Assembly: GCA_902521655.1 (NCBI GenBank)
Contig: CABYSM010000003.1
Span: 15,297 to 79,296, forward strand
Direction of reading: 5' to 3'
Length of the DNA: 64,000 nucleotides
From: an uncultured Pelagibacteraceae bacterium
GTDB taxonomy: Bacteria > Pseudomonadota > Alphaproteobacteria > Pelagibacterales > AG-422-B15
Part shown: one piece after another, positions 1 to 64,000 of the stretch
Position numbering within the stretch: the first letter of the stretch is position 1
Layout: each line of letters starts with the position of its first letter
Position numbers and translations under genes: made by a program
The notes under the pieces: generated by a model
What the model was told of the DNA's origin: nothing
Seen by the model: the letters and a program-made list of their open reading frames with translations, nothing else
Databases searched by the model: none

Positions 1-157
1 GTTTGATATTCCCAGCTATTATGTTGAATAATGTTGTTTTTCCTGCTCCATTAGGACCGATGAGACCTGTGATTTTTCCGGTCTCAATCTTCATACTGGC
101 TTTGTTGACAGCTTTGATGCCTCCGAAATTTACTGAAACATCTTTTATATTTAACAT
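1..157 (-). CDS. ABC transporter ATP-binding protein, LivG-like, N-terminal fragment (continues past window start)
   Basis: Hand translation of the minus strand from the ATG at 157-155 gives [52 protein letters not shown]. Walker A is GPNGAGKTT. It is truncated, so it is absent from the ORF track. The + ORF 3..200 is its antisense shadow. Confidence 0.8.
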
Positions 158-161
158 TTTC

Positions 162-1061
162 TTACCTGTTAGAAATATGATTGAGATACAAAGCCAATAG
201 TATCATAGACAGGGAAACTAGTACATTCACTCTTATGATTTCTCCTAGAAATATAACTCCAGAAAAATAAGCTATTAAAGGCACTAAAAAATTAATTAGT
301 GATAAAAAAACAGGCCCTCTTGTTTCAATGATTTTAAAAAAAAGTAAACTGGCTATCGCTGTAGCAAATATACCCTGTATCAATAATGACACAACTGTTG
401 GCGAACTGTAACTTTCTAACCAAAAAGGCTGATAGAAAATAGAAAAGGGCAACATTAATAATGTCGCTGCTATTGTCACACCAGTTGCAAGTGAAATAAA
501 ATTTATTTTTGGTACAAGTTTAGATATAACTGCATTTAATGCATAAGAACACGCCCCAACCAAAGCTGCAATCTGACTATAAAATTCAATTTTGTTTTCA
601 CCTCCAAGTTGATTTAAATTTTCAAAACCAAAGAGAATAAGTAAGCCAAGAAAAGCTATAATAAAACTCATTGACTTAAAAATATTAATTTTCTCATCTC
701 TCAAAATAATTGCCGAAAGCGCTAAGGTTATTAAAGGCATAGGAGACATCAGAACGCCTGCTATACCTGCATCAATGTTGATTTCTGCTGTTGAAATTAA
801 AAAAAATGGAATTGCATTACCTAATGCTCCAATAACGAAATAAAAAAAGAGATAATGAATACTTAATTGAAGTCTATTTCCTGTAAATCTCATATAGAAA
901 TAAAGTATTGTTGATGCCAAAATTAATCTTAGAAAAACATTATTAACAGGACTTATTTCTAATACTGCAATTTTAATAAACAGGAAGTTTACTCCCCAGA
1001 TTAATGCTAATAAAAAAATGAATATATAACTAATGACAATAGGTTGATTTATTTGTTTCAT
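162..1061 (-). CDS. EamA/DMT-family permease
   Basis: 299 aa and almost wholly hydrophobic, with about 10 TM segments in two similar halves. Its stop lies 4 nt upstream of the livG-like start. Confidence 0.7.
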
Positions 1062-1114
1062 TTGATGTTGGAGAAAGGTATTATTTAAAACTTTTAAAGT
1101 AAATGAGTAAATAA

Positions 1115-1717
1115 ATGAGAGTATTCATACTAATACTAATTAGTTTTTTTTTATTATTCAGTTGTGCAAGTAAGCCGCCTGCAAAACAAGAGAATATTTG
1201 CTCTATCTTTGAACAAAAATCCTCATGGTATAGATTGGCAAATAAATCATACGAAAAATGGGGTGCCCCCATTCATGTTCAAATGTCAATTTTAAGACAA
1301 GAATCTGCATTTCAAAATAGAGTTAAACCGGAGAGAACCAAGATTTTAGGTGTTATACCCTGGAAAAGAAAATCTAGTGCATTTGGTTATACCCAAGCAA
1401 TTGATGCAACTTGGGATTGGTATAGAACTGAGAATAAGAAACCTTTAGCATCGCGAGTTAATTTTGCAGATGCCATAGACTTTACGGGTTGGTATATAAA
1501 TAAGTCTAATAAAATTAATGGGATAAGCAAAAGTGATGCTTATAGCCAATATTTAGCATACCATGAAGGACACGGTGGGTACAAAAAGAAATCCTATAAA
1601 AATCAAAACTGGTTGATTGATGTTGCCAATAAAGTCAAACTTCGATCTGAAAAGTATAGAAGCCAGCTCAATGAGTGTGAGCACAAATTTAAGAAAAAGT
1701 TTCTAGGAATTTTTTAA
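1115..1717 (+). CDS. Lipoprotein with lysozyme-like (SLT transglycosylase-type) domain
   Basis: Signal peptide with lipobox-like LFSC. Motifs QESAF, GYTQA and AYHEGHGG resemble the ES / GLMQ / AYNxG triad of SLT-fold enzymes. Confidence 0.55.
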   Translation: MRVFILILISFFLLFSCASKPPAKQENICSIFEQKSSWYRLANKSYEKWGAPIHVQMSILRQESAFQNRVKPERTKILGVIPWKRKSSAFGYTQAIDATWDWYRTENKKPLASRVNFADAIDFTGWYINKSNKINGISKSDAYSQYLAYHEGHGGYKKKSYKNQNWLIDVANKVKLRSEKYRSQLNECEHKFKKKFLGIF

Positions 1718-2715
1718 TGAGTAAAAATAAAAATTTAATTGCGGTCACCATGGGAGACCCATCAGGCATAGGTACAGAAATAACTATCAAAGCTTGGATA
1801 AAGAAAAATACAAACCTAAAATTTTTTTTAATTCACGACCCAGTCTATGTAAGTAGAGTTATAAAAAAAATGAAAGTAGGTTTAAAAGTTCAAATAATTA
1901 ATAATCCATCAGAGGCTTTAAGTGTAAATAAAAAATATTTACCAGTTATTCCTATAAAGATTGATGCAAAGACCCAGCTTGGTAAAAGAAATTATAGTAA
2001 TGCTGGTGCAATATTGCAGTCAATTGACATGGCCATTGATTTTGCAAAACAAAAAGTAATCTCTGGAATTGTTACAAACCCAATCAATAAAGAAGTTATT
2101 GCCAAAAAACTTAGGAGATTTAAAGGGCATACAGAATACCTTGCAAAAAAAGATAAAAAATCAAATGAACTGATGTTTTTGCTAAATAAGAAAATGAAAG
2201 TTATTCCAGTTACAACACATATTGCGTTAAAAGATGTTGCAAAAAAAATAAATAAAAAAAATATTACTAAATCGATTCTCAATGTTGACCAAACATTAAA
2301 AAAAGATTTTGGAGTTCGTAAACCCAAAATTGCTGTTAGTGGTCTCAATCCTCATTCGGGTGATGGGGGTATTTTAGGAAAAGAAGAGATCTTAAAAATA
2401 ATTCCTGCTATTAATGAATGTAAGAAAAAAGGTATAAATGTTTCTGGGCCTTATCCTGCGGACTCATTGTTTAGAAATTCAAATATTAAGAAATTTGATT
2501 CATTTATCTGCATGTATCATGACCAGGCTTTAATACCGATAAAGGTTGTTGACTTTGATAATACCGTTAATTACACAGCTGGACTGTCCTTTGTAAGAAC
2601 CAGTCCTGATCATGGAACAGGATTGGATATAGCAAAAAAGTTCGTTGCTTCATGTGATAGTTTGTTAACAGCTATTGGAATGGCCTTAAACATTGCTAAA
2701 AACAGAGGGTTATGA
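1717..2715 (+). CDS. pdxA: 4-hydroxythreonine-4-phosphate dehydrogenase
   Basis: 332 aa with motifs TMGDPSGIG, GHTEYLA, NPHSGDGG, MYHDQALIP and TSPDHGT. Confidence 0.9.
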   Translation: MSKNKNLIAVTMGDPSGIGTEITIKAWIKKNTNLKFFLIHDPVYVSRVIKKMKVGLKVQIINNPSEALSVNKKYLPVIPIKIDAKTQLGKRNYSNAGAILQSIDMAIDFAKQKVISGIVTNPINKEVIAKKLRRFKGHTEYLAKKDKKSNELMFLLNKKMKVIPVTTHIALKDVAKKINKKNITKSILNVDQTLKKDFGVRKPKIAVSGLNPHSGDGGILGKEEILKIIPAINECKKKGINVSGPYPADSLFRNSNIKKFDSFICMYHDQALIPIKVVDFDNTVNYTAGLSFVRTSPDHGTGLDIAKKFVASCDSLLTAIGMALNIAKNRGL

Positions 2716-3335
2716 CTCTCTCACTTTATCCAGCTTTCTTTATTTTTGCATTAATAATGGTTACAACGCCTGGACCTGCCAATCTGCTATTAATGAGTTC
2801 TGGAGCCCAGCACGGATTATATAAATCATTACCTTTTGTTGCGGGCGTTACTTTCGGAAAACTTTTTTTAACCATTGGGCTTGGATTTGGATTTTTGTCT
2901 TTATTAAATTCTAACCCATTTATAATTAATTTAATTAAAATTGCTGGAACGGGTTACATTTGCTGGTTGTCATATAAGATTATGTTCCTAAACCTAAAGC
3001 CAACTTCTAAGACAGAATTAGAAAGTATACCCAACTTTTTTAATGGTCTTTTAGTGCATCCCCTCAATCCTAAAGGGTGGGCTATGGTGATCGCCGCCTA
3101 TACTCAATTCACTTCTTTTGGAAGTGCAAGCCTAACTTCAAACTGGGCACTTGAAGTTTTAATTATAGCTTCAACATTCTTTTTAATACAATCAGTTTCC
3201 CACTCAGTATGGTGCTGGGCAGGAAGTCTCATTTTTAATTTTTTGAATCAAAAAAATCTTTTGCGTCAATCTATAGTTATTATTTTAGCAGTGCTAACAG
3301 TAGGTACTGTTATTTATAGTAACTTTTTTATCTAA
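2712..3335 (+). CDS. LysE/RhtB-family amino-acid exporter
   Basis: 207 aa with 5-6 TM segments and N-terminal TPGPANLL, typical of the LysE family. It overlaps the pdxA stop by 4 nt. Confidence 0.7.
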   Translation: MTLSLYPAFFIFALIMVTTPGPANLLLMSSGAQHGLYKSLPFVAGVTFGKLFLTIGLGFGFLSLLNSNPFIINLIKIAGTGYICWLSYKIMFLNLKPTSKTELESIPNFFNGLLVHPLNPKGWAMVIAAYTQFTSFGSASLTSNWALEVLIIASTFFLIQSVSHSVWCWAGSLIFNFLNQKNLLRQSIVIILAVLTVGTVIYSNFFI

Positions 3336-4092
3336 TTTTTTTTAAACTATTTTTTTCCACTGACTCACTAAAGCTTGCAAATAACTTTTTGGAAAAATCA
3401 TCAGTAGTCGCAGAATATTCAGGATGCCACTGTACGCCAAAAAAATATCCACTATAACCAGACAAACTGATTGCCTCTACTGTCTCATCTTTAGCAACTC
3501 CTTCAGCAACTAATTCGTTTGCTAATTCGTCAATTCCTTGTGTATGTAATGAATTTACCTCGATCGTCGGAGTGCCTGCTAATTTTTCAAATTTACCATT
3601 TTCTTTAAAATACACTTCATGCTGTTTAGAAAATTGTATATCAGGATCATCAGACTCTGGGCATCGGTGATCCATTCTGCCTGGTACCTCATGAATATCT
3701 GCAAACAGTGAACCTCCCATGGCAACATTAACTTCTTGAAAACCTCTGCATATTGCAAGCATAGGTATCTCATTTTGAAATATAAAATCAATCATTGGCA
3801 GTACTGTCTTATCTCTGTCAATATCTAATGGTTCAACAATTTTATCTTTATTATAAAATTCTGGATAAACATTTGAAAGGCTTCCAGTTAACAAAACTCC
3901 ATCAAATTTACGAAGTGTGTCTCTATAATCTACACTTGATCCAAATGCAGGAAGTATAACCGGTATACAGCTGGTAGCTTCAGAAACAGCTTTAATATAA
4001 TTGGTTCCAGATGCGTGATAAGTTCGGTGCAACTCCTCTTTCTTAATTACATCTGCAAAAACTGCAATAAGTGGCTTATTTTGGGTGTCCAT
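3328..4092 (-). CDS. Class-I glutamine amidotransferase-like / peptidase C26 hydrolase (PuuD-like gamma-glutamyl-amide hydrolase)
   Basis: 254 aa with nucleophile elbow LAICRGFQ and GVQWHPE (Cys-His pair of C26/GATase-1). Confidence 0.75.
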   Translation of the reverse strand: MDTQNKPLIAVFADVIKKEELHRTYHASGTNYIKAVSEATSCIPVILPAFGSSVDYRDTLRKFDGVLLTGSLSNVYPEFYNKDKIVEPLDIDRDKTVLPMIDFIFQNEIPMLAICRGFQEVNVAMGGSLFADIHEVPGRMDHRCPESDDPDIQFSKQHEVYFKENGKFEKLAGTPTIEVNSLHTQGIDELANELVAEGVAKDETVEAISLSGYSGYFFGVQWHPEYSATTDDFSKKLFASFSESVEKNSLKKIR

Positions 4093-4141
4093 AAAAGAAA
4101 TTAGTTTACTAGTATTACTATAATATCATATAACAATTTTA

Positions 4142-5347
4142 ATGGTTATTAATATTCAAAATAAAGAAACAGAAATAAAATCTCTTTCTGCTTGGGATGA
4201 TGTTCTTAATTTAGATGATCAGCTTTCAGCTGAAGAAAAAATATTGCAATCAACTGTGCGAGCATACTGTAAAGAAAAATTGCTCCCAAGAATAATTGAT
4301 GACAATAGAAATGAGAATTTTAGCAGGGAAATCTTTACTGAAATGGGAGAACTAGGACTTCTAGGATCGTACTTAGACGGCTATGGATGTGCGGGAAGTA
4401 ATTATGTCTCTTACGGACTAATTACTCGTGAGATAGAAAAAATCGACAGCGCATACCGATCTATAATGTCAGTGCAAACAAGCCTGGTAATGTACCCTAT
4501 ACATAAATTTGGAAGCAATGAACAAAAAGAACATTATCTACCGAAACTAGCAAAAGGAGAATTTATAGGTAGTTTTGGATTAACCGAACCTGATGCTGGT
4601 AGTGATCCAGGCGCCATGAAAACGAAAGCAGTAAAAGTAAAAGGTGGATATGAACTAAATGGAACAAAAACATGGATCAGTAATGCGCCTCATGCTGATG
4701 TGATAATTATTTGGGCTAAGGATGAAGAAAATGTAATTAGAGGTTTCATTGTTGATAGAGAGTCAAAAGGTCTCTCCACTCCGAAGATTGAAGGAAAATT
4801 GTCGCTAAGGGCATCGGCAACAGGACAAGTAATTATGGAAAATGTATTTTGCCCTGAAGATAAAATTTTACCTAAAACAACAGGTTTAAGTGGACCTTTT
4901 CAATGTTTAAATAGTGCCCGTTATGGAATTTCGTGGGGTGCAATTGGAGCAGCTGAATTTTGTCTGGCGACTGCAAGGCAATATGCTCTAGATAGAAAAA
5001 TGTTTGGGAAGCCAATTGCCGGGACACAGTTGGTTCAGTCTAAATTAGTAGATATGCAAACAGAAATTGCATTAGGGTTAGAGGCTGCATTAAGAGTCGG
5101 ACGCCTTATGGATAAAGGGCAATCTGATAGCAATATGGTAAGCTTAATTAAAAGAAATAATGTTTCTAAAAGTTTGGATATATGTCGTAACGCCAGAGAT
5201 ATTTTAGGTGGCAACGGTATTTCAGATGAGTATCATGTCATGAGACATATGGTTAACTTAGAAACTGTAAAAACCTATGAAGGAACTCACGATGTTCACA
5301 CATTAATAATGGGACGGAATTTAACAGGTATTCAGGCATTTAAATAA
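4142..5347 (+). CDS. gcdH: Glutaryl-CoA dehydrogenase (acyl-CoA dehydrogenase family)
   Basis: 401 aa with [16 protein letters not shown] and a C-terminal [14 protein letters not shown] typical of GCDH-type ACADs. Confidence 0.8.
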
Positions 5348-5351
5348 AATT

Positions 5352-6719
5352 ATGGCATATCTAAATAGAACTACTAAACAATGGCAGGAGATTGATACCA
5401 AACATCACCTCCATCCTTTTACTGACTATAAGTCTCTTGCTGAAGAAGGTAGTATCATTGTAACAAAAGCAGACGGCGTTCATCTGACCACATCTGATGA
5501 TAAGCAGCTATTGGATGCAATGTCTGGGCTTTGGTGTGTTAATGTGGGCTATGGCCGAAAAAATCTTGCTGAAGTTGCCTACAAGCAAATGCAAGAGCTT
5601 CCATATTATAATTCTTTTTTTAAAACTGCTACGCCTCCATCAATCGAGCTAGCAAGAGAATTAGCAGAGTTAAGTCCCCATGATCTAAATCATGCATTCT
5701 TTTCATCAAGCGGTTCAGAAGCCAACGACACAGTTGTGAGAATGGTGAGGAGATATTGGGATCTTAAAGGTAAGCCAAACAAGAAAACTTTTATAAGTAG
5801 AGAGTTTGCATACCATGGCAGTACAATGACAGGTATGAGCCTTGGTGGGATGACTGCAATGCATTCACAAGGTGATATGATGCCAGGTTTTGAGCATGTT
5901 TTACCACCATATTGGTACAAATACGGAAACGAAATGTCCCAAGATGATTTTGGAATTTTTGCAGCAAACAAAATTGAAGAGAAGATTAATGAAATAGGCG
6001 CTGATAATGTGGCGGCATTTATTGGTGAGCCAATCCAAGGTGCAGGTGGTGTAATCATTCCTCCTGATTCATATTGGCCTAGGGTCCAAGAAATCTGCAA
6101 TCAGTATGATATCCTTCTTGTAGTTGATGAGGTTATCTGTGGCTTTGGAAGAACAGGAAACTGGTTTGGATCTGATACATATAATATCAAGCCCGATATA
6201 ATCACAATGGCTAAGGGTATAACATCAGGCTACATACCGCTATCAGGCATCATGATTGGTGATCGCGTTAGTGATACAATTATTAATGAAGGTGGTGAGT
6301 TTTATCATGGTTATACGTATTCAGGTCATCCAGTAGCTTGTGCAGTAAGTCTTGAGAATTTAAAAGTTATAAAAGAAGAAAATCTTATCGAGCAGTCAAG
6401 TCAGGTGTCTGTCTATTTAGAGCAGCAAATGCGTGAGATTGAAAAGCACCCGCTAGTTGGAGAAGTCAGAATGAAAAGTTTTATAGGAGCTGTAGAATTG
6501 GTTAAAGATAAAGAGAAGATGGAAATGTTTGAGGACACGGGTGTTGTTGGAACAATTTGCAGAGATTACTGTATTGAAAATGGTTTAGTGATGAGAGCTG
6601 TGAGGGATGGAATGATTTTTTGCCCACCGCTAATTTTTAATAATTCCCATGTAGACGAATTATGTGAAAAGCTTAAAAAATCTTTAGATCAAACACATAA
6701 TCATATTTCTAAATCGTAA
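5352..6719 (+). CDS. Class-III PLP aminotransferase (omega-amine:pyruvate / SpuC-like)
   Basis: 455 aa with AYHGSTMTGMSLGG, DEVICGFGRTGNWFG and PLP-lysine context ITMAKGITSGY. Confidence 0.8.
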   Translation: MAYLNRTTKQWQEIDTKHHLHPFTDYKSLAEEGSIIVTKADGVHLTTSDDKQLLDAMSGLWCVNVGYGRKNLAEVAYKQMQELPYYNSFFKTATPPSIELARELAELSPHDLNHAFFSSSGSEANDTVVRMVRRYWDLKGKPNKKTFISREFAYHGSTMTGMSLGGMTAMHSQGDMMPGFEHVLPPYWYKYGNEMSQDDFGIFAANKIEEKINEIGADNVAAFIGEPIQGAGGVIIPPDSYWPRVQEICNQYDILLVVDEVICGFGRTGNWFGSDTYNIKPDIITMAKGITSGYIPLSGIMIGDRVSDTIINEGGEFYHGYTYSGHPVACAVSLENLKVIKEENLIEQSSQVSVYLEQQMREIEKHPLVGEVRMKSFIGAVELVKDKEKMEMFEDTGVVGTICRDYCIENGLVMRAVRDGMIFCPPLIFNNSHVDELCEKLKKSLDQTHNHISKS

Positions 6720-7147
6720 CTGTAGAACTCATTATCTCTAATGTATCCAAGTGACTCGTAAAGTGTTTGACCAGGCGTGTTTGATTTATTTGTGGAAAGT
6801 TCGATTGAGCCAAATTTATTTTCAGTAGCATAATTTTTAGCAGCATCCATTAACAACTTAGCAATACCTTTTCTTCTATACTCTTCTCTTACAAATAAGT
6901 CATATAGAACAATTTTTTTTCTTACATTCACCGAGTCAAAAGTAGGGTATAATTGGGTGAAACCTGCACAAGTACCCTCTTCTTCATGAAAAAAGATTAT
7001 TGATTCATCATTCTCAAGTCTTTGCTTGATATATTTTTGTGCAATTTCAAGATTTGATTCTTGATTATAGAAGATTCTATACAAATTAAAAACTTCTCCA
7101 ATGATATCGGAGTTTTCTTTAGTAGCTCTTTTAATACTTTCTTTCAT
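6701..7147 (-). CDS. GNAT-family N-acetyltransferase
   Basis: The ORF track gives 6701..7285, but the first 46 codons overlap the upstream MFS gene. The internal ATG at 7147 (MKESIKRATKE...) lies 2 nt after the MFS stop. The acetyl-CoA site is RRKGIAKLLM. Confidence 0.7.
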   Translation of the reverse strand: MKESIKRATKENSDIIGEVFNLYRIFYNQESNLEIAQKYIKQRLENDESIIFFHEEEGTCAGFTQLYPTFDSVNVRKKIVLYDLFVREEYRRKGIAKLLMDAAKNYATENKFGSIELSTNKSNTPGQTLYESLGYIRDNEFYSYDLEI

Positions 7148-7149
7148 TT

Positions 7150-8307
7150 CTAGTTTCTTATAGTTCGATAAATTGAAATCATTAAGAAAATAAAAGTAAA
7201 AAATACAATTGTATATATAAAACCAATAGGACCAAAAATATCCATAACTCTTCCCCCAATCAAAGGACCAATTAATGAACCGCACTCAAAAACCATCACC
7301 AATATTGCCGTTGCGCCCGCAACCTGTGAAGCAGTATATCTTTCTCCCAACATTGTAAGTGATATCGAGAATATTCCACTTGCTGCTCCTCCCCAAATAA
7401 AACAGCTCAATGCCACTAAATAGAAGTTTCCAAGAAAAACACCTATAATTATTGGACAAATAAAAGTACAGAAGACAGCAATATTCATAAGTAGTCTCTT
7501 ATTCATCCTATCAAGTAAAATACCAATTAGCGGCTGGCATATGACACCGCCAACTAACGTAATAGTGACAAACTGAAGAGCAATGTCTTGTGAAAACTGA
7601 TTCTTAATCATAAAGATTGGAAAAAATGACACGAACATAACATCGTCTAATCCACAGAGAATTGCAGCTCCAAAAATAGTTGGGGCAGCTATTATCGTCG
7701 CTAAAATCGGAAGAGACTTTTTCTCAGGCAATTCTTGATCTGCTATATTGAATGTTATGAGAGGAATAATTGCTATAAATGACATTGCTGCAATTACAAT
7801 AAATGGAAGCCATCCCTCAATCCCCGTTAAAGATATAACAAGAGGACCAATTGCAAAGCCAATAATAAATACGGTATTGTATATTGTTACAATTTTCCCC
7901 CTATTTGTATCATCTGCCATTGATAACATCCATGTATCAAAGGCATTCCATGCAAGTGCTCCTGCAAAACCGATAAGAAATCGTATAATAAACCATGCAG
8001 TTAAACTCTCAAATACGGGAAAGGTGAAATATAAAATAATTGTGACAATCTGAGCAATCACAATGGACCTAGACAATCCAATTGTGTGAATGATAATAGG
8101 AGTAATTCTAACAAATAAAATTACCGCCAACGGTTGGGCTACAACATTCAAACCGATCTGTGTATTGCTATAGCCTCTTGATTCAAGTATTAGAGATAAT
8201 AAGGGAATAAGTGTTCCTAGTTTTATGCCAATAATGAGTGCACATAAAAATAAAACAATATAAGTTTTATAGTTACTTCCAAGTATTGATTGAAAAGATG
8301 AAATCAC
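7150..8307 (-). CDS. MFS transporter
   Basis: 385 aa with about 12 TM segments. It overlaps the upstream TetR gene by 4 nt. Confidence 0.75.
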   Translation of the reverse strand: MISSFQSILGSNYKTYIVLFLCALIIGIKLGTLIPLLSLILESRGYSNTQIGLNVVAQPLAVILFVRITPIIIHTIGLSRSIVIAQIVTIILYFTFPVFESLTAWFIIRFLIGFAGALAWNAFDTWMLSMADDTNRGKIVTIYNTVFIIGFAIGPLVISLTGIEGWLPFIVIAAMSFIAIIPLITFNIADQELPEKKSLPILATIIAAPTIFGAAILCGLDDVMFVSFFPIFMIKNQFSQDIALQFVTITLVGGVICQPLIGILLDRMNKRLLMNIAVFCTFICPIIIGVFLGNFYLVALSCFIWGGAASGIFSISLTMLGERYTASQVAGATAILVMVFECGSLIGPLIGGRVMDIFGPIGFIYTIVFFTFIFLMISIYRTIRN

Positions 8308-8948
8308 ACAAACCGTTTTTCATCTGTATAAATATTTTTAAAGTATTTTTTTACTAGTCCTTTACAAAATACGTGTGAGTACATTTTAGGATCAAATAAA
8401 ATTCTTTGCCATAACCCATCTACCATTGAGAGATAAGTCTCACTTATTTCTTTTGGGGTAAGAAAAGATTGATTATTTAAAATATTTACTTCTTTAATTA
8501 ACTTTTCCATCTGAGATGAATATATTTCATCTTGTTTTTGACAGATTGATAAATAAGAAGGACGGAACTTTACTTCACTATAGAAAGATACCCAGACTGC
8601 AATTTTATTTCTATTTGCAATTTTACTACTGAAATCATTTTCGATTATCTTAATCACTCTACCAACAGGATCTAAGTTATTATCTTCAAATATTCGTTGC
8701 CAAGAATTTTTATATTCGTCTGACAGAAATTTTAGTGAACTTAGTAAAAGATTTTCTTTAGATTTAAATCTAAAATTTGCATAGCCTTGTGATACCATTG
8801 CTTTTTTAGCAACTTGTGCAATCGTAGTATCTCCAAGACCTCTTTTAGCTATAGTTTCAATTGTTGCATCAATCAGTTTTTGATGATTGATTGAGAATTC
8901 TTGATCTTCAAGTTGATGATCACTAATTTTTTTGGGACTTATATTCAT
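8304..8948 (-). CDS. TetR-family transcriptional regulator
   Basis: N-terminal HTH is IETIAKRGLGDTTIAQVAKKAMVSQGYANFRFKSKENLL. I prefer the ATG at 8948 (MNISPKK) over the GTG at 8963 used by the ORF track. It is the first gene of a TetR-MFS-GNAT string and is divergent from the 9044 operon. Confidence 0.8.
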   Translation of the reverse strand: MNISPKKISDHQLEDQEFSINHQKLIDATIETIAKRGLGDTTIAQVAKKAMVSQGYANFRFKSKENLLLSSLKFLSDEYKNSWQRIFEDNNLDPVGRVIKIIENDFSSKIANRNKIAVWVSFYSEVKFRPSYLSICQKQDEIYSSQMEKLIKEVNILNNQSFLTPKEISETYLSMVDGLWQRILFDPKMYSHVFCKGLVKKYFKNIYTDEKRFV

Positions 8949-8990
8949 AAAAGAACCATACACAAAGTTTAATCATATGGGTAGTTTTGT

Positions 8991-9008
8991 ATTGAATAAT
9001 CATTCAAT
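8991..9008. promoter_or_regulatory. Candidate operator: 7-N4-7 inverted repeat ATTGAAT-aatc-ATTCAAT
   Basis: Perfect 7-bp arms read directly from the sequence. It sits in the 95-nt divergent gap between the TetR gene and the 9044 operon. The half-site is shared with the palindrome at 13422-13439. Confidence 0.55.
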
Positions 9009-9043
9009 ATGAGTATCATAATAATTCAATATTCGTACATTTT

Positions 9044-10672
9044 ATGCCAAAAAATACTCATGATGTAATTGTTGTTGGAGCGGGCCATAACGGGCTTACT
9101 GCAGCTAGTTATATGGCTAAAGCAGGATTAGATGTCGTTGTCCTAGAAAAAAATGATTGGATTGGCGGCGCGGCAGTAAGTCGAGAGCTTTACCCAGGAT
9201 GGAAATATTCAAATTGTTCTTATGTATGTAGTTTATTAAGGCCAGAGATCATGCGGGACTTAGAGCTTTATAAGTATGGGCTACAAATTATCCCATACGA
9301 AGGCAGTGCCACGATGATGAAAAATGGAGATTATTACACTCATTACCATGATCATGACATGACTATAAATTCTATAAGGCGTCATTCTCATAAAGACGCA
9401 GAAGCATATGAAAGATACAGCCGAGACGTTCTTAGACAATGTAAAATTATTAAGCCTCTACTAAAAATGACACCGCCTGACTTAACATCATTTAAACCAA
9501 AAGATTTATTTGGTGCCCTCGAGTTTGCGAAACATTTTGCTGCAAAAGATGAACTAGATGGTCTTGGAGAAAAAGAGATTTATGAAACTATTCGTTTCTA
9601 TACGATGAGTATTAGAGATTACTTAGAGGAATATTTTGAAAGTGAAATAACTAAAGCCCATCTTGCTGGCAGTGCAATCATAGGCACAGCTTTGGGTCCA
9701 TGTTCGCCAGGATCAGCTTATGTGTTGCTGCACCATTATATGGGTGAAGTTGATGGATCAGTTGGCTCATGGGGCTATGCAAGAGGTGGCATGGGATCTA
9801 TTACTCAAGCAATGATGGGTTGTTTAAAAGACCATGGTGGTGAAGTAAAGCCTAGCAGCGAAGTAACTAACGTTATTACAAAAAATGGAAAAGCAATTGG
9901 GGTCGCAACACAAAATGGTGATGAATATTACGCAAAGAAAATTGTATCCAATCTTGATGTCAAACGAACATTTCTAAAGATTACTGAGGAGAAGGATCTT
10001 CCTGATGATTTTGTGAGAAGCGTGAAAAATTTCAAGATAAGGGGGTCATCTGGTAAATTAAATATTGCATTAGATGCATTACCAGATTTTCCATGCATAC
10101 CTGAAGGCGATCCAGGGGGTGGTGGAGACATGCACTTCACAGAAACAATTGAAGAGATGGAAGGCGCTTATGACGATTGGAAAAGGGGAGAATGGTCACG
10201 AAATCCTTATGTAGATATGTGTATTCCATCCAAAAGTGATCCGACAATGGCTGAGCCTGGTAAGCATTATATGTCTGTATTTATTCAGTATGTACCATTC
10301 AACCTCGCAAATGGCGGATGGAATGAAGAGAGAAAGCAAGAGTTTGGAAGACATATTGTTGATTGTATTTCAGAGTTTTCACCTAACTTTAAAGACTTAA
10401 TTAATCATTATGAGGTTCGTACACCACTAGAATTGGAAAACGAGGTTGGTCTGACAGAGGGTAATATTTTTCAAGGAGAGTTGACCATGGACCAATTAAT
10501 GTTCAATAGGCCAGTCCCAGGATATGCACAGTATCGGACTCCATTAAAAAATATGTATATATGCAGTTCTTCAACACATCCAGGCGGAGGTGTAATGGGT
10601 GCCCCAGGAGCTAACGCTGCTCGTGAAGTTTTACTAGACATGAACGTTCCACAAAAAGGAAATTATTATTAA
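9044..10672 (+). CDS. NAD(P)/FAD-dependent oxidoreductase, amine-oxidase / CrtI (phytoene desaturase) fold
   Basis: 542 aa with N-terminal dinucleotide fold VIVVGAGHNGLTAASYMAKAGLDVVVLEK and C-terminal HPGGGVMGAPG. Confidence 0.7.
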   Translation: MPKNTHDVIVVGAGHNGLTAASYMAKAGLDVVVLEKNDWIGGAAVSRELYPGWKYSNCSYVCSLLRPEIMRDLELYKYGLQIIPYEGSATMMKNGDYYTHYHDHDMTINSIRRHSHKDAEAYERYSRDVLRQCKIIKPLLKMTPPDLTSFKPKDLFGALEFAKHFAAKDELDGLGEKEIYETIRFYTMSIRDYLEEYFESEITKAHLAGSAIIGTALGPCSPGSAYVLLHHYMGEVDGSVGSWGYARGGMGSITQAMMGCLKDHGGEVKPSSEVTNVITKNGKAIGVATQNGDEYYAKKIVSNLDVKRTFLKITEEKDLPDDFVRSVKNFKIRGSSGKLNIALDALPDFPCIPEGDPGGGGDMHFTETIEEMEGAYDDWKRGEWSRNPYVDMCIPSKSDPTMAEPGKHYMSVFIQYVPFNLANGGWNEERKQEFGRHIVDCISEFSPNFKDLINHYEVRTPLELENEVGLTEGNIFQGELTMDQLMFNRPVPGYAQYRTPLKNMYICSSSTHPGGGVMGAPGANAAREVLLDMNVPQKGNYY

Positions 10673-12189
10673 TGTCTGACAATTCGAATTTTGATGCCAT
10701 CATAATCGGTGGAGGTCATAATGGATTGGTATGCGCAAATATCCTTGCTAGAAAAAATAAAAGAGTACTAATTTGTGAAGCACGAAAAGAGTGTGGTGGC
10801 ATGGTCAACAATGAAATCACAAACTATGTTCCTCCAGTAACAACAGCTGTTTCAAGTTCGTTAGGAGGTATGCAAGTAAATTATTTGCCAAAGACTACAA
10901 TCGCTTTATCTGAAACTGGGCAGCACATCCGACTAGTTGGCAATCAACACATTGACCATAAATCTATCTCAACATTTTCATCGCACGATGCTGACCGTTT
11001 TAATGATTTTCATGAGAAAATGTCAAAATTCTCAAAAACTCTGGGCTCCTTCATGATGGCATCACCTCCACGTATTATGAACAACAGCTTTTCTGACTAT
11101 TTTAAGCTCTTCAAGCTTGGATTAAATGTTAGGCTACTAGGAAAGAAAAATTTCAATGAGTTTGCCAGGATGATTGGTCTAAATATAGCTGATGAACTCG
11201 AAGATAATTTTGAAAATACATTACTTCAAGGGTTGATTGCACATGACTCAGTCATAGGGTCAAATTTAGGCCCACGTTCACCAGGCTCTCTCATAAACTT
11301 ATTATATAGAATGGCTATCCACAATAATTCATTATTTGGTGGCATATTTCAGATAGAGGGAGGCAACGATCAATTCACTAAACATCTAATTGAAAAATGT
11401 AAAAGCAATAATGTAGAAATAAAGACCTCAGCGTCTGTTAAAAATTGTATTGTTGAAGATGACTGTGCTGTAGGCGTTGAACTAATTAATGGTGAAAAGG
11501 TGTATGCTAAGAAAATTATTTCTAATGTAGATCCACGTTCAACATACTTTTCATTACTTGGCTCTCAAAACCTTGATACTGACGTAAAAAGGAAAATTAA
11601 GCATCATCGCTCCAAAGGACGAGTTGCTAAACTTATTTTAGATTTAAACAAGTTACCTAGTTTTAACAATTGTGATGATATTGATCTTGATAGCAGAATG
11701 GTTGTTGCTCCATCTATTGATTACATTGAAGAAACATTTAACCCTAGTAAGTTTGACAAGCTTTCACTAGAGCCAACACTTGAAATTTGTGTAAAGAAAG
11801 ACTCTGATCAAAATCCAAAATTAGACATTCAAGTTCAATATGCACCATATAAAACTGATCAAGGGTGGGAAAATGTAAAAGAAAATTATATTGAATCTAT
11901 AATCAAAATCATTAGTAAATATGCTCCCAATATTAATGAATGCATCGAGCATAAGAAATTAATAACCCCTGACGATATTGAATTAGAATATAATGTATCA
12001 GGTGGACACTGGCATCACGGCGAGATCCAAATTGATCAGCTTTTTATGATGCGCCCAATTCCAGGAGCCTCACAGTATAAAACGCATTTGGATGGTCTTT
12101 TTATGTGTGGCGCAGGAACACATCCAGGTGGTGGCTTAACCGGTATTTCAGGCAAAAATGCAGCCAAAGCAGTTTTGGACGATTTTTAA
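10672..12189 (+). CDS. NAD(P)/FAD-dependent oxidoreductase, amine-oxidase / CrtI fold (paralogue of 9044)
   Basis: 505 aa with IIIGGGHNGLVCANILA and C-terminal HPGGGLTGISG. Its start overlaps the upstream stop (TAATG at 10670-10674). Confidence 0.7.
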   Translation: MSDNSNFDAIIIGGGHNGLVCANILARKNKRVLICEARKECGGMVNNEITNYVPPVTTAVSSSLGGMQVNYLPKTTIALSETGQHIRLVGNQHIDHKSISTFSSHDADRFNDFHEKMSKFSKTLGSFMMASPPRIMNNSFSDYFKLFKLGLNVRLLGKKNFNEFARMIGLNIADELEDNFENTLLQGLIAHDSVIGSNLGPRSPGSLINLLYRMAIHNNSLFGGIFQIEGGNDQFTKHLIEKCKSNNVEIKTSASVKNCIVEDDCAVGVELINGEKVYAKKIISNVDPRSTYFSLLGSQNLDTDVKRKIKHHRSKGRVAKLILDLNKLPSFNNCDDIDLDSRMVVAPSIDYIEETFNPSKFDKLSLEPTLEICVKKDSDQNPKLDIQVQYAPYKTDQGWENVKENYIESIIKIISKYAPNINECIEHKKLITPDDIELEYNVSGGHWHHGEIQIDQLFMMRPIPGASQYKTHLDGLFMCGAGTHPGGGLTGISGKNAAKAVLDDF

Positions 12190-13389
12190 ATGACACAAGA
12201 TCTTAGATATTCAGCCTTAAAGAAGACACCTTTTCATTCCAGAACCAGTATGGCTTCTCGAACTAACAAATATTATAATTGGAATGGCTACACTGTACCC
12301 ACTGAATATTCAACAACCGAGCTAGAATATACAGCAGCAAGAAATGGTACATCAGTTATGGATCTTACCCCTATGGGCAAATATGAAATTACGGGTGATC
12401 ATGCGCATAGATTTGTTGATTACTTAGTTACCCGAGACCTATCAGAAATGAAGGACAATACAGTAGCTTACATCATCTGGTGCAATGAAGATGGAAAAGT
12501 GATTGACGATGGTACTATTTTTAAATTTTCTTCAACAAAATTTATGCTGTGCTGTGCTGTTAAAATATATAACTGGCTTAACGACTCAGCTTATGGCTTT
12601 GATGTTTCAATAAGCGATGTAACAGACACTATTGCAGCATTAGCAATTCAAGGGCCAACATCGTGCTCGACTTTAAAAAAATTTGGAGCAACTGATCTTG
12701 AAAAACTAAAACCTTTTGAAATGAGAGAATATAAAATTGATGGCTTTAATATTTTAATTTCACGCACAGGATTCACTGGTGATTTGGGTTACGAATTGTG
12801 GACTGATCCAAAAAATGCAGAAACTACATGGGACAATATTGAGATTGCTGGCAAGGAGCTAAAATTAAGACCTTTTGGAATGCATGCTCTCGAAATGACA
12901 AGAATTGAAGCTGGGTTTATTCAAACCAATACAGACTTTATGGCCGCAGAAGACTCATTAAGACCAACCAGAATGAGGTCACCTTATGAAATTGGAATGG
13001 GATGGCTCGTGCACTTAAACAAGAACTCATACTTCGTTGGAAAGAAAGCTCTTAAAAAAGAAAAAGAAGAAAACACTACTGAGAGATGTTTAGTAGGTTT
13101 GGATATAGATGGAGATAAGCCAGCACATGGTTCTGTGATCTATAACAGCAAAAAAGAAGACATTGGCATTGTAACTGCAGCTCTATGGTCTCCTATTATG
13201 AAAAAAAACATTGCACTGGCTTCACTCAAGAGACCTTACGGAATAAAAATAAAAGAAAATATATTTGCAGAAATTTATCACCCTGAAGAACTTGAGTACC
13301 GTAAGATATGGGCAAGATGCAAGGTAGTGAAAAGGCAATTTTTTAACCCTGAAAGAAGAAATAAAGTTCCTGCAGATCTATATGAATAG
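12190..13389 (+). CDS. GcvT-family aminomethyltransferase-like (folate-binding T-protein fold)
   Basis: 399 aa with typical T-protein stretches: TPFHSRT, AARNGTSVMDLTPMGKYEITG, ALAIQGP, ISRTGFTGDLGYELW and LRPFGMHALEMTRIEAG. Its ATG follows the upstream TAA directly. Confidence 0.75.
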   Translation: MTQDLRYSALKKTPFHSRTSMASRTNKYYNWNGYTVPTEYSTTELEYTAARNGTSVMDLTPMGKYEITGDHAHRFVDYLVTRDLSEMKDNTVAYIIWCNEDGKVIDDGTIFKFSSTKFMLCCAVKIYNWLNDSAYGFDVSISDVTDTIAALAIQGPTSCSTLKKFGATDLEKLKPFEMREYKIDGFNILISRTGFTGDLGYELWTDPKNAETTWDNIEIAGKELKLRPFGMHALEMTRIEAGFIQTNTDFMAAEDSLRPTRMRSPYEIGMGWLVHLNKNSYFVGKKALKKEKEENTTERCLVGLDIDGDKPAHGSVIYNSKKEDIGIVTAALWSPIMKKNIALASLKRPYGIKIKENIFAEIYHPEELEYRKIWARCKVVKRQFFNPERRNKVPADLYE

Positions 13390-13413
13390 CCAAAAAATAA
13401 GGATTATATAGTA

Positions 13414-13451
13414 ATTCAATTATTGAACAGCTGTTCAATTTAAGCTATAAT
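13414..13451 (+). promoter_or_regulatory. Candidate operator plus promoter: ATTCAAT-t-ATTGAACAGCTGTTCAAT overlapping TTGAAC-N17-TATAAT
   Basis: There is an 18-bp perfect palindrome at 13422-13439 and an extra half-site at 13414-13420. The -35-like TTGAAC is at 13423-13428 and the -10 TATAAT at 13446-13451. The ATG of the next gene is at 13457. Confidence 0.5.
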
Positions 13452-13456
13452 GATTC

Positions 13457-14860
13457 ATGCCTAAATCCACATCCCAGCCTCCTATAAAAGATTTAAAGAA
13501 TACCCTAGATGATCGAATTCTTCATCCATGGCAATACTTAGAATACAGAGGTGAAGATGATCGGACATTTATTGATAAGTCTGAGGGGATTTACCTTTAT
13601 GACAAAACAGGAAAAAAACTAATTGATGGACCTGGAGGCATGTGGAATGTCAATGTTGGTCATGGTGTTAAAGAAATTGCGGATGCAGTTTACAATCAAA
13701 TTACTAAAATGCCTTACGCAAGTCCGTTTACTGAATCAACAGAAATAGCTCACAATTATGCATCAAGACTTGTTCAATATGCACCTGGTGATTTAAAAAG
13801 GATTTTTTTTACTTCTGGTGGATCGTCTGCTGTGGACTCAGCATTACGATTTGTAATGTTCTATAATAATATTCTAGGCCGAAAAGAAAAAAAACAAATC
13901 ATATCAAGAAATGATGCTTACCACGGTAGCACATTTTTAGGAGCTTCTTGCTCAGGCAAAGAAAGAGATAAAAATAATTTTGATTTCGCAAGTAATATTG
14001 TTCACCATATTTCATCTCCTAATCCTTTTCGTAAACCTGATGATCTTACTGATGAAGAATTCTGTGATCTAAAGGTTCAAGAATTAGAAAACAAAATAAT
14101 TGAAATTGGCGCTGACAAGGTTGCTGCTTTTATAGCTGAGCCTATTTTAGCTTCAGGTGGTGTGATTGTCCCACCAAAAGGTTATCATAAGAAGACACAC
14201 GAAATTTGTAAGAGACATGATGTACTGTACATTTCAGACGAAATCGTTACTGGTTTTGGAAGACTTGGCCACATTTTTGCTTCAGAAAATTATTTTGATT
14301 TCACACCGGATATTATACTTCTCGCTAAGGGGATCACATCTGGATATGTGCCTTGCGGAGCTGTTGTTATATCAGAGCGATTGATGTCCAAATTAGATAA
14401 TAAAGAGAAAGTAATTTTTTCAAACGGTTTCACAGACTCAGGGCATCCTGTTAGCATGGCCGCCGCAACTGCAACTCTGGACTACATTGAAAAAACTCAC
14501 TTACTTGATCACGTAAAAGATGTTGGCCCTTATTTTCAAGCAAAATTGAGAGAGCTCACTGATTTACCAATTGTTGGTGAAGTTAGAGGTGAAGGTCTTA
14601 TGGCCGCAGTAGAATGTGTGGGTAATAAGGATAAAAAAGATCCACTGAATTTATCTTACGAGATTGGTTCTAGGATTAATGAGCATTGCCAGCAATTAGG
14701 TTTAATCGTACGACCATTATTTAGTACATGCGTCATGTCACCGTCATTAATTATCACGAAGGAACAAGTTGATGACCTTGTTTCTATTTTGCGTAAAGGC
14801 ATAGAGTTAGCAACAGATGATATCAAAAAAGAAGGTCTCTGGTCAGCAACTTCAAATTAA
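13457..14860 (+). CDS. Class-III PLP aminotransferase
   Basis: 467 aa with DAYHGSTFLGASCSG, DEIVTGFGRLGHIFAS and ILLAKGITSGYVPCG. Confidence 0.8.
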   Translation: MPKSTSQPPIKDLKNTLDDRILHPWQYLEYRGEDDRTFIDKSEGIYLYDKTGKKLIDGPGGMWNVNVGHGVKEIADAVYNQITKMPYASPFTESTEIAHNYASRLVQYAPGDLKRIFFTSGGSSAVDSALRFVMFYNNILGRKEKKQIISRNDAYHGSTFLGASCSGKERDKNNFDFASNIVHHISSPNPFRKPDDLTDEEFCDLKVQELENKIIEIGADKVAAFIAEPILASGGVIVPPKGYHKKTHEICKRHDVLYISDEIVTGFGRLGHIFASENYFDFTPDIILLAKGITSGYVPCGAVVISERLMSKLDNKEKVIFSNGFTDSGHPVSMAAATATLDYIEKTHLLDHVKDVGPYFQAKLRELTDLPIVGEVRGEGLMAAVECVGNKDKKDPLNLSYEIGSRINEHCQQLGLIVRPLFSTCVMSPSLIITKEQVDDLVSILRKGIELATDDIKKEGLWSATSN

Positions 14861-16098
14861 TGACCTTTTTTAATCAACTTAAAGAAAGATATGAAGAAGG
14901 AAAGACTCTTCCGCAAGAGTTTTATACTGACGAAGAAATATTTTCTGATGAAATGAAAAAAATTTATTTCAAGCAGTGGCTGATGGTTGATCATGTTAGC
15001 CGTATTCCAAATCCTGGAGATTATTTTTTATTTAATGCAGAAAAAGAGTCAATAATCCTAATACGTGGAAGGGATAGTCAAGTTAGAGCTTTTTACAACG
15101 TTTGTTCTCATCGTGGTTCAAGAATATGTTTGGAAGAAGAAGGAACAAAAAAACTGTTAGTTTGTCCATATCATGCTTGGAGTTTCTCCGCAGAAGGCGA
15201 GTTAAAGTCAGCACGCTACATGCCAGATGATTTTAAAATGGAAGATTGGGGTTTAAAGCCTTGTCATATGAATATCTATCAAGGCTTGATATTCATAAAT
15301 CTCTCAATGGATGAACCAATGGATTTCAATGAGTTTATTGCCCCATTGACTGAGCTTGTAAATTTTCATAATCCTGAAAAGGCAAAGATTGCTGCTAGAC
15401 GAAAATATCCTACGAAAGCTAATTTCAAACTTGTCCTAGAAAATTTCCAAGAATGCTATCACTGTGGTCCAGCACATCCAGAGCTATGCTCAGTACATGA
15501 AAAAGACTGGGTATACACAATGGGTGCCGGTGTTGGAACGGCCCCAGAAAAAGAAACACAAGAATATTTAAAAAAGATTCAACCATGGATTGAGGATTGC
15601 AAAACAAAAGGAATCCCCTCAAAAACATATTTAGAAACTGAAGAAGGATTAAGTAAGGGATTAAATCGATACGTAGACCGTACACCCATCGGTAATGGAA
15701 ATTTATCACAAACTAAAGATGGCAAACCAGCCTCTAAACTAATGGGTCAGTTTAAAGAATTTGATGGTGGTTTATCCCAAGTAAGTTTTAATCCTTTTAG
15801 CTGTTGTTACTTTACAAATGATTTTGGAGTTATGTTTATATTTAAACCATTATCAATTTTTCAGTCTGAAGTTGAATTGATTTGGTTAGTCAATGAGGAA
15901 GCTGAAGAAGGCAAAGATTTTAATGAAGAAAACCTTACTCACATATGGGACGTAACCACTGCACATGACACAACCATTATTGAAAATAATCAAAATGGTT
16001 TGTTGTCTCATTCATTTAGTCCTGGAGTACTCTCACAGAACGAGTCTGCCGTTACGTATTTTTATGATTGGTATTTTACCAATATGAGACTACCATGA
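14860..16098 (+). CDS. Rieske [2Fe-2S] non-haem-iron oxygenase, alpha-type subunit (GbcA/Stc2/CntA-like class)
   Basis: 412 aa. Rieske ligands are C82-S-H84 ... C102-P-Y-H105 (CSHRGSRIC...CPYHAWSF). The mononuclear-Fe motif is ENFQECYHCGPAH (H201-x4-H206). Its start overlaps the upstream stop (TAATG). Confidence 0.8.
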   Translation: MTFFNQLKERYEEGKTLPQEFYTDEEIFSDEMKKIYFKQWLMVDHVSRIPNPGDYFLFNAEKESIILIRGRDSQVRAFYNVCSHRGSRICLEEEGTKKLLVCPYHAWSFSAEGELKSARYMPDDFKMEDWGLKPCHMNIYQGLIFINLSMDEPMDFNEFIAPLTELVNFHNPEKAKIAARRKYPTKANFKLVLENFQECYHCGPAHPELCSVHEKDWVYTMGAGVGTAPEKETQEYLKKIQPWIEDCKTKGIPSKTYLETEEGLSKGLNRYVDRTPIGNGNLSQTKDGKPASKLMGQFKEFDGGLSQVSFNPFSCCYFTNDFGVMFIFKPLSIFQSEVELIWLVNEEAEEGKDFNEENLTHIWDVTTAHDTTIIENNQNGLLSHSFSPGVLSQNESAVTYFYDWYFTNMRLP

Positions 16099-16115
16099 TG
16101 TAGGACAAATTTCTT

Positions 16116-17471
16116 ATGAAACAGCTGTACAACAAGGATATTTACGACGTTAATAAACCAGTAGAAAGTTATTGGGAAGAGGTCAGCAGCATTGACCAAA
16201 ATAAGTATCCAGAATTAGTTGGAGATCAATCATGTGATGTATGTGTCATTGGAGGCGGTTTTACAGGCATTAGTACGGCTTATCATATTGCAAAAAATTA
16301 TGGTGGAGATGTAAGAGTGTTAGAATCTGGGCACTATGGTTTTGCAAGTAGTGCAAGGAATGCGGGTTTTTGCTGTCTACCAGCTACAAAGTTATCTACC
16401 ACACAATTAATAAAAAAGTTCGGTATGGAAGAGACTAAGAAATTTTTTTCATCTCAAATTGAAGGCGTTGATCTTCTTGCATCTATTATTTCAGAAAATA
16501 ATATTGATTGTGAAAAAGTAGGTGATGGCAACCTTGATGTAGCTCACCATCCAGGAAGCAGTGAAGAATTAAAAGAATGGGGAAATGAATTGAAAGAGTA
16601 TTTTGGTATTAATACAAAATGGATACCTAAAGAAGAATTTGATGAAGTTGGACATCAATCAACTGAACAATTTGGGGCAGTATTTACAGAGGCTGGATTT
16701 GCAATGAATCCCATGGCGTTTATGCGAGGCTTTGCATCAGCAACTGTAGATGCAGGTGCAAAATTACATAGTTTTTCAAGAGTAAAAAAATGGGAGAGAA
16801 ATGGGTCACATAAGCTAATAACAGATGGTGGATCAATTACTGCAAATAAAGTTGTAGTAGCAACAAATGGTTACACTGATGAGTCGCTCCATCCAAGTTT
16901 TGCTAATCGAATGATGCCAGTCCTATCAAATATTATTGTTACCAGAGAAATGAGTGATGATGAATTTAAGTTGCAAAACTACAAAACTTTAAATCCCATA
17001 TGTAATTCTAGAGAAATTTTATATTATTACAGAAGAATGCCTTCTAACAGAATGTTGTTTGGCACAAGAGGTGATACTTATGGTGATGATGCAAGTGCAC
17101 TAAAAATGAGAGAATTTATGACTCAAAAATTTAGAGGCGTTTTTCCTCATTGGAATAATATTGATATTGATCACTACTGGAGAGGTACAGTTGTTATGAC
17201 CAGAGATTTTGTACCTGCATTTGGCGCATTGGATGACGACAAGTCAGTCTTATTTTCATATGGCTATCAGGCAAATGGTAACAATACTACAGTTTATTGT
17301 GGAAAGAAGCTGGCTGAAATGATTTACGAGTCAAATAGTGGAGAAACGAATATATCAAAAGTCTATCAAGGACTCTCTCCAAAAATACCATTAGGTTTTT
17401 TAAGATTATGGTATTTAAGACTATATCTATGGTATTCAAACTTTACAGATAAAAGTAAAAAAGAAATATAA
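16116..17471 (+). CDS. FAD-dependent oxidoreductase, DAO family (PuuB-like gamma-glutamyl-amine oxidase type)
   Basis: 451 aa with the dinucleotide fold DVCVIGGGFTGISTAYHIAK. Length and layout fit PuuB/DadA-type flavoproteins. Confidence 0.65.
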   Translation: MKQLYNKDIYDVNKPVESYWEEVSSIDQNKYPELVGDQSCDVCVIGGGFTGISTAYHIAKNYGGDVRVLESGHYGFASSARNAGFCCLPATKLSTTQLIKKFGMEETKKFFSSQIEGVDLLASIISENNIDCEKVGDGNLDVAHHPGSSEELKEWGNELKEYFGINTKWIPKEEFDEVGHQSTEQFGAVFTEAGFAMNPMAFMRGFASATVDAGAKLHSFSRVKKWERNGSHKLITDGGSITANKVVVATNGYTDESLHPSFANRMMPVLSNIIVTREMSDDEFKLQNYKTLNPICNSREILYYYRRMPSNRMLFGTRGDTYGDDASALKMREFMTQKFRGVFPHWNNIDIDHYWRGTVVMTRDFVPAFGALDDDKSVLFSYGYQANGNNTTVYCGKKLAEMIYESNSGETNISKVYQGLSPKIPLGFLRLWYLRLYLWYSNFTDKSKKEI

Positions 17472-17507
17472 ATTGCATCTATTATTTATATAAATTAAAA
17501 TTTTCTA

Positions 17508-18392
17508 ATGTTACAAGTTTGGAAGTCTTTTTATGCAAGGAGTGATCCTGCAAAAGCTTATTCACTTCTTTCTCCTGCATTGATTCTAGTTACTTTAGCT
17601 ATGCTTATACCTTTAGGGCTAATGTTGAGTTTTAGCTTTTTCACTCAAGTTAGCTTTACTGAAATTGACTACTCTTTCACCATTCAAAGATATATTGATT
17701 TTTTTCAAAAGAACTTGCTTGTCTCTTTACTTATAAAATCAGTGAAGATTTCGTTTATCGTAACTTTCGTAACTCTCCTTACTGCATATCCTGTCTGTTA
17801 TTACATAGCTTTTTATGTAAAGAAAAATAAAATGTTATGGCTTGTTTTACTGACATTACCTTTCTGGACATCTTATCTTTTAAGGGTTTTTTCCTGGAAA
17901 ATTATACTTGGAACTAAGGGAGTTATTAATTCTTCTTTAATTAATGCAGGACTGCTTAGCGAACCTCTCACTTTTCTAATGTATTCTGAGACTGCAGTTA
18001 TCATAACGCTTACCCATGCATGGGCAGCATTTGCTTTATTACCTTTGTACGTATCATTGGATAAAATAGATTTTTCTCTAATTGAAGCCGCCAGAGACTT
18101 AGGATTGTCAAGATTAGAAACTTTTTGGAAAATTACACTTCCTTTATCTCTTCCTGGAATCATTGGTGCCATACTAATTATCTTTATTCCAACAGTAGGA
18201 GATTATGTTACTCCTGCTTTACTTGGAGGAACTGATGGGAGAATGCTATCAAATATGATCCAAGCTTACTTTGGAAAAGTAAACAATCTTCCTCTTGGTG
18301 CTGCGTCTGCAACCATTATGCTCATTACTGTTGCGATAGTGACAATGATCGTTTCATATACAACAAAAAAACTTACTCAAAGGATTTCTTAA
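17508..18392 (+). CDS. ABC transporter permease, PotB-like
   Basis: 294 aa with 6 TM segments and the EAA-loop region IEAARDLGLSRLETFWKITLP. Confidence 0.8.
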   Translation: MLQVWKSFYARSDPAKAYSLLSPALILVTLAMLIPLGLMLSFSFFTQVSFTEIDYSFTIQRYIDFFQKNLLVSLLIKSVKISFIVTFVTLLTAYPVCYYIAFYVKKNKMLWLVLLTLPFWTSYLLRVFSWKIILGTKGVINSSLINAGLLSEPLTFLMYSETAVIITLTHAWAAFALLPLYVSLDKIDFSLIEAARDLGLSRLETFWKITLPLSLPGIIGAILIIFIPTVGDYVTPALLGGTDGRMLSNMIQAYFGKVNNLPLGAASATIMLITVAIVTMIVSYTTKKLTQRIS

Positions 18393-19208
18393 GTGGAACA
18401 AAAGAACAATACATTGTTAATCTACACATTATTGTATTTTGCATTTTTATATATCCCTGTTTTATTCTTGCCAATATTTAGCTTTAATGATGCAAATTAT
18501 ATGTCATTTCCACTTTCAGGATTTACAACAGAGCATTATGAAGAAATGTGGGCAAAAACAAATTTACATAAAGCTCTTTGGGCTAGTATCAAAGTAGGTA
18601 TAGTTGCAAGTGTTGTCAGTACAACAATTGCACTTTTCGCAGCCAAAGCATTTGCACGTTATAAATTCAGAGGGCAAAATATTTCTTACGGGGCCATTAT
18701 GATTCCTTTTTTAATTCCAGAAATTATTTTAGCGGTTGCAATACTTGTTATTTGGTTAAGCCTTGGTTTTAAATTAGGACTTGTACCGGTAACTTTAGGA
18801 CATATTCTTTTTTGTACTCCATTTGCAATGCTTATTTTAATTGCTCGTATAGAAGGCTTTGATTTCTCACTAGAGGAAGCATCAAGAGACCTTGGGGAAA
18901 ATGCCTGGGGGACATTTTATCGAGTATCTCTTCCATTATATCTACCAGGTATAATTGCCTCACTTTTATTGAGTTTTATAATTTCATTTGATGAATTTGT
19001 TCTTGCGTTCTTCTTAACTGGAAGCGATGCAACATTGCCCATGTATATGTGGGCTCAAATGAGATTTATTCAGAAACTACCGCATGTGTTGGCTTTAGGT
19101 GCGGTTATAATTGTGTTTACTACTTTTATAGTTTTGTTAGCATTCTGGTTGAGAAACCTTGGTCAAGGAAAAGAGAAAGCTGAATTTGGAATAAAAATAC
19201 ATGAATAA
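18393..19208 (+). CDS. ABC transporter permease, PotC-like
   Basis: 271 aa with a GTG start directly after the upstream TAA. The EAA loop is EEASRDLGENAWGTFYRVSLP. Confidence 0.8.
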   Translation: MEQKNNTLLIYTLLYFAFLYIPVLFLPIFSFNDANYMSFPLSGFTTEHYEEMWAKTNLHKALWASIKVGIVASVVSTTIALFAAKAFARYKFRGQNISYGAIMIPFLIPEIILAVAILVIWLSLGFKLGLVPVTLGHILFCTPFAMLILIARIEGFDFSLEEASRDLGENAWGTFYRVSLPLYLPGIIASLLLSFIISFDEFVLAFFLTGSDATLPMYMWAQMRFIQKLPHVLALGAVIIVFTTFIVLLAFWLRNLGQGKEKAEFGIKIHE

Positions 19209-20283
19209 TTCTTTCATACAGATAAACGGAATTTCAAAGCATTTTGGAAATGTTAAAGCGGTAGATGATGTCTCTTTTCAAATCAAAGAGGGAGAGTTTT
19301 TCTCTCTACTCGGCCCATCGGGTTGTGGTAAAACAACTTTACTGAGATTGCTTGCCGGCTTTGAGTACCCAACTAGTGGCAACCTATTACTTGATGGCAG
19401 TGATATTACAGCATTACCTCCTGATAAAAGACCTACAAATATGGTTTTTCAGAATTATGCAATTTTCCCACATATCAATGTTGAAAAAAATGTTCAGTTT
19501 GGTTTGAGAAAACTTGGCTTAACAAACGATGAAATTATCAAAAGAGTTAAGGATGTTTTGTCGTTGGTTAAATTAGAAGGTTATGAGGAACGCTATAGCA
19601 GCCAACTATCCGGGGGTCAAAGACAAAGAGTGGCATTAGCGAGAGCTTTAGTAAGGCAGCCTAAAGTATTATTGCTGGATGAGCCACTTGGAGCATTAGA
19701 TAAAAAGTTACGTGATGAAATGCAACTCGAACTAAGAACTCTTCAAAAAGAGATTGGAATAACTTTTGTATTCGTTACACATGATCAGCAAGAAGCCATC
19801 AGTATGTCTGATCGAGTTGCGGTGATGAGTGAAGGCAAAATTCAGCAGATGTCATCTCCAAATGAGTTATATAAAAACCCTCAAAATATTTTCGTGAGTG
19901 ACTTTATTGGTGAAACTAATTTTTTAAAAGCTAATACAGGGTCAAAGGATGGAGAATATATTAATGTTAACATTGAAGATCTTGGTTCGTTCAAAATAAA
20001 GAATAATCTCAATATAAGTGAAAATGCCTCAGAAGTTATTTGCAGTGTTCGTCCAGAGACTATGATGATAGACACAGAAAAATCAGACTGGGATATTTGC
20101 TTAGAAGGTAAAATTAAGCAAACATCATATTTGGGTGAAATGACAAAATTTTATGTTGAAACAAAAGAAATAGAAAAAATTATAACTGTATCATCACAAT
20201 ATTTTGATAATCAGTCTTTCCAAGATAGCAAATGCTTTATCAGCATAAACTTAGCTGATATTTCCTTACTAAATAAAAAATAG
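19201..20283 (+). CDS. ABC transporter ATP-binding protein, PotA-like
   Basis: 360 aa with Walker A GPSGCGKTT, signature LSGGQRQRVALARAL and Walker B LLLDEPLGALD, plus a C-terminal regulatory/TOBE-like extension. Confidence 0.85.
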   Translation: MNNSFIQINGISKHFGNVKAVDDVSFQIKEGEFFSLLGPSGCGKTTLLRLLAGFEYPTSGNLLLDGSDITALPPDKRPTNMVFQNYAIFPHINVEKNVQFGLRKLGLTNDEIIKRVKDVLSLVKLEGYEERYSSQLSGGQRQRVALARALVRQPKVLLLDEPLGALDKKLRDEMQLELRTLQKEIGITFVFVTHDQQEAISMSDRVAVMSEGKIQQMSSPNELYKNPQNIFVSDFIGETNFLKANTGSKDGEYINVNIEDLGSFKIKNNLNISENASEVICSVRPETMMIDTEKSDWDICLEGKIKQTSYLGEMTKFYVETKEIEKIITVSSQYFDNQSFQDSKCFISINLADISLLNKK

Positions 20284-20334
20284 CCTGTCCTCAAGAGAGA
20301 ACAAGCTATTTTAAATTAGTTAACTAGTAGTGTA

Positions 20335-21423
20335 TTAGCCGCCAGCTACCATTTCAGCCCACTGAGCTTCCATGTAGTCAGTCACTTCGTCAGACGGCAT
20401 CACAGAGAACATTCCATTATTTAAATGTTCGATAGGATTTGATGCAACTCCACGTTCAGCTAATTCGTCAGCTGTAAGTGTGCTAAATCCAGCTTTATTA
20501 CTGTGTCCATAACCCCACTCACTTAATAAGTAAGCAGATGTTTCAGCACTAGTAGCACCATTGATCATCGCGTATGCTTTATCAAGGTCTGCACCTTTAA
20601 CAATCGCAAGACCACATGCCCAAGTCATTGTGCCATTGGAAGGCTGCATCATTTTTGCACCTGCACTCCATGCTATTTCGTTCCATCCAAGAGCTACGTC
20701 TATTTCTTCGTTACCTAGCGCTTCGATCATTGAAGAAGTATCTCCAAAGAATGCACGAATTTGACCATTGTCTCTCATTTCACGAAACTTATCGATACCT
20801 TGATCAATTGCAGCTTTTGTTAATTGATCTTGCTCTCTTATGTCAATTCCAAGATGGTGCATCATTAAAAATAATGAGTCTGCAGCAGAGTCTAAAATAC
20901 CTACTTTACCTTTTACTCTTGGGTCTTCCATTAGAGCAAAGCTTTCATTTGAGGCGTCCATCCAATCAATCCTGTCTGCCATGTAAAACAATGTAGTATC
21001 TCCCCAGTCGACTGGCGCAAAATAATGCTTACCATCAACCATGCCACTTGGCAGGTCTCTAACTTCAGGGAACATGTCATTCCAGTTTTCAATTCTTGAT
21101 GGATCAAGCGGCTCTAATACGCCTGCTCTTACCCATCTTTTTATTTCACCTTGACATGGCCATGCTAAGTCAACTTCAAAGCCTGCTTTTAGTTTTTGCA
21201 ATCCTTCTTCAGCATCACCAAATATTGAGTATTCAGGGGAACCGTGCTCTTCAGCGTATGTTCCAAATAGACCATCATCATCGTAGCCACCCCACAGGAA
21301 TACAGATCCTGGCTCATCTGCAAAAGCTTTAGTTGTTGACGTTACACCAGCGATAAAAACAAACGATAGTGATACAATCAAAGCTTTTACAAAAGAATTT
21401 TTCATTTCTTTGTATTTTGGCAT
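20335..21423 (-). CDS. Periplasmic substrate-binding protein of a PotD/PotF-type ABC importer
   Basis: 362 aa with a signal peptide ending TKAFA|DEPGS. It is an acidic, Trp-rich mature protein, convergent with the potBCA-like genes. A GAGGAAG Shine-Dalgarno lies 7 nt before the ATG. Confidence 0.7.
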   Translation of the reverse strand: MPKYKEMKNSFVKALIVSLSFVFIAGVTSTTKAFADEPGSVFLWGGYDDDGLFGTYAEEHGSPEYSIFGDAEEGLQKLKAGFEVDLAWPCQGEIKRWVRAGVLEPLDPSRIENWNDMFPEVRDLPSGMVDGKHYFAPVDWGDTTLFYMADRIDWMDASNESFALMEDPRVKGKVGILDSAADSLFLMMHHLGIDIREQDQLTKAAIDQGIDKFREMRDNGQIRAFFGDTSSMIEALGNEEIDVALGWNEIAWSAGAKMMQPSNGTMTWACGLAIVKGADLDKAYAMINGATSAETSAYLLSEWGYGHSNKAGFSTLTADELAERGVASNPIEHLNNGMFSVMPSDEVTDYMEAQWAEMVAGG

Positions 21424-21458
21424 AATTAATCTTCCTCTTTTTTTTATTTATACCAAAA

Positions 21459-21486
21459 ATTGTACACCTATAAGGTCGTTGGTCAA
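21459..21486 (-). promoter_or_regulatory. Candidate sigma70-type promoter for the binding-protein gene (TTGACC-N16-TACAAT on minus strand)
   Basis: The reverse complement of 21481-21486 is TTGACC and of 21459-21464 is TACAAT. It lies in the 67-nt gap between the amidase stop and the SBP start. Confidence 0.45.
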
Positions 21487-21490
21487 TATA

Positions 21491-22987
21491 TTAAAGGGGA
21501 ATCAAGGGACGATTTTTGTTTGAATTAAGCCATGGATCTAACATTTCGTAGTTGTACCCACCCTGGAATACTAATTCATCGCTGTAAGATCGAGCAATAA
21601 TTTGGATTCCTGTTGGAATATTGCTAGAACTTAATCCTGAAGGGACTGATAGGACCGGTAATTTACCTAACATATTAAATGGATGTGACATGACCCAAGA
21701 AAAATCTGCACACTTCTGCTCTTTATTATTGATAATGATATTTTCATTAACAATATCAATATCAGCCTTAATTGAAGGTAAGGAGTTTGTAGGACATATA
21801 AATAAATCGTAACTGTCTAATATTGGTCCAATTTCTGAATACATTCGGCCTGTGATCTCTGAGCTTTCAATAACATCATATCCAACATAAGCCCCTATTT
21901 GATCATGATAGTACTTCTCATTATTTTGTATCGCTCTGATATGTAATTCAGGGACTTCAGCAAACATTTTTGCATAATCAGTTAATAGTTTTTTTTCATC
22001 GTTTGAAAATTTTGCTATTAGGCCATAAAATGAATTAGCGTAATGACTAAAGCAAACTGAATTTACTTCATCTCGATTCCAATTTAATTTTACTTCTGTA
22101 ATTGTTGCACCAAGAGCCTCAAATTTTTTTAGAGCCTCCAATGTATTTTTTTCAACTTCTTCATCCACCTCAAAAAATCCAAGATCAAGTGAATAAGCAA
22201 TTTTCCAGTTCTTAATATTCTCAAACTTATTAGGAATAATTTTTTTGGGTCTGAGTGAAGCAATATCATTTTTATTTGGACCACTCATAACATTTTGCAT
22301 AAGGGCACAATCACTAACTGTTCTCGCAAGGGGACCAACAACACAATACGGATCGTGATTAAAAGGATAACCCATTGGATTTCTTCCATAGGGAGGTTTG
22401 TAACCAACGACTCCGCAGGCCCCAGCAGGGATACGAATTGATCCACCTATATCACTACCAGTTGCAAGTGATGCACAACCCGACGCTAGTGCAGCAGCAC
22501 TCCCCCCACTTGAACCTCCCGGTGTCATATCTAAGTTCCAGGGATTTCTTGTGACGCCATTAACTTTGGAATGGCAGAATGATGTAAGTGAAAATTCTGG
22601 GTTAGTTGTGCGTGCATGAATTATTGCACCAGAGCTTACAAGGGACTCTACATCTACATCAGTTCCTTCTGCTATTACGTCTTTATAGATTAAGCTTCCA
22701 TTCTTATTAGGTTGTCCCTTTATATTAACTTCATCTTTAATTGCTAAAGGTAAACCTTCCAAAGGCAAAGTAGATTTATCTTCTGTATATTTTAATTCTG
22801 AATGTTTCGCTTCTTTCAATGCTTCTTCAAAGCGAAAAAAATTAAAAGCATTAATTTTTGGGTTTACATTTTCAATTCTTTTTATTGTCTCATTTAATAG
22901 CTCAACTGGAGACAAAGATTTATTTTTAAATTTTTCCAGGGCTTCAGAAGCTGATAAATAACAAATATCGAGGTCTAAACTACTCAT
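21491..22987 (-). CDS. Amidase-signature (AS) family amidase
   Basis: 498 aa with the AS motif GGSSGGSAAALASG, GSDIGGSIRIPA and the upstream catalytic Lys context LAIKDEV. Confidence 0.85.
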   Translation of the reverse strand: MSSLDLDICYLSASEALEKFKNKSLSPVELLNETIKRIENVNPKINAFNFFRFEEALKEAKHSELKYTEDKSTLPLEGLPLAIKDEVNIKGQPNKNGSLIYKDVIAEGTDVDVESLVSSGAIIHARTTNPEFSLTSFCHSKVNGVTRNPWNLDMTPGGSSGGSAAALASGCASLATGSDIGGSIRIPAGACGVVGYKPPYGRNPMGYPFNHDPYCVVGPLARTVSDCALMQNVMSGPNKNDIASLRPKKIIPNKFENIKNWKIAYSLDLGFFEVDEEVEKNTLEALKKFEALGATITEVKLNWNRDEVNSVCFSHYANSFYGLIAKFSNDEKKLLTDYAKMFAEVPELHIRAIQNNEKYYHDQIGAYVGYDVIESSEITGRMYSEIGPILDSYDLFICPTNSLPSIKADIDIVNENIIINNKEQKCADFSWVMSHPFNMLGKLPVLSVPSGLSSSNIPTGIQIIARSYSDELVFQGGYNYEMLDPWLNSNKNRPLIPL

Positions 22988-23039
22988 AAGATTATTTTAT
23001 TTTAATTTATTAATTAATAAAATATATTGAATTCACACC

Positions 23040-24134
23040 ATGATTGATCAAAACATTAGAGACATTATTAAAAACCAAGACCCTTATACAGGAATGGATC
23101 AGCTTTTTTTCACTAACAAAGCATTGTTTGATCTAAGTTATGAGGCTGTTTTCAAGAAACAGTGGGTATTTCTTACTCATCTATCTTATTTTAATGAAAA
23201 CAATACATTCATTTATCAAATTAATGGCGGATTTGTTGAAATAAAAAAGTCTAAAGATAATAATTTAACTATCTCATCATCTTTACCTGATTTCAAATTT
23301 CATTTAAAAGTTTATGAAAGCTTAATTTTTGTCAACTTTTCTGAAGTACCATATTCATTTGAAGAATTCATAAAACCACTAGAACCATATATTAAAATTC
23401 ATGGCCTGAATGACGGCAAGATCGCATTTCAAAAAGACTTTATATTTAATGCTTCTCATCTCGCAACCATTCACAACTTCAAAGAATGTGCACATTGTTG
23501 GGGAGGCGAGTTTACTCACAAAGATTATTTAAGTGTTCATGGAGAGGCGTATTGTAATTCTTATGGAGCTGGGGTTGGCTCAGGAATTGAATCTCCTGAA
23601 TTCAATCAACGTATAAAAGATTGGACATTTGAAAGTCAAAATAAAGGTTTGTTTGTTGGCGAGTACAGTGAAGACACCAATAAATATTTTAGAATTGCAG
23701 AGCGCACTCCTTTACCTGAAGGCATACTGTCTGAGACAATGGATGGTAGCTATTCATGCTCTTCATTAATGGGTGACTTTAAAACTATAGGACCAGATAA
23801 TGGTTATACCGCTATTGGTTTTAGCCCATTCAATAGCTTTGTTGCCAATAATGAATTTGTAATTCTTTTTTTATTTACTCCTGTTAGTCAAAATAAAACA
23901 ATCGTTACTCAATATTGGGTTACTCACAAAGATGCTGAAGTTGACATTGATAAAATGATTTTTCTTTGGGACCAAACATCAACAGAAGACTCCCAATTGT
24001 GTGAAATGAATCAAAAGGGCATTGAAAGTCGAGCTTATCAGCCTGGAAAGTATGGCGAACTTGAGACAAGTTTGGTTCAATATCAAAAGTTCTATCTAAG
24101 TCATTTACAAAATCACGTTAATGGACTGACTTAA
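23040..24134 (+). CDS. Rieske-oxygenase alpha-subunit paralogue lacking the Rieske cluster ligands (catalytic SRPBCC-type domain only)
   Basis: 364 aa and collinear with the 14860 protein (FKKQW, LIFVNF, NFKECAHC, ERTPLPEG..L..T.DG, WDQTSTED..NQ). It has no Cys in residues 1-149 and carries a deletion of about 40 aa where CxH...CxxH should be. The Fe motif is altered to H152-x7-H160. Confidence 0.65.
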   Translation: MIDQNIRDIIKNQDPYTGMDQLFFTNKALFDLSYEAVFKKQWVFLTHLSYFNENNTFIYQINGGFVEIKKSKDNNLTISSSLPDFKFHLKVYESLIFVNFSEVPYSFEEFIKPLEPYIKIHGLNDGKIAFQKDFIFNASHLATIHNFKECAHCWGGEFTHKDYLSVHGEAYCNSYGAGVGSGIESPEFNQRIKDWTFESQNKGLFVGEYSEDTNKYFRIAERTPLPEGILSETMDGSYSCSSLMGDFKTIGPDNGYTAIGFSPFNSFVANNEFVILFLFTPVSQNKTIVTQYWVTHKDAEVDIDKMIFLWDQTSTEDSQLCEMNQKGIESRAYQPGKYGELETSLVQYQKFYLSHLQNHVNGLT

Positions 24135-24148
24135 GTCAGAGATATAAA

Positions 24149-25519
24149 ATGAAAGTTGCTACACAAGCTGAATTTGATGAAGTATTAAGTCAGCACAATA
24201 ATATTCAATATGTCGATGCAATCTTCACAGATTTATGTGGTTATGTAAGAGGAAAACGTTTCCCCGTCCTTGAAGCAAATAAAATTTTTTCAGATGGCGT
24301 TCTTCTCCCATTCTCCGCATTTTATCTAGATGTTCTAGGAGGAGTAACAAACACCCTAAATCTAGGTTGGACAGATGGTGATCCTGATGGTGTTCTGGTT
24401 CCTGTTAAAGGAAGTATTAAGCCAGTCCCGTGGGATGAACGCTTCTTACAGGTATTAATCACAATGAGAAAAGAGCAAGAAAATTGGGGAGTGATACAAG
24501 ACCCATCTGAGGTTGACCCTAGAAATATTCTAAAAAAAGTTATGAAGAATTTTAAGAACACTGGATTGAAGCCTGTGGTTGCTTTTGAATTAGAATTTTA
24601 TCTTTTAGACAAAAATAGGGATGAGTTTGGGAAACCAATACCTGCTGAAGGTGCTAATAAAACTCATGTTTATGGCATACCAGACCTTGATCTCTTCGGT
24701 AAGTTATTTGATGATATTAACAAGAATTGCGAAATGCAAAATATACCAGCGACTACTGCTTCAAGTGAATTTGCTGCGGGACAGTATGAAATTAATCTAA
24801 AGCACACTGGAGATCTTCTAAAAGCCGCAGATGATGCTGCTTTATTAAGACGTATTATTAAAGAGACAAGTGAACGACATGGCTATGAAGCAACATTTAT
24901 GGCAAAACCCTTTCTAGATCAAACTGGTAATGGAATGCATCTTCATCTCTCCGTTTATGATGAAAATGAAAAAAATATATTTGCTACTTCCAATCGTTAC
25001 GGAAATAAAAAATTAAAAAGTGCTATAGCTGGTTTTCAATCAATGTTTTATGATAGTTTTCCAATCTTTATTCCAAATCGAAATGGTTACAGAAGAATAG
25101 AAACAAGAAATTTCGTTCCTGTTAATACAAGTTGGTCCTGGAATCGAAGAGATGTTTCATTAAGAATACCAGCTGGATCAAATGACACAAAAAGAATTGA
25201 ACATCGCGTAGCTTCATCAGATGCTAATCCTTATCTAGTCCTAGCATGCTTATTAGCAGGGTTGCATAATGGCCTTACTAATGAATTGACCCCATCGAAC
25301 CAAGTTGATTTCGATAATAATGAAGGAGCGGATAAAGAAGCTGATATTGATATGCCAAAAAATATGGACCAAGCGTTAGCGCGTTTCCAATCTTCCAAAC
25401 TATTAAAAAAATATCTTGGGAAAGAATATCTTGATCTTTACACTGCTGCAAAACAAGGTGAAATTGATCATGTCGAGTCAAGTTTTGTTCCTCGAGAGGA
25501 ATATGATCTCTATTTATAA
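24149..25519 (+). CDS. Glutamine synthetase-family ligase (PuuA/GmaS-like gamma-glutamyl-amine synthetase type)
   Basis: 456 aa with GS catalytic-domain stretches: EFAAGQYEINL, KPF..QTGNGMHLHLS, RIPAGS...RIEHRV.SSDANPYL. It has no GlnA-type adenylylation loop that I can recognise. Confidence 0.75.
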   Translation: MKVATQAEFDEVLSQHNNIQYVDAIFTDLCGYVRGKRFPVLEANKIFSDGVLLPFSAFYLDVLGGVTNTLNLGWTDGDPDGVLVPVKGSIKPVPWDERFLQVLITMRKEQENWGVIQDPSEVDPRNILKKVMKNFKNTGLKPVVAFELEFYLLDKNRDEFGKPIPAEGANKTHVYGIPDLDLFGKLFDDINKNCEMQNIPATTASSEFAAGQYEINLKHTGDLLKAADDAALLRRIIKETSERHGYEATFMAKPFLDQTGNGMHLHLSVYDENEKNIFATSNRYGNKKLKSAIAGFQSMFYDSFPIFIPNRNGYRRIETRNFVPVNTSWSWNRRDVSLRIPAGSNDTKRIEHRVASSDANPYLVLACLLAGLHNGLTNELTPSNQVDFDNNEGADKEADIDMPKNMDQALARFQSSKLLKKYLGKEYLDLYTAAKQGEIDHVESSFVPREEYDLYL

Positions 25520-25521
25520 TC

Positions 25522-26235
25522 ATGACTGAATTACTTTTTAACAATGACGCTTACCTCACTCAGTCTGAAGCAGTTGTTACAAACGTCGATCAAAACTCTA
25601 TTCAATTAAATCGAACAATTTTTTACGCTGAGTCAGGCGGACAGCCGGGTGATCAAGGAGAGATCATCCTAGGAGATCAAATTTATAAAGTTACTGACAC
25701 CCAGAAAGGTAATTCTCCAAATGAAATTATTCATTTAGTCGACGGTGATATTGATCAGAGCATTGTTGGTAAAGAATGTGAGATTAAAATTGATTGGGAA
25801 TTGAGACAAAGTCATATGAGAATGCATACCTCATGTCATATTCTGTGTAGTTTGATTGATGCTTTAATTACAGGTGCTTCAGTTGGAGCACAAAAAAGTA
25901 GAGTTGATTTTGATGTTGACCCGAGTTTGCTTGATAAAGAGGCAATGAATCAACAGATTGATGAAATTATTAAAAATAATTTTCCTGTATTCACAAAACA
26001 AATTTCTGGAGATGAATTTAGAGATAACCCTCATTTAGCAAAAGGCGCTGCTGTTAGCCCTCCTATAATTGATAACAAAGTACAAATTGTTCAAATCGGT
26101 GATGATAAAATTTTAGATATACAGGCGTGTGGAGGCACTCATGTGAAATCAACGGGTGAGATTGAAGGATTAGAGATTGGAAAAATTGAAAATAAAGGTA
26201 AAAGAAACCGAAGAGTAAACATAAGATTTAAATAA
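25522..26235 (+). CDS. AlaX-like protein (threonyl/alanyl-tRNA synthetase editing / SAD domain)
   Basis: 237 aa with zinc motifs H-x3-H (HTSCH) and C-x3-H (CGGTH). It starts 2 nt after the GS-like stop, and its own stop overlaps the next start (TAATG). Confidence 0.7.
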   Translation: MTELLFNNDAYLTQSEAVVTNVDQNSIQLNRTIFYAESGGQPGDQGEIILGDQIYKVTDTQKGNSPNEIIHLVDGDIDQSIVGKECEIKIDWELRQSHMRMHTSCHILCSLIDALITGASVGAQKSRVDFDVDPSLLDKEAMNQQIDEIIKNNFPVFTKQISGDEFRDNPHLAKGAAVSPPIIDNKVQIVQIGDDKILDIQACGGTHVKSTGEIEGLEIGKIENKGKRNRRVNIRFK

Positions 26236-27020
26236 TGACGAATATTCTCATCAGAAGTGATAAAAATTCAGTTGCTATACTAAGTTTGAATGACCTTCCA
26301 GCAAATAGTCTAAGTATGCCTATGATGGAAGAAATTCAAAATCAACTAACAACTATTGATCATGATGACTCAATTCGAGTTATAATCATAAAATCTGAAA
26401 GTGATAAAATATTTTCCTCAGGTCATAATTTAAAAGAGGTAAAAGGCTTTCTTGATAATAATGATACTAAATCTCAAGTTGATTTATTTTCAACGTGTTC
26501 CTCAATGATGAAACAAATTCAGGCTTTAAGTAAACCAGTCATTGCGCAGGTCAGAGGCATAGCAACTGCAGCTGGTGCCCAACTCGTTGCCTCATGTGAT
26601 TTAGCTTATGGATCATTAGATTCAAAATACGCAACTCCAGGAGTAAACATTGGATTATTTTGTCATACACCTCAAGTTGCTGTATCAAGGACAATTGGCA
26701 GAAAACCAATGATGGAAATGCTGTTAAGTGGAGAACCTATTTCGTCTGAAAGGGCTGTACAAATTGGATTGATCAATGCTGCGGTTGATAGTGCAGATTT
26801 AGAAAAAACAGTTCAGAAGTCATGCAATGATATTTGCAATAAATCAGCAGCTGTTATTGCCATGGGGAAAAAAAGTTTCTACCGTCAAAGTGAAATGCCT
26901 TTAACTGACGCATATGACTTTACAAGTGCAGAGATGGTAAGGAATTTAACACTTAATGATGGTAATGAGGGAATATCTTCTTTCCTTGAAAAAAGAGACC
27001 CGAACTGGTCTAACGATTAA
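26235..27020 (+). CDS. Enoyl-CoA hydratase/isomerase (crotonase) family protein
   Basis: 261 aa. Crotonase-fold stretches: IIIKSESDKIFSSGHNLKE and AQVRGIATAAGAQLVASCDLAY. Confidence 0.8.
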   Translation: MTNILIRSDKNSVAILSLNDLPANSLSMPMMEEIQNQLTTIDHDDSIRVIIIKSESDKIFSSGHNLKEVKGFLDNNDTKSQVDLFSTCSSMMKQIQALSKPVIAQVRGIATAAGAQLVASCDLAYGSLDSKYATPGVNIGLFCHTPQVAVSRTIGRKPMMEMLLSGEPISSERAVQIGLINAAVDSADLEKTVQKSCNDICNKSAAVIAMGKKSFYRQSEMPLTDAYDFTSAEMVRNLTLNDGNEGISSFLEKRDPNWSND

Positions 27021-27919
27021 CGTCTAATTACATATTTATCAGGCACAATTTCTTTTTTTAGTATTTTTTCTCGTCTTAGGATGGTTAATGACGAAACAAT
27101 TATAAAAAATGCACCTATATATGTATTCCAAGCAGGAATTTCATTCCAAATAAAATAGCCAAAGATTATTCCATAAATCAAACTTAAATATTTTAAAGGT
27201 GTTACAATTGATACTTCAGCATTTTTATACGCTTGAGTTAAAGCGAGGTTTCCAATGCCGCCACTGATCCCAACTAACGCCAGCATGCTAAAATCAAATA
27301 AAGATACTGGCCACCAATACCAGCCACCAAAAGGGATTGTAAACAGAGAAGCAATTATTCCGAAAATTGTAAAGTATAAGGCTATTAAGTATGTAGGCTC
27401 TGTTTCACTTAATTTGCGAATCGAAATAGCTACTATAGAAAAAAATATACAAAAAAATATTGGCAAGATCATATAAAAATTGAATCCAGATGATGTTGGA
27501 TTAACTATTACTAAAACTCCAACGAATCCAATTGCTATCGCAGTCCATCTTCTGCTACCAACTATTTCTCCAAGAATAAAAATTGATAATAATGTACTAA
27601 AAATAGGAGACGCGAACGTAAGTGACACTGTTGTAGCTAGAGGTAAGAAATGTAAGCTTGCGTAAACACAAAATAAGGCAATTGTACCAGCTAAACTTCT
27701 AATAAAATGAAGTCCAGGCTTTGATGTTGTTAAAAGGTGGGCCCACCGATCACGAGGTATTGTAAATACAAGTGGTATCAAACCTCCTATCATTCGCCAA
27801 AATACAACATAGCCAATACTGTAATCCTCAGTGGTCCATTTTACCGCTAAATCCATTAATGCAAATCCAGTCACACTGATAAGCATAAAAAAAGCACCAA
27901 CTTTTATATTATTTTCCAT
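27017..27919 (-). CDS. EamA/DMT-family permease
   Basis: 300 aa with about 10 TM segments. It has a 4-nt convergent overlap with the crotonase gene. Confidence 0.7.
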   Translation of the reverse strand: MENNIKVGAFFMLISVTGFALMDLAVKWTTEDYSIGYVVFWRMIGGLIPLVFTIPRDRWAHLLTTSKPGLHFIRSLAGTIALFCVYASLHFLPLATTVSLTFASPIFSTLLSIFILGEIVGSRRWTAIAIGFVGVLVIVNPTSSGFNFYMILPIFFCIFFSIVAISIRKLSETEPTYLIALYFTIFGIIASLFTIPFGGWYWWPVSLFDFSMLALVGISGGIGNLALTQAYKNAEVSIVTPLKYLSLIYGIIFGYFIWNEIPAWNTYIGAFFIIVSSLTILRREKILKKEIVPDKYVIRR

Positions 27920-27978
27920 ATATAAAATGATCTAAGATTGCGATTACAAATATTAAGAATTAGACTAGCATAAAAAGT

Positions 27979-28713
27979 ATGAACGTTTGGAAATATTTAC
28001 TCGCAGCTTCTCTTGGCAATATGATTGCAGGTCCTTTAGGTGCATTAGCTTTTACAGCTGGCGCCTTTTTTCTTGGGAAGAAAAGTAATTTTAGAAATCC
28101 TGGTGCAAATTTTAATACGCAGCAAGGTGTTTACGCTCTCGGTTTAGTTGTACTGTGTGCAAAGTTAGCTAAAGCGGATGGTAGAGTCACAGATGACGAA
28201 ATTAGAAAATTTAAAAAGATTTTTAAAATTCCTCAAGAAAATATGAAACAAGTTGGCGCTATCTGGAAAGAAGCTTCACAAACAAGTGCTGGATTTGAAC
28301 CGTATGCTCAGCAATTAAGGGATACTTTTAGCCGATCACCTCAAATCTTAGAGCAAGTAATCATAGGTCTCTTTGAAATTGGTTATGCAGACCATGATTT
28401 ATCTAATCCCGAACTAAAATATATAAAAAAAGTGAGTCAAATATTTGGAATTGATCAGGCAACGTTTAACAGACTGAGAAATTCAAGACCTGAGTTTGTA
28501 AAGGAAGACCCCTACAAAGTATTGGGAGTTAATAAATCACAATCAACATCAGAGATTAAGAAGATCTATCGAAACTTGGCTAGAAAAAATCACCCTGATA
28601 TTGTTAGGGCTAAGGGTATTACTGATAAGAGTTTAATAACTAAAGCTAAAGAAAATTTTCAACGCATTAATGATGCTTATGAACAAGTTCTAAAAATAAG
28701 AGGTGAAAAATAG
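27979..28713 (+). CDS. djlA: DjlA-like membrane co-chaperone (TerB-like domain + C-terminal J domain)
   Basis: 244 aa with an N-terminal TM segment, a TerB-like LAKADGRVTDDEI, and the J domain DPYKVLGVNKSQSTSEIKKIYRNLARKNHPD. Confidence 0.75.
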   Translation: MNVWKYLLAASLGNMIAGPLGALAFTAGAFFLGKKSNFRNPGANFNTQQGVYALGLVVLCAKLAKADGRVTDDEIRKFKKIFKIPQENMKQVGAIWKEASQTSAGFEPYAQQLRDTFSRSPQILEQVIIGLFEIGYADHDLSNPELKYIKKVSQIFGIDQATFNRLRNSRPEFVKEDPYKVLGVNKSQSTSEIKKIYRNLARKNHPDIVRAKGITDKSLITKAKENFQRINDAYEQVLKIRGEK

Positions 28714-28770
28714 GCATAATTTAAATTTTTTTATCAGTTTAAATTAAATGATCACGGGATATACTTAGTT

Positions 28771-28920
28771 ATGGAATTTTTGACATTTATTGCGGTTTGT
28801 ATCTTAATCTATCTTGTATATTTAATCCGTCAGGATTTTAAGGACCATTCAGTGCGTATTGAAAGTCAAATGCAGAGAGTTACTGAAGTGGTCATCAAAA
28901 GCCAAGACAAAGACGAATAA
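28771..28920 (+). CDS. Small single-pass membrane protein (49 aa), unannotated
   Basis: Hand translation gives MEFLTFIAVCILIYLVYLIRQDFKDHSVRIESQMQRVTEVVIKSQDKDE*. It is below the ORF-track size cut-off and has a hydrophobic N-terminal helix followed by a charged tail. Confidence 0.4.
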   Translation: MEFLTFIAVCILIYLVYLIRQDFKDHSVRIESQMQRVTEVVIKSQDKDE

Positions 28921-28923
28921 TAT

Positions 28924-29049
28924 TTATTTTTTCTTACCCCAACTATTTCTTTTTCTATTCCTTATTAATGGCGGATAAGTACCAGTTGATAAGAAGATCT
29001 TGATAAATCTCCACTGTAAGAACCATATTTTTTTTAAAACCTGAAACAT
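28924..29049 (-). CDS. Possible small basic protein (41 aa)
   Basis: Hand translation of the minus strand gives MFQVLKKIWFLQWRFIKIFLSTGTYPPLIRNRKRNSWGKKK*. It is convergent with the 49-aa ORF, 3 nt apart. There is no other support. Confidence 0.2.
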   Translation of the reverse strand: MFQVLKKIWFLQWRFIKIFLSTGTYPPLIRNRKRNSWGKKK

Positions 29050-29117
29050 TTTAGGACTCTTGTTTTAATTAATTATTTTAATTCAATATTTTGGCAAATT
29101 CATTATAAATAATCTTT

Positions 29118-29723
29118 ATGAATACCGACATATCATCTTTTAATCAATGGATAGAGGCTTGGAATCATTTTTATGACAAAGAGAAAGAGTTGGTTGACTT
29201 AGACCCCAACGCTGCACTGGTGTCATCCGTGAGTAGTGATGGTAAGCCTAATGCTAGAGTTATACTTATTAAAGATGTCAGCCAAGAAGGTTTCACTTTT
29301 TATACAAATTATGAATCACAAAAAGGAAAAGAACTTTTTCATAATTCAGAGGGACATTTAACATGGTACAGCCGTGCTCAAGGAGCTTCAATTAGGGTTC
29401 AAGGAAAAGTCGAAAAAATAAACTCAAACTTGTCTGATGAGTATTTTTCTTCACGTGATCGTAATGCACAAATATCAGCAAGTATTTCAAAACAATCTTA
29501 TGATGTTGATAGTCGTGAAGTACTGGATAAAGAATTTCAAGAGTTCGCAGACGCACATGAAGGAAAAGAAATAAAAAGACCCGATCATTGGGGAGGAATA
29601 ATCATTATGCCTTCAAGAGTAGAAGTATGGAAAAGCAGAGATGATTATAAAACTCGACTGCATGACAGAATTGTTTTCACACAATCAAATGATGCATGGA
29701 TAAAGACCAGACTTTACCCATAG
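29118..29723 (+). CDS. pdxH: Pyridoxamine 5'-phosphate oxidase
   Basis: 201 aa with ARVILIKDVSQEGFTFYTNYESQKGKEL, RPDHWGG, RLHDR and a C-terminal RLYP. Confidence 0.9.
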   Translation: MNTDISSFNQWIEAWNHFYDKEKELVDLDPNAALVSSVSSDGKPNARVILIKDVSQEGFTFYTNYESQKGKELFHNSEGHLTWYSRAQGASIRVQGKVEKINSNLSDEYFSSRDRNAQISASISKQSYDVDSREVLDKEFQEFADAHEGKEIKRPDHWGGIIIMPSRVEVWKSRDDYKTRLHDRIVFTQSNDAWIKTRLYP

Positions 29724-29735
29724 AGACTTTGTGAA

Positions 29736-30242
29736 ATGATAAAAATATTTTTAATATTTTCTCTCTCTATTCTGTGGTTACCCAATGTATCAGCAAATGA
29801 TTTGCCAACACCTCGATGGGTAACTTCAAAAAATACAATTAATTGTCGGGCATCATATATTACGGATGAAGAAGGAAAAGCTATGGGTTCTATAAAATAT
29901 CAATATGTAAAAAAATATTTTCCATGGGAAGTCGTCAGGAATATTGATGATCTCTGGGTTCAGGCTAGAGATCCTCTAACTGATGACTTATGTTTTCTTT
30001 TCAGGCCGATTCTATCACCTAAGAGAGCAGCAATTACAAAAGAAGCTGTATTGGGTTACAATAATCCCACAGAAAAGAAGGTCGTGGCTAAAGTTGAAAA
30101 AAATGTACATGGCATGATACTCAAAGCTGATTCAGCTTTTATCTTGTTTGAGGTTTATTTAGAGGAAGAGGGTAAAAAAAGTAAATTCTATATTCCAAAA
30201 AATAAAGTTTTTGGCATTTATCCTAATGAAATCATCAATTGA
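29736..30242 (+). CDS. Exported SH3-like domain protein (COG3807-type, alphaproteobacterial)
   Basis: 168 aa with a signal peptide. The pattern LPTPRWVTSKNTINCRA ... PWEVV...DDLWVQARDP ... SPKRAAIT matches the conserved LPLPRFVSLK..N.R.GP ... W..IRD ... RTA layout. Confidence 0.55.
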   Translation: MIKIFLIFSLSILWLPNVSANDLPTPRWVTSKNTINCRASYITDEEGKAMGSIKYQYVKKYFPWEVVRNIDDLWVQARDPLTDDLCFLFRPILSPKRAAITKEAVLGYNNPTEKKVVAKVEKNVHGMILKADSAFILFEVYLEEEGKKSKFYIPKNKVFGIYPNEIIN

Positions 30243-30247
30243 GTGGT

Positions 30248-30276
30248 TTGAAAAAACGCTTAATTTCTGATATAAT
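30248..30276 (+). promoter_or_regulatory. Near-consensus sigma70-type promoter TTGAAA-N17-TATAAT
   Basis: The -35 element is at 30248-30253 and the -10 at 30271-30276, with an exact 17-nt spacer. It lies about 85 nt upstream of the 30363 start and is followed by a relatively GC-rich leader and an AAAGGGGAAG ribosome-binding region. Confidence 0.55.
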
Positions 30277-30362
30277 CCTAATCTGAAGCGATACATAACT
30301 CACCATTAAAGGAAGCGGGATCGGTCGACTTTTTATTGTTAATTTAATAAAAGGGGAAGCTA

Positions 30363-31538
30363 ATGATTTTTTCTAAATTCCTAAACGCTACAAACTGGCA
30401 TAAGCGTCCATATACTGAAATTCTTGATGAAGTCAGGGAGATTACAGATTATTTAGATCAAAATAGTAATTTTAGACAAGTATGGTTGAGTGAACATCAC
30501 CTACAAACTACAAATAATTGGACAATGGAGTGCATACCCAATCCAATTCTACTGGGCTCAGATCTTGCAGCCCGCACAAAAAATATTCGTATCGGATTAG
30601 CCGCAGCTATCGCAACCTTTTGGAATCCTCTTAGATTAGCTGAGGATGTTGCGCTTTTAGATAACTTGTCATCAGGCAGGTTGGATGTTGGTCTTGGTCG
30701 AGGCGTATTTGGAAAAGAAGCTATTCACATGAACATTGAGGCCGATTTGAAAGATCAGCCAAAAAACTTTCGATTGTTTGTTGAAACACTAGACATATTA
30801 AAGAAGGCTTGGACGCAAGAATACTTTTCACATAAAGGTGAATTCTATGAGTACCCAGCTCCAGAATTTAAATATTCTAATCCACTGTTGAATGAAACAT
30901 CAGATGTTGTTGATCCGGAAACAAATGTCTTAAAGAAAATTAGTATAGTTCCTAAACCGTTTCAAAAAAATCTTCCTTTATGGCAAGTAGTTGATAGCCC
31001 TAGTTCAATTGAGTTTGCTGCAAAGAATGGTCTTAATTGCTTGATGTGGCTACCAACAATTGCTTCCTTGAAGTCACGCTTTGAGATTTATGCAAATACT
31101 AAATCTGAGGTTGAAAAGAGAGATGTTCCTATGGGCGAGGGAATTGCATTGGTTCGTGATTGCTTTATTGCCGATACAATGGAAGAAGCTAAAGAATTAG
31201 CGGGTGAGCATTTTTTAAGATATTTAGTATCTGTTTGTGGCGGAGGCAGAGGAGTAGGCATCTTTGCAAACCCTGGTGAGGAATTACCAAAAACAGATAA
31301 TCCAATTGATCTTTTAACATACGATTGGATCCATCCGAGAAACCAATTAGTAGGTACAGCTGAATTTGTAATCGATAAAATTCACGAATTAAAGTCAGAA
31401 TTAAATCTCCAGCAGTTGGCAATATGGTCAAATCCTCCTGGAATGCCTCACAATGCAGCGATGAAATCATTAAAATTATTTAATGAAAAAGTGGCTCCTC
31501 AATTTAGTGATGATAATTTAATTAAGAAAGTTTCTTAG
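30363..31538 (+). CDS. Luciferase-like (LLM class) flavin-dependent monooxygenase
   Basis: 391 aa. TIM-barrel LLM stretches: VWLSEHH, LAEDVALLDNLSSGRLDVGLGRG. The size is typical of SsuD/LadA-like group C monooxygenases. Confidence 0.7.
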   Translation: MIFSKFLNATNWHKRPYTEILDEVREITDYLDQNSNFRQVWLSEHHLQTTNNWTMECIPNPILLGSDLAARTKNIRIGLAAAIATFWNPLRLAEDVALLDNLSSGRLDVGLGRGVFGKEAIHMNIEADLKDQPKNFRLFVETLDILKKAWTQEYFSHKGEFYEYPAPEFKYSNPLLNETSDVVDPETNVLKKISIVPKPFQKNLPLWQVVDSPSSIEFAAKNGLNCLMWLPTIASLKSRFEIYANTKSEVEKRDVPMGEGIALVRDCFIADTMEEAKELAGEHFLRYLVSVCGGGRGVGIFANPGEELPKTDNPIDLLTYDWIHPRNQLVGTAEFVIDKIHELKSELNLQQLAIWSNPPGMPHNAAMKSLKLFNEKVAPQFSDDNLIKKVS

Positions 31539-33235
31539 TGTCTTCAAAAAAAATGACTGGCGGCGAAGCCGTTGTTGAAACTTTATTGGTAAATGAAGTT
31601 GAGGTGGTTACGGGGCTGATTGGCTCATCGACACTTGAGATCTTGGATGGCCTTTACAATAACGCTGAAAAAATCAGATATATAGGATGCAGACATGAGA
31701 GCAATGGGATGATCATGATGGATGCCTATGCCAGGTATACTGGGAAAAATGGGGTATTTCTGAGTGGCCAAGCAGGTCCGGGAGTAAGCAACACAGTGAC
31801 TGCGATGGCTCAGGCAAAGGCTGCTTTTTCACCAGTTGTTAACCTAGCTGGCGCAATTGCATCAGATCACAAAGGTAAGGATGCTTTTCAGGAAATAGAT
31901 CAAGTCAGTTTGATGCAAGCGGTTTCAAAAAAAGTTTTTGAAGTAAAAGAGGTTGAGTCAATACCAGAAGTTTTAAATGAAGCGATGCAAACAGCACTGA
32001 CACCACGGTGCGGCCCTGTTCATGTAGATATGCCTAGAGATGTTTTAGGTAAATCAGCTGAATTTAATCAGCCTACGAAATTTAAATCTATATCAACTTT
32101 AGCTGCTGATGAGGAAAGTTTAAAAAAAGCTGTAAAGCTTTTAAGTGAAGCACATAAACCTGTAATTCTAGTTGGAGCAGGAGTTAAGAATTACGGAACA
32201 AGTGCAGCAGATAGTGTTTTAAAGTTAGCTGAACTTCTCAATGCCCCATGTACCACTTCTCCAGGACACGGTGATGCAATTCCATATAGTCATCCGTTAA
32301 ATGCGGGATCAGCCGGCCCTCGTGGATCAGGGTTAGGAACAAAACTTTTAAGAGAGGCGGATGTGATTCTAGTTTTAGGAAGTCGATTAGGTTTTAATAC
32401 AACGTTCTATTCTTACGAGAACCTAAATGAAAAAGCTTCAATTATACAATGTGAAATAGATCTGAATTCGATAGGCCGATATTTTCCTGTTGAAGTAGGC
32501 ATACATGCTGATGCTAAAACTGTAACTGATGAGCTTTCTAAAATGCTTGAAGCACACAAGTCAAAAAAAGAAGTACAAGATTGGTCAGATCAATTCAAAG
32601 ACAATAGAAAAAATTATTTTGATAAAAGAGATGCTGACGCGGATACTAAAAGTGTACCAATTTTACCTTCAGGATTATTTAAAGAATTAAGGGGAGCCTT
32701 GCCGGAGGATTGTGTCGTAACTTTGGATGCAGGCACAATGTGCCTCCAGTTAACTGATGCACTTCAATATCATCAACCAAAGAGTTTATTTTCACCACTC
32801 GATTTTGGGCTGGTTGGATTTTCTTATCCTGCTGGACTAGGAATAAAACTTGCAGCCCCTGAAAGACCCGTAGTTTCTTTTCATGGAGATGGTGGCATGT
32901 CCATGGTTATCCCAGAGCTTTCAACTGCAATCGAAAATAATATTAATACTGTTATATGTGTCATGAATAACGGCACGTGGGGCGCTGAAGCGGCCTACCA
33001 AAAAGATTTTTTTGAGGGACGTTTTATTGGCGCTCATATCACAACTCCTGAGTTTGATAAAGTTGCTGAATTGTATGGATGTAAGGGCATAAAGGTTGAA
33101 AAAGCAGGAGAAATTGGAGATGCGATTAAAGCCGGAATTGAGGCTGACTGCCCAACAGTAATCGATGTTCAATGTTCCCCTGATGCACTATATTCATTCA
33201 GGCAGGACTCATTTAAACATAAAGTAAAACAGTAG
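31538..33235 (+). CDS. Thiamine-diphosphate-dependent enzyme (acetolactate-synthase-large-subunit-like)
   Basis: 565 aa with a GTG start sharing 1 nt with the upstream TAG. The N-terminal Pyr domain has GGEAVVETLL..VE.V.G and GPGVSN. The ThDP motif is GDGGMSMVIPELSTAIENNINTVICVMNNG. Confidence 0.8.
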   Translation: MSSKKMTGGEAVVETLLVNEVEVVTGLIGSSTLEILDGLYNNAEKIRYIGCRHESNGMIMMDAYARYTGKNGVFLSGQAGPGVSNTVTAMAQAKAAFSPVVNLAGAIASDHKGKDAFQEIDQVSLMQAVSKKVFEVKEVESIPEVLNEAMQTALTPRCGPVHVDMPRDVLGKSAEFNQPTKFKSISTLAADEESLKKAVKLLSEAHKPVILVGAGVKNYGTSAADSVLKLAELLNAPCTTSPGHGDAIPYSHPLNAGSAGPRGSGLGTKLLREADVILVLGSRLGFNTTFYSYENLNEKASIIQCEIDLNSIGRYFPVEVGIHADAKTVTDELSKMLEAHKSKKEVQDWSDQFKDNRKNYFDKRDADADTKSVPILPSGLFKELRGALPEDCVVTLDAGTMCLQLTDALQYHQPKSLFSPLDFGLVGFSYPAGLGIKLAAPERPVVSFHGDGGMSMVIPELSTAIENNINTVICVMNNGTWGAEAAYQKDFFEGRFIGAHITTPEFDKVAELYGCKGIKVEKAGEIGDAIKAGIEADCPTVIDVQCSPDALYSFRQDSFKHKVKQ

Positions 33236-33244
33236 GATCATATT

Positions 33245-33826
33245 ATGACACTTGAAATCAGGAAGATGTGTAAGTTTGTTGATACAACATATGTTGAAGA
33301 TTTTAAAAAATGTGATGAACCTGTAGTTTTAGTATCTGTCGCAGCAGTAATTACAAACCCATGGGTTGACCAAGGGTATGTAGAAGACCTGAAGCCTACA
33401 ATTTTAGAGATAGCCCCAAAGCTTGGTGATTTTTTAGTTGGTGAGCTATTAGATGAAATTGGTTCTCCAGAAAAAGTCTTAGCCTACGGTAAGGCGAGTA
33501 TGACAGGGATGCGTGGAAGCATACAACATGCAAGCGCACTGATTCATACGTTACATTTTGGCAATAAATTTCGAGATGCTGTTGGAGGAACATCCTATCT
33601 TTCATTTACCAATGTACGTGGACTTGCAGCTTCAAAAATATCAATCCCTATGATGCACAAAACAGATCCTGGTTTGAGACAATTTTATTTAACTCATGAG
33701 TTTACAATTCATGATGCTCCTGGTCCTGCTGAATTAGTTATAGCAATTGGCGCAAGTACTACTCCTCAAGCTCATCATCGTATCGGAAACCGTTATGAAG
33801 ATGAAAAGGAAATGGGACTGAAATAA
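33245..33826 (+). CDS. 'Amino acid synthesis' family protein (DUF1185/PF06684-like), function unknown
   Basis: 193 aa. The stretches AAVITNPW, YVEDLKP, HASALIHTLHFGN.FRDAVGG.SYL.FTN and IPMMHK match my recollection of this family. No profile search was run. Confidence 0.55.
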   Translation: MTLEIRKMCKFVDTTYVEDFKKCDEPVVLVSVAAVITNPWVDQGYVEDLKPTILEIAPKLGDFLVGELLDEIGSPEKVLAYGKASMTGMRGSIQHASALIHTLHFGNKFRDAVGGTSYLSFTNVRGLAASKISIPMMHKTDPGLRQFYLTHEFTIHDAPGPAELVIAIGASTTPQAHHRIGNRYEDEKEMGLK

Positions 33827-33831
33827 TATTC

Positions 33832-34617
33832 ATGTCATTTCGTGAAGGACTTGACGATCAAGGTACATATTATCAATTTAATGAAGTTGCTGGCACTACT
33901 CCCGTAGTATTTATTCACGGGGTTGGTTTAAGTTTAGAAATTTGGAACCCCCAAAGAGATTTTTTTAAAAATCATTCAACAATTGTATACGACTTATATA
34001 GTCATGGAAGAACCACGAGCGCTGATGACATTACCTTCGATAACTTTTCCAATCAAATTGATGGCCTCATGCAATACTTAAAATACCCTTCATGCCATTT
34101 AATAGGTTTTTCCTTAGGCGGGTTAATCGCTGCTCACTATGCTTCAACGAGATCAAATAAGATTAATAAATTAATTTTATTTGGGACCATCTATGGTCGA
34201 AGTGCCGAACAACAGCAAGAAGCCATTAAAAGGTATGAAAATGTTTCTAAAGACTATTTTGATATTCCTAAACAATTGAGCAGATGGTTTAATGAGGATT
34301 ATTTAAAAAAAAATCCTAATGAGAGCCAATTGATCGCAGCAATCTTAGAAAAAAATGATCATCAAGAGTTCTTAAAATCATACAAATTGTTCTCTTATTT
34401 CCAAGATAATATGATTTTGTTTAATCAAATTTCAGCTCCTACATTAATTGTAACCGGAGAGAATGAGGTGGGGTCAACTCCTGAAATGTCGAAAAAGATT
34501 GGGGAAATAGTTAAAAATAGTAAAGTAGAGATCATTCCTGATGGCAAACATATGTGTGGTATGGAATGTGCAGACAAGGTTAATCAAGTATTTGGAAACT
34601 TTTTAAATGACAGCTAA
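33832..34617 (+). CDS. Alpha/beta-fold hydrolase
   Basis: 261 aa with an oxyanion region VVFIHGVG, nucleophile elbow GFSLGG and a C-terminal His context DGKHMCGME. Confidence 0.75.
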   Translation: MSFREGLDDQGTYYQFNEVAGTTPVVFIHGVGLSLEIWNPQRDFFKNHSTIVYDLYSHGRTTSADDITFDNFSNQIDGLMQYLKYPSCHLIGFSLGGLIAAHYASTRSNKINKLILFGTIYGRSAEQQQEAIKRYENVSKDYFDIPKQLSRWFNEDYLKKNPNESQLIAAILEKNDHQEFLKSYKLFSYFQDNMILFNQISAPTLIVTGENEVGSTPEMSKKIGEIVKNSKVEIIPDGKHMCGMECADKVNQVFGNFLNDS

Positions 34618-36079
34618 CAATATCCAGAATTATCAAATGTTCATAGATGGTCAATGGACTGAAGCAGAAAACAATCAAAGATTCGAAAGTACTAATCCTG
34701 AGAATAATAAACCTTGGTCTTCATTTCCAAATGCAACAGTCAATGATGTTAACAATGCTGTTGCAGCCGCTAAAAATGCATTTAAGTCGTGGTCATCAAG
34801 TGATGTAAAAATAAGAGCTCAATATCTTCGGGCAATAGGGGATCAGCTTAAGAATAACGCTGAGCATATTGGAAAAATAGAAACTATAGATAGTGGTAAA
34901 CTATGGAAGGAAACAAAATTTCAAGCTGAATATATGAAAGATTATTTTTACTATTATGCAGAGTTAGCTGAGAAAATGGAAAATACAAAAATTATTTCTG
35001 ATATAGATAAGCCTGATATGGAAGTTACTGAAGTAAGTGAACCAATAGGTGTTATCGCATGTATCATTCCGTGGAATTCACAGATGTTTTTAACAGCGAC
35101 TAAAGTTGCACCTGCACTGGCTGCAGGGAATACAGTGGTGATAAAATCATCAGAACTTGCTCCAGCTCCTTTAGCTGAATTTGCAAAATTAACAGAACAA
35201 GTAGAATTACCAAAAGGTGTAATAAATCTAGTGAGCGGTGGTGCAGAAGTTGGGAAAAATTTAACATCCCATAAAGATATAGGCAAAGTACTCTTTACTG
35301 GCGGGACCGAAACAGGATCTCATGTAATAAGAAATACAGCTAAAAATTTTGCACAGTTAACCCTTGAACTTGGAGGGAAATCGCCGGTTATAGTATTTGA
35401 GGACGCAGATATAGAGAATGCATTAAATAATATTACGACTGCTATCTTTTCTGGAAATGGCTGCAGTTGCATAGCTGGATCAGTATTGCTTCTGCATGAT
35501 AAAATTTATGATGAATTTCTTCATCAATTAAAAAATAGAGCTGAGAGTATTAAATTGGGTTCACCGCTTGATGCAGAAACTCAAATGGGACCATTAAATA
35601 ATCTCAAACAAGTAGAGTTCATCGAAAAAAACATTGAGTTATCTATTAAACAAGGAGCTAAAATATTATGTGGTGGCAAGCGGCAAAATAATTGTTATTT
35701 CCCACCAACAATTATTGAGTGTCCAGACAAATCAATCAATACAGCTAACACAGAACTTTTTGGACCAGTTCTCTCTGTGATCAGATTTAGTTCTGAAGCA
35801 GAGGCCGTAAATTTAGCAAATGATAATCGCTATGGCCTTTCATCAGGTGTGTTTAGTGAAAATAAAGAAATATGTGAGAGAGTGAGCAAAAAGATTGAAG
35901 CTGGTATTTGTTTTACAAATTGTTATAGGTTTATTTCATACGCTGCAAGTTTTGGCGGTAGAAAAAATAGTGGCTATGGACGAGAGAGCGGAGCTGAAGC
36001 AATAAGAGATATGCAATTAAGAAAAACTATCTGGACCTCAACTGCAAGAGTAACAGAGGACCCATTTAAGATCAGATAA
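34607..36079 (+). CDS. NAD(P)+-dependent aldehyde dehydrogenase
   Basis: 490 aa with FTGGTETG, the catalytic-Glu context LELGGKSP, the Cys region GNGCSCIAGS and EEIFGP-like TELFGPV. Confidence 0.85.
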   Translation: MTANNIQNYQMFIDGQWTEAENNQRFESTNPENNKPWSSFPNATVNDVNNAVAAAKNAFKSWSSSDVKIRAQYLRAIGDQLKNNAEHIGKIETIDSGKLWKETKFQAEYMKDYFYYYAELAEKMENTKIISDIDKPDMEVTEVSEPIGVIACIIPWNSQMFLTATKVAPALAAGNTVVIKSSELAPAPLAEFAKLTEQVELPKGVINLVSGGAEVGKNLTSHKDIGKVLFTGGTETGSHVIRNTAKNFAQLTLELGGKSPVIVFEDADIENALNNITTAIFSGNGCSCIAGSVLLLHDKIYDEFLHQLKNRAESIKLGSPLDAETQMGPLNNLKQVEFIEKNIELSIKQGAKILCGGKRQNNCYFPPTIIECPDKSINTANTELFGPVLSVIRFSSEAEAVNLANDNRYGLSSGVFSENKEICERVSKKIEAGICFTNCYRFISYAASFGGRKNSGYGRESGAEAIRDMQLRKTIWTSTARVTEDPFKIR

Positions 36080-36090
36080 ATACTTTTATT

Positions 36091-36360
36091 ATGTCTAGTA
36101 AACTTGAACAAGATATCTCAAAACTTGATTATTTATTGAATCAAATAAAAGAACCAATTGTTTGTGTTAAATGCTCAGATGAATTAACTCAAGGCCTAAC
36201 AGATGCAAAATCTATTCAGGATTATTCTAGAATCGATGTGGGTTTTACGAATCGAGGCCTTCAAATTTGGTGTCAAAGACATCAACTAAACATATGCCAC
36301 ATTAATTTTGATGGAAGTGAGCCAGAAGCAGACTTCAGGTGCCTTGAAAAAATAAAATAA
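36091..36360 (+). CDS. Small Cys/His-containing protein, unknown function
   Basis: 89 aa with C25-x2-C28, then C61, H64, C69-H70 and C84. It is the last gene of the 30363 operon, 11 nt after the ALDH stop. Confidence 0.45.
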   Translation: MSSKLEQDISKLDYLLNQIKEPIVCVKCSDELTQGLTDAKSIQDYSRIDVGFTNRGLQIWCQRHQLNICHINFDGSEPEADFRCLEKIK

Positions 36361-36464
36361 AATTTCAGTCTTGTTTTTTTTAATTTGATGATAATATAAG
36401 AATCAAAGAATGGGGCAAACCCCCTGATTTCTTGAAATGCAATGTTTTAAGAGGGAGAAAAAAC

Positions 36465-37892
36465 ATGACAAAAATAGTAATTTACGACTTAGAAACTTCA
36501 GGCATCGACTCAGCTTTTTCATCAATTTTACAGGCCGCGGCAGTATGTGTTGATGAAAATTTTAACGAAATAGATAGATTTAATTTAAGAGGAAAAATGA
36601 AGAAAGAGTACCCAATTCCTCACCCTAAAGCTTTATTAGTTAATGATGTTAGTGTTGACCAACTGCAAAATCATGAAAATTCAAATTTTTCTCTCATCAG
36701 TGAGATTCAGAAAAAGTTTCTCTCTTGGGGAGAGTGTATTTTTATTGGTTATAATTCTATAGGATTTGACGAGCATCATTTAAGACAAAGTTTTTATCAA
36801 TCAGCACTACCACCTTATTTAACAAATACGAATGGAAATAAAAGAGGTGACGCTTTAAAGTTGCTCCACACAGCATCAGCTTCACACCCCAATGCCTTTG
36901 TACGACCTATAAACAATGATACAGGAAAGCCAACTTTCCAACTATCTGAATTTGCTCGAGTTAATAACATTTCACAAGAGAAAGCTCATGACGCATTATA
37001 TGACGTTGAAGCAACTTTAGAGGTTTGCAGATTAATAAAAGAAAGATGTCCTGATGTATGGGTATCCGCAATGCAAACTGCTTCTAAATCTGATGTTTAT
37101 GCAAAAATAGATCAGGATAAAGTTTTTTGTGCAAGTCGTTTCTTTAGGGGAAAAGAATATACACATGGTATCACTTACTTAACAAAAAACCCAAGTTACG
37201 AGAATCATATTTATTGTTTTGACTTAAAGCATGATCCAGAAACTATATTTGATTTAGATAGAGCTGATTTAAAGAAGTTGTTTAAAGGAAAAAATAAATG
37301 CTTTCATATTATTAAAGCTAACGAACAGCCCATATTACTCGATGAGCAGTATTTATACCAAAGCGAAGAGTATAAAAATGAAAACCCAGATACAATTGCT
37401 AAACGAATGAAAATGATTAGATCAAACAAATCATTTATTGAGAAATTTCAAAATTTATTGATCGATATGCAGGATGATAAAAATTTAAGTCAAGATCAGT
37501 CTGATAAACCACTCGAGAGGCAAATATATGATGGATTTCCAGACTCAAAAGATAATTATTTAATGTCAGATTTTCATGCTGCGATTCCTGAAAAAAAATT
37601 TGAAATTGCAGAGAAGATTAAGGATATGCGCTACAAAGAATTTGCGAAGAGGGTTATGTATAATGAATATTCAGACTATTTGCCCGAAAAAGAGCTAATA
37701 AAAAGAGATCAGCTAGTAGCAAGAAATCACCTCACCTTAGATGAGAAATCTTGGTGTACAATTCCACAAGCGCTTAATGCAATTGATGACTTAAGAGAGT
37801 CTGAAGAAGAAGTTAATCTGTCACGCCTTGATGAAATAGATGAATATATACAACGTTTAGGTAATGCGTTTGAGGAAAGGTTAAAGGGTTAA
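36465..37892 (+). CDS. sbcB: Exodeoxyribonuclease I
   Basis: DEDDh motifs: IVIYDLETSG, GYNSIGFDEHHLR and HDALYDV. Starting at the ATG at 36465 gives 475 aa and places GAGGGAG upstream. The track's TTG at 36432 is unlikely. Confidence 0.85.
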   Translation: MTKIVIYDLETSGIDSAFSSILQAAAVCVDENFNEIDRFNLRGKMKKEYPIPHPKALLVNDVSVDQLQNHENSNFSLISEIQKKFLSWGECIFIGYNSIGFDEHHLRQSFYQSALPPYLTNTNGNKRGDALKLLHTASASHPNAFVRPINNDTGKPTFQLSEFARVNNISQEKAHDALYDVEATLEVCRLIKERCPDVWVSAMQTASKSDVYAKIDQDKVFCASRFFRGKEYTHGITYLTKNPSYENHIYCFDLKHDPETIFDLDRADLKKLFKGKNKCFHIIKANEQPILLDEQYLYQSEEYKNENPDTIAKRMKMIRSNKSFIEKFQNLLIDMQDDKNLSQDQSDKPLERQIYDGFPDSKDNYLMSDFHAAIPEKKFEIAEKIKDMRYKEFAKRVMYNEYSDYLPEKELIKRDQLVARNHLTLDEKSWCTIPQALNAIDDLRESEEEVNLSRLDEIDEYIQRLGNAFEERLKG

Positions 37893-37895
37893 GTC

Positions 37896-38822
37896 ATGGA
37901 GAATTATTTATTATCAATTTTTATAATCATTATTATTGCGGTTATCAGTTTCTTAATTGGTCTCTACATGAGATCATCAAAATCACTTTCAGGAGTTGAC
38001 GAAATTTTTAAAAAATTAGACGAAGAAAGTGCTAAATGGGATGACCGATATCAGCCTGTAAGAGAATTATCTGATGCGCTTAAAGGCGGAACGAGGAGAG
38101 GTAAGCTTGGTGAAGTTGCCCTTGAAATACTTTTGGAAAGAGCACGCCTTCCTAAAATGATAGTTTTTGACCGAAATAAAAGATTTCAAGATAGTGAAAA
38201 TAAAATAAAAGAACCGGATTTTATAATCCATCTGCCTGATGAGAGACAACTGGTAATTGATTGCAAGTTTTCTTTTGATGACTGGGAAAAATATAATAAG
38301 GCTATAGAACAAGGGGAGTCAAAGAAACAAATTGAATTGTATCATAAAGAGTATATTCGTTCAGTAAAGAAGATGATAGATGATACACATGAACGTGATT
38401 ACTCAAAACTACCTGATATTAAATCTATAGACGCAACAATAATATATTTCCCTTTAGCAAACGTATTTGAATCATTTGAAGATCAATTTCAAGATCTTAT
38501 TGAATATGCTCAAGATAAAAATATTCTTTTATCAAATCCAACAATAATTATTTACATAATCAGCATAGTGAGAAAACTTTGGTCGCAGGAACAAAGAAAT
38601 AAAAACAATGATTTGGTAAAAACTTATGTTGAGCGTATCTATGACCAAATTGAGGGATTAGACTCTACTTTGAAAAAAAATATTAAAAGTCTAGAAGGTG
38701 TGACAGAGGATACTAGAAAGTTAAGAAAGAAACTGAGAGAAGGCAATAATAGCTTGGTCGAATTAGCTAAGAAAGTAATTGATTTGATAATTGGTACACC
38801 AAAAAAGAAAATGGATGATTAA
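37896..38822 (+). CDS. rmuC: DNA recombination protein RmuC (short form)
   Basis: 308 aa with an N-terminal TM segment, RGKLGEVALEILLE and PDFIIHLPDERQLVIDCKF (restriction-endonuclease-like core). Confidence 0.75.
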   Translation: MENYLLSIFIIIIIAVISFLIGLYMRSSKSLSGVDEIFKKLDEESAKWDDRYQPVRELSDALKGGTRRGKLGEVALEILLERARLPKMIVFDRNKRFQDSENKIKEPDFIIHLPDERQLVIDCKFSFDDWEKYNKAIEQGESKKQIELYHKEYIRSVKKMIDDTHERDYSKLPDIKSIDATIIYFPLANVFESFEDQFQDLIEYAQDKNILLSNPTIIIYIISIVRKLWSQEQRNKNNDLVKTYVERIYDQIEGLDSTLKKNIKSLEGVTEDTRKLRKKLREGNNSLVELAKKVIDLIIGTPKKKMDD

Positions 38823-38873
38823 AAAAATATAATAAAATCAATATTTTAATAACATTTTTAGTGGCCTTTAACC

Positions 38874-38902
38874 TTGACTTTAGGCCTCTCCGTACTTACA
38901 TT
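38874..38902 (+). promoter_or_regulatory. Candidate sigma70-type promoter TTGACT-N17-TACATT upstream of trxA
   Basis: The -35 element is at 38874-38879 and the -10 at 38897-38902. An AAAGGAA ribosome-binding region precedes the ATG at 38929. Confidence 0.45.
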
Positions 38903-38928
38903 ACAACCAACTCAATAAAGGAATCACT

Positions 38929-39252
38929 ATGGCTACGAAAAATATTACAGACGCAACTTTTGAGGAAGAAGTTTTAAAATCTGATAAACCTGTCGTACTC
39001 GATTTTTGGGCGCCTTGGTGCGGTCCTTGTAAAATGATTGGTCCATCTTTAGAAGAAATCTCAGACGAAATGGCTGATAAGATTACTGTTGCTAAAGTCA
39101 ACATTGATGAGAATCCAGAAACGCCTACTAAATATGGTGTAAGAGGAATCCCAACAATGCTTGTATTTAAAAATGGTGAAGCTGCAGCAACTAAAGTTGG
39201 AGCTGTATCAAAGACAGCTATCGTGGAGTGGATTGAAGACTCAATCGCCTAA
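38929..39252 (+). CDS. trxA: Thioredoxin
   Basis: 107 aa with the active site WAPWCGPCK. Confidence 0.95.
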   Translation: MATKNITDATFEEEVLKSDKPVVLDFWAPWCGPCKMIGPSLEEISDEMADKITVAKVNIDENPETPTKYGVRGIPTMLVFKNGEAAATKVGAVSKTAIVEWIEDSIA

Positions 39253-40535
39253 TTAACTTCTAAAACTTTTCCAGCTAGATATAGAGAGCCGCAAATTAAT
39301 ATGCGTGTATTCTCATTTGCTTCATTAACACTTTTTACTGCTTCAGAAATTGAACTTGAAATTGTAACTTTGGAACATTGATCTTTAAGTTTATTTTTGA
39401 GTTCATCTGCTGGGATTGCATTGTCCTCACTCGGAATCGTTATTGTTGTAATCGAGAAGCAATTGCTAAATTGTCTGATATAGGCTTCAGGATCTTTTGT
39501 ATTAATCATTCCAATAATGATGCATAACTTTTTTTCTGGCAAATTCTTGAGTGTCTTATTCAAATTAAATGCAGCATCAACATTATGTGATCCATCTAAG
39601 TAAAGTTCATTTGATGGTTTCATTTTTGAATATAACTTACCATCCTCTATTTTTTGCATTCGGCCAGGGAAATAAATAGATTTATGTTTTTGGTCTTTTA
39701 AGAATTCTCTTACCTCTATGTTTGGTAATTGAGATATTGCAGCAATTGCAAGCCCAATATTTTTCTTTTGAAATTCATTTTGATCATCGAAATTAGAAAA
39801 TTCTAATGTACTTGTATCGTCTTCATAAATGAGGGCGCCATTTTGTTCCGTCATGTTCCAGTGTATTCCATGAGCAAAAACAGGAGCTTCATTGTGCTCT
39901 GCTTGATTTATCAACATCTCTTTTGCTTCAGGATAGGGTTGATACCCAATAATTGCCGGAGTCTTAGGTTTAATAATACCAGATTTTTCGAATGCAATTT
40001 TCTCAATGCTATTCCCCAGGAAATCCTGGTGATCGAAAGATATTGATGAAATTATTGAGATTAATGGGTCTATTACATTACTGCTATCAAGTCTTCCGCC
40101 AAGCCCTACCTCTAGCAGAGTATAATCAGTACGTGAGTTTGATGCCGCCTCAAAAAATGCTCCAGAAGTACTTTCAAAAAATGTTATTTCTGAACCTTCA
40201 TTTATGTTCTTAATTTTGTTTAAAAGATCAAATAAGTCTTCATTTGTTATTTGTTTATCATTTAACTCAAAACGTTCATTAAATCTGACCAGATGAGGAG
40301 ATATGTAGGCATTGGTAGACTTATTATTGTATCTGAGTATTTCTTGAATAAATCTTAGTGTAGAATATTTTCCATTAGTACCTGCTATATGCAATATATT
40401 GTTAATTTTGTTTTGTGGATTTCCTAACTTATTTAAAAGTATTTTAATTCGATCTAAAGAAAGATCGATTTTCTTAGGGTGTAGTTTTAATAATTCTTCT
40501 AAAAGATTATCGATTTGAACATTAGAGATACTCAA
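39249..40535 (-). CDS. folC: Bifunctional folylpolyglutamate synthase / dihydrofolate synthase
   Basis: 428 aa with the P-loop HIAGTNGKYST and Mur-ligase layout. It has a 4-nt convergent overlap with trxA. Confidence 0.85.
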   Translation of the reverse strand: MSISNVQIDNLLEELLKLHPKKIDLSLDRIKILLNKLGNPQNKINNILHIAGTNGKYSTLRFIQEILRYNNKSTNAYISPHLVRFNERFELNDKQITNEDLFDLLNKIKNINEGSEITFFESTSGAFFEAASNSRTDYTLLEVGLGGRLDSSNVIDPLISIISSISFDHQDFLGNSIEKIAFEKSGIIKPKTPAIIGYQPYPEAKEMLINQAEHNEAPVFAHGIHWNMTEQNGALIYEDDTSTLEFSNFDDQNEFQKKNIGLAIAAISQLPNIEVREFLKDQKHKSIYFPGRMQKIEDGKLYSKMKPSNELYLDGSHNVDAAFNLNKTLKNLPEKKLCIIIGMINTKDPEAYIRQFSNCFSITTITIPSEDNAIPADELKNKLKDQCSKVTISSSISEAVKSVNEANENTRILICGSLYLAGKVLEVN

Positions 40536-41390
40536 TTAAGCAACTCGTTTTAATAACAGTGAAATAATTTGAGATAATTTATTTTTTAAATCTTTTCTAT
40601 GTACTACTTGATCTATAAATCCATGATCAAGCAAATATTCAGATCGCTGGAAACCATCAGGAAGAGTTTCGCCAACAGTATTAGATATAACTCTAGGTCC
40701 AGCAAAACAAATTAGTGCATTCGGTTCAGCCAATGTAACAGATCCAAGGGATCCAAATGAAGCAGTTACCCCGCCACTTGTTGGATTAGTATTTACTACG
40801 ATGTAAGGTAATTTAGCGTCCTTAACCATTTGACAAGCAATGGTTGTTTTTGGAAGTGACTGAAGTGAGTGCTGATTTTCATCCATTCTTGCTCCGCCTG
40901 AGCAGGTAAAAACAATTAATGGTGTATGATTTGTCACTGAGTGCTCTGCAGCTTTTATCATGGCTTCTGCTGCGGAAGCCCCAACGGAGCCCCCCATGAA
41001 ATGAAAATTCTGGGCAGCAATTGTTACATTCATATTATCTATCTTGCCAAAACCGATCAAAAAGCAATCGTCCATATCTGTTTTAGAGCGAGCCTCACTG
41101 AACCTTTCTTTGTAAGTCTTTAGGGCCTTGAAATTTAATGGGTCACTAAAACCTGAGGGATATTTTATTTCTTCAAAAACTCCTCCATCAAAGAGACCTT
41201 TAAACCTAGCACGGGGATGGATTTGCAAATGCTCGTCGCAATTGGGACATACAAATAATGTTGATTCTAGATCACTTGAATAGAGCATAGTTTGGCACTG
41301 AGGACATTTAATCCAGGAATTCTCGGCGATATCTAAACTTTTTTTCTTACGTGGGAAAACTTTTGATATTGTTCTTGTAAGCCAATTCAT
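40536..41390 (-). CDS. accD: Acetyl-CoA carboxylase carboxyltransferase beta subunit
   Basis: 284 aa with the N-terminal zinc ribbon CPQC...CPNC and GGSVGASAAE. Confidence 0.9.
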   Translation of the reverse strand: MNWLTRTISKVFPRKKKSLDIAENSWIKCPQCQTMLYSSDLESTLFVCPNCDEHLQIHPRARFKGLFDGGVFEEIKYPSGFSDPLNFKALKTYKERFSEARSKTDMDDCFLIGFGKIDNMNVTIAAQNFHFMGGSVGASAAEAMIKAAEHSVTNHTPLIVFTCSGGARMDENQHSLQSLPKTTIACQMVKDAKLPYIVVNTNPTSGGVTASFGSLGSVTLAEPNALICFAGPRVISNTVGETLPDGFQRSEYLLDHGFIDQVVHRKDLKNKLSQIISLLLKRVA

Positions 41391-42181
41391 GATTTTAATT
41401 TATTTGTAAGTTTTTTAACCATTGCACCAATATTGGTGGCTGGATTCTGTCCCTCACTCACTGACTTAGATATTTCCCTGCAAAGAGCGGATCCTACTAC
41501 ACAAGCGTCAGTGTCTTTAAACTCTCCAATTGTTTCTTCAGTAATCCCAAATCCAATAATACATTTCTTCTCAGGTGCTATTGTCTTAATTAAATTAAAC
41601 CTGTCCTTGATTTCACGTGGACTCACTTTTAATTTTTGTCCAGTGGTTGATAACATAGAAATATAATAAACAATATCATGAGCATCGTTCAAAATTAATT
41701 TTAACCTCTTCTCATTTGTTGTGGGACAAAGTAGTTGAATGAAATCTATATTACTGTTTTTACATTTAGCTGCAAAATTAAGGTTAAGAGGCCATGGCCA
41801 ATCCACACAAATAATTCCTGCCACCTTGCTCTCTACACACTTGCTTAAAAAACTATCTTCACCGTATGACATTATTTTATTTTGATAGGTCATTATGATT
41901 ACATTCGTATCAAATTCATTTCTTAATGTTTTAATTATATCAAATACATCGTCTGTTTTTATACCGTTAGAAAGTGCTCTGTATGTGCCATCTTGAATTG
42001 CACCTCCATCACCAATGTTTGCACCATGGCCCAGTCCACATTCAATAACATCAGCTCCTGATCGGGCTATTTCCCTGAAAATTTCAAGGGAAGTTTCTTT
42101 GTTTGGATCTCCGCCAACTGTATAGGTCAAGAAAGCTACATTATTTTGATTAAAAGCATCTAATAACGGTGAGTTGGTCAT
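41387..42181 (-). CDS. trpA: Tryptophan synthase alpha chain
   Basis: 264 aa. It sits in a trpF-trpB-trpA string and has TIM-barrel stretches: ADVIECG and GFGI. Confidence 0.85.
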   Translation of the reverse strand: MTNSPLLDAFNQNNVAFLTYTVGGDPNKETSLEIFREIARSGADVIECGLGHGANIGDGGAIQDGTYRALSNGIKTDDVFDIIKTLRNEFDTNVIIMTYQNKIMSYGEDSFLSKCVESKVAGIICVDWPWPLNLNFAAKCKNSNIDFIQLLCPTTNEKRLKLILNDAHDIVYYISMLSTTGQKLKVSPREIKDRFNLIKTIAPEKKCIIGFGITEETIGEFKDTDACVVGSALCREISKSVSEGQNPATNIGAMVKKLTNKLKS

Positions 42182-43410
42182 ATCTTATATCCTAAACGTT
42201 CAGCTATTATTCTAGAATCTTTTGCGGAGTCTCCGCACGAGTCGACTACAATGACTGTGTCCTTACTTAAAGATGGAGCAATTTTTATTGCTTCAGCAAA
42301 GGCATGAGAAGGTTCTAGAGAAGGACTTACAAAACCTTCCATTCTACTTACCAATTGAAAAGCACTAATCGCTTCCTCATCAGTTGCAGAAGTATATCTT
42401 GCTCTACCAGACTCTTTAAGAAAACAGTGCAGCGGTGAAACACCTGGATAGTCTAATCCTGCGCTAATAGACGCTGTTTCTTCAATCTCTCCTTGATTAT
42501 CTTGAATTACATATTGTGTTGCTCCGTGAAGAACGCCTAAAGGAGAATTATTAGTAAGAGGGGCTGCATGCATTGAGGACCCTTCAGGCCCACCAGCTTC
42601 TACTCCAATTAATTCAACATTATCATGATCTATCCATTCATTCCAAAACCCAGCTGCAGAGGATCCTCCTCCAACACAGTTAATCAGTTTCATGTCTTTA
42701 GGGATCTCACCAAATTCATCAATCACTTGTTTTTTCATTTCCCGAGAAATTTGCGCAGTAGACCATGCACATATTTTTACAAATATTGTTGGTCCAACCG
42801 TACTGCCAACACACATGTGTGCCTGCTCGTTTTCACTAGTCCACCATCTCATACATTCTGAAACAGCATCCACAAGTGTTTGAGATCCTGAATCAACAGG
42901 AATAACTTCTGCACCATAACTTCTCATTGAAAATACATTAATCGATTGTCGCTCAATGTCTTTAGAACCCATAAATATTTTACATTTCAAATTGAATTTT
43001 GCAGCAGCCATACTCAACATCTTTCCTGCATAACCTGCGCCTGTATCTCCACCAATATAAGTTTTTCCTAATCTCTTACAGATGAGACTATGAACTACGG
43101 CGTTATATGCTTTATGTGCTCCACCAGTAGCTTTTGAAACGAGCTTGCAATAAATTTGTGCTCCACCAAGGTGTTTAGTAAGGTTTTCTAGTTTTATGAA
43201 AGGAGTTGGAGCTCCTATAAAGTTTTCAAAATAAAAATCTCTCTCAGCAATGAACGTTTCGTCATTTCTCAGTTTCTCAAACTCTTTAGTTAATTCTTCA
43301 ATGGGGTGATTTAAACTTTCCGCAATCTGATTTCCACCAAACTTTCCTCCCCAGTAACCGTTTTCATCATGCTGATCAATAAGTGGAGTGCCCTTTTGTA
43401 ATTCGATCAT
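42178..43410 (-). CDS. trpB: Tryptophan synthase beta chain
   Basis: 410 aa with GYWGGKFGGNQI, PLP-Lys context GGAHKAYN, DTGAGYAG, RQSINVFSMRSYGAEV and GGGSSAAG. Confidence 0.85.
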   Translation of the reverse strand: MIELQKGTPLIDQHDENGYWGGKFGGNQIAESLNHPIEELTKEFEKLRNDETFIAERDFYFENFIGAPTPFIKLENLTKHLGGAQIYCKLVSKATGGAHKAYNAVVHSLICKRLGKTYIGGDTGAGYAGKMLSMAAAKFNLKCKIFMGSKDIERQSINVFSMRSYGAEVIPVDSGSQTLVDAVSECMRWWTSENEQAHMCVGSTVGPTIFVKICAWSTAQISREMKKQVIDEFGEIPKDMKLINCVGGGSSAAGFWNEWIDHDNVELIGVEAGGPEGSSMHAAPLTNNSPLGVLHGATQYVIQDNQGEIEETASISAGLDYPGVSPLHCFLKESGRARYTSATDEEAISAFQLVSRMEGFVSPSLEPSHAFAEAIKIAPSLSKDTVIVVDSCGDSAKDSRIIAERLGYKI

Positions 43411-44045
43411 ATAATATTTTTTGCTTTATCAATAAATTCAGTAATTAATTGTTTATCTTTTATACCCTCTGAATCCTCAACACCAGAACTAACATCAAAA
43501 TAACTAGTCTTTTTAAGGTTTATAGCTGAGATTATATTGTCTTTGTTAAGTCCTCCTGAAAGAAAAAAGTTCTTAGTTATCGATAAATTCTTAATTATCT
43601 TCCAATCAAATCTATGGCCAGTCCCGCCTTGAGTATTAGCTTGAGGAGGTGAATCAAGTAAGAAATATTCTACAAATGGTTCATATTTAACTAATTCATC
43701 TAAGTCATGAGAAGAAGAAATTCCAAAGGCTTTAATAATCTTAAAACCAAACTTTAATTTTATTCTTTCGACCATTTCAAGAGTTTCGTGACCATGTAGT
43801 TGAATATATTGAAAACCAATTCTCAATAAATCATCTAATAAATTATCATCTGGATTAACTGTAACGGCAACAGGTATGGTTTGATCTTTTATCTTAGATA
43901 AAATTTCCTCGCAATTTTCAACAGTAATGTTTCTGTGGGATTTTTCATAAAAAATAAACCCTATAAAGCTTGCACCAGCATCAATTGCATGCTGTGCCAT
44001 TTCTTGGTTTTTTACGCCACAAATTTTAATTTGGATATCACTCAC
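43407..44045 (-). CDS. trpF: Phosphoribosylanthranilate isomerase
   Basis: 212 aa with IKICGV, IQLHG, and the expected position upstream of trpBA. Confidence 0.85.
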   Translation of the reverse strand: MSDIQIKICGVKNQEMAQHAIDAGASFIGFIFYEKSHRNITVENCEEILSKIKDQTIPVAVTVNPDDNLLDDLLRIGFQYIQLHGHETLEMVERIKLKFGFKIIKAFGISSSHDLDELVKYEPFVEYFLLDSPPQANTQGGTGHRFDWKIIKNLSITKNFFLSGGLNKDNIISAINLKKTSYFDVSSGVEDSEGIKDKQLITEFIDKAKNII

Positions 44046-44734
44046 GATATTTCTGAATAAATATCTTCAGCAGCTTTAGCAGGATCTTTAGCATCTGTTA
44101 TTGGCCTGCCTATAACTAAAATATCAGCACCAGCCTCAATAGCTTCCTTCGCTGAAAGTGTTCTTTTTTGATCATTTGATGCATTTTCATTACCTCTAAT
44201 TCCTGGAGAAATTATCTGTAGATTGCTTCCATGAGTATTTTTTACTTCAGAAATTTCCAGAGGACTACAAACAATGCCATCCATACCACAATTGACCGCA
44301 AGTTGAGTTAGCTGTTTTACATTCTCATTGATTGACTTTTCAATACCAATTTCTGAAATAAGTTTATCATTGAAGCTGGTCAGCATGGTTACACCGATCA
44401 ATTTAGTTTTACTATTAAGTTTGTTTTTAATGTTTACACTCTCTATAAGCATTTCTGAACCCCCTGAAAGATGCAAAGTAGTATATTTTGGTTCAAATTG
44501 TAAAATATTACTTAGCGCTTGTTTTACTGTATTTGGAATATCATATAATTTTAGATCTATAAAAATCGGAATTTCCAATTTTTTTATTTTTTCCAGTCCT
44601 AAAAGACCACATGAGGTAAAAAATTCTAAGCCTACTTTAATACCGCCTATATGAGGAGAAATTTGATCAACTAATGCAACTGCGTTATCAATATCACTTG
44701 TATCGATAGCGCAAAAAATAGGATTATTAGTCAA
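44042..44734 (-). CDS. pyrF: Orotidine 5'-phosphate decarboxylase
   Basis: 230 aa with IFIDLKLYDIPNTV and VIGRPIT. Confidence 0.9.
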   Translation of the reverse strand: MTNNPIFCAIDTSDIDNAVALVDQISPHIGGIKVGLEFFTSCGLLGLEKIKKLEIPIFIDLKLYDIPNTVKQALSNILQFEPKYTTLHLSGGSEMLIESVNIKNKLNSKTKLIGVTMLTSFNDKLISEIGIEKSINENVKQLTQLAVNCGMDGIVCSPLEISEVKNTHGSNLQIISPGIRGNENASNDQKRTLSAKEAIEAGADILVIGRPITDAKDPAKAAEDIYSEIS

Positions 44735-44748
44735 AACAAAATTATAGG

Positions 44749-45069
44749 TTAATCACCTTCTTCTTGTGAAACAGAGGTATTGTTTTTAGAGTTTAATTTT
44801 AGTCTTAATTCTTTACCAGTTTTAAATCTTGGAATAAACTTTTCATCTACTTGAACAGCTTCCCCAGTTCTTGGATTTCTTCCCGTTCTTTCTTTTCTGT
44901 GTTGAACTGAAAATGCTCCAAAACCTCTTAATTCTACTCTTTTCCCCTCAGCTAAGGAATGTGTGATTTCATTAAATATCGTATTAACTATTCTTTCTAC
45001 GTCTCTGACAAATAAATGAGGGTTAGCTTCAGTAATATTTTGTATAAGTTTAGATTTAATTAAGCTCAT
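44749..45069 (-). CDS. ihfB: Integration host factor beta subunit
   Basis: 106 aa with [23 protein letters not shown]. It lies downstream of cmk-rpsA, as in many proteobacteria. Confidence 0.9.
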
Positions 45070-45123
45070 ACAATAATTATATTATATTAAGACTTATTGT
45101 AAATAATTGAATGTAAAGAATAT

Positions 45124-46821
45124 TTAGTCTTCTTTTTTGTCCCTACCAAGTGCTTTACCTAAGATAGCTCCTAGGCTGGCTCCACTATCCTTTGAACCAT
45201 ACTTTTCCATAGCTTCGCGTTCTATAGTTTCTTCCATTATACGTACAGATAAACTAATTTTATAACTTGATTGATCTATATTAGTGATTGCTGCGTCTAA
45301 CTTATCATTTTTTGCCCATCTTTCAGGACGTGCATCAGGTTTTCGTAGTGCTAACTCATTTCTTTTAATAATAGATACAGGTCCTTTTTCTCCAACACGT
45401 ACTTTTAATCCGAAATCGCCTGTCTCTATTACATTACAGGTGACTATATCACCCTTTACTTTACCCTCTAATTCATCAAATGGATTGCCGTCAATTTCTC
45501 TTACAGAAAGAGATACTTTATCATTATCATTGGTAATGATTTTTGCTTTGATTTTATCACCTACGTTATATTTTTTAATCTCTTCTTTAGGGTCCATATC
45601 CCATGAGAGATCTTTACTGAATATTGCCCCATCGATTTCCCCTTCGAGATTACAGAATATGATATTGTCTTTAATATTTGTAATATTCGTTTCAATTACA
45701 GTTCCGACAGGATTGGACTCATTAAATTTCTGCCAAGGATTTGGTGATAATTGTTTAATTCCAAGGCTTAATCTTCTTTTTTCGTGGTCAATTTCTAAGA
45801 TCTGACAATCAACGGCTTGTGATCTAGCATAAAGATTTCCTGGCTTTGAATTTTGCCTCTGACTCCAGGTAAGCATATCTTTATGGCATAGTCCCTCTAC
45901 TCCATTTTCAATTTCAATAAAAATTCCATAATCTGTGACATTAGTTACGACACCTTTTACTCTATCATCAACATTAAATTTTGCCTTAACTTGGAGCCAT
46001 GGATCATCTTCAAGTTGCTTCATTCCAACAGAAACTCTATTTTTTTCTGGATCAACTTTTATAATCTTTACTTTTACCTGCTGGTCTATTTTAAGCACTT
46101 CTGATGGATGACCTATTCTTTTATATGTAATATCACTACTATGAAGTAATGAGTCATATCCTCCCAAGTCAACGAAAGCTCCGTAGTCTGTTATCGCTTT
46201 TATTTTGCCCTCAACTACATCTTCTAGTTTAAGCTGCAAGAAACGCTCTTCTCGGACCTCTTTGTGCATTTCCTCTAAAACAGCTCTGCGACTTACAACA
46301 ATATTATTTCTCTTTAAATCCATCTTAAGTATTTTAAACTTTTGTGGAACATCTAGTAAGTGACTTACATCTCTTACGGGCCTTGTATCTATTTGACTAC
46401 CAGGCAAAAAAGCTGTGACACCAATTTCACAGGATAATCCGCCTTTCACTTTTCCGGTAATAACTCCTTCAACTAACTCACCTGCTTCAAAGGACTTCTC
46501 TATCTCAGCCCAGATTTCTTTTGATTTTGCCTTAGAGCGCGAAAGAATACACTCACCATTATGGTTCTCAATTTTGTCTAAATAAACATCAATTTCATCG
46601 CCAACAGAGAGTTCTTTCTGGTCCTTTCTAAATGCAAATTCACGTTTCGAAATTCTACCTTCAACTTTTGCCCCTATATCAACTATTACAGCATCATCTT
46701 CAATTTCAGAAATAGTTCCTTTAATTATAGTACCTTCTTTTAATTTTGAATTGCTGATTGACTCTGCGAGAATTGAATCAAACTCTGTCATTTGATTATT
46801 ATCTATGGACTCTTGATTCAT
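45124..46821 (-). CDS. rpsA: 30S ribosomal protein S1
   Basis: 565 aa with six S1-domain repeats (recurrent G.V..ITDYGAFV/GIFIE-type cores). Confidence 0.95.
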   Translation of the reverse strand: MNQESIDNNQMTEFDSILAESISNSKLKEGTIIKGTISEIEDDAVIVDIGAKVEGRISKREFAFRKDQKELSVGDEIDVYLDKIENHNGECILSRSKAKSKEIWAEIEKSFEAGELVEGVITGKVKGGLSCEIGVTAFLPGSQIDTRPVRDVSHLLDVPQKFKILKMDLKRNNIVVSRRAVLEEMHKEVREERFLQLKLEDVVEGKIKAITDYGAFVDLGGYDSLLHSSDITYKRIGHPSEVLKIDQQVKVKIIKVDPEKNRVSVGMKQLEDDPWLQVKAKFNVDDRVKGVVTNVTDYGIFIEIENGVEGLCHKDMLTWSQRQNSKPGNLYARSQAVDCQILEIDHEKRRLSLGIKQLSPNPWQKFNESNPVGTVIETNITNIKDNIIFCNLEGEIDGAIFSKDLSWDMDPKEEIKKYNVGDKIKAKIITNDNDKVSLSVREIDGNPFDELEGKVKGDIVTCNVIETGDFGLKVRVGEKGPVSIIKRNELALRKPDARPERWAKNDKLDAAITNIDQSSYKISLSVRIMEETIEREAMEKYGSKDSGASLGAILGKALGRDKKED

Positions 46822-47462
46822 ATGGTTTTAGTTTTTAATATTATCCGTTTTATTGCCTTAAAAGCCTGTTCTATATCAATATAACTGGTATCTAGCAATA
46901 CCGAATTTGCGGCTGGCATTAGAGGGGCAATTTCTCTTGTCATATCCTTTTGATCGCGAACGTTAATTTCCCTAAAAATCTTACTATAGCTTGCATTTTT
47001 ACCATTTTTTCTTAGCTGATCGTATCTTCTTTTGGCCCTCACCTCCGACACCGCCCAAAGAAAAATCTTATAGTTTGCTTTTGGAAAGATAATTGTACCA
47101 ATATCTCTACCCTCAATAATCGCAAATTTAATGTTGTTGCCGTACTTTTTTGGGAAACTCCTTTGGAAAGTAATTAGTTTATTTCTTACTTGTTTCTTCG
47201 CTGATATTATTGAGGATACGCTATCTACTTGACTAGAGTAAAGCTCTGCAGAGCTTAAATTACCTGGATCGATAGAGGTGATGGATCTTAAAATTTCTTC
47301 GGTATTATTTAAATTGATTTTTCTTTTTATGATTTCTAGTGCCAATGCTCGGTATAGCTTGCCACTAAATAATACAGGTGCTTTGAATTTCTTCGCGATT
47401 TTCTTAGCCAATGTTGACTTTCCAACAGAGGCGGGTCCATCAATTGCAATTATTTTTGTCAT
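46818..47462 (-). CDS. cmk: Cytidylate kinase
   Basis: 214 aa with the P-loop IAIDGPASVGKST and EGRDIGT. Confidence 0.9.
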   Translation of the reverse strand: MTKIIAIDGPASVGKSTLAKKIAKKFKAPVLFSGKLYRALALEIIKRKINLNNTEEILRSITSIDPGNLSSAELYSSQVDSVSSIISAKKQVRNKLITFQRSFPKKYGNNIKFAIIEGRDIGTIIFPKANYKIFLWAVSEVRAKRRYDQLRKNGKNASYSKIFREINVRDQKDMTREIAPLMPAANSVLLDTSYIDIEQAFKAIKRIILKTKTI

Positions 47463-48751
47463 TAATTAGTAGATAACTTTTTTAAATGTTTCTTAAAATC
47501 AGGATAACTTATTGAAATGCAGGACTCATCATCAATAATTAATTTATTTTTATAGAGTAGACTTAAGATTGCAAACGACATAGCAATTCTATGGTCACCG
47601 TATGTTTTTATTTTTTTTCGATTAATAACCTGTAATTCGTTTGATCCTTTAATAGATATATCGTCATTCTTAGAAATAACTTTAAAGCCTATTTTAGATA
47701 AATTCGTTGTTATACTTTTTATTCGATCACTTTCTTTATGTCTAAGTTCTGACAATCCCTTCATAACTGTAACACCTTTTGCTTGTGATGCGGCAATAGA
47801 GAGTATTGGATACTCGTCTATTAAATAAGGAGATGAGGATGCTTTTACTTCAATTGCATTTAGTAAGCTATATGATACTTGAACGTTGCCAACATCTTCG
47901 CCAGATATTGTTTTAGTTTTTTTTACTTTTATCTTACCTCCCATCTTCTTAAGGACATCGATGAAAGCAATTCTAGATTTGTTAAGTGCTATATTTTTTA
48001 GAGTAATCATAGATTTTGGAATTATAAGGGCTCCCACAATAAAAAAAGCCGCACTTGATGGATCACCTGCAACTATAATATCTCTTGGCTTAATTTCATA
48101 AGGACCATTAAGTTCAATTGAAGTTGAACTTTTGCTTAATATTTTCTTTTTGAAGTTTATTTTGAGATAACGCATTAGTCTTTCAGTATGATCGCGTGTA
48201 TTTCTTTTTTCGATTATTCTTGTCTTCCCTTTCAAGTTGAGAGCTGCCAGTATTATAGCAGATTTAACCTGGGCTGATGCTTTTTGCATAACATGCTCCA
48301 TAGGAATTAGATTTATGTCACCATCTATATGGAGTGGTAAAAAATCTTTTTTAGTAAGTTTTATTCCCGCGCCCATTTTTTCAAGAAATATTGATAGTCT
48401 TGACATTGAACGTTTACTTAGCGAATTGTCACCTATGAATGTACAGTTTATAGGATTTGATGAAACTGCTCCCATCATCAAACGTGAGGTTGTACCACTA
48501 TTGCCACAATCAAGTACTTGCGACGGTTGAATATAGCCCCCAGTTCCATTGCCGTATACAGTCCATTGCGTTTTTTTCTTAACAATCTTTATACCCAACT
48601 CTTTTAGAATATTTAGAGTTCGCATAACATCATCTGACTCTAGTAAATTTGAAATTTTTACTCTTCCCGTAGAAAGTGAGGCAAAAATTAGTGCTCTATG
48701 TGAAATAGACTTATCGCCAGATATTTTGATTGAACCTTTTAATTTCAGCAC
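47462..48751 (-). CDS. aroA: 3-phosphoshikimate 1-carboxyvinyltransferase (EPSP synthase)
   Basis: 429 aa with a GTG start. Motifs are SGDKSISHRALIFASL, DCGNSGTTSRLMMG and DHRIAMSFA. Confidence 0.9.
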   Translation of the reverse strand: MLKLKGSIKISGDKSISHRALIFASLSTGRVKISNLLESDDVMRTLNILKELGIKIVKKKTQWTVYGNGTGGYIQPSQVLDCGNSGTTSRLMMGAVSSNPINCTFIGDNSLSKRSMSRLSIFLEKMGAGIKLTKKDFLPLHIDGDINLIPMEHVMQKASAQVKSAIILAALNLKGKTRIIEKRNTRDHTERLMRYLKINFKKKILSKSSTSIELNGPYEIKPRDIIVAGDPSSAAFFIVGALIIPKSMITLKNIALNKSRIAFIDVLKKMGGKIKVKKTKTISGEDVGNVQVSYSLLNAIEVKASSSPYLIDEYPILSIAASQAKGVTVMKGLSELRHKESDRIKSITTNLSKIGFKVISKNDDISIKGSNELQVINRKKIKTYGDHRIAMSFAILSLLYKNKLIIDDESCISISYPDFKKHLKKLSTN

Positions 48752-48852
48752 TTTTGTATTGTCAATTTAATAAGTTAGGATATTCTTTAATAATACTGTA
48801 TATTTTTTTAAATTGTCAAAATTTTAACCAATAAATTATTAAGAGATAAAAT

Positions 48853-49221
48853 ATGCCAAAACCAGAGTTTGGAAAAAAAGTAATTTGTAACAATTGTGAA
48901 GCTAAATTTTATGATCTTAATCGAAAACCTGCTATTTGCCCGCATTGTGGCACTGAATATGTGGACCCTTTAAATGAGACAATATCAACTACAGCTAAAC
49001 AAGTATTTATCGATGATGTTGATACAGTTGCTGATAATAACTTAGTAGGAAGCGATGCAACGGAGTCGATGGCTGATGTAGTTGAAATAGATATAGAAGA
49101 TGAAATAGACGAGGATACAATTAGCCTTGAAGATACTGAAGATGACAATGAAGTTATTACTAGTGATGTTGATATCGATTTGGATAATGGCGAAACTGAT
49201 GGAGGAATTGATCACAACTAA
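48853..49221 (+). CDS. TIGR02300 (FYDLN_acid) family zinc-ribbon protein with acidic tail
   Basis: 122 aa with CNNCEAKFYDLNRKPAICPHCG followed by a long D/E-rich C-terminus. Confidence 0.75.
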   Translation: MPKPEFGKKVICNNCEAKFYDLNRKPAICPHCGTEYVDPLNETISTTAKQVFIDDVDTVADNNLVGSDATESMADVVEIDIEDEIDEDTISLEDTEDDNEVITSDVDIDLDNGETDGGIDHN

Positions 49222-49225
49222 ATAT

Positions 49226-49301
49226 GGGGCTGTAGCTCAGCTGGGAGAGCATCAGCATGGCATGTTGAGGGTCACCGGTTCGATCCCGGTCAGCTCCACC
49301 A
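49226..49301 (+). tRNA. tRNA-Ala (anticodon GGC), CCA encoded
   Basis: Hand-folded cloverleaf. Acceptor is GGGGCTG/CAGCTCC with the G3:U70 alanine identity pair. D stem is GCTC/GAGC. Anticodon stem is TCAGC/GTTGA with loop AT-GGC-AT. T arm is ACCGG-TTCGATC-CCGGT, with terminal ACCA. Confidence 0.95.
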
Positions 49302-50054
49302 TTAGAACTTGAATGTGTCACCCAAATAAAATTTTCTTGCTTCTTTGCTACCGAGAATTTTTTCACTCGTTCCATGTGCGATAATCTCTCCACTGAAGAG
49401 TAGGTAGCTGTAATCGCTAATATCTAATACTTCTCTTACTTGGTGGTCCGTGATTATAACAGATATACCTTTCGTTTTGAGCCTATTGATTTCAGACTTG
49501 ATATCATTTATCGAAATAGGGTCTAATGCAGAAAATGGCTCATCAAATAGCACATAAGAAGGATTAGTTCCAAGCAATCTTGCACATTCACATTTTCGCC
49601 TTTCACCGCCTGATAATTGATGAGGCATCGCATTTCGTAAATGAGTTAAATTAAATTCAGCTAATAACTCCTCAAGTCTATTTATTCTTTGATCTAAGTT
49701 GAGATTAGTTGTTTCTAATATTGCCATTATGTTGTTTTCAACACTTAAACCCCTAAATATACTTGGTTGTTGTGGAAGATAACCAAGTCCTGCTTTAGCT
49801 CTTTTCCACATTGGAAGAGTTGTAATATTATTATTGTTTAATTTTATTTCACCACTATCGCAACTAATAAGACCCATAATACAATATAAAGCTGTACTTT
49901 TTCCTGCCCCATTTGGACCAAGTAAACCTATTACTTTTCCTTTTTCAACTTTCATTGAAATATTTCTTACGATTTGTTTCCCTGAAAGTGATTTTCTTAA
50001 GTTATTAACTTCAAGTCCAGGATTTGAGGAAACTAATTTGGGTTTTTTAGTCAT
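49302..50054 (-). CDS. lptB: LPS export ABC transporter ATP-binding protein
   Basis: 250 aa with Walker A GPNGAGKST, signature LSGGERRKCECARLL and Walker B VLFDEPFSALD. It lies downstream of lptC-lptA. Confidence 0.9.
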   Translation of the reverse strand: MTKKPKLVSSNPGLEVNNLRKSLSGKQIVRNISMKVEKGKVIGLLGPNGAGKSTALYCIMGLISCDSGEIKLNNNNITTLPMWKRAKAGLGYLPQQPSIFRGLSVENNIMAILETTNLNLDQRINRLEELLAEFNLTHLRNAMPHQLSGGERRKCECARLLGTNPSYVLFDEPFSALDPISINDIKSEINRLKTKGISVIITDHQVREVLDISDYSYLLFSGEIIAHGTSEKILGSKEARKFYLGDTFKF

Positions 50055-50061
50055 TATATTT

Positions 50062-50511
50062 TTAATTTTCGTTGATTATTAATGCTTCCACTCTTTTACT
50101 TGACTCACTGCTCATAATACTTGAAGAATTTTCTAGATCTACAATTATTTTATCACAAAAGATGGTACTCTGATTTTGCAACACTTCAACTTTACCAAAG
50201 ACAGATAATTTATTCTGAACGGGATCATACCTCGCCTTATCGCCATTAATGGATAATTCTTCTCTTACTATTTTTACATTACCGTTAGCATTGATTTCCT
50301 TAATTTCATTTTCATCTTTGCTTGAAGTAACAATTAATTCTTTAGACCAAATTTCTAAATTATCTTCTACTGCATATACGTTTCCAGAAAAAATTGAAAC
50401 ATGCTCTGCTCTTATGATTTCTAATTTATCAGATGTTATTTTTATTTGTTTAGCGCTAGCTGAATTTACAAATAAAATGAATAAGAAAGTAATAAAAAAA
50501 TTTTTAAACAT
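50062..50511 (-). CDS. lptA: LPS transport periplasmic protein LptA (OstA-like)
   Basis: 149 aa with a signal peptide and beta-jellyroll-type repeats (ITSDKLEI ... GNVKIV ... GKVEVLQ). Its position is between lptC and lptB. Confidence 0.75.
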   Translation of the reverse strand: MFKNFFITFLFILFVNSASAKQIKITSDKLEIIRAEHVSIFSGNVYAVEDNLEIWSKELIVTSSKDENEIKEINANGNVKIVREELSINGDKARYDPVQNKLSVFGKVEVLQNQSTIFCDKIIVDLENSSSIMSSESSKRVEALIINEN

Positions 50512-50514
50512 AAA

Positions 50515-51036
50515 TTAATCTACACTATAGAAAGTACTCACATTACCCTTGTAGATAATATGATTAAAATTACTTTTTATTTTTGACTCATCGGCAGTTA
50601 TAATACTGCTGCCTCTAAAATGTTTTACATTTTTATTGAACTCGACTAAATCATCATTGATATAAAACAGTGCACTATCAGACTGGAACCTATCTTCTTC
50701 GTCAGTATAGAAGTTAATGTCGCCTTTAAGTTCTATTAAATTTTCTATTTGATCAAAGTTACCCTTTTTAGCATTTAAATAGATCCAGATACCAGAATCA
50801 GTTCTTAGTTTGCCCTCGACAATAAATAATTCCAAATGACCTTCTTTTTGAATACCTTTCTCAGCCTTGATTTCATAAAGTCTATTATCAAGCCCTTTTT
50901 CAGAAAATTTTGGTTTGTCTATTTCAATTTCAAGGTTCTCATCGGAAAAAATCTTAGACTGAAATAAAAATAATATAAATAAAAAGAAAATAGATAATTT
51001 AAAAATATTCTTAATTAACATATCGAATGCAGTCAT
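50515..51036 (-). CDS. lptC: LPS export system protein LptC
   Basis: 173 aa with an N-terminal membrane anchor and synteny kpsF-lptC-lptA-lptB. The start is uncertain (ATG at 51036 or 51021), and both overlap the kpsF stop. Confidence 0.65.
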   Translation of the reverse strand: MTAFDMLIKNIFKLSIFFLFILFLFQSKIFSDENLEIEIDKPKFSEKGLDNRLYEIKAEKGIQKEGHLELFIVEGKLRTDSGIWIYLNAKKGNFDQIENLIELKGDINFYTDEEDRFQSDSALFYINDDLVEFNKNVKHFRGSSIITADESKIKSNFNHIIYKGNVSTFYSVD

Positions 51037-51976
51037 GGATATGGATAATACCTATTGGTTTTTTTTCTTTTAAATTGTTTACTACAAATAAACATGTAAT
51101 TTTATTTGCATTCATTTTTTGTAGCACATTAATAACTAGTTCTTCTTTGCATATTAGCATTGGTTTTGAGGACATAATTTCTTTTACATTTACATCTAAT
51201 AAGGCTTTTCTAATATGTCTCCTTAAATCTCCGTCAGTAATTATTCCTATCAGTCTGTTTTCTTTGCTTTTTATTGCTACGTGGCCAAATGATTTTTTTG
51301 TCATTTCAACAATGACAGATTTCATTGAAGAATTTTCACGAACTATTGGTATTTTCCCCCCTGTATGCATTATGTCTTCAACCTGAAGCATATTGGCGCC
51401 CAAAGCGCCTCCAGGATGTATCATCTTGTAGTCTTTAAGTTTGAAATTCTTAACCTTCATTAAAGATACACAGATTGCGTCACCTAAAATTAATGACATA
51501 GTGGTTGAAGTTGTGGGAGCCAAGCCTATTGAACATGCTTCTTTTGAATTTGGAATTAATAATGGAATATCACATAATTTGTATAGAGTACTTTTTGCAT
51601 TTGATGTGATCCCTATAACAAAAACCTTATTTTTTTGTGCAAAATCTAATAAAGATATGAATTCCTCACTCTTGCCAGAATTAGATATAATTATTATGGC
51701 ATCATTTTTTGATATTATTCCTAAATCACCATGGCTCATATCTGTTGGGGAGCAATATTGAGAAAGTGTACCAGTTGAGCTCATTGTACTTGAAATTTTA
51801 CTGGCAATATGTCCTGATTTTCCTACGCCAGTGATTATTACCTTACCTTTAATTTTTGATAGCTTTTCAATTACTTTTGCAAAATCTAAATTTATTGTTT
51901 TATAAAGTTTTTTAGCTCCAGATATTTCTGTTTCTATGACAGCTTTTCCGTAACTTTTAATTTTATTTTTGCTCAT
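51011..51976 (-). CDS. kpsF: Arabinose-5-phosphate isomerase (KpsF/GutQ family)
   Basis: 321 aa with a SIS domain (ITGVGKSGHIA) plus a C-terminal CBS pair. Confidence 0.9.
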   Translation of the reverse strand: MSKNKIKSYGKAVIETEISGAKKLYKTINLDFAKVIEKLSKIKGKVIITGVGKSGHIASKISSTMSSTGTLSQYCSPTDMSHGDLGIISKNDAIIIISNSGKSEEFISLLDFAQKNKVFVIGITSNAKSTLYKLCDIPLLIPNSKEACSIGLAPTTSTTMSLILGDAICVSLMKVKNFKLKDYKMIHPGGALGANMLQVEDIMHTGGKIPIVRENSSMKSVIVEMTKKSFGHVAIKSKENRLIGIITDGDLRRHIRKALLDVNVKEIMSSKPMLICKEELVINVLQKMNANKITCLFVVNNLKEKKPIGIIHIHDCIRYVN

Positions 51977-51984
51977 GTATAATA

Positions 51985-52596
51985 TTAATTGGAATGAGAA
52001 AAAATATCATTTTCCCATCCCCTTAAATCGAGTTCAACTCTAATTGGTAGAAACTTGATACACGACTCGACAAGTAGTTCTCTATTTTGCCTCTTAAGAA
52101 TTTCATCTAGTTTTATCTTTATAGCATGCAAGTGAATTACATCAGTTGCAGCATAGTTGATTTGTTCTTTGGTTAAATCAGGATTTGACCAGTCGCTTGA
52201 TTGCTGTTTTTTTGAAATATCAATGTTTAGAAGTTCTTTACATAAATCTTTATATCCATGACCTTGTGAGTACGTTCGGGCAATTTTTGAACTTAGTTTT
52301 GTGCAGTAAACACTTTTAATCATTATATCTAAGTCATGCTTTATCGCAGCTAAATCATGCCTTGCATAATGAAAAATGAATGTCTTATTGCTACTCAGTA
52401 GTTTTTTAAGATTGGGAGCGTCAAATTTTTTATCAATAAATTGAACTAAATGACAATCGCCTTGGCCGTCATATAGTTGTATTAGACATAAAGGATCTCT
52501 ATCAGGTTGCAAACCCATCATTTCACAATCGGCAGCTATAAGATCTGAAAATTCAACACCATCTGCCAAATCGTTTTTATGTAAAATTGTTTGCAT
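51985..52596 (-). CDS. rnd: Short RNase D-like 3'-5' exonuclease (DEDDy domain only)
   Basis: 203 aa with IAADCEMMGL, IFHYARHDL and YAATDVIHL. Confidence 0.75.
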   Translation of the reverse strand: MQTILHKNDLADGVEFSDLIAADCEMMGLQPDRDPLCLIQLYDGQGDCHLVQFIDKKFDAPNLKKLLSSNKTFIFHYARHDLAAIKHDLDIMIKSVYCTKLSSKIARTYSQGHGYKDLCKELLNIDISKKQQSSDWSNPDLTKEQINYAATDVIHLHAIKIKLDEILKRQNRELLVESCIKFLPIRVELDLRGWENDIFSHSN

Positions 52597-52648
52597 TGTA
52601 TGAAAATTAACTTATTTCAGAGAAGTACATAAGGTATATTTGTCAAAT

Positions 52649-53554
52649 ATGAAGCAAAAAAGAATTACTATAGTTGGAGGTTCTGGTTTTTTAGCCAAAT
52701 ATTGCATTTCAGAATTACTAAAACTCGGGCATAAATTAAAAATTATATGCAGAAATACCCATCTTGCTGGGCATATAAGAATGATGGGTCCCATTGATCA
52801 ACTAGATATAATTAAGGGAAATATTAACTTAAAACACACTATTGAACCTCATATAATTGGATCTGATATTGTCATTAATTTAGTAGGTATACTTAATGAA
52901 TCTTCAGGTGATCAGACTTTTAATAATTGCCATGCAGTTGGACCAAAAAACATTGCAGAAATTTGTTCTGAACACAAAATCGAGCGTTTAATTCACTTTT
53001 CATCTATAGGCGCTGATGTTGATAGCGATGCAAAATACCAAGTATCTAAAGGAATAGGTGAAAAGAATATTTTAGATAATTTTTCGCATGCAACAATAAT
53101 TAGGCCATCGATTGTTTTTGGGCCTGGCGATGGATTTTTCAGCTTACAGTCAAAATTGGTAAAGCTTCTTCCAATCGTTCCCTTGTTTAGCAATAACAAG
53201 TTCCAATGCGTGTATGTAAAGGATATAGCTGAGGGGCTAATCAAGCTTTTAGAGGATAAAGAAGCAGCAGGAAAGATCTATGAATTTGGAGGACCCGAAG
53301 TCATGACGCTTAAAGAAATTTATCAATTAATTTTAAACACGTTAAAAATTAAAAGAATCATCCTTCCTCTGCCTCTATCTTTTGCAAATGTTACTGCATT
53401 ATTAATGAAATTATCACCATCTCCTATGATTACATTTGATCAAGTTAAGATGTTAAAGAAAGACAACATAGTATCTGATACTCCATACAATCTCAGTTCG
53501 CTAGGAATAACTGCAAAATCATCAAGAGATATCATAAGTAATTATATTTTTTAA
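52649..53554 (+). CDS. NDUFA9-like NAD(P)-binding epimerase/dehydratase-fold protein (complex I 39-kDa subunit family)
   Basis: ITIVGGSGFLAKY, VINLVGIL, YQVSKGIGE and RPSIVFGPGDGFF. I prefer the ATG at 52649; the track starts at the TTG at 52640. Confidence 0.75.
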   Translation: MKQKRITIVGGSGFLAKYCISELLKLGHKLKIICRNTHLAGHIRMMGPIDQLDIIKGNINLKHTIEPHIIGSDIVINLVGILNESSGDQTFNNCHAVGPKNIAEICSEHKIERLIHFSSIGADVDSDAKYQVSKGIGEKNILDNFSHATIIRPSIVFGPGDGFFSLQSKLVKLLPIVPLFSNNKFQCVYVKDIAEGLIKLLEDKEAAGKIYEFGGPEVMTLKEIYQLILNTLKIKRIILPLPLSFANVTALLMKLSPSPMITFDQVKMLKKDNIVSDTPYNLSSLGITAKSSRDIISNYIF

Positions 53555-53557
53555 TTT

Positions 53558-54352
53558 CTAAAGATAAATTAATATAAGCGTTCCTATAACAATTCGGTAG
53601 ATAACAAATGGTTTCATAGTATTTTTTTTCAACCACTTAAGTAAATAGTCGATTGAAAGATAAGCTACAAAAAAAGAGATAAAAAATCCAAAACAGCTAG
53701 AAGAAATATTAGTACTTGTTGGTGACTCTATGAGTTTAAGAATTGGTATAGCAGAAGAAATTAAAATTACTGGAATTGATAGTAAAATGGAAAGCTTTGC
53801 AGCTTCAATTCTATTTAAACCAATTATTCTTGAACCTGAATACACAACTCCCGCTCTACTTGCCCCAGGTATAATCGCTAGTATTTGAAAAAGACCAATG
53901 ATGAGAGCACTTTTTATTGATAATCTCTCAATGCCTTTAGTGTTGGCATTAGTGTAACTATCAGAATAATAGAGAAGAAGTCCAAAAATTATTGTTGCTA
54001 GTCCAACAATTTTTATATTCCTTAAAATATCAGCATAACCTGTAAGAAAAAGTAAGCCTCCAACAATCACAACAGGCAATGTTCCAACAATGAGACAGAA
54101 AGCTAAATTTTTCTCATCCTTACTTAATTTGATGCTGAATGGTAAAAGCAGAAAAACTAATACTTTAATATCATTTCTAAAATAGATGATGACAGCCAAA
54201 AGAGAGCCCAAATGCAGACTTACATCCAACATCAGACTTTCGGGAATACTCATTATTTCAGCGGCAATTAATAAATGTCCGGAACTTGAAATAGGCAAAA
54301 ACTCTGAAATACCCTGAATAATTCCTAATAGTAGTATTGGTAAAAAAGCCAT
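53558..54352 (-). CDS. uppP: Undecaprenyl-diphosphate phosphatase
   Basis: 264 aa with 8 TM segments, an N-terminal GISEFLPISSSGHL and PGASRAG. Confidence 0.9.
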   Translation of the reverse strand: MAFLPILLLGIIQGISEFLPISSSGHLLIAAEIMSIPESLMLDVSLHLGSLLAVIIYFRNDIKVLVFLLLPFSIKLSKDEKNLAFCLIVGTLPVVIVGGLLFLTGYADILRNIKIVGLATIIFGLLLYYSDSYTNANTKGIERLSIKSALIIGLFQILAIIPGASRAGVVYSGSRIIGLNRIEAAKLSILLSIPVILISSAIPILKLIESPTSTNISSSCFGFFISFFVAYLSIDYLLKWLKKNTMKPFVIYRIVIGTLILIYL

Positions 54353-54406
54353 AAGAATTAAAAAAATACTGTTTTACGCCATTTAGGCAAGAAAAACTTA
54401 AACTGT

Positions 54407-54421
54407 GTCATACTATATGAC
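54407..54421. promoter_or_regulatory. Palindrome GTCAT-actat-ATGAC (site 1) upstream of gltD
   Basis: Read directly from the sequence. It can also be written as 6-bp arms GTCATA/TATGAC with a 3-nt spacer. Its core and spacing match site 2. Confidence 0.4.
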
Positions 54422-54476
54422 TATTATTATATATTTTAAATGTTATAAAAAGTTTAACTAGACGAGAGGAATCCAA

Positions 54477-54499
54477 ATATGTCATGAATTATGACATAT
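54477..54499. promoter_or_regulatory. Palindrome ATATGTCAT-gaatt-ATGACATAT (site 2), 10 nt upstream of the gltD ATG
   Basis: Perfect 9-bp arms with a 5-nt spacer. The core is GTCAT-N5-ATGAC, as in site 1, and the site centres are 74 bp apart. Confidence 0.45.
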
Positions 54500-54509
54500 A
54501 GAAGACGTT

Positions 54510-55949
54510 ATGCTTAAATTTACTAATTTAAATCAAGAATACCCTGAAAAAAGGTCCTCAGAAAATAGAAAAAAAGATTTTGGGGAGATTTATGAGAACT
54601 TTATAAAGAACAGCGCCAAAGAGCAGTCAAGTCGTTGTTCTCAATGCGGGGTTCCTTACTGCACCGTCCATTGTCCCTTGCATAATCATATTCCTGATTG
54701 GCTTAAGCTTGCGGCGGAGGACCGACTTGAAGAGGCTTACCAAATATCTTCGAGCACAAATAATATGCCAGAGATATGCGGAAGAATTTGCCCGCAAGAT
54801 CGATTATGTGAAGGAAACTGTGTTATTGAGCAATCAGGGCATGGTTCGGTCACTATTGGATCAGTAGAAAAATATCTAACTGACAATGCGTTCGAAAAGG
54901 GATGGATTAAACCGATCAAAGTTCCTGAGTACTTAGAAAAAGAAAATAGCATTGGTATCATTGGTGCGGGTCCCGCAGGTCTCGCTGCCGCTGAGGAATT
55001 AAGAAAAAGGGGTTACAAAATTGATGTATATGATCGTTATGACCGCGCTGGAGGTTTACTGATTTATGGAATCCCAAATTTTAAACTGGAAAAAGATATT
55101 GTTCAAAGAAGAATGAAATACCTTGAGGACTCAAATATTAAGATTCATCTAAATACTGAAATTGGAAAAGATATTCATTTTTTGGATCTTCAAAAAAAAC
55201 ATGACGCTGTATTAATTGCAACGGGAGTCTATAAAGCGAGAGAAATTTCCCTAGAAGGCGATGCATCCGAAGTAGTTCCTGCTTTGGATTTTCTAACTGC
55301 ATCAAACCGAAAAGGCTTGGGAGATAGCTTAGAGGCTTTTGATAATGGATTGCTCAACGCCAAAGGTAAGAATGTAGTTGTAATTGGTGGAGGGGATACA
55401 GCTATGGACTGCGTAAGAACAGCTATTAGACAGGAGGCAAAATCCGTTAAGTGTCTTTACCGAAGAGATAAAGAGAATATGCCTGGCTCGGCCAGAGAAG
55501 TTAACAATGCTGAGGAAGAGGGAGTAGAATTTTTATGGCAATCTCTCCCAAAAAAAATTGAAAGAAATAATAATAGTAGCCTCTTAAATTGTATAAAAAT
55601 GAAGTTAAGTGAACCAGAGTCCGATGGCAGAAGAATACCTCAAGAGATAGCAGGTTCTGATTTTGAATTAGAGACCGATTTAGTAATTGCTGCTCTGGGT
55701 TTTTCTCCTGAAAATTTGCCAAAAATGTTTGAAGTCGAAGAACTTCCAGTCACAAAATGGGGTACGGTTCGTGTAGGATTTAATACCATGATGACCAGTC
55801 TTGAGGGTGTATTTGCTGCAGGAGATATTGTCAGAGGAGCTTCCCTGGTAGTTTGGGGAATCAGAGATGGGCGAGATGTAGCAAATTCTATTCATGATTA
55901 TATTGAAGAAAAAAATAATGCAAAAAATCTAAATATTAAAGCATCATGA
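54510..55949 (+). CDS. gltD: Glutamate synthase (NADPH) small subunit
   Basis: 479 aa with Fe-S Cys clusters CSQCGVPYC and CPQDRLCEGNC, plus the dinucleotide folds GAGPAGLAAA and VIGGGDTAMDC. Confidence 0.95.
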   Translation: MLKFTNLNQEYPEKRSSENRKKDFGEIYENFIKNSAKEQSSRCSQCGVPYCTVHCPLHNHIPDWLKLAAEDRLEEAYQISSSTNNMPEICGRICPQDRLCEGNCVIEQSGHGSVTIGSVEKYLTDNAFEKGWIKPIKVPEYLEKENSIGIIGAGPAGLAAAEELRKRGYKIDVYDRYDRAGGLLIYGIPNFKLEKDIVQRRMKYLEDSNIKIHLNTEIGKDIHFLDLQKKHDAVLIATGVYKAREISLEGDASEVVPALDFLTASNRKGLGDSLEAFDNGLLNAKGKNVVVIGGGDTAMDCVRTAIRQEAKSVKCLYRRDKENMPGSAREVNNAEEEGVEFLWQSLPKKIERNNNSSLLNCIKMKLSEPESDGRRIPQEIAGSDFELETDLVIAALGFSPENLPKMFEVEELPVTKWGTVRVGFNTMMTSLEGVFAAGDIVRGASLVVWGIRDGRDVANSIHDYIEEKNNAKNLNIKAS

Positions 55950-58900
55950 CAAATGAATTAAAAAGATATTTAAAAAATAAAAAAAATTTAGAGGATGCAT
56001 TTTTATATAATCCGGGACATGAACATGACTCTTGCGGCGTAGGTTTTGTAGCATCTACAGATGGCAAACAAAGACGTGAAGTTGTCCAAGGTGGTATTGA
56101 CGCCCTCAAGGCTGTATGGCATCGAGGTGCAGTTGATGCTGACGGAAAGACTGGTGATGGAGCAGGCATACTTACTCAGATACCTTATAATTTTTTTGAC
56201 GATGAGATAGCTAAGACAGGCCATGAAAAAAGAGATGAACCTCTCGGTATTGGCATGATGTTCCTTCCAAGGAATGATTATGCCGCACTTGAAAAATGTA
56301 GAACAATTATTGAGTCCGAACTGCTTGATCATGGTTATTACATCTATGGTTGGAGACAGGTTCCAATAAATAACGGTGTAATTGGGGAAAAAGCAAACTC
56401 TACTCGCCCTGAGATCGAGCAAGTTATGTTCGTAAATACTATAGAAAGAGATAAAGAATTTGATTTTGCAAAAGAGTTATACCTTGTTAGAAGAAGGCTA
56501 GAAAAAAGAATAGCAAAACAGCAAATCAATGGTTTCTATGTTTGTTCATTGAGTTTCGAGTCAATTATCTACAAAGGACTTTTCTTAGCCGAACAACTAT
56601 CAATTTTTTATCCTGACTTAGCGAATGAAGAATTTATTTCATCTTTTGCCGTATTTCATCAAAGGTACTCAACAAATACTTTTCCGTCCTGGGGTTTAGC
56701 ACAACCTTTTAGAATGTTAGCTCATAACGGTGAAATTAATACAATATCAGGAAATACTAACTGGATGAGAAACCACCAAACACGAATTACTACTGAAATT
56801 TTTGGAGATGACAGTGAGCAAGTTAAGCCAATTATTGAAAAGAATGTTTCAGACTCATCAGCCTTAGACGCAGCTTTTGAGCTATATGTAAGGGCAGGAA
56901 GATCAGTTCCTCTTGTAAAAACTCTTTTAATACCAGAAGCCTGGTCAAAAAGAAGTGAGCTTATGCCGATTGAGCATAGAAATATGTATGAATTTTCAAA
57001 TGCTATTGTTGAACCTTGGGATGGTCCTGCTGCAATAGCAGCAGTTGATGGCAATTGGATCGTCGGAGGTATGGACAGAAATGGGTTGCGGCCTATGAGA
57101 TACTCAATTTCTCGAGATAATCTCATATATGTAGGTTCTGAGACAGGGATGGTGACAGTTGATGAATCTAAAATAATAGAAAAAGGTAAACTAGGACCAG
57201 GTGAAATTATTGGTATCAATCTTAAAGAAGGTAAAATATTTAGAGATCATGAAATGAAGGAACGATTGGCATCTGAAGCACCATATGAAGAGTATGTCAA
57301 AAAAATAATACGATTAGACAAACGAGTTAAAATTTCTAAAGAATCAACGGTTACTGATCAAGCCAAGTTAAGAAAGAAAATGATTGCTGCTGGGTATACG
57401 ATGGAGGAACTTGAACTCATCCTGCACCCAATGGTTTCGGATGCGAAAGAATCTACTGGCAGCATGGGTGATGATACGCCAATAGCGGTATTGTCGGATA
57501 AGTACAGACCATTGTCACACTTTTTTAGACAAAAATTTAGCCAAGTTACAAATCCTCCCATCGACAGCCTAAGAGAGCAAAGTAGAATGAGTTTAAAAAC
57601 GAGATTTGGAAATCTTCAGGATATTTTGAATCCAAATCCATATGAAGAAAATGTTTTTGTAATAGATAGTCCTTTTATTACTAATGGCTTCTTCAAAAAA
57701 ATTTCTATACGTGGTCAACAGACAACAACAAATATTGATTGTACTGTAGAAAAAAAGTCATTTGATTTAAAAAAAGAAATTAAGCGTATTCAATTAGAAG
57801 CTGAAACTGCGGTTCTAAGTGGAAAGTCTCACATAGTCTTATCAGATATTAATGCCGATGAAGAAAAGATTGCATTACCATTAATTCTCATTACTGCTGC
57901 AGTTCATACAGATCTTACTCGAAAAGGAATAAGATCATTTGTCTCGTTACATGTGAGATCTTCAGAATGCATTGATACTCATTACTTCGCTGTATTAATT
58001 GGTGTTGGGGCAACAACTGTGAATCCTTATTTAGCGCAAGACTGTATCTATGAGAGGCACCAGAAAGGGTTATTTGGAAATATATCCTATGAAGAATGTG
58101 TTGATCGATACAAAAAAGCAATTGATCAAGGACTCCTCAAAGTAATGTCTAAGCTTGGTATATCTGTAATTAGTGCATATAGAGGAGGTTTTAATTTTGA
58201 AGCAGTAGGTCTAAGTCGATCTACAGTAAATGAATATTTTCTTGGTGTTCAAAGTCGAATGTCAGGAATAGGTCTTACTGGAATTGAAAAAAAACTTACT
58301 GAACTTCATGATTACGCTTATTCAGATACTGTTCAAACACTGCCTATAGGTGGAATATACCGATATCGAAGTGGAGGAGAGACACACGCTTATGAAGGAA
58401 AATTAATACACCTTCTTCAAACAGCGGTCGCTGAGGACTCTTATGATATGTATAAAAAATACTCTAGCTCAATGGGGAATTTTGCACCAATCAACATAAG
58501 AGATCTTCTTGAATTCAAAGAGGCAGAGACTGATCTAGATCTTTCTGAAGTTGAATCTATAACGTCAATTAGAAAAAGATTTGGAACAGGAAGTATGTCC
58601 CATGGTGCTTTATCAAAAGAAGCCCATGAAACTCTTGCAATTGCAATGAATAGAATTGGAGGAGCATCTTGTTCGGGTGAAGGCGGTGAATCGATTGAAC
58701 GATCATATCCACTTGAGAACGGAGATAGCGCAAATTCAAGAGTTAAACAAGTAGCTTCTGCAAGATTTGGGGTCACTACAGAATATCTTAACAATTGTGA
58801 AGAAATTGAAATTAAGATTGCACAAGGGGCAAAGCCTGGAGAGGGAGGCCAATTACCAGGTTTTAAAGTCACAGCAGAAATTGCTAAATTAAGACATTCA

Positions 58901-60466
58901 ACTCAAGGAGTAACATTAATCAGTCCTCCTCCACACCACGACATCTATTCTATCGAAGATCTTGCTCAGCTTATTTATGATTTGAAGCAGGTAAACTCAA
59001 ATGCGAGAGTATGTGTTAAATTAGTTGCTTCTTCTGGAATAGGAACAATTGCTGCTGGAGTTGCTAAGGCAAAAGCTGATGTAATCCTAATTTCTGGTCA
59101 CAATGGTGGCACTGGGGCGAGCCCACAAACAAGTATTAAATATGCAGGTATCCCCTGGGAAATGGGCTTGACTGAAGTAAATCAAGTCCTGACATTAAAT
59201 GGCTTGCGTCAGAATGTAGTTCTCCGAACAGACGGTGGGATAAAGACGGGTCGAGACGTAGTCATCGCTGCGATGATGGGAGCTGAAGAGTTTGGAGTTG
59301 GCACGACATCTTTAGTGGCTATGGGATGTATTATGGTTAGGCAATGCCATTCAAATACATGTCCAGTAGGTGTTTGTACGCAAGATGATGATTTGAGAGC
59401 AAGGTTTTCAGGCAGTCCAGAAAAAGTAGTTAATCTGTTTAGCTTTATAGCAGAAGAGGTTAGGGAAATTTTAGCAGACTTAGGTGTGAAAAGTTTAAAT
59501 GATGTTATTGGAAGAACAGATTTATTGTATCAAATATCAAGGGGATCAATGCATTTAGATGATTTAGATTTGAATTCACTTTTAATTCAAGCTGAGAAGG
59601 ATCCAGATGTTGAGTACTTTAATCACTCTGTAATTAATGATGTAGGCTCTACGCTTGATGAAAAAATTATTCAAGATGCCTCAAAATTTTTACAGACCGG
59701 ACAGAAAACTGAATTAAATTATCCAATTAAAAATACTGATAGAGCGGTAGGTACTAGATTATCATCAACTATTTACCGAACATTCAAAAATACTGAAGTT
59801 AATAAGGAGCACTTGACTATCAATCTCACAGGATCAGCTGGACAATCACTTGGCGCTTTTGGGATTAAAGGTTTAAAAATAAGCCTTTTTGGCGATTCAA
59901 ATGACTATGTTGGAAAAGGGCTATCAGGTGCTACAATTTCAATTAGGCCTCACAAAAATAGTTCTTTGATTAGTAATGAAAATACAATCATTGGAAACAC
60001 TGTACTTTACGGGGCAACGTCTGGTGAATTGTATGCTGCTGGTGAAGCGGGTGAAAGATTTGCTGTTAGAAACTCGGGTGCAACAACGGTAGTGGAAGGA
60101 TGTGGTTCAAATGGATGTGAATACATGACTGGCGGTACTGTTGTAATATTAGGAAAAACAGGAGATAATTTTGGGGCCGGAATGACTGGTGGTATGGCAT
60201 TTATATATGATGAGGATCAAAATTTTAATTTAAGAGTAAATCCAGAGACTTTAATCTTTGATACAATTTCCTCGGATTATTGGACAAATGAGCTTTACCA
60301 AATTATTCTTTGTCATCATCAAAATACTTTAAGTTTGCATGCCAAAAATATATTAGATAATTGGGAAACAGAAAAATTAAAATTCATTCACGTATGTCCG
60401 AAAGAGATAGCCAACATATTAGTTCAACCTCTGGGTTTCGAAAAAAAATTGAAGCAGGTCAATTAA
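55946..60466 (+). CDS. gltB: Glutamate synthase large subunit
   Basis: 1506 aa with an Ntn amidotransferase Cys after a propeptide (EHDSCGVGFVA), FMN/3Fe-4S region and a C-terminal GXGXG beta-helix. It overlaps the gltD stop by 4 nt. Confidence 0.97.
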   Translation: MTNELKRYLKNKKNLEDAFLYNPGHEHDSCGVGFVASTDGKQRREVVQGGIDALKAVWHRGAVDADGKTGDGAGILTQIPYNFFDDEIAKTGHEKRDEPLGIGMMFLPRNDYAALEKCRTIIESELLDHGYYIYGWRQVPINNGVIGEKANSTRPEIEQVMFVNTIERDKEFDFAKELYLVRRRLEKRIAKQQINGFYVCSLSFESIIYKGLFLAEQLSIFYPDLANEEFISSFAVFHQRYSTNTFPSWGLAQPFRMLAHNGEINTISGNTNWMRNHQTRITTEIFGDDSEQVKPIIEKNVSDSSALDAAFELYVRAGRSVPLVKTLLIPEAWSKRSELMPIEHRNMYEFSNAIVEPWDGPAAIAAVDGNWIVGGMDRNGLRPMRYSISRDNLIYVGSETGMVTVDESKIIEKGKLGPGEIIGINLKEGKIFRDHEMKERLASEAPYEEYVKKIIRLDKRVKISKESTVTDQAKLRKKMIAAGYTMEELELILHPMVSDAKESTGSMGDDTPIAVLSDKYRPLSHFFRQKFSQVTNPPIDSLREQSRMSLKTRFGNLQDILNPNPYEENVFVIDSPFITNGFFKKISIRGQQTTTNIDCTVEKKSFDLKKEIKRIQLEAETAVLSGKSHIVLSDINADEEKIALPLILITAAVHTDLTRKGIRSFVSLHVRSSECIDTHYFAVLIGVGATTVNPYLAQDCIYERHQKGLFGNISYEECVDRYKKAIDQGLLKVMSKLGISVISAYRGGFNFEAVGLSRSTVNEYFLGVQSRMSGIGLTGIEKKLTELHDYAYSDTVQTLPIGGIYRYRSGGETHAYEGKLIHLLQTAVAEDSYDMYKKYSSSMGNFAPINIRDLLEFKEAETDLDLSEVESITSIRKRFGTGSMSHGALSKEAHETLAIAMNRIGGASCSGEGGESIERSYPLENGDSANSRVKQVASARFGVTTEYLNNCEEIEIKIAQGAKPGEGGQLPGFKVTAEIAKLRHSTQGVTLISPPPHHDIYSIEDLAQLIYDLKQVNSNARVCVKLVASSGIGTIAAGVAKAKADVILISGHNGGTGASPQTSIKYAGIPWEMGLTEVNQVLTLNGLRQNVVLRTDGGIKTGRDVVIAAMMGAEEFGVGTTSLVAMGCIMVRQCHSNTCPVGVCTQDDDLRARFSGSPEKVVNLFSFIAEEVREILADLGVKSLNDVIGRTDLLYQISRGSMHLDDLDLNSLLIQAEKDPDVEYFNHSVINDVGSTLDEKIIQDASKFLQTGQKTELNYPIKNTDRAVGTRLSSTIYRTFKNTEVNKEHLTINLTGSAGQSLGAFGIKGLKISLFGDSNDYVGKGLSGATISIRPHKNSSLISNENTIIGNTVLYGATSGELYAAGEAGERFAVRNSGATTVVEGCGSNGCEYMTGGTVVILGKTGDNFGAGMTGGMAFIYDEDQNFNLRVNPETLIFDTISSDYWTNELYQIILCHHQNTLSLHAKNILDNWETEKLKFIHVCPKEIANILVQPLGFEKKLKQVN

Positions 60467-61578
60467 TTACAGAGAGCGATTATCAAAAACTTGATCAATT
60501 AATCAGAGAAAATGGTTTTGATGTTTTTGGAGTTGTGCCAGCAAGCTCTAAATTAGATTTTAAAAAACATCTTAATGAATTTTTAGATAACAACCATCAT
60601 GGTGATATGAAATGGATGTATGAAAGATCACATCTGAGATCTAATCCAAAATCACTATGGGCTCAAACAAAATCAATAATAGTACTTGGAGTAAATTATA
60701 ATTTTAATTGTAATTCACTTGAGCTTTTATCAAATAAGGAAAAAGGAATTGTATCAGTATACTCAAGAAATAATGACTATCATAAAATTATCAAAAAAAA
60801 CTTGAAACATTTATCAGTACAAATTTCAGATTTGTATGATTGTGATTATAAATATTTCATTGATACAGCACCAGTAATGGAAAAACCTATAGGTATGTTA
60901 GGAGGAATTGGTTGGCAAGGAAAACACACAAATCTTGTTTCAAAAGACTTTGGATCCTGGCTGTTCCTTTCAACAATATTTGTCGATAAAGAAATTGTAT
61001 CTTCAGAACCTGAAATAAATCATTGTGGCTCCTGTTCGGATTGTATAGACACATGTCCTACTGGTGCAATAATTGAACCTTATAAGTTAGATGCAAGAAA
61101 ATGTATTTCCTATCTCACCATAGAACATAAAGGTAAAATAGATAAAAATTTAAGATCTTTAATAGGAAATAGAATTTATGGATGTGATGACTGTTTAGCT
61201 GTGTGCCCGTGGAATAAATTTGCAAAATTATCCAATGAAACAAATTTTCATCCCAAAGCAGAACTAATAGAACCTGATCTCAAATCCTTTATTAAACTTG
61301 ATGATGCACAATTTAGAGATAAATTTAGTGGATCAAGTATAAAAAGAATTGGAAGAGATCGATTTATAAGAAATGTATTGATTGCAGCGGGTAATAGTAA
61401 AAATAAGGTTTTTATTGAGGATGTAAAAGACCTTCTTCATGATGAGTCAAGTTTAGTTAGGTCAATGGCTGTGTGGGCTCTTAAACAAATAGTTGATACT
61501 CATGATTTCAATAATTTCAAAAAAGATCATATGTCTTACGAGGTAGATAAAGATGTAAAAGCAGAATGGTTAGATTAG
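60394..61578 (+). CDS. queG: tRNA epoxyqueuosine(34) reductase
   Basis: Ferredoxin motifs are CGSCSDCIDTCPTGAI and CDDCLAVCPWNKF. HHGDMKWM is present, with a HEAT-like C-terminus. The start is uncertain: ATG at 60394 or TTG at 60361 both overlap gltB, and homology to known QueG N-termini begins only near 60460. Confidence 0.8.
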   Translation: MSERDSQHISSTSGFRKKIEAGQLITESDYQKLDQLIRENGFDVFGVVPASSKLDFKKHLNEFLDNNHHGDMKWMYERSHLRSNPKSLWAQTKSIIVLGVNYNFNCNSLELLSNKEKGIVSVYSRNNDYHKIIKKNLKHLSVQISDLYDCDYKYFIDTAPVMEKPIGMLGGIGWQGKHTNLVSKDFGSWLFLSTIFVDKEIVSSEPEINHCGSCSDCIDTCPTGAIIEPYKLDARKCISYLTIEHKGKIDKNLRSLIGNRIYGCDDCLAVCPWNKFAKLSNETNFHPKAELIEPDLKSFIKLDDAQFRDKFSGSSIKRIGRDRFIRNVLIAAGNSKNKVFIEDVKDLLHDESSLVRSMAVWALKQIVDTHDFNNFKKDHMSYEVDKDVKAEWLD

Positions 61579-61582
61579 CATC

Positions 61583-62425
61583 ATGATTTTTATTTATGGA
61601 TATGGTTATACTTCTCAACATTTGTGTAGGCTATTAATTAGTAACAAGATAATTGCAACTTCTCGGAATTTTGAGGAGAAAAAATCAATCAATGATAATG
61701 TTGAACTAATTGCTCCGAGTGAATCAAGTTTAATAATAAAGGAATACGGTGATAAAATAACCCATCTATTGATTTCAGTCCCACCCAGTGAAGATGGGGA
61801 TCTTTTTTTAAATAATTTCAATAAAGATTTACAATCTCTTAAAAATTTAAAGTGGATAGGATATTTATCAGCTACAAGTGTATATGGAGATCATAAAGGT
61901 GAATTTGTAAATGAGAACTCTGAACTTCTTACAAAGTCCACTAGAGGTATCAATAGAAAACTTGCAGAAGATCAATGGATTGATATTTCAAATAAATATA
62001 ATCTTCCTCTTCATATATTTAGGATTGCAGGCATATATGGACCACAAAGAAGTATTATAGATAGAATGAGTTCAGGGAATTTTATTAATGTAATTAAAGA
62101 TAATCATTTTTTTTCGAGAATTTATATTGATGACTTAGTAAATATAATTCATGCTTCAATGAATAAACCAAATCCCATAAGTATTTACAATGTTGCTGAT
62201 GATCTACCATCATCTTTAAATGATGTTGTTAGATATATATCTGATCAAACAGGAATAATAATTGATCGAGAAATGCAATACTCAGAATTAAGTAAAGATG
62301 AAAAAAGAGAAAGTTTCTTCACTGAAAATAAAAAAATTAACAATAAAACAATAAAGAACGAATTAGGTATAATATTAGAGTACCCAACATATATTGAGGG
62401 TTATAATAAACTTATTAATTGTTAA
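61583..62425 (+). CDS. NAD(P)-binding Rossmann-fold (SDR/epimerase-like) protein
   Basis: 280 aa with an N-terminal IFIYGYGYTSQHL in place of a canonical GxxGxxG, then STSVYGD and RIAGIYGPQR, typical of atypical SDRs. Confidence 0.5.
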   Translation: MIFIYGYGYTSQHLCRLLISNKIIATSRNFEEKKSINDNVELIAPSESSLIIKEYGDKITHLLISVPPSEDGDLFLNNFNKDLQSLKNLKWIGYLSATSVYGDHKGEFVNENSELLTKSTRGINRKLAEDQWIDISNKYNLPLHIFRIAGIYGPQRSIIDRMSSGNFINVIKDNHFFSRIYIDDLVNIIHASMNKPNPISIYNVADDLPSSLNDVVRYISDQTGIIIDREMQYSELSKDEKRESFFTENKKINNKTIKNELGIILEYPTYIEGYNKLINC

Positions 62426-62429
62426 TTTC

Positions 62430-63320
62430 TTAAATTCCAGAACTTGACTCAACTTGTAAACGGCTTATTGCAATACCAATCACAACTAAAATAACCCCAA
62501 TTAAAAGTGAAAATTTCAACGGCTCATTCATCAACGCCCATCCATAAAATATCCCAAAAACAGGTATTAAATATGCAACTTGCATCATGAATGTAGTCCC
62601 TGCAGAGCGTATTAAAACTTGCCTTAAGCTAAAAGCTAAACCCGTTGGTATAATTCCTAAATAAATAACAGCAGTTATTGCTGCTGTATTTAACTCATAA
62701 CTCATTGGTTGCGCATAAAAGAACATAAACGGAATAAGCCAAATGCTTCCCCATGCTAGCGTATTCATTGTTACCATGTCAGAAGGCAAGTCTGAGACTT
62801 TTCTGATGATTAAATTTGATACCACATATGAACAACCTGCCAGATATATAGCAAGGGCACCAATAAAACTCGACATGTCTGTAACAAAAACCTGCACGCC
62901 TACAGCAAAAACGACTCCTGAAAAGCCTATAATTGTACCAATTGTTTTCCTTAAATTAAGTTTTTCATCTTCAGTAAAATAGTGTGCGAGCACAAGAGCT
63001 AAGAAAGGATTAGCAGACATAATAATAACTCCAATATTACTTGGCAGCGACATAAGCCCATACGGAATTAATGTAAAAGGTATTGCTGCATTAAATAATC
63101 CTATGATTGCGTAAGTAAATGAATTTTTCTGAAAAAGTTCTAAATTTCCTGAACGAAAAAGGACAGCTAATAATAATATTAAAGCACCAATAAAGGTTCT
63201 AAAAAAACCAACTTCAATTGGGTTAAACATTAAATTACAAAATTTTATTGCAACAAATGATGCACCCCATACAGCACCTAAAAAGATTAGTAGAAAATAA
63301 TTATTTAATGTGGAATTCAC
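62430..63320 (-). CDS. EamA/DMT-family permease
   Basis: 296 aa with about 10 TM segments. This is the third EamA-type gene in the window. Confidence 0.7.
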   Translation of the reverse strand: MNSTLNNYFLLIFLGAVWGASFVAIKFCNLMFNPIEVGFFRTFIGALILLLAVLFRSGNLELFQKNSFTYAIIGLFNAAIPFTLIPYGLMSLPSNIGVIIMSANPFLALVLAHYFTEDEKLNLRKTIGTIIGFSGVVFAVGVQVFVTDMSSFIGALAIYLAGCSYVVSNLIIRKVSDLPSDMVTMNTLAWGSIWLIPFMFFYAQPMSYELNTAAITAVIYLGIIPTGLAFSLRQVLIRSAGTTFMMQVAYLIPVFGIFYGWALMNEPLKFSLLIGVILVVIGIAISRLQVESSSGI

Positions 63321-64000
63321 AAAACTAATTCCGTAATTACTTGAAATAATATTTTTAGATCTTGATCTCTAGACAAACTATGATCACCATCTTCAATTAT
63401 ATTCAATTGTTTATTTTTGCTTTCAATCTTATTAATAATTTTTTCTGATGTCTCAAAACTTACAACTTGGTCTAGTCGCCCATGAAGCAATCTTATAGGG
63501 CAGTTTATTTTAATTGGCTCGTGCAGTATCTTATTCTTCTTGCCGTCTTCTAAGAATTTATAAGTTATCGTGTAATCTTCTGAATATTTATCCCAATTGA
63601 TAATTATTTTTCCTTCTTTTTTAATTTTATTTTTTTGTTCTTCACTTAACCTATTCCACTCTCCAACTACAAAGTCAGGAGCCGATGCGATGCCTACTAA
63701 TCCATTGATCGTTAAAGGGTTTCTCCTTGCTACTATTAAGGAAATCCAACCTCCCATACTTGACCCAATAATTATATTAATCTTTGATTTACACAAATTG
63801 AATATTTCGTGAGCTTCTTCTGACCACTTGCTAATACCTCCATCTTCAAACTCCCCCTCCGATGATCCATGGCCCGAATAATCGAATCTTATGAAATTTA
63901 AATTATTTGTTTTACACCATGAACTTAAAGCAGTTGCTTTTGTTCCAGTCATACTGGAGCTGTAGCCTCCGAAAAAAAATATTGAAATCTCAGAATTATG
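63317..64000 (-). CDS. Alpha/beta-fold hydrolase, N-terminus beyond window end
   Basis: The nucleophile elbow is GSSMGG, with a C-terminal DGDHSL. The reading frame stays open upstream of the listed Met to base 64000 (…HNSEISIFFFGGYSSSMTGTKA), so the true start is outside the window. Confidence 0.7.
   Translation of the reverse strand, partial: HNSEISIFFFGGYSSSMTGTKATALSSWCKTNNLNFIRFDYSGHGSSEGEFEDGGISKWSEEAHEIFNLCKSKINIIIGSSMGGWISLIVARRNPLTINGLVGIASAPDFVVGEWNRLSEEQKNKIKKEGKIIINWDKYSEDYTITYKFLEDGKKNKILHEPIKINCPIRLLHGRLDQVVSFETSEKIINKIESKNKQLNIIEDGDHSLSRDQDLKILFQVITELVL

What the first reader, a model, noticed from the sequence alone, without database searches (positions are those of the whole stretch)
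30248..36360. Six-gene operon of unassigned function: LLM monooxygenase, ThDP enzyme, 'amino acid synthesis' DUF, alpha/beta hydrolase, ALDH and a small Cys/His protein
Seen: a near-consensus promoter (TTGAAA-N17-TATAAT, 30248-30276) precedes six tightly packed plus-strand genes. The junctions are a 1-nt overlap, 9 nt, 5 nt, an 11-nt overlap and 11 nt. The operon is followed by the only GC hairpin in the area (GGGG-caaa-CCCC, 36412-36423).

Established:
- LLM-class enzymes oxygenate or cleave C-S, C-N or C-C bonds using reduced flavin.
- ALS-like ThDP enzymes make or break C-C bonds next to a carbonyl. Xsc, benzoylformate decarboxylase and oxalyl-CoA decarboxylase all share this fold.
- The PF06684-type family has no established biochemical function.

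Inference: oxygenase, C-C lyase, hydrolase and aldehyde oxidation together look like a self-contained degradation route for a small organic compound. An organosulfonate or an alpha-hydroxy/alpha-keto compound are candidates, but nothing in the sequence decides. No flavin reductase, transporter or regulator is encoded in the operon.
Basis: partly seen in the sequence, partly recalled or inferred. Interest (0 to 1): 0.6.

Follow-up and report, generated by a model that had tools for sequence, protein, structure and literature searches.

The report
SAR11 trigonelline-like catabolic cassette with leader RNA
This is a five-gene cassette, common in the abundant ocean bacterium SAR11, whose later steps match the known pathway that breaks down the plant and algal osmolyte trigonelline, but it uses a different ring-opening oxygenase and follows a highly conserved, undescribed leader RNA that looks like a riboswitch.

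Summary
The observed genes, junctions and promoter are real. The interpretation "unassigned function" is not correct.

**Match to the trigonelline (tgn) cluster**
- The DUF1185 protein is 52-55% identical to TgnF.
- The ALDH is 44-47% identical to TgnC.
- The alpha/beta hydrolase is 27-32% identical to TgnD, with catalytic motifs kept.
- These proteins act on the ring-opened product and release formate, methylamine, CO2 and succinate semialdehyde.

**Differences from the tgn cluster**
- The LLM is only 25-27% identical to TgnB, so it is a non-orthologous LLM subfamily.
- No TgnA flavin reductase is linked.
- The Xsc-like ThDP gene is an accessory, present in 44 of 69 species loci.
- The 89-aa Cys/His gene belongs to the chromosomal backbone, not the cassette.

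**Distribution**
- The window is SAR11 (Pelagibacteraceae).
- LLM-[ThDP]-DUF1185-hydrolase-ALDH keeps this order in most of the SAR11 species loci retrieved.

**Leader RNA (new)**
- A 46-nt leader at 30286-30331 is nearly invariant upstream of the LLM in all SAR11 loci.
- It has a variable hairpin with compensatory changes, followed by a hairpin that sequesters the Shine-Dalgarno site.
- It matches no Rfam family.
- Copies of it also flank inserted genomic islands.

**Verdict:** a new variant of a known pathway, plus a candidate new riboswitch.

The parts
30248..30276 (+). Sigma-70-type promoter, TTGAAA-N17-(TG)TATAAT. The predicted transcription start is about 30283-30285, immediately before the leader motif.
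   Evidence: 11 of 12 positions, the best site in 28500-39500. The -35 element is conserved in relatives with 92-100% LLM identity.
30286..30331 (+). Conserved leader RNA motif, a candidate riboswitch aptamer. Layout: P1 (GCGA/UCGY), internal loop UACAUAA / AUCGG, P2a (CUCR/YGGG), AAG bulge, then P2b, a hairpin of variable length.
   Evidence: Nineteen invariant positions across 57 SAR11 sequences whose LLM proteins are 56-100% identical. The covariance model R1 gives one hit in the window (62 bits, E 1e-13) and one per SAR11 locus, always upstream of the LLM. In the proposed structure 91.6% and 94.1% of cells pair, against 34-48% in slid controls, and all four P2b pairs show double changes in the metagenome set. 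No Rfam 15 family matches.
30329..30354 (+). Second leader hairpin (CUUUUUAUUG / UAAUAAAAGG) that pairs a U-rich strand with the start of the Shine-Dalgarno site. This is the putative expression platform.
   Evidence: predicted in the window and, with different sequences, in L040, L051, L022 and L019.
30363..31538 (+). Luciferase-like monooxygenase (LLM), 391 aa. It is the presumed flavin-dependent ring-opening oxygenase component and belongs to a different subfamily from TgnB.
   Evidence: PF00296, E 1e-40. It is 25-27% identical to TgnB over the full length. No TgnB-type protein appeared among the relatives looked up: of the ten closest full-length representative clusters, the four with taxon names are Actinomycetota (three) and Dehalococcoidia (one), and the best TgnB match among all fetched proteins is only about 29%.
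31538..33235 (+). ThDP-dependent enzyme of the ALS/Xsc-like family, 565 aa from the GTG or 560 aa from the ATG at 31553. It is an accessory gene of the cassette.
   Evidence: Three TPP domains. The GDG-X25-NN motif and the catalytic Glu are present. It scores below the Xsc cut-offs. It is present in 44 and absent in 25 of 69 species loci. The best cultured homologue is 41% identical, in a Ruegeria pomeroyi amine-catabolic operon.
33245..33826 (+). DUF1185 / PF06684 protein of the TgnF clade, 193 aa.
   Evidence: It is 52-55% identical to TgnF of annotated tgn clusters. Plasmid hits are bimodal: 47-55% for one group, and all five canonical-type clusters examined from it sit in F-D-A-B-C tgn order, against 34% or less for the rest; the one low-identity hit examined lies in a different context.
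33832..34617 (+). Alpha/beta hydrolase, TgnD-like, 261 aa. It is the predicted hydrolase of the N-acyl-aminomethylene-succinate intermediate.
   Evidence: It is 27-30% identical to TgnD and 32% to the Mesorhizobium variant. The HGVG, G-x-S-x-G and C-terminal His motifs are conserved. It is adjacent to the TgnF-like gene, as in every canonical tgn cluster examined.
34607..36079 (+). Aldehyde dehydrogenase, TgnC-like, 490 aa. It is the predicted dehydrogenase of the ring-opened lactol/aldehyde.
   Evidence: It is 44-45% identical to TgnC against 30% to the SSADH TgnE. The best hits among 72,556 plasmids include the ALDH genes of the tgn clusters already examined (PK01 tgnC, Marivivens, Leisingera) and ALDHs overlapping an LLM gene, at 45-47%. 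The catalytic Glu and Cys are conserved.
36091..36360 (+). An 89-aa Cys/His protein. It is a backbone gene next to exoI, not part of the cassette.
   Evidence: No Pfam hit. Homologues of 69-78% identity lie between an SNase gene and exoI in SAR11 genomes without the operon. It is absent next to the operon in relatives with LLM identity of 95% or less.
36411..36426 (+). Weak terminator-like hairpin, GGGGcaaaCCCC followed by a T-rich tail.
   Evidence: It is not conserved: the spacer is missing in most close relatives.

Best explanation
The five genes at 30363-36079 are the SAR11 version of the trigonelline-type (tgn-like) route for catabolism of a pyridine-3-carboxylate ring.

**Proposed pathway**
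1. The LLM, using reduced flavin supplied by a reductase encoded elsewhere, opens an N-heterocyclic ring. Trigonelline (N-methylnicotinate) is the leading candidate substrate. (Inferred.)
2. The TgnC-like ALDH oxidises the resulting lactol/aldehyde to the diacid. (Homology shown; reaction inferred from TgnC.)
3. The TgnD-like alpha/beta hydrolase, helped by the TgnF-like DUF1185 protein, splits the diacid into formate, methylamine (or another amine), CO2 and succinate semialdehyde. (Homology shown; reaction inferred from TgnD and TgnF.)

**Other components**
- The ThDP enzyme is a lineage-variable accessory of unknown step. It possibly acts on the aldehyde end-product.
- Expression is controlled by a conserved leader RNA placed between a strong promoter and the start codon. 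A ligand-dependent fold of the 46-nt motif would decide whether the adjacent hairpin hides the Shine-Dalgarno site. (Inferred.)
- The cassette sits in a variable chromosomal slot. Copies of its leader motif flank inserted islands.
For: **Reference cluster.** An Acinetobacter plasmid is annotated GntR | AA_synth - a/b hydrolase - tgnA - tgnB - tgnC, with a permease and an SSADH nearby. The same F-D-A-B-C order occurs in S. meliloti pSymA, Aquabacterium, Leisingera and Marivivens.

**Identities to the window proteins.** TgnF 52-55%, TgnC 44-45% (TgnE 30%), TgnD 27-30%, TgnB 25-27%.

**Clade tests**
- DUF1185 plasmid hits fall into two groups, 47-55% and 34% or less. The high-identity hits examined lie in tgn or tgn-variant clusters, and the one low-identity hit examined does not.
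- The best ALDH plasmid hits include the ALDH genes of tgn clusters already examined.
- The organism spectrum of the hydrolase hits mirrors that of the TgnF hits.
- Catalytic motifs are kept.

**Literature**
- TgnB has an LLM domain (PMC11354265).
- TgnF is a DUF1185 protein that stimulates TgnE (PMC7913881).

**Synteny.** LLM-[ThDP]-DUF1185-hydrolase-ALDH keeps this order in most of the 80 GTDB species loci, at 37-100% protein identity. The exact DUF1185 protein is indexed in 825 blocks of the assembly collection.

**Leader.**

**Ecology.** Trigonelline is a measured marine metabolite (PMC8269262).
Against: - **The LLM is not a TgnB orthologue.** It is 25-27% identical, against 72% between gamma- and alphaproteobacterial TgnB. 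A Mesorhizobium variant cluster has the same TgnF and TgnC divergence as SAR11 yet keeps 40% TgnB identity. The substrate could therefore differ.
- **No flavin reductase is linked**.
- **No SSADH is in the cassette.**
- **The ThDP gene has no counterpart** in the tgn clusters examined, and its role is unexplained.
- **Hydrolase identity is low** (27-32%).
- **I could not read the primary tgn paper** (PMC5948990 is not held). The reaction chemistry therefore rests on my recollection of its abstract, on PGAP product names and on secondary citations.
- **Leader limits.** P1 and P2a are almost invariant, so covariation supports only P2b. Single-sequence folding is no more stable than shuffles (z from -1.2 to +0.3). 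No ligand is known.
Confidence: 0.6

Rival explanations
1. The module is tgn-like, but the substrate is another N-heterocycle or amine-bearing ring rather than trigonelline. Candidates are nicotinate, N-methylnicotinamide or another phytoplankton pyridinium compound. The distinct LLM subfamily would set the specificity, and the F/D/C enzymes would process an analogous N-acyl-aminomethylene-succinate intermediate.
For: The LLM is only 25-27% identical to TgnB. Its nearest relatives outside SAR11 lie in other contexts rich in amidohydrolase and RidA genes, for example the Glaciihabitans cluster LLM-RidA-ALDH. A Mesorhizobium variant shows that the F/D/C module occurs with diverged oxygenases and different transporters.
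Against: The TgnF-like and TgnC-like proteins are as close to canonical Tgn proteins as those of the Mesorhizobium variant. Trigonelline is abundant in seawater particulates (PMC8269262). No alternative substrate is indicated by any gene.
Confidence: 0.3
2. This is an organosulfonate or alpha-keto compound route. An SsuD-like LLM would desulfonate and an Xsc-like ThDP enzyme would cleave sulfoacetaldehyde.
For: The best NCBIfam models for the ThDP protein are the Xsc models, at 405-425 bits. Authentic Xsc is 31-33% identical.
Against: Both Xsc scores are far below the cut-offs of 620 and 676. The LLM matches no SsuD model, and its SfnG score is 46 bits against a cut-off of 383. ThDP is absent from 25 of 69 loci while the other four genes stay. 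TauE is near the cluster in only 5 loci, with or without ThDP. Three genes belong to tgn clades.
Confidence: 0.03
3. The conserved leader is not a riboswitch. It would instead be a DNA operator for a trans-acting regulator, or simply a recombination (att) site kept by integrases.
For: P1 and P2a show almost no covariation. Motif copies flank a 9-kb glpK-ugp-glpD island, and in other contigs motif copies lie next to integrase-like ORFs. Predicted folding energy is not exceptional.
Against: The P2b hairpin varies from 4 to about 50 nt in its loop and has compensatory changes in all four pairs. Most helices contain G-U pairs (U-G invariant in P2a; G-U in 43 of 80 sequences at the P1 end), which pair only on the sense strand. 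The position is fixed, a median of 36 nt before the start codon. A hairpin that occludes the Shine-Dalgarno site follows it in divergent sequences. No regulator gene is linked. Att sites are normally conserved because they lie in functional RNA or protein genes.
Confidence: 0.3

Closest known systems
Trigonelline catabolic cluster tgnABCDEF of Acinetobacter baylyi ADP1 (Perchat et al. 2018). Seen here as annotated clusters on the Acinetobacter sp. PK01 plasmid, S. meliloti pSymA, and Leisingera and Marivivens plasmids.
   Same: It has a DUF1185 (TgnF) gene directly followed by an alpha/beta hydrolase (TgnD), an ALDH of the TgnC clade, and an LLM-class oxygenase in the same operon. The predicted logic is the same: flavin-dependent ring opening, then oxidation, then hydrolysis.
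   Different: The LLM belongs to another subfamily (391 aa against 345 aa, 25-27% identity). There is no TgnA reductase, no TgnE SSADH, no GntR regulator and no dedicated transporter. The gene order is B'-(ThDP)-F-D-C instead of F-D-A-B-C. There is an extra ThDP gene in two thirds of lineages, and an RNA leader in place of a protein regulator.
Mesorhizobium variant tgn-like cluster (NZ_AP023256.1: DUF1185 | HTH | flavin reductase-ALDH-LLM-hydrolase-amino-acid ABC transporter)
   Same: It shows that the F/D/C module exists in diverged versions with rearranged order. Its hydrolase is the best plasmid match to the SAR11 hydrolase, at 32%.
   Different: It keeps a TgnA-type reductase and a TgnB-type LLM (40% identical to TgnB). 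SAR11 has neither.
Homarine operon homABCDER (PMC13236597)
   Same: It is also a catabolic operon for an N-methylated pyridine-carboxylate osmolyte, and is reported in SAR11.
   Different: It uses different protein families: HomA with an FAD domain, HomB, HomC (a peptidase) and HomD. It has no LLM, DUF1185 or alpha/beta hydrolase, and its products are N-methylglutamate and glutamate.
Sulfoacetaldehyde acetyltransferase Xsc and ALS-like ThDP enzymes
   Same: The ThDP gene has the three-domain fold, the GDG...NN motif and the catalytic Glu. The Xsc models are its best NCBIfam hits.
   Different: The scores are far below the Xsc cut-offs. The nearest cultured homologue (41%) lies in a R. pomeroyi operon with an MttB-family methyltransferase, a class III aminotransferase and two FAD oxidoreductases.
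Small translational riboswitches of SAR11 and alphaproteobacteria (for example SAM-II/SAM-V and glycine; PMC2704228)
   Same: It is a short conserved 5' leader, followed by a structure that occludes the Shine-Dalgarno site, in a lineage poor in protein regulators.
   Different: The sequence and structure match no Rfam 15 family. The ligand is unknown. Copies also mark island insertion points.

Membership tests
tgn (trigonelline catabolism) cluster | A TgnF-clade DUF1185 protein encoded next to the hydrolase | tested here: met
   It is 52-55% identical to TgnF. Identities are bimodal (47-55% against 34% or less), and the high-identity hits examined lie in tgn or tgn-variant clusters. It is adjacent to the hydrolase with a 5-nt gap.
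tgn (trigonelline catabolism) cluster | A TgnC-type aldehyde dehydrogenase (MFMB dehydrogenase) | tested here: met
   It is 44-47% identical to TgnC against 30% to TgnE. The top plasmid hits include the ALDH genes of tgn clusters already examined, and the catalytic Glu and Cys are kept. Substrate not tested.
tgn (trigonelline catabolism) cluster | A TgnD-type alpha/beta hydrolase (MFMS hydrolase) | tested here: inconclusive
   It is 27-32% identical over the full length. TgnD itself is only 51% identical between gamma and alpha clusters and 29-31% to the Mesorhizobium variant. Catalytic motifs are conserved, and so is its position after the TgnF-like gene.
tgn (trigonelline catabolism) cluster | A TgnB-orthologous LLM oxygenase component | tested here: not met
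   It is 25-27% identical, against 72% among canonical clusters and 40% in the Mesorhizobium variant. The best TgnB match among all fetched proteins, including the 150 closest representative clusters, is about 29%.
tgn (trigonelline catabolism) cluster | A TgnA flavin reductase encoded beside the oxygenase | tested here: not met
   tblastn with two TgnA proteins finds nothing in the 64-kb window or in 86 SAR11 loci. The rest of the genome could not be tested.
tgn (trigonelline catabolism) cluster | Growth on, or turnover of, trigonelline to methylamine, formate and succinate | not testable with these tools
   This needs enzymology or culture work. No paper in the library links SAR11 to tgn genes.
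Alkanesulfonate/sulfoacetaldehyde route (SsuD, Xsc) | The LLM reaches the SsuD model and the ThDP enzyme reaches the Xsc equivalog cut-off | tested here: not met
   There is no SsuD hit. The Xsc models score 405 and 425 bits against cut-offs of 676 and 620.
Riboswitch / cis-regulatory leader RNA | A conserved element at a fixed position in the 5' UTR of one gene family, on the sense strand | tested here: met
   There is one hit per SAR11 locus, always upstream of the LLM. Of 98 evaluable metagenome matches, 80 have the LLM downstream, a median of 36 nt away.
Riboswitch / cis-regulatory leader RNA | A secondary structure supported by covariation | tested here: inconclusive
   P2b shows double changes in all four pairs, reached by 0 of 500 shuffles, and 94% of cells pair against 35-48% when slid. 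P1 and P2a are nearly invariant. The alignment was fitted to the model.
Riboswitch / cis-regulatory leader RNA | Membership of a described RNA family | tested here: not met
   Rfam 15 gives no match at E up to 1 over 11.5 kb, and no meaningful match at E up to 10 over 141 nt. The motif is not among the SAR11 motifs of PMC2704228.
Riboswitch / cis-regulatory leader RNA | Specific ligand binding that changes expression | not testable with these tools
   This needs in-line probing, ITC or reporter assays.

The most novel reading that the evidence does not exclude
The 46-nt leader is a new riboswitch class that senses trigonelline, a related N-methylated pyridinium osmolyte or a pathway intermediate. 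It would control a SAR11-specific ring-cleavage cassette built around a new LLM oxygenase subfamily. The same RNA gene segment would serve as the attachment site through which genomic islands enter SAR11 chromosomes, as tRNA genes do in other bacteria.
Probability: 0.25. Interest if true: 0.85.

Novelty: new variant of a known kind. Interest (0 to 1): 0.66.

Why it matters
SAR11 is the most abundant heterotroph in the ocean, and its streamlined genome keeps few catabolic operons.

- **Metabolic role.** A widespread cassette would add a defined sink for trigonelline-type osmolytes released by phytoplankton. The LLM matched at least 548 GTDB species genomes, and the exact DUF1185 protein is indexed in 825 blocks of the assembly collection. 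The pathway would also supply methylamine, formate and C4 carbon, which fits the known C1 and amine metabolism of SAR11.
- **Testable enzymology.** It gives PF06684 and a new LLM subfamily a concrete, testable biochemical setting.
- **The leader RNA.** This may be the more valuable part. It is a short, extremely conserved and undescribed candidate riboswitch tied to a single gene family, so the ligand search is narrow. Its reuse as an island insertion site would be an unusual link between gene regulation and genome plasticity in SAR11.

Tried and rejected
1. **Primary tgn paper.** It could not be opened by DOI or PMC id. I first recalled TgnC as the ThDP enzyme. The PGAP-annotated cluster shows that TgnC is an ALDH-family protein of 489 aa, so that idea was dropped.
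2. **Homarine operon.** Considered and rejected because it uses different protein families.
3. **LLM homologue search.** The first homologous-protein run with the LLM returned only unnamed marine sequences. tblastn of the LLM against plasmids at E 1e-30 gave a single 29% hit. The DUF1185 query was the one that led to annotated clusters.
4. **Nearest LLM relatives outside SAR11.** None of the three contexts examined is a tgn-like cluster.
5. **ThDP enzyme as a substitute flavin reductase.** No support. By eye, the RFDDR-type FAD-contact motif I recall from acetohydroxyacid synthases reads SRLGFN here (own knowledge). The gene is also dispensable in a third of lineages.
6. **Linked transporter.** An EamA permease follows the ALDH in 21 of 66 loci but is not homologous to the window's EamA gene. 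TauE linkage was rejected.
7. **PDB sequence searches.** No close solved structure for any of the four enzymes.
8. **RNAalifold on the raw MAFFT alignment.** It gave a weak, partly different consensus of -0.7 kcal/mol. I used a hand-derived structure instead.
9. **Viral contigs.** The three pattern matches are chance hits; the best scores 23 bits and lies inside an ORF.
10. **Integrase assignment.** The ORF next to island-side motif copies has only a sub-threshold Arm-DNA-bind_3 hit, E 0.039.
11. **One literature search was wasted** on ambiguous "Tgn" terms.

Full report
**1. Observation**

The six plus-strand ORFs and their junctions are as described. Pfam assigns them as follows:

| ORF | Pfam assignment |
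|---|---|
| 30363-31538 | Bac_luciferase |
| 31538-33235 | TPP_enzyme_N, TPP_enzyme_M, TPP_enzyme_C |
| 33245-33826 | AA_synth (PF06684) |
| 33832-34617 | Abhydrolase_1 |
| 34607-36079 | Aldedh |
| 36091-36360 | none |

- None of the proteins reaches the curated cut-off of any NCBIfam model.
- The promoter at 30248-30276 matches 11 of 12 consensus positions and has an extended -10 TG. It is the best site in 11 kb.
- The GGGGcaaaCCCC hairpin is a weak terminator-like site. There are 8 such sites in the region against 5.8 expected.

**2. Source and distribution**

- The exact DUF1185 protein is indexed in 825 blocks of the public assembly collection. The flanks are the same in the six places shown, including two NCBI assemblies.
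- A genome scan with an LLM alignment found at least 548 GTDB species genomes that encode a relative. The best 80 are almost all Pelagibacteraceae or Pelagibacterales, that is, SAR11. The window's LLM is 100% identical to that of the single-cell genome AG-430-P03. Cultured strains nBUS_33, nBUS_49, nBUS_36, HIMB1611 and HIMB1506 are among the hits.
- tblastn of the window proteins shows the conserved order LLM-[ThDP]-DUF1185-hydrolase-ALDH at 37-100% identity.
- The ThDP gene is present in 44 and absent in 25 of 69 species loci with an intact junction. In the loci without it, the LLM and DUF1185 genes are 3-38 nt apart.

**3. The sixth gene is not part of the unit**

- In the loci collected around the LLM, the 89-aa protein was found beside the operon only in the closest relatives.
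- The protein family has 87 clusters at 63-98% identity.
- In SAR11 single-cell genomes L222-L224 the order is EamA, DjlA-like, pdxH, cation efflux, SH3, SNase, small protein, exoI, rmuC, thioredoxin, folC. This is the window's backbone without the operon.
- The five-gene cassette and its leader therefore occupy a variable slot between pdxH and the small gene.

**4. Identification of the pathway**

A paper on coumarin degradation states that a DUF1185 protein, TgnF, stimulates the TgnE succinate-semialdehyde dehydrogenase of the trigonelline pathway of Acinetobacter baylyi (PMC7913881).

tblastn of the window's DUF1185 protein against plasmids found 371 records. One is an Acinetobacter plasmid that PGAP annotates as GntR | amino acid synthesis family protein, alpha/beta hydrolase, tgnA (flavin reductase), tgnB (LLM oxygenase), tgnC (an ALDH-family dehydrogenase), permease, SSADH. 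The F-D-A-B-C order recurs in S. meliloti pSymA, Aquabacterium, Leisingera and Marivivens.

Pairwise identities:

| Protein | SAR11 vs canonical tgn | Gamma vs alpha canonical | Mesorhizobium variant vs canonical |
|---|---|---|---|
| TgnF (DUF1185) | 52-55% | 71% | 51-53% |
| TgnC (ALDH) | 44-45% (TgnE 30%) | 72% | 45% |
| TgnD (hydrolase) | 27-30% | 51% | 29-31% |
| TgnB (LLM) | 25-27% | 72% | 40-41% |
| TgnA (flavin reductase) | none found | 41% | 33-35% |

At the same F and C divergence as the Mesorhizobium variant, the SAR11 hydrolase is as expected for an orthologue. The SAR11 LLM is far more distant than expected.

Further checks:
- DUF1185 identities to the window protein are bimodal, 47-55% and 34% or less. 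The high-identity hits examined lie in tgn or tgn-variant clusters, and the one low-identity hit examined lies elsewhere.
- The best ALDH hits in the plasmid collection include the ALDH genes of tgn clusters already examined.
- Catalytic motifs of the hydrolase and the ALDH are conserved.
- An exhaustive search shows that the SAR11 LLM forms its own 50% cluster. Its closest full-length relatives are 33-45% identical. Of the ten looked up, four carry a taxon name: Glaciihabitans and two Actinomycetota records, and one Dehalococcoidia record. None is a TgnB-type protein.
- The three contexts of those relatives that I examined are not tgn-like. One of them, Glaciihabitans LLM-RidA-ALDH beside isochorismatase and amidohydrolase genes, is another cluster of N-heterocycle type.
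- No TgnA-like reductase is encoded in the window or in 86 loci.

**5. Mechanism**

What is shown:
- Three of the four core proteins are homologous to TgnF, TgnC and TgnD.
- An LLM is co-transcribed with them.
- This arrangement is conserved.

What is inferred from the tgn pathway (secondary sources, PGAP product names and my recollection of the primary abstract):
1. The LLM, with reduced flavin, opens the ring.
2. The ALDH oxidises the lactol.
3. The hydrolase releases formate, an amine, CO2 and succinate semialdehyde, with the DUF1185 protein assisting.

Trigonelline is the most economical substrate, and it is a measured marine metabolite (PMC8269262). The non-orthologous LLM leaves room for another ring compound.

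The ThDP enzyme keeps the GDG-X25-NN motif and the catalytic Glu. It is 31-33% identical to Xsc, and 41% identical to a R. pomeroyi protein encoded with an MttB-family methyltransferase, a class III aminotransferase and two FAD oxidoreductases. That context suggests a substrate downstream of an aminotransferase, that is, an aldehyde or 2-oxo acid. I can only speculate that in SAR11 it handles the aldehyde end-product.

**6. The leader RNA**

Conservation:
- Alignment of the region upstream of the LLM gene shows that the 5' leader is more conserved than the promoter or the proteins.
- Across 57 distinct sequences, 19 positions are invariant. The consensus is GCGAUACAUAACUC-R-YCGU-[variable loop]-ACGR-AAG-Y-GGGAUCGGUCG.

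Proposed fold:
- It is one interrupted hairpin: P1, an internal loop (UACAUAA / AUCGG), P2a, an AAG bulge, and a variable P2b.
- In the genome set 91.6% of cells pair, against 34-46% when the partners are slid.
- In 80 distinct metagenome sequences 94.1% pair. All four P2b pairs show double changes, and none of 500 shuffles reaches five such pairs. That alignment was fitted to the model.
- G-U pairs in P1, P2a and P2b mean the fold exists only on the sense strand.

Distribution:
- The covariance model finds one copy in the window (62 bits, E 1e-13). It finds one copy per SAR11 locus, always just before the LLM, and none in non-SAR11 tgn clusters.
- A metagenome pattern scan hit at least 120 contigs. 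In 80 of 98 evaluable cases the LLM follows, a median of 36 nt away.

Expression platform and novelty:
- A second hairpin directly after the motif pairs a U-rich strand with the Shine-Dalgarno site. It appears in the window (30329-30354) and, with different sequences, in distant relatives.
- Rfam 15 has no matching family.
- The published SAR11 RNA motifs do not include it.
- No paper in the library links Pelagibacter, a riboswitch and a luciferase-like monooxygenase.

I read this as a candidate riboswitch with translational control. The ligand is unknown, and the ON or OFF logic is undetermined. A DNA operator cannot be excluded.

**7. Islands at the motif**

- Some genuine motif copies are not followed by the LLM.
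- Contig L154 has two copies 9 kb apart. They flank glpK, a ugp-like ABC transporter, DUF2160 and a DAO oxidoreductase, the genes that precede the LLM in strain nBUS_33.
- The upstream copy carries the flank of the island-free strain nBUS_36, and the sequence breaks right after GGGAUCGAUCG.
- Other contigs have a motif copy followed by a C/T-rich stretch and an ORF, partly decayed, that weakly resembles an integrase arm-binding domain.
- The motif therefore seems to be used as an insertion site for islands.

**8. Verdict**

The cassette is a new variant of a known pathway. It has the tgn-type later-step enzymes (TgnF-, TgnD- and TgnC-like), a new LLM subfamily, no linked reductase, an optional ThDP enzyme and RNA-based control in place of a GntR regulator. 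It is widespread in SAR11, and I found no description of it in the literature I could search.

Noticed in passing
L154 1226-1279 and 10400-10459 (minus strand); compare L040 2605-9876 and L051 9870-10003: Two copies of the leader motif flank a 9-kb island carrying glpK, a ugp-like ABC transporter, DUF2160 and a DAO oxidoreductase. The upstream copy has the flank of an island-free strain, and the sequence diverges right after GGGATCGATCG. The motif therefore behaves like an attachment site.
   Followed up: partly
L171 5174-5732; L172, L213, L099, L185, L182: Motif copies not followed by the LLM are followed by a conserved C/T-rich stretch and an ORF (MKQPT..NNPP..IEFTNSAIEKL..). The ORF weakly matches an integrase arm DNA-binding domain (E 0.039) and is truncated or decayed in several contigs.
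   Followed up: partly
window 36432-38822, compared with L001-L010 and L012: The exoI and rmuC genes just downstream are 99-100% identical to SAG AG-461-F16 (L012). They are only 67% and 31-32% identical to those of other SAGs whose LLM is 99-100% identical. This implies a recombination breakpoint right after the small ORF.
   Followed up: no
window 9044-25519: Upstream lies a long amine-catabolic region. It carries two FAD amine oxidase-like genes, a GcvT-like aminomethyltransferase, a class III aminotransferase, a Rieske oxygenase, a DAO oxidoreductase, a polyamine-type ABC transporter, an amidase, a GbcA-like catalytic domain without a Rieske domain, and a glutamine synthetase-like protein below every NCBIfam cut-off. 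That last protein could be a gamma-glutamyl-amine synthetase able to take up methylamine.
   Followed up: partly
L040 12868-13497; also L047, L052, L071: In four SAR11 species loci, including cultured strains nBUS_33 and nBUS_49, a class I SAM-dependent methyltransferase gene is inserted between the ThDP and DUF1185 genes.
   Followed up: no
L089 (Ruegeria pomeroyi megaplasmid NC_006569.1, 339974-349294): The nearest cultured homologue of the ThDP enzyme ends an operon made of an MttB-family methyltransferase, a class III aminotransferase and two 800-aa FAD oxidoreductases, under a LysR regulator. It looks like an uncharacterised quaternary-amine pathway that ends in an Xsc-like step.
   Followed up: no
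L096 (Mesorhizobium plasmid NZ_AP023256.1, 199761-209766): This is a rearranged tgn-like cluster: divergent DUF1185, an HTH regulator, flavin reductase, ALDH, LLM, hydrolase and an amino-acid ABC transporter. Its proteins are only 29-53% identical to canonical Tgn proteins, so it may have a different substrate.
   Followed up: partly
L217 (Glaciihabitans tibetensis PVTL01000001.1): A 39% relative of the SAR11 LLM heads an operon of LLM, RidA, ALDH, an OYE-type oxidoreductase, SDR, GMC oxidoreductase and ALDH. It lies opposite isochorismatase and amidohydrolase genes. The logic is Rut-like, for an unknown N-heterocycle.
   Followed up: no
window 29736-30242: This is a 168-aa ORF with an N-terminal hydrophobic, signal-like segment and no Pfam or NCBIfam hit. 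It lies between pdxH and the promoter. It is conserved at 33-60% in relatives with 92-95% LLM identity. In operon-free genomes an SH3-domain protein occupies the same position.
   Followed up: no

Follow-up and report, generated by a model that had tools for sequence, protein, structure and literature searches.

Two palindromes in the intergenic region between uppP and gltD of a SAR11 bacterium are non-random. Their arms, position and spacing are conserved, and they form part of a gltD operator family that extends across the Alphaproteobacteria. Based on the comparison of related sequences, both palindromes are probably DNA operators of one homodimeric helix-turn-helix transcription factor, which would bind them cooperatively and control gltDB, likely by repression. 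The region was analyzed within a 64-kb stretch of DNA (hereafter the window), for which a preliminary description of the two sites was available.

Two Palindromes in the uppP-gltD Intergenic Region

The gltD gene (54510-55949, plus strand; Pfam Fer4_20 and Pyr_redox_2) encodes the small subunit of NADPH glutamate synthase, and gltB (55946-60466, plus strand; Pfam GATase_2, Glu_syn_central, Glu_synthase and GXGXG) encodes the large subunit. On the best reading, gltD-gltB (54510-60466, plus strand) is an operon under the control of the palindromes. The divergent neighbor of gltD is uppP (BacA; 53558-54352, minus strand; Pfam BacA). The GltD protein of the window (GC ∼34%) shares 97% identity with its counterpart in the Pelagibacteraceae single-cell genome AG-430-P03, and the earlier guess of a SAR11-like genome proved right, the window belonging to a SAR11 (Pelagibacteraceae) subclade. 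The 157-nt gap between uppP and gltD had been described as the largest gap of the window without an ORF, but the region 28714-29117 is longer (404 nt, with ORFs of at most 49 aa only; no Rfam match at the gathering threshold). The uppP-gltD gap is the largest divergent (minus/plus) intergenic region of the window.

The coordinates and sequences of both sites given in the preliminary description were found to be exact when re-read from the DNA. The core of site 1, GTCATACTATATGAC, occupies 54407-54421 (center 54414), and site 2, ATATGTCATgaattATGACATAT, occupies 54477-54499 (center 54488) with perfect 9-bp arms. The centers are separated by 74 bp, and site 2 ends 10 nt before the ATG of gltD (54510). 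As strandless operators, the two sites were delimited as O1 (site 1; CTG-TGTCA-TACTATA-TGACT-ATT, 54403-54425), lying at ∼-42 from the predicted gltD start and at ∼-58 from the predicted uppP start, and O2 (site 2; ATA-TGTCA-TGAATTA-TGACA-TAT, 54477-54499), lying at ∼+32 from the predicted gltD start with its center 22 nt before the ATG.

The window has two copies of the motif GTCAT-N5-ATGAC, and both lie in the uppP-gltD gap. The mean expected from dinucleotide shuffles was 0.06, and one of 100 shuffles reached two occurrences; a frequency matching chance, which had been named as grounds for giving up the motif, was not seen in the window, where the excess is ∼30-fold. When one mismatch was allowed in the relaxed core, 18 occurrences were observed against 17 expected, which is no enrichment. 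With a position-weight matrix built from relatives, O2 scored 28.2 bits, the best value in the window, and the other site scored 19.1 bits; the next-best match in the window (11.2 bits) lies inside coding sequence. In ∼85 kb of clade sequence scanned with the matrix, only the gltD pair reached at least 16 bits.

Conservation of the Sites and of a Predicted Promoter in the Subclade

Relatives obtained by protein search form a subclade with a 479-residue GltD of 77-82% identity (contigs L081-L099), and the footprint alignment comprised 13 distinct sequences from about nine lineages, with GltD 77-99% identical. Both sites were kept in all 13 sequences as wGTCA-N7-TGACw, while the N7 spacers varied freely. 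The O1 form among these relatives is TTA-wGTCA-N7-TGACT-ATTAT, in which GTCA and TGACTATT are invariant; the O2 form is ATA-wGTCA-N7-TGACA-TAw, in which TA-GTCA and T-TGACATA are invariant. In all lineages, the centers of O1 and O2 lie 94-96 and 19-22 nt from the ATG, respectively. The spacing between the centers is 74-75 bp in every member of the clade, although the DNA between the sites is strongly diverged. Phylogenetic footprinting, proposed earlier as a check, thus found both sites in every relative examined.

A candidate extended -10 element for gltDB, TGtTATAAA, was predicted at 54441-54449 (plus strand), which implies a transcription start at ∼54456. Its TGnTATA part (54441-54447) is invariant in 13 of 13 relatives amid diverged sequence, and the element TGnTATAAr stands at a fixed distance of 18-19 nt after O1. 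If TGnTATA is the extended -10 element, as predicted, the start at ∼54456 places O1 at ∼-42 and O2 at ∼+32. The two sites, which are of the same class, then straddle the predicted promoter, and their spacing is conserved in whole helical turns. The earlier suggestion of paired operators with cooperative binding or looping is consistent with the comparative data as a whole, namely the invariant arms, the variable spacers, the 74-75-bp spacing and the class-wide gltD family described below.

Within the predicted 5' UTR, a purine-rich element resembling a Shine-Dalgarno (SD) sequence, GAGAGGAA (54464-54471, plus strand), stands just before O2 and ∼40 nt before the gltD ATG, and it is kept as GAGAGGAG or GAAAGGAG in most relatives. 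An upstream ORF using this GAGAGG element was considered and rejected: its ATG would fall in the left arm of O2 and is missing from the AGTCA lineages. Since lineages with ATAAGTCA have no ATG, the ORF is not conserved. On the other side of the gap, next to the uppP start, a block TTTaCGCCAwwTAGGCAAG (54373-54391, minus strand) is also preserved, T21-A38 of the alignment being almost all invariant. Read on the minus strand, it gives TTGCCT-N16-TATTTT, and it is likely to be the uppP promoter or a further protein-binding site. A resembling TCAATTTGGCAAG stands upstream of amt in the same clade (L223, 9918-9930), a match that carries little weight because it was found post hoc.

The gltD Upstream Palindrome in the Alphaproteobacteria

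A 23-bp palindrome, ATAGGTnA-N7-TnACCTAT, was found upstream of gltD across the Alphaproteobacteria. Among 77 alphaproteobacterial gltD upstream regions, 52% matched at least 12 of the 14 specified positions, against 0.1% of 2069 control windows taken from the same loci. The palindrome forms an AT-rich island in genomes of 55-69% GC (Sphingomonadales, Pseudokordiimonas, a Rhizobium MAG and others). In other SAR11, it reads (A)GGTCA-N7-TGACC(T) and precedes the aligned gltD start by 66-80 nt. Elsewhere in the Alphaproteobacteria, gltD is preceded by uppP, an epimerase gene or fumC and not by a regulator gene. The palindrome tracks gltD rather than uppP: it stays with gltD where uppP is co-oriented (L063) and where fumC takes the place of uppP (L060), and uppP is therefore unlikely to be the primary target. 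A search of the literature found no published description of the motif.

By position, O1 is the local form of this site. O2 has the complete 23-bp architecture of the family, with a symmetric G>T/C>A change. Compared with the family, O2 agrees at 12 of the 14 specified positions and O1 at 8 of the 10 core positions. The family is most conserved in GG/CC at arm positions 4-5 and 19-20 (95% for G5/C19); G5 and C19 are kept in the clade of the window, whereas position 4 and its symmetric partner are T or A in the clade and G in the family (wGTCA versus GGTCA). Some other SAR11 species have intermediate AGTCA forms. The predicted position of the site center is ∼-62 in high-GC genomes, ∼-52 in most SAR11 and ∼-42 in the clade of the window, with roughly one helical turn between each. 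In the high-GC genomes, the site at ∼-62 is followed by a T-tract and a -35-like GTGACw, and no significant second site was found upstream of gltD in high-GC Alphaproteobacteria, which have a single site only.

In 23 other SAR11 species, a second site, ATAGGTCAR-CAAnnnC-CACCTAA, was found inside gltD in codons 7-14, where it encodes IGQQxPPK. It occupies 4019-4041 in each of the loci L002, L005, L007, L009, L012-L015, L017, L018, L021-L023, L025, L026, L030, L032-L035 and L037-L039. Read as codons, the site is ATA GGT CAR CAA nnn CCA CCT AA; ATA, GGT, CCA and CCT are frozen in 23 of 23 species, and their usage elsewhere in gltD is 31, 36, 54 and 37%, respectively. Conserved residues near the site vary synonymously, and lineages without the in-gene site have LKQETPEK at the same position. 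The distance from the in-gene to the upstream site is either 96-98 or 106-109 bp, with no intermediates, and the two classes are one helical turn apart. As the operator pair recurs in two forms, SAR11 would therefore have acquired a promoter-flanking pair in two physical forms. Both spacing forms are near whole helical turns, which would fit cooperative binding or looping. A further conserved 'site' at +158 in some SAR11 was rejected: it overlaps the codons of a Cys-rich Fe-S motif and reflects protein constraint.

Palindrome Loci in Metagenomes and a Candidate Regulator

When metagenomes were scanned for the exact palindrome, 120 loci were obtained, nine or ten of which are gltD/uppP loci. 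The high-GC loci are informative because an AT-rich 23-mer is very unlikely to occur there by chance. In high-GC loci from other Proteobacteria, the gene of one MarR subfamily adjoins the exact palindrome in seven loci and three arrangements: MarR gene, site and class IV aminotransferase gene, with the two genes divergent (L112, L114, L144 and L203); site, NTF2-like gene and MarR gene (L110 and L122); and site and MarR gene (L189). A second wGTCA-N7-TGACA, with the same core as the relaxed core of the window, stands exactly 45 bp away in three of the MarR intergenic regions. The MarR subfamily protein falls below every NCBIfam equivalog cut-off, and its database homologs are named only 'MarR family'. 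From this gene neighborhood in other bacteria, the regulator is probably an uncharacterized MarR-type protein of amino-group metabolism.

Other neighbors of the palindrome are class I/II aminotransferase genes (three loci), LysE/RhtB exporter genes (four loci), NTF2-like genes (six loci, three of them divergent from guaA), an indolepyruvate-ferredoxin oxidoreductase gene with a LysR-type transcriptional regulator (LTTR) gene (two loci), YitT (two loci) and the gene of an AapJ/YhdW-like amino-acid binding protein (one locus with two sites, on an alphaproteobacterial contig of 37% GC). At most of these targets, no more than ∼30 nt separate the site from the start codon, a placement typical of a repressor. 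The AapJ/YhdW-type locus is on the marine contig L179 (37% GC), where palindromes at 4237-4259 and 4381-4403 stand upstream of the gene of this general amino-acid binding protein; YhdW is a transporter protein reported to be induced in nitrogen-limited SAR11.

A MarR homolog was found neither in the window nor in ∼20 kb of additional clade sequence (L220/L223) nor in the 9-kb SAR11 gltD loci. With the MarR sequences as queries, tblastn gave no match in the window or in any of the SAR11 loci. A profile search based on the MarR alignment retrieved close gammaproteobacterial homologs only and is uninformative for SAR11. The low-GC metagenome matches were phage, Bacteroidota-like or non-coding noise and contained no further SAR11 targets.

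Among the low-GC contigs, seven phage contigs with terminase and anti-restriction genes (L102, L132, L139, L155, L190, L195 and L210) carry a perfect family palindrome just after an ORF of 188-200 aa. The palindrome reads ATAGGTCAGTATAACTGACCTAT, or its reverse complement, in five of the seven contigs, and in L155 copies flank the ORF. Pelagiphages have been reported to encode MarR regulators (bioRxiv 10.1101/410191; PMC12753301). Tandem perfect palindromes were also observed, with three copies 92-93 bp apart in L200 (967-1174) and two copies 32-54 bp apart in L117 (253-329), L121 (22-76) and L209 (6955-7022).

Alternative Readings of the Two Sites

Several other readings of the sites were weighed against operators of one, probably MarR-type, regulator. 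The first is that the sites are boxes of a LysR-type activator (T-N11-A) that activates gltDB, like GltC of Bacillus or HdfR of E. coli. The motif GTCA-N7-TGAC includes T-N11-A; the center at ∼-62 in high-GC genomes, followed by the T-tract and the -35-like GTGACw, is the classic position of an LTTR recognition site; and in L106 and L160 the exact palindrome has an LTTR gene beside it. However, this adjacency amounts to one gene pair in two related loci, in which the site is 32 nt before the start codon of the neighbor and not at -65, and adjacency to MarR genes is more frequent (seven loci, three architectures). Moreover, a promoter-straddling pair 74-109 bp apart differs from the layout of recognition and activation sites, the window sites lying at ∼-42 and ∼+32. 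The window holds no LTTR gene, nor was one seen in the vicinity of gltD, and none adjoins gltD in any locus. The dedicated regulators GltC (B. subtilis) and HdfR (E. coli) likewise have a dyad upstream of the glutamate synthase operon, and HdfR binds gltBD and induces it directly in E. coli (PMC2984483); here, the T-N11-A dyad of the window is not accompanied by an LTTR gene linked to gltD, and the operator layout differs. Taken together, a LysR-type activator is an improbable explanation of the sites.

In the second reading, site 2 would form an RNA hairpin in the leader of gltD and so restrict access of the ribosome, in a translational or riboswitch-like manner, with site 1 unrelated or a separate DNA site; such a hairpin had been suggested for the proximal palindrome in the preliminary description. 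In the window, O2 folds as a 10-bp stem of -9.0 kcal/mol (29-mer z = -3.8), with 10 nt between its end and the AUG. In Negativicutes, a candidate RNA of the gltD leader has a hairpin that would occlude the RBS (PMC8632094), and in nitrogen-limited HTCC1062 the levels of GltBD protein and mRNA are not coupled (PMC3870248). Against this, relatives differ in stability, with values between -9.0 and -3.4 kcal/mol and z = -1.1 in L098, and the fold of the whole leader has z = -0.87. Across the 13 aligned sequences, six of the nine stem pairs are invariant. At pair 135-151, 5 of 13 sequences have an A.A mismatch without compensation, and in 9 of 13 the innermost pair does not form. Both partners of a pair changed together only once, in a single lineage, and no meaningful covariation was found. 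The stem includes neither the AUG nor an SD sequence, and its arms are found again at site 1, which is predicted to be untranscribed, and at DNA sites of many unrelated genes. An Rfam scan of the gap returned no family, at the gathering threshold or even at E = 10. The gltD motif RNA (SRC-18-1) of Selenomonadales and Veillonellales (PMC8632094) likewise belongs to a gltD leader, with a hairpin proposed to occlude the RBS, but it comes from a different phylum and is a larger structured RNA, whereas the leader of the window is ∼54 nt long, without covariation or Rfam match. Selection would therefore act on the arm sequence and not on pairing. The translational hairpin did not hold up on these grounds and is very unlikely to be what maintains site 2; we read the hairpin, which will still form in the mRNA of the window, as a by-product.

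A MerR-family nitrogen regulator resembling TnrA or GlnR was considered as a third possibility. The TGTCA-N7-TGACA of site 2 agrees letter for letter, in the same 5-7-5 geometry, with the TnrA box of Bacillus, TGTNA-N7-TNACA. For repression of gltAB, TnrA binds downstream of the promoter, and for activation it binds at ∼-50; a nitrogen-assimilation target and a repressing downstream site would be features shared with the Bacillus system. TnrA/GlnR proteins are not known from phyla other than the Firmicutes. Despite the match at O2, the consensus of the family is GGTnA-N7-TnACC with ATA/TAT flanks and not TGTNA, a MerR-type gene, unlike MarR genes, was found beside none of the 120 palindrome loci, and amt carries no site. 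The lack of PII and NtrBC in SAR11 (PMC3870248) speaks for this reading, but a regulator of this family is a remote prospect.

Finally, it is scarcely credible that the palindromes arose by chance or merely reflect the structure of an AT-rich promoter region, without a specific ligand: AT-rich intergenic DNA yields many short palindromes and the one-mismatch core is not enriched, but the exact motif is, its arms, positions and spacing are invariant across lineages with only ∼78% GltD identity, and the motif persists as a conserved AT-rich island in high-GC genomes, so that the conservation data already contradict this reading.

The motif was also compared with binding patterns of other regulators. 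GTCA-N7-TGAC fits neither the NtrC pattern (TGCACC-N5-GGTGCA), as had been noted in the preliminary description, nor the NtrX pattern (GCA-N9-TGC; PMC7240162). The motifs of IscR (types I and II), of the Iron-Rhodo box and of VimR (ATTTTCAA) do not fit either.

Relation to Known Two-Operator Systems

For operators of one dimeric regulator, the nearest model in layout is OE/OI of gal in E. coli, where the GalR repressosome uses two operators ∼10 helical turns apart with the promoter between them. One gal operator may lie inside the first structural gene, and repression needs same-face phasing and looping. The SAR11 layouts (-42/+32, -52/+45 and -52/+56) follow the gal logic, and an HU/IHF-type gene is encoded in the 64-kb window. 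The systems differ in regulator family (LacI/GalR versus, probably, MarR) and in motif, and looping at gltDB is suggested by spacing alone.

MarR-family operators can also be paired, as with the two sites in marO. The 5-bp arms and AT-rich flanks of the palindrome are suited to a winged-helix dimer; two sites in a control region, a site adjoining the regulator's own gene (seven loci) and a site overlapping the promoter or leader at most targets are in keeping with this family. The subfamily at the palindrome differs from known MarR proteins in having no described function, and its link to gltD and SAR11 is deduced from the comparisons above.

Proposed Mechanism and Nitrogen Physiology

In the mechanism that we propose, O1 would overlap the -35 region of the extended -10 promoter and O2 would lie in the transcribed leader. 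Since 74-75 bp corresponds to about seven helical turns, two dimers can sit on the same face of the DNA and cooperate, and they would probably loop out the core promoter. The most likely outcome would be repression relieved by a metabolite, and the content of the regulon points to amino-group or amino-acid status as the signal. The O1 center at ∼-42 from the predicted start is also the classic position of a class II activator. Because the single site at ∼-62 in high-GC genomes is activator-like, the sign of regulation may differ or be dual.

SAR11 lacks PII, GlnD and NtrBC, the usual regulators of nitrogen assimilation (PMC3870248). In nitrogen-limited HTCC1062, the GltBD proteins increased and the mRNA did not (PMC3870248), and therefore post-transcriptional control also exists. 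The mRNA levels of SAR11 gltB and gltD rise during pelagiphage infection (PMC12753301), so that a transcriptional response of these genes exists, which we count in favor of operators.

The enrichment at other nitrogen genes suggested earlier was not seen at amt of the same clade: the 309 nt upstream of amt (L223, GCA_003282175.1) contain no GTCA-N7-TGAC. Since amt has no site, the clade has no general nitrogen regulon of this motif, or a very small one. In related genomes (L220, 10905-20900, and L223), a branched-chain amino-acid ABC transporter operon, umuDC and the Amt gene lie within ∼10 kb beyond the left edge of the window.

The window also holds a cluster resembling amine/GABA-type catabolism (3328-8963), with genes for a gamma-glutamyl hydrolase-like Peptidase_C26 protein (3328-4092), an acyl-CoA dehydrogenase (4142-5347), a class III aminotransferase (5352-6719), a GNAT acetyltransferase and an MFS transporter, beside a TetR/BetI-type regulator gene (8304-8963). 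The latter is divergent from two FAD amine-oxidase-like genes (9044-12189).

A wider reading, which we hold only tentatively and consider rather unlikely as a whole, is that the palindrome marks an undescribed Proteobacteria-wide regulon under a MarR-family amino-group sensor, that it is the main transcriptional control of glutamate synthase (GOGAT) in SAR11, and that second operators were recruited twice independently. Besides glutamate synthase, such a regulon would take in aminotransferases of classes IV and I/II, LysE exporters, a 2-oxoacid oxidoreductase and general amino-acid uptake, and one of the recruitments would have proceeded by rewriting gltD codons 7-14 under strong selection.

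Of particular interest are the breadth of conservation of the motif, its apparent lack of a published description, the operators in gltD codons of sister lineages and the bearing of the sites on nitrogen control in SAR11. The in-gene operator, with its frozen synonymous sites, is a case of regulatory DNA constraining the N-terminus of a protein. In many Proteobacteria, the palindrome links glutamate synthase, aminotransferases, amino-acid exporters and a MarR-type regulator, which suggests a conserved amino-group regulon. For SAR11, the operator pair at gltDB offers a concrete bait for finding the regulator of nitrogen assimilation and a sequence to seek in metatranscriptomes.
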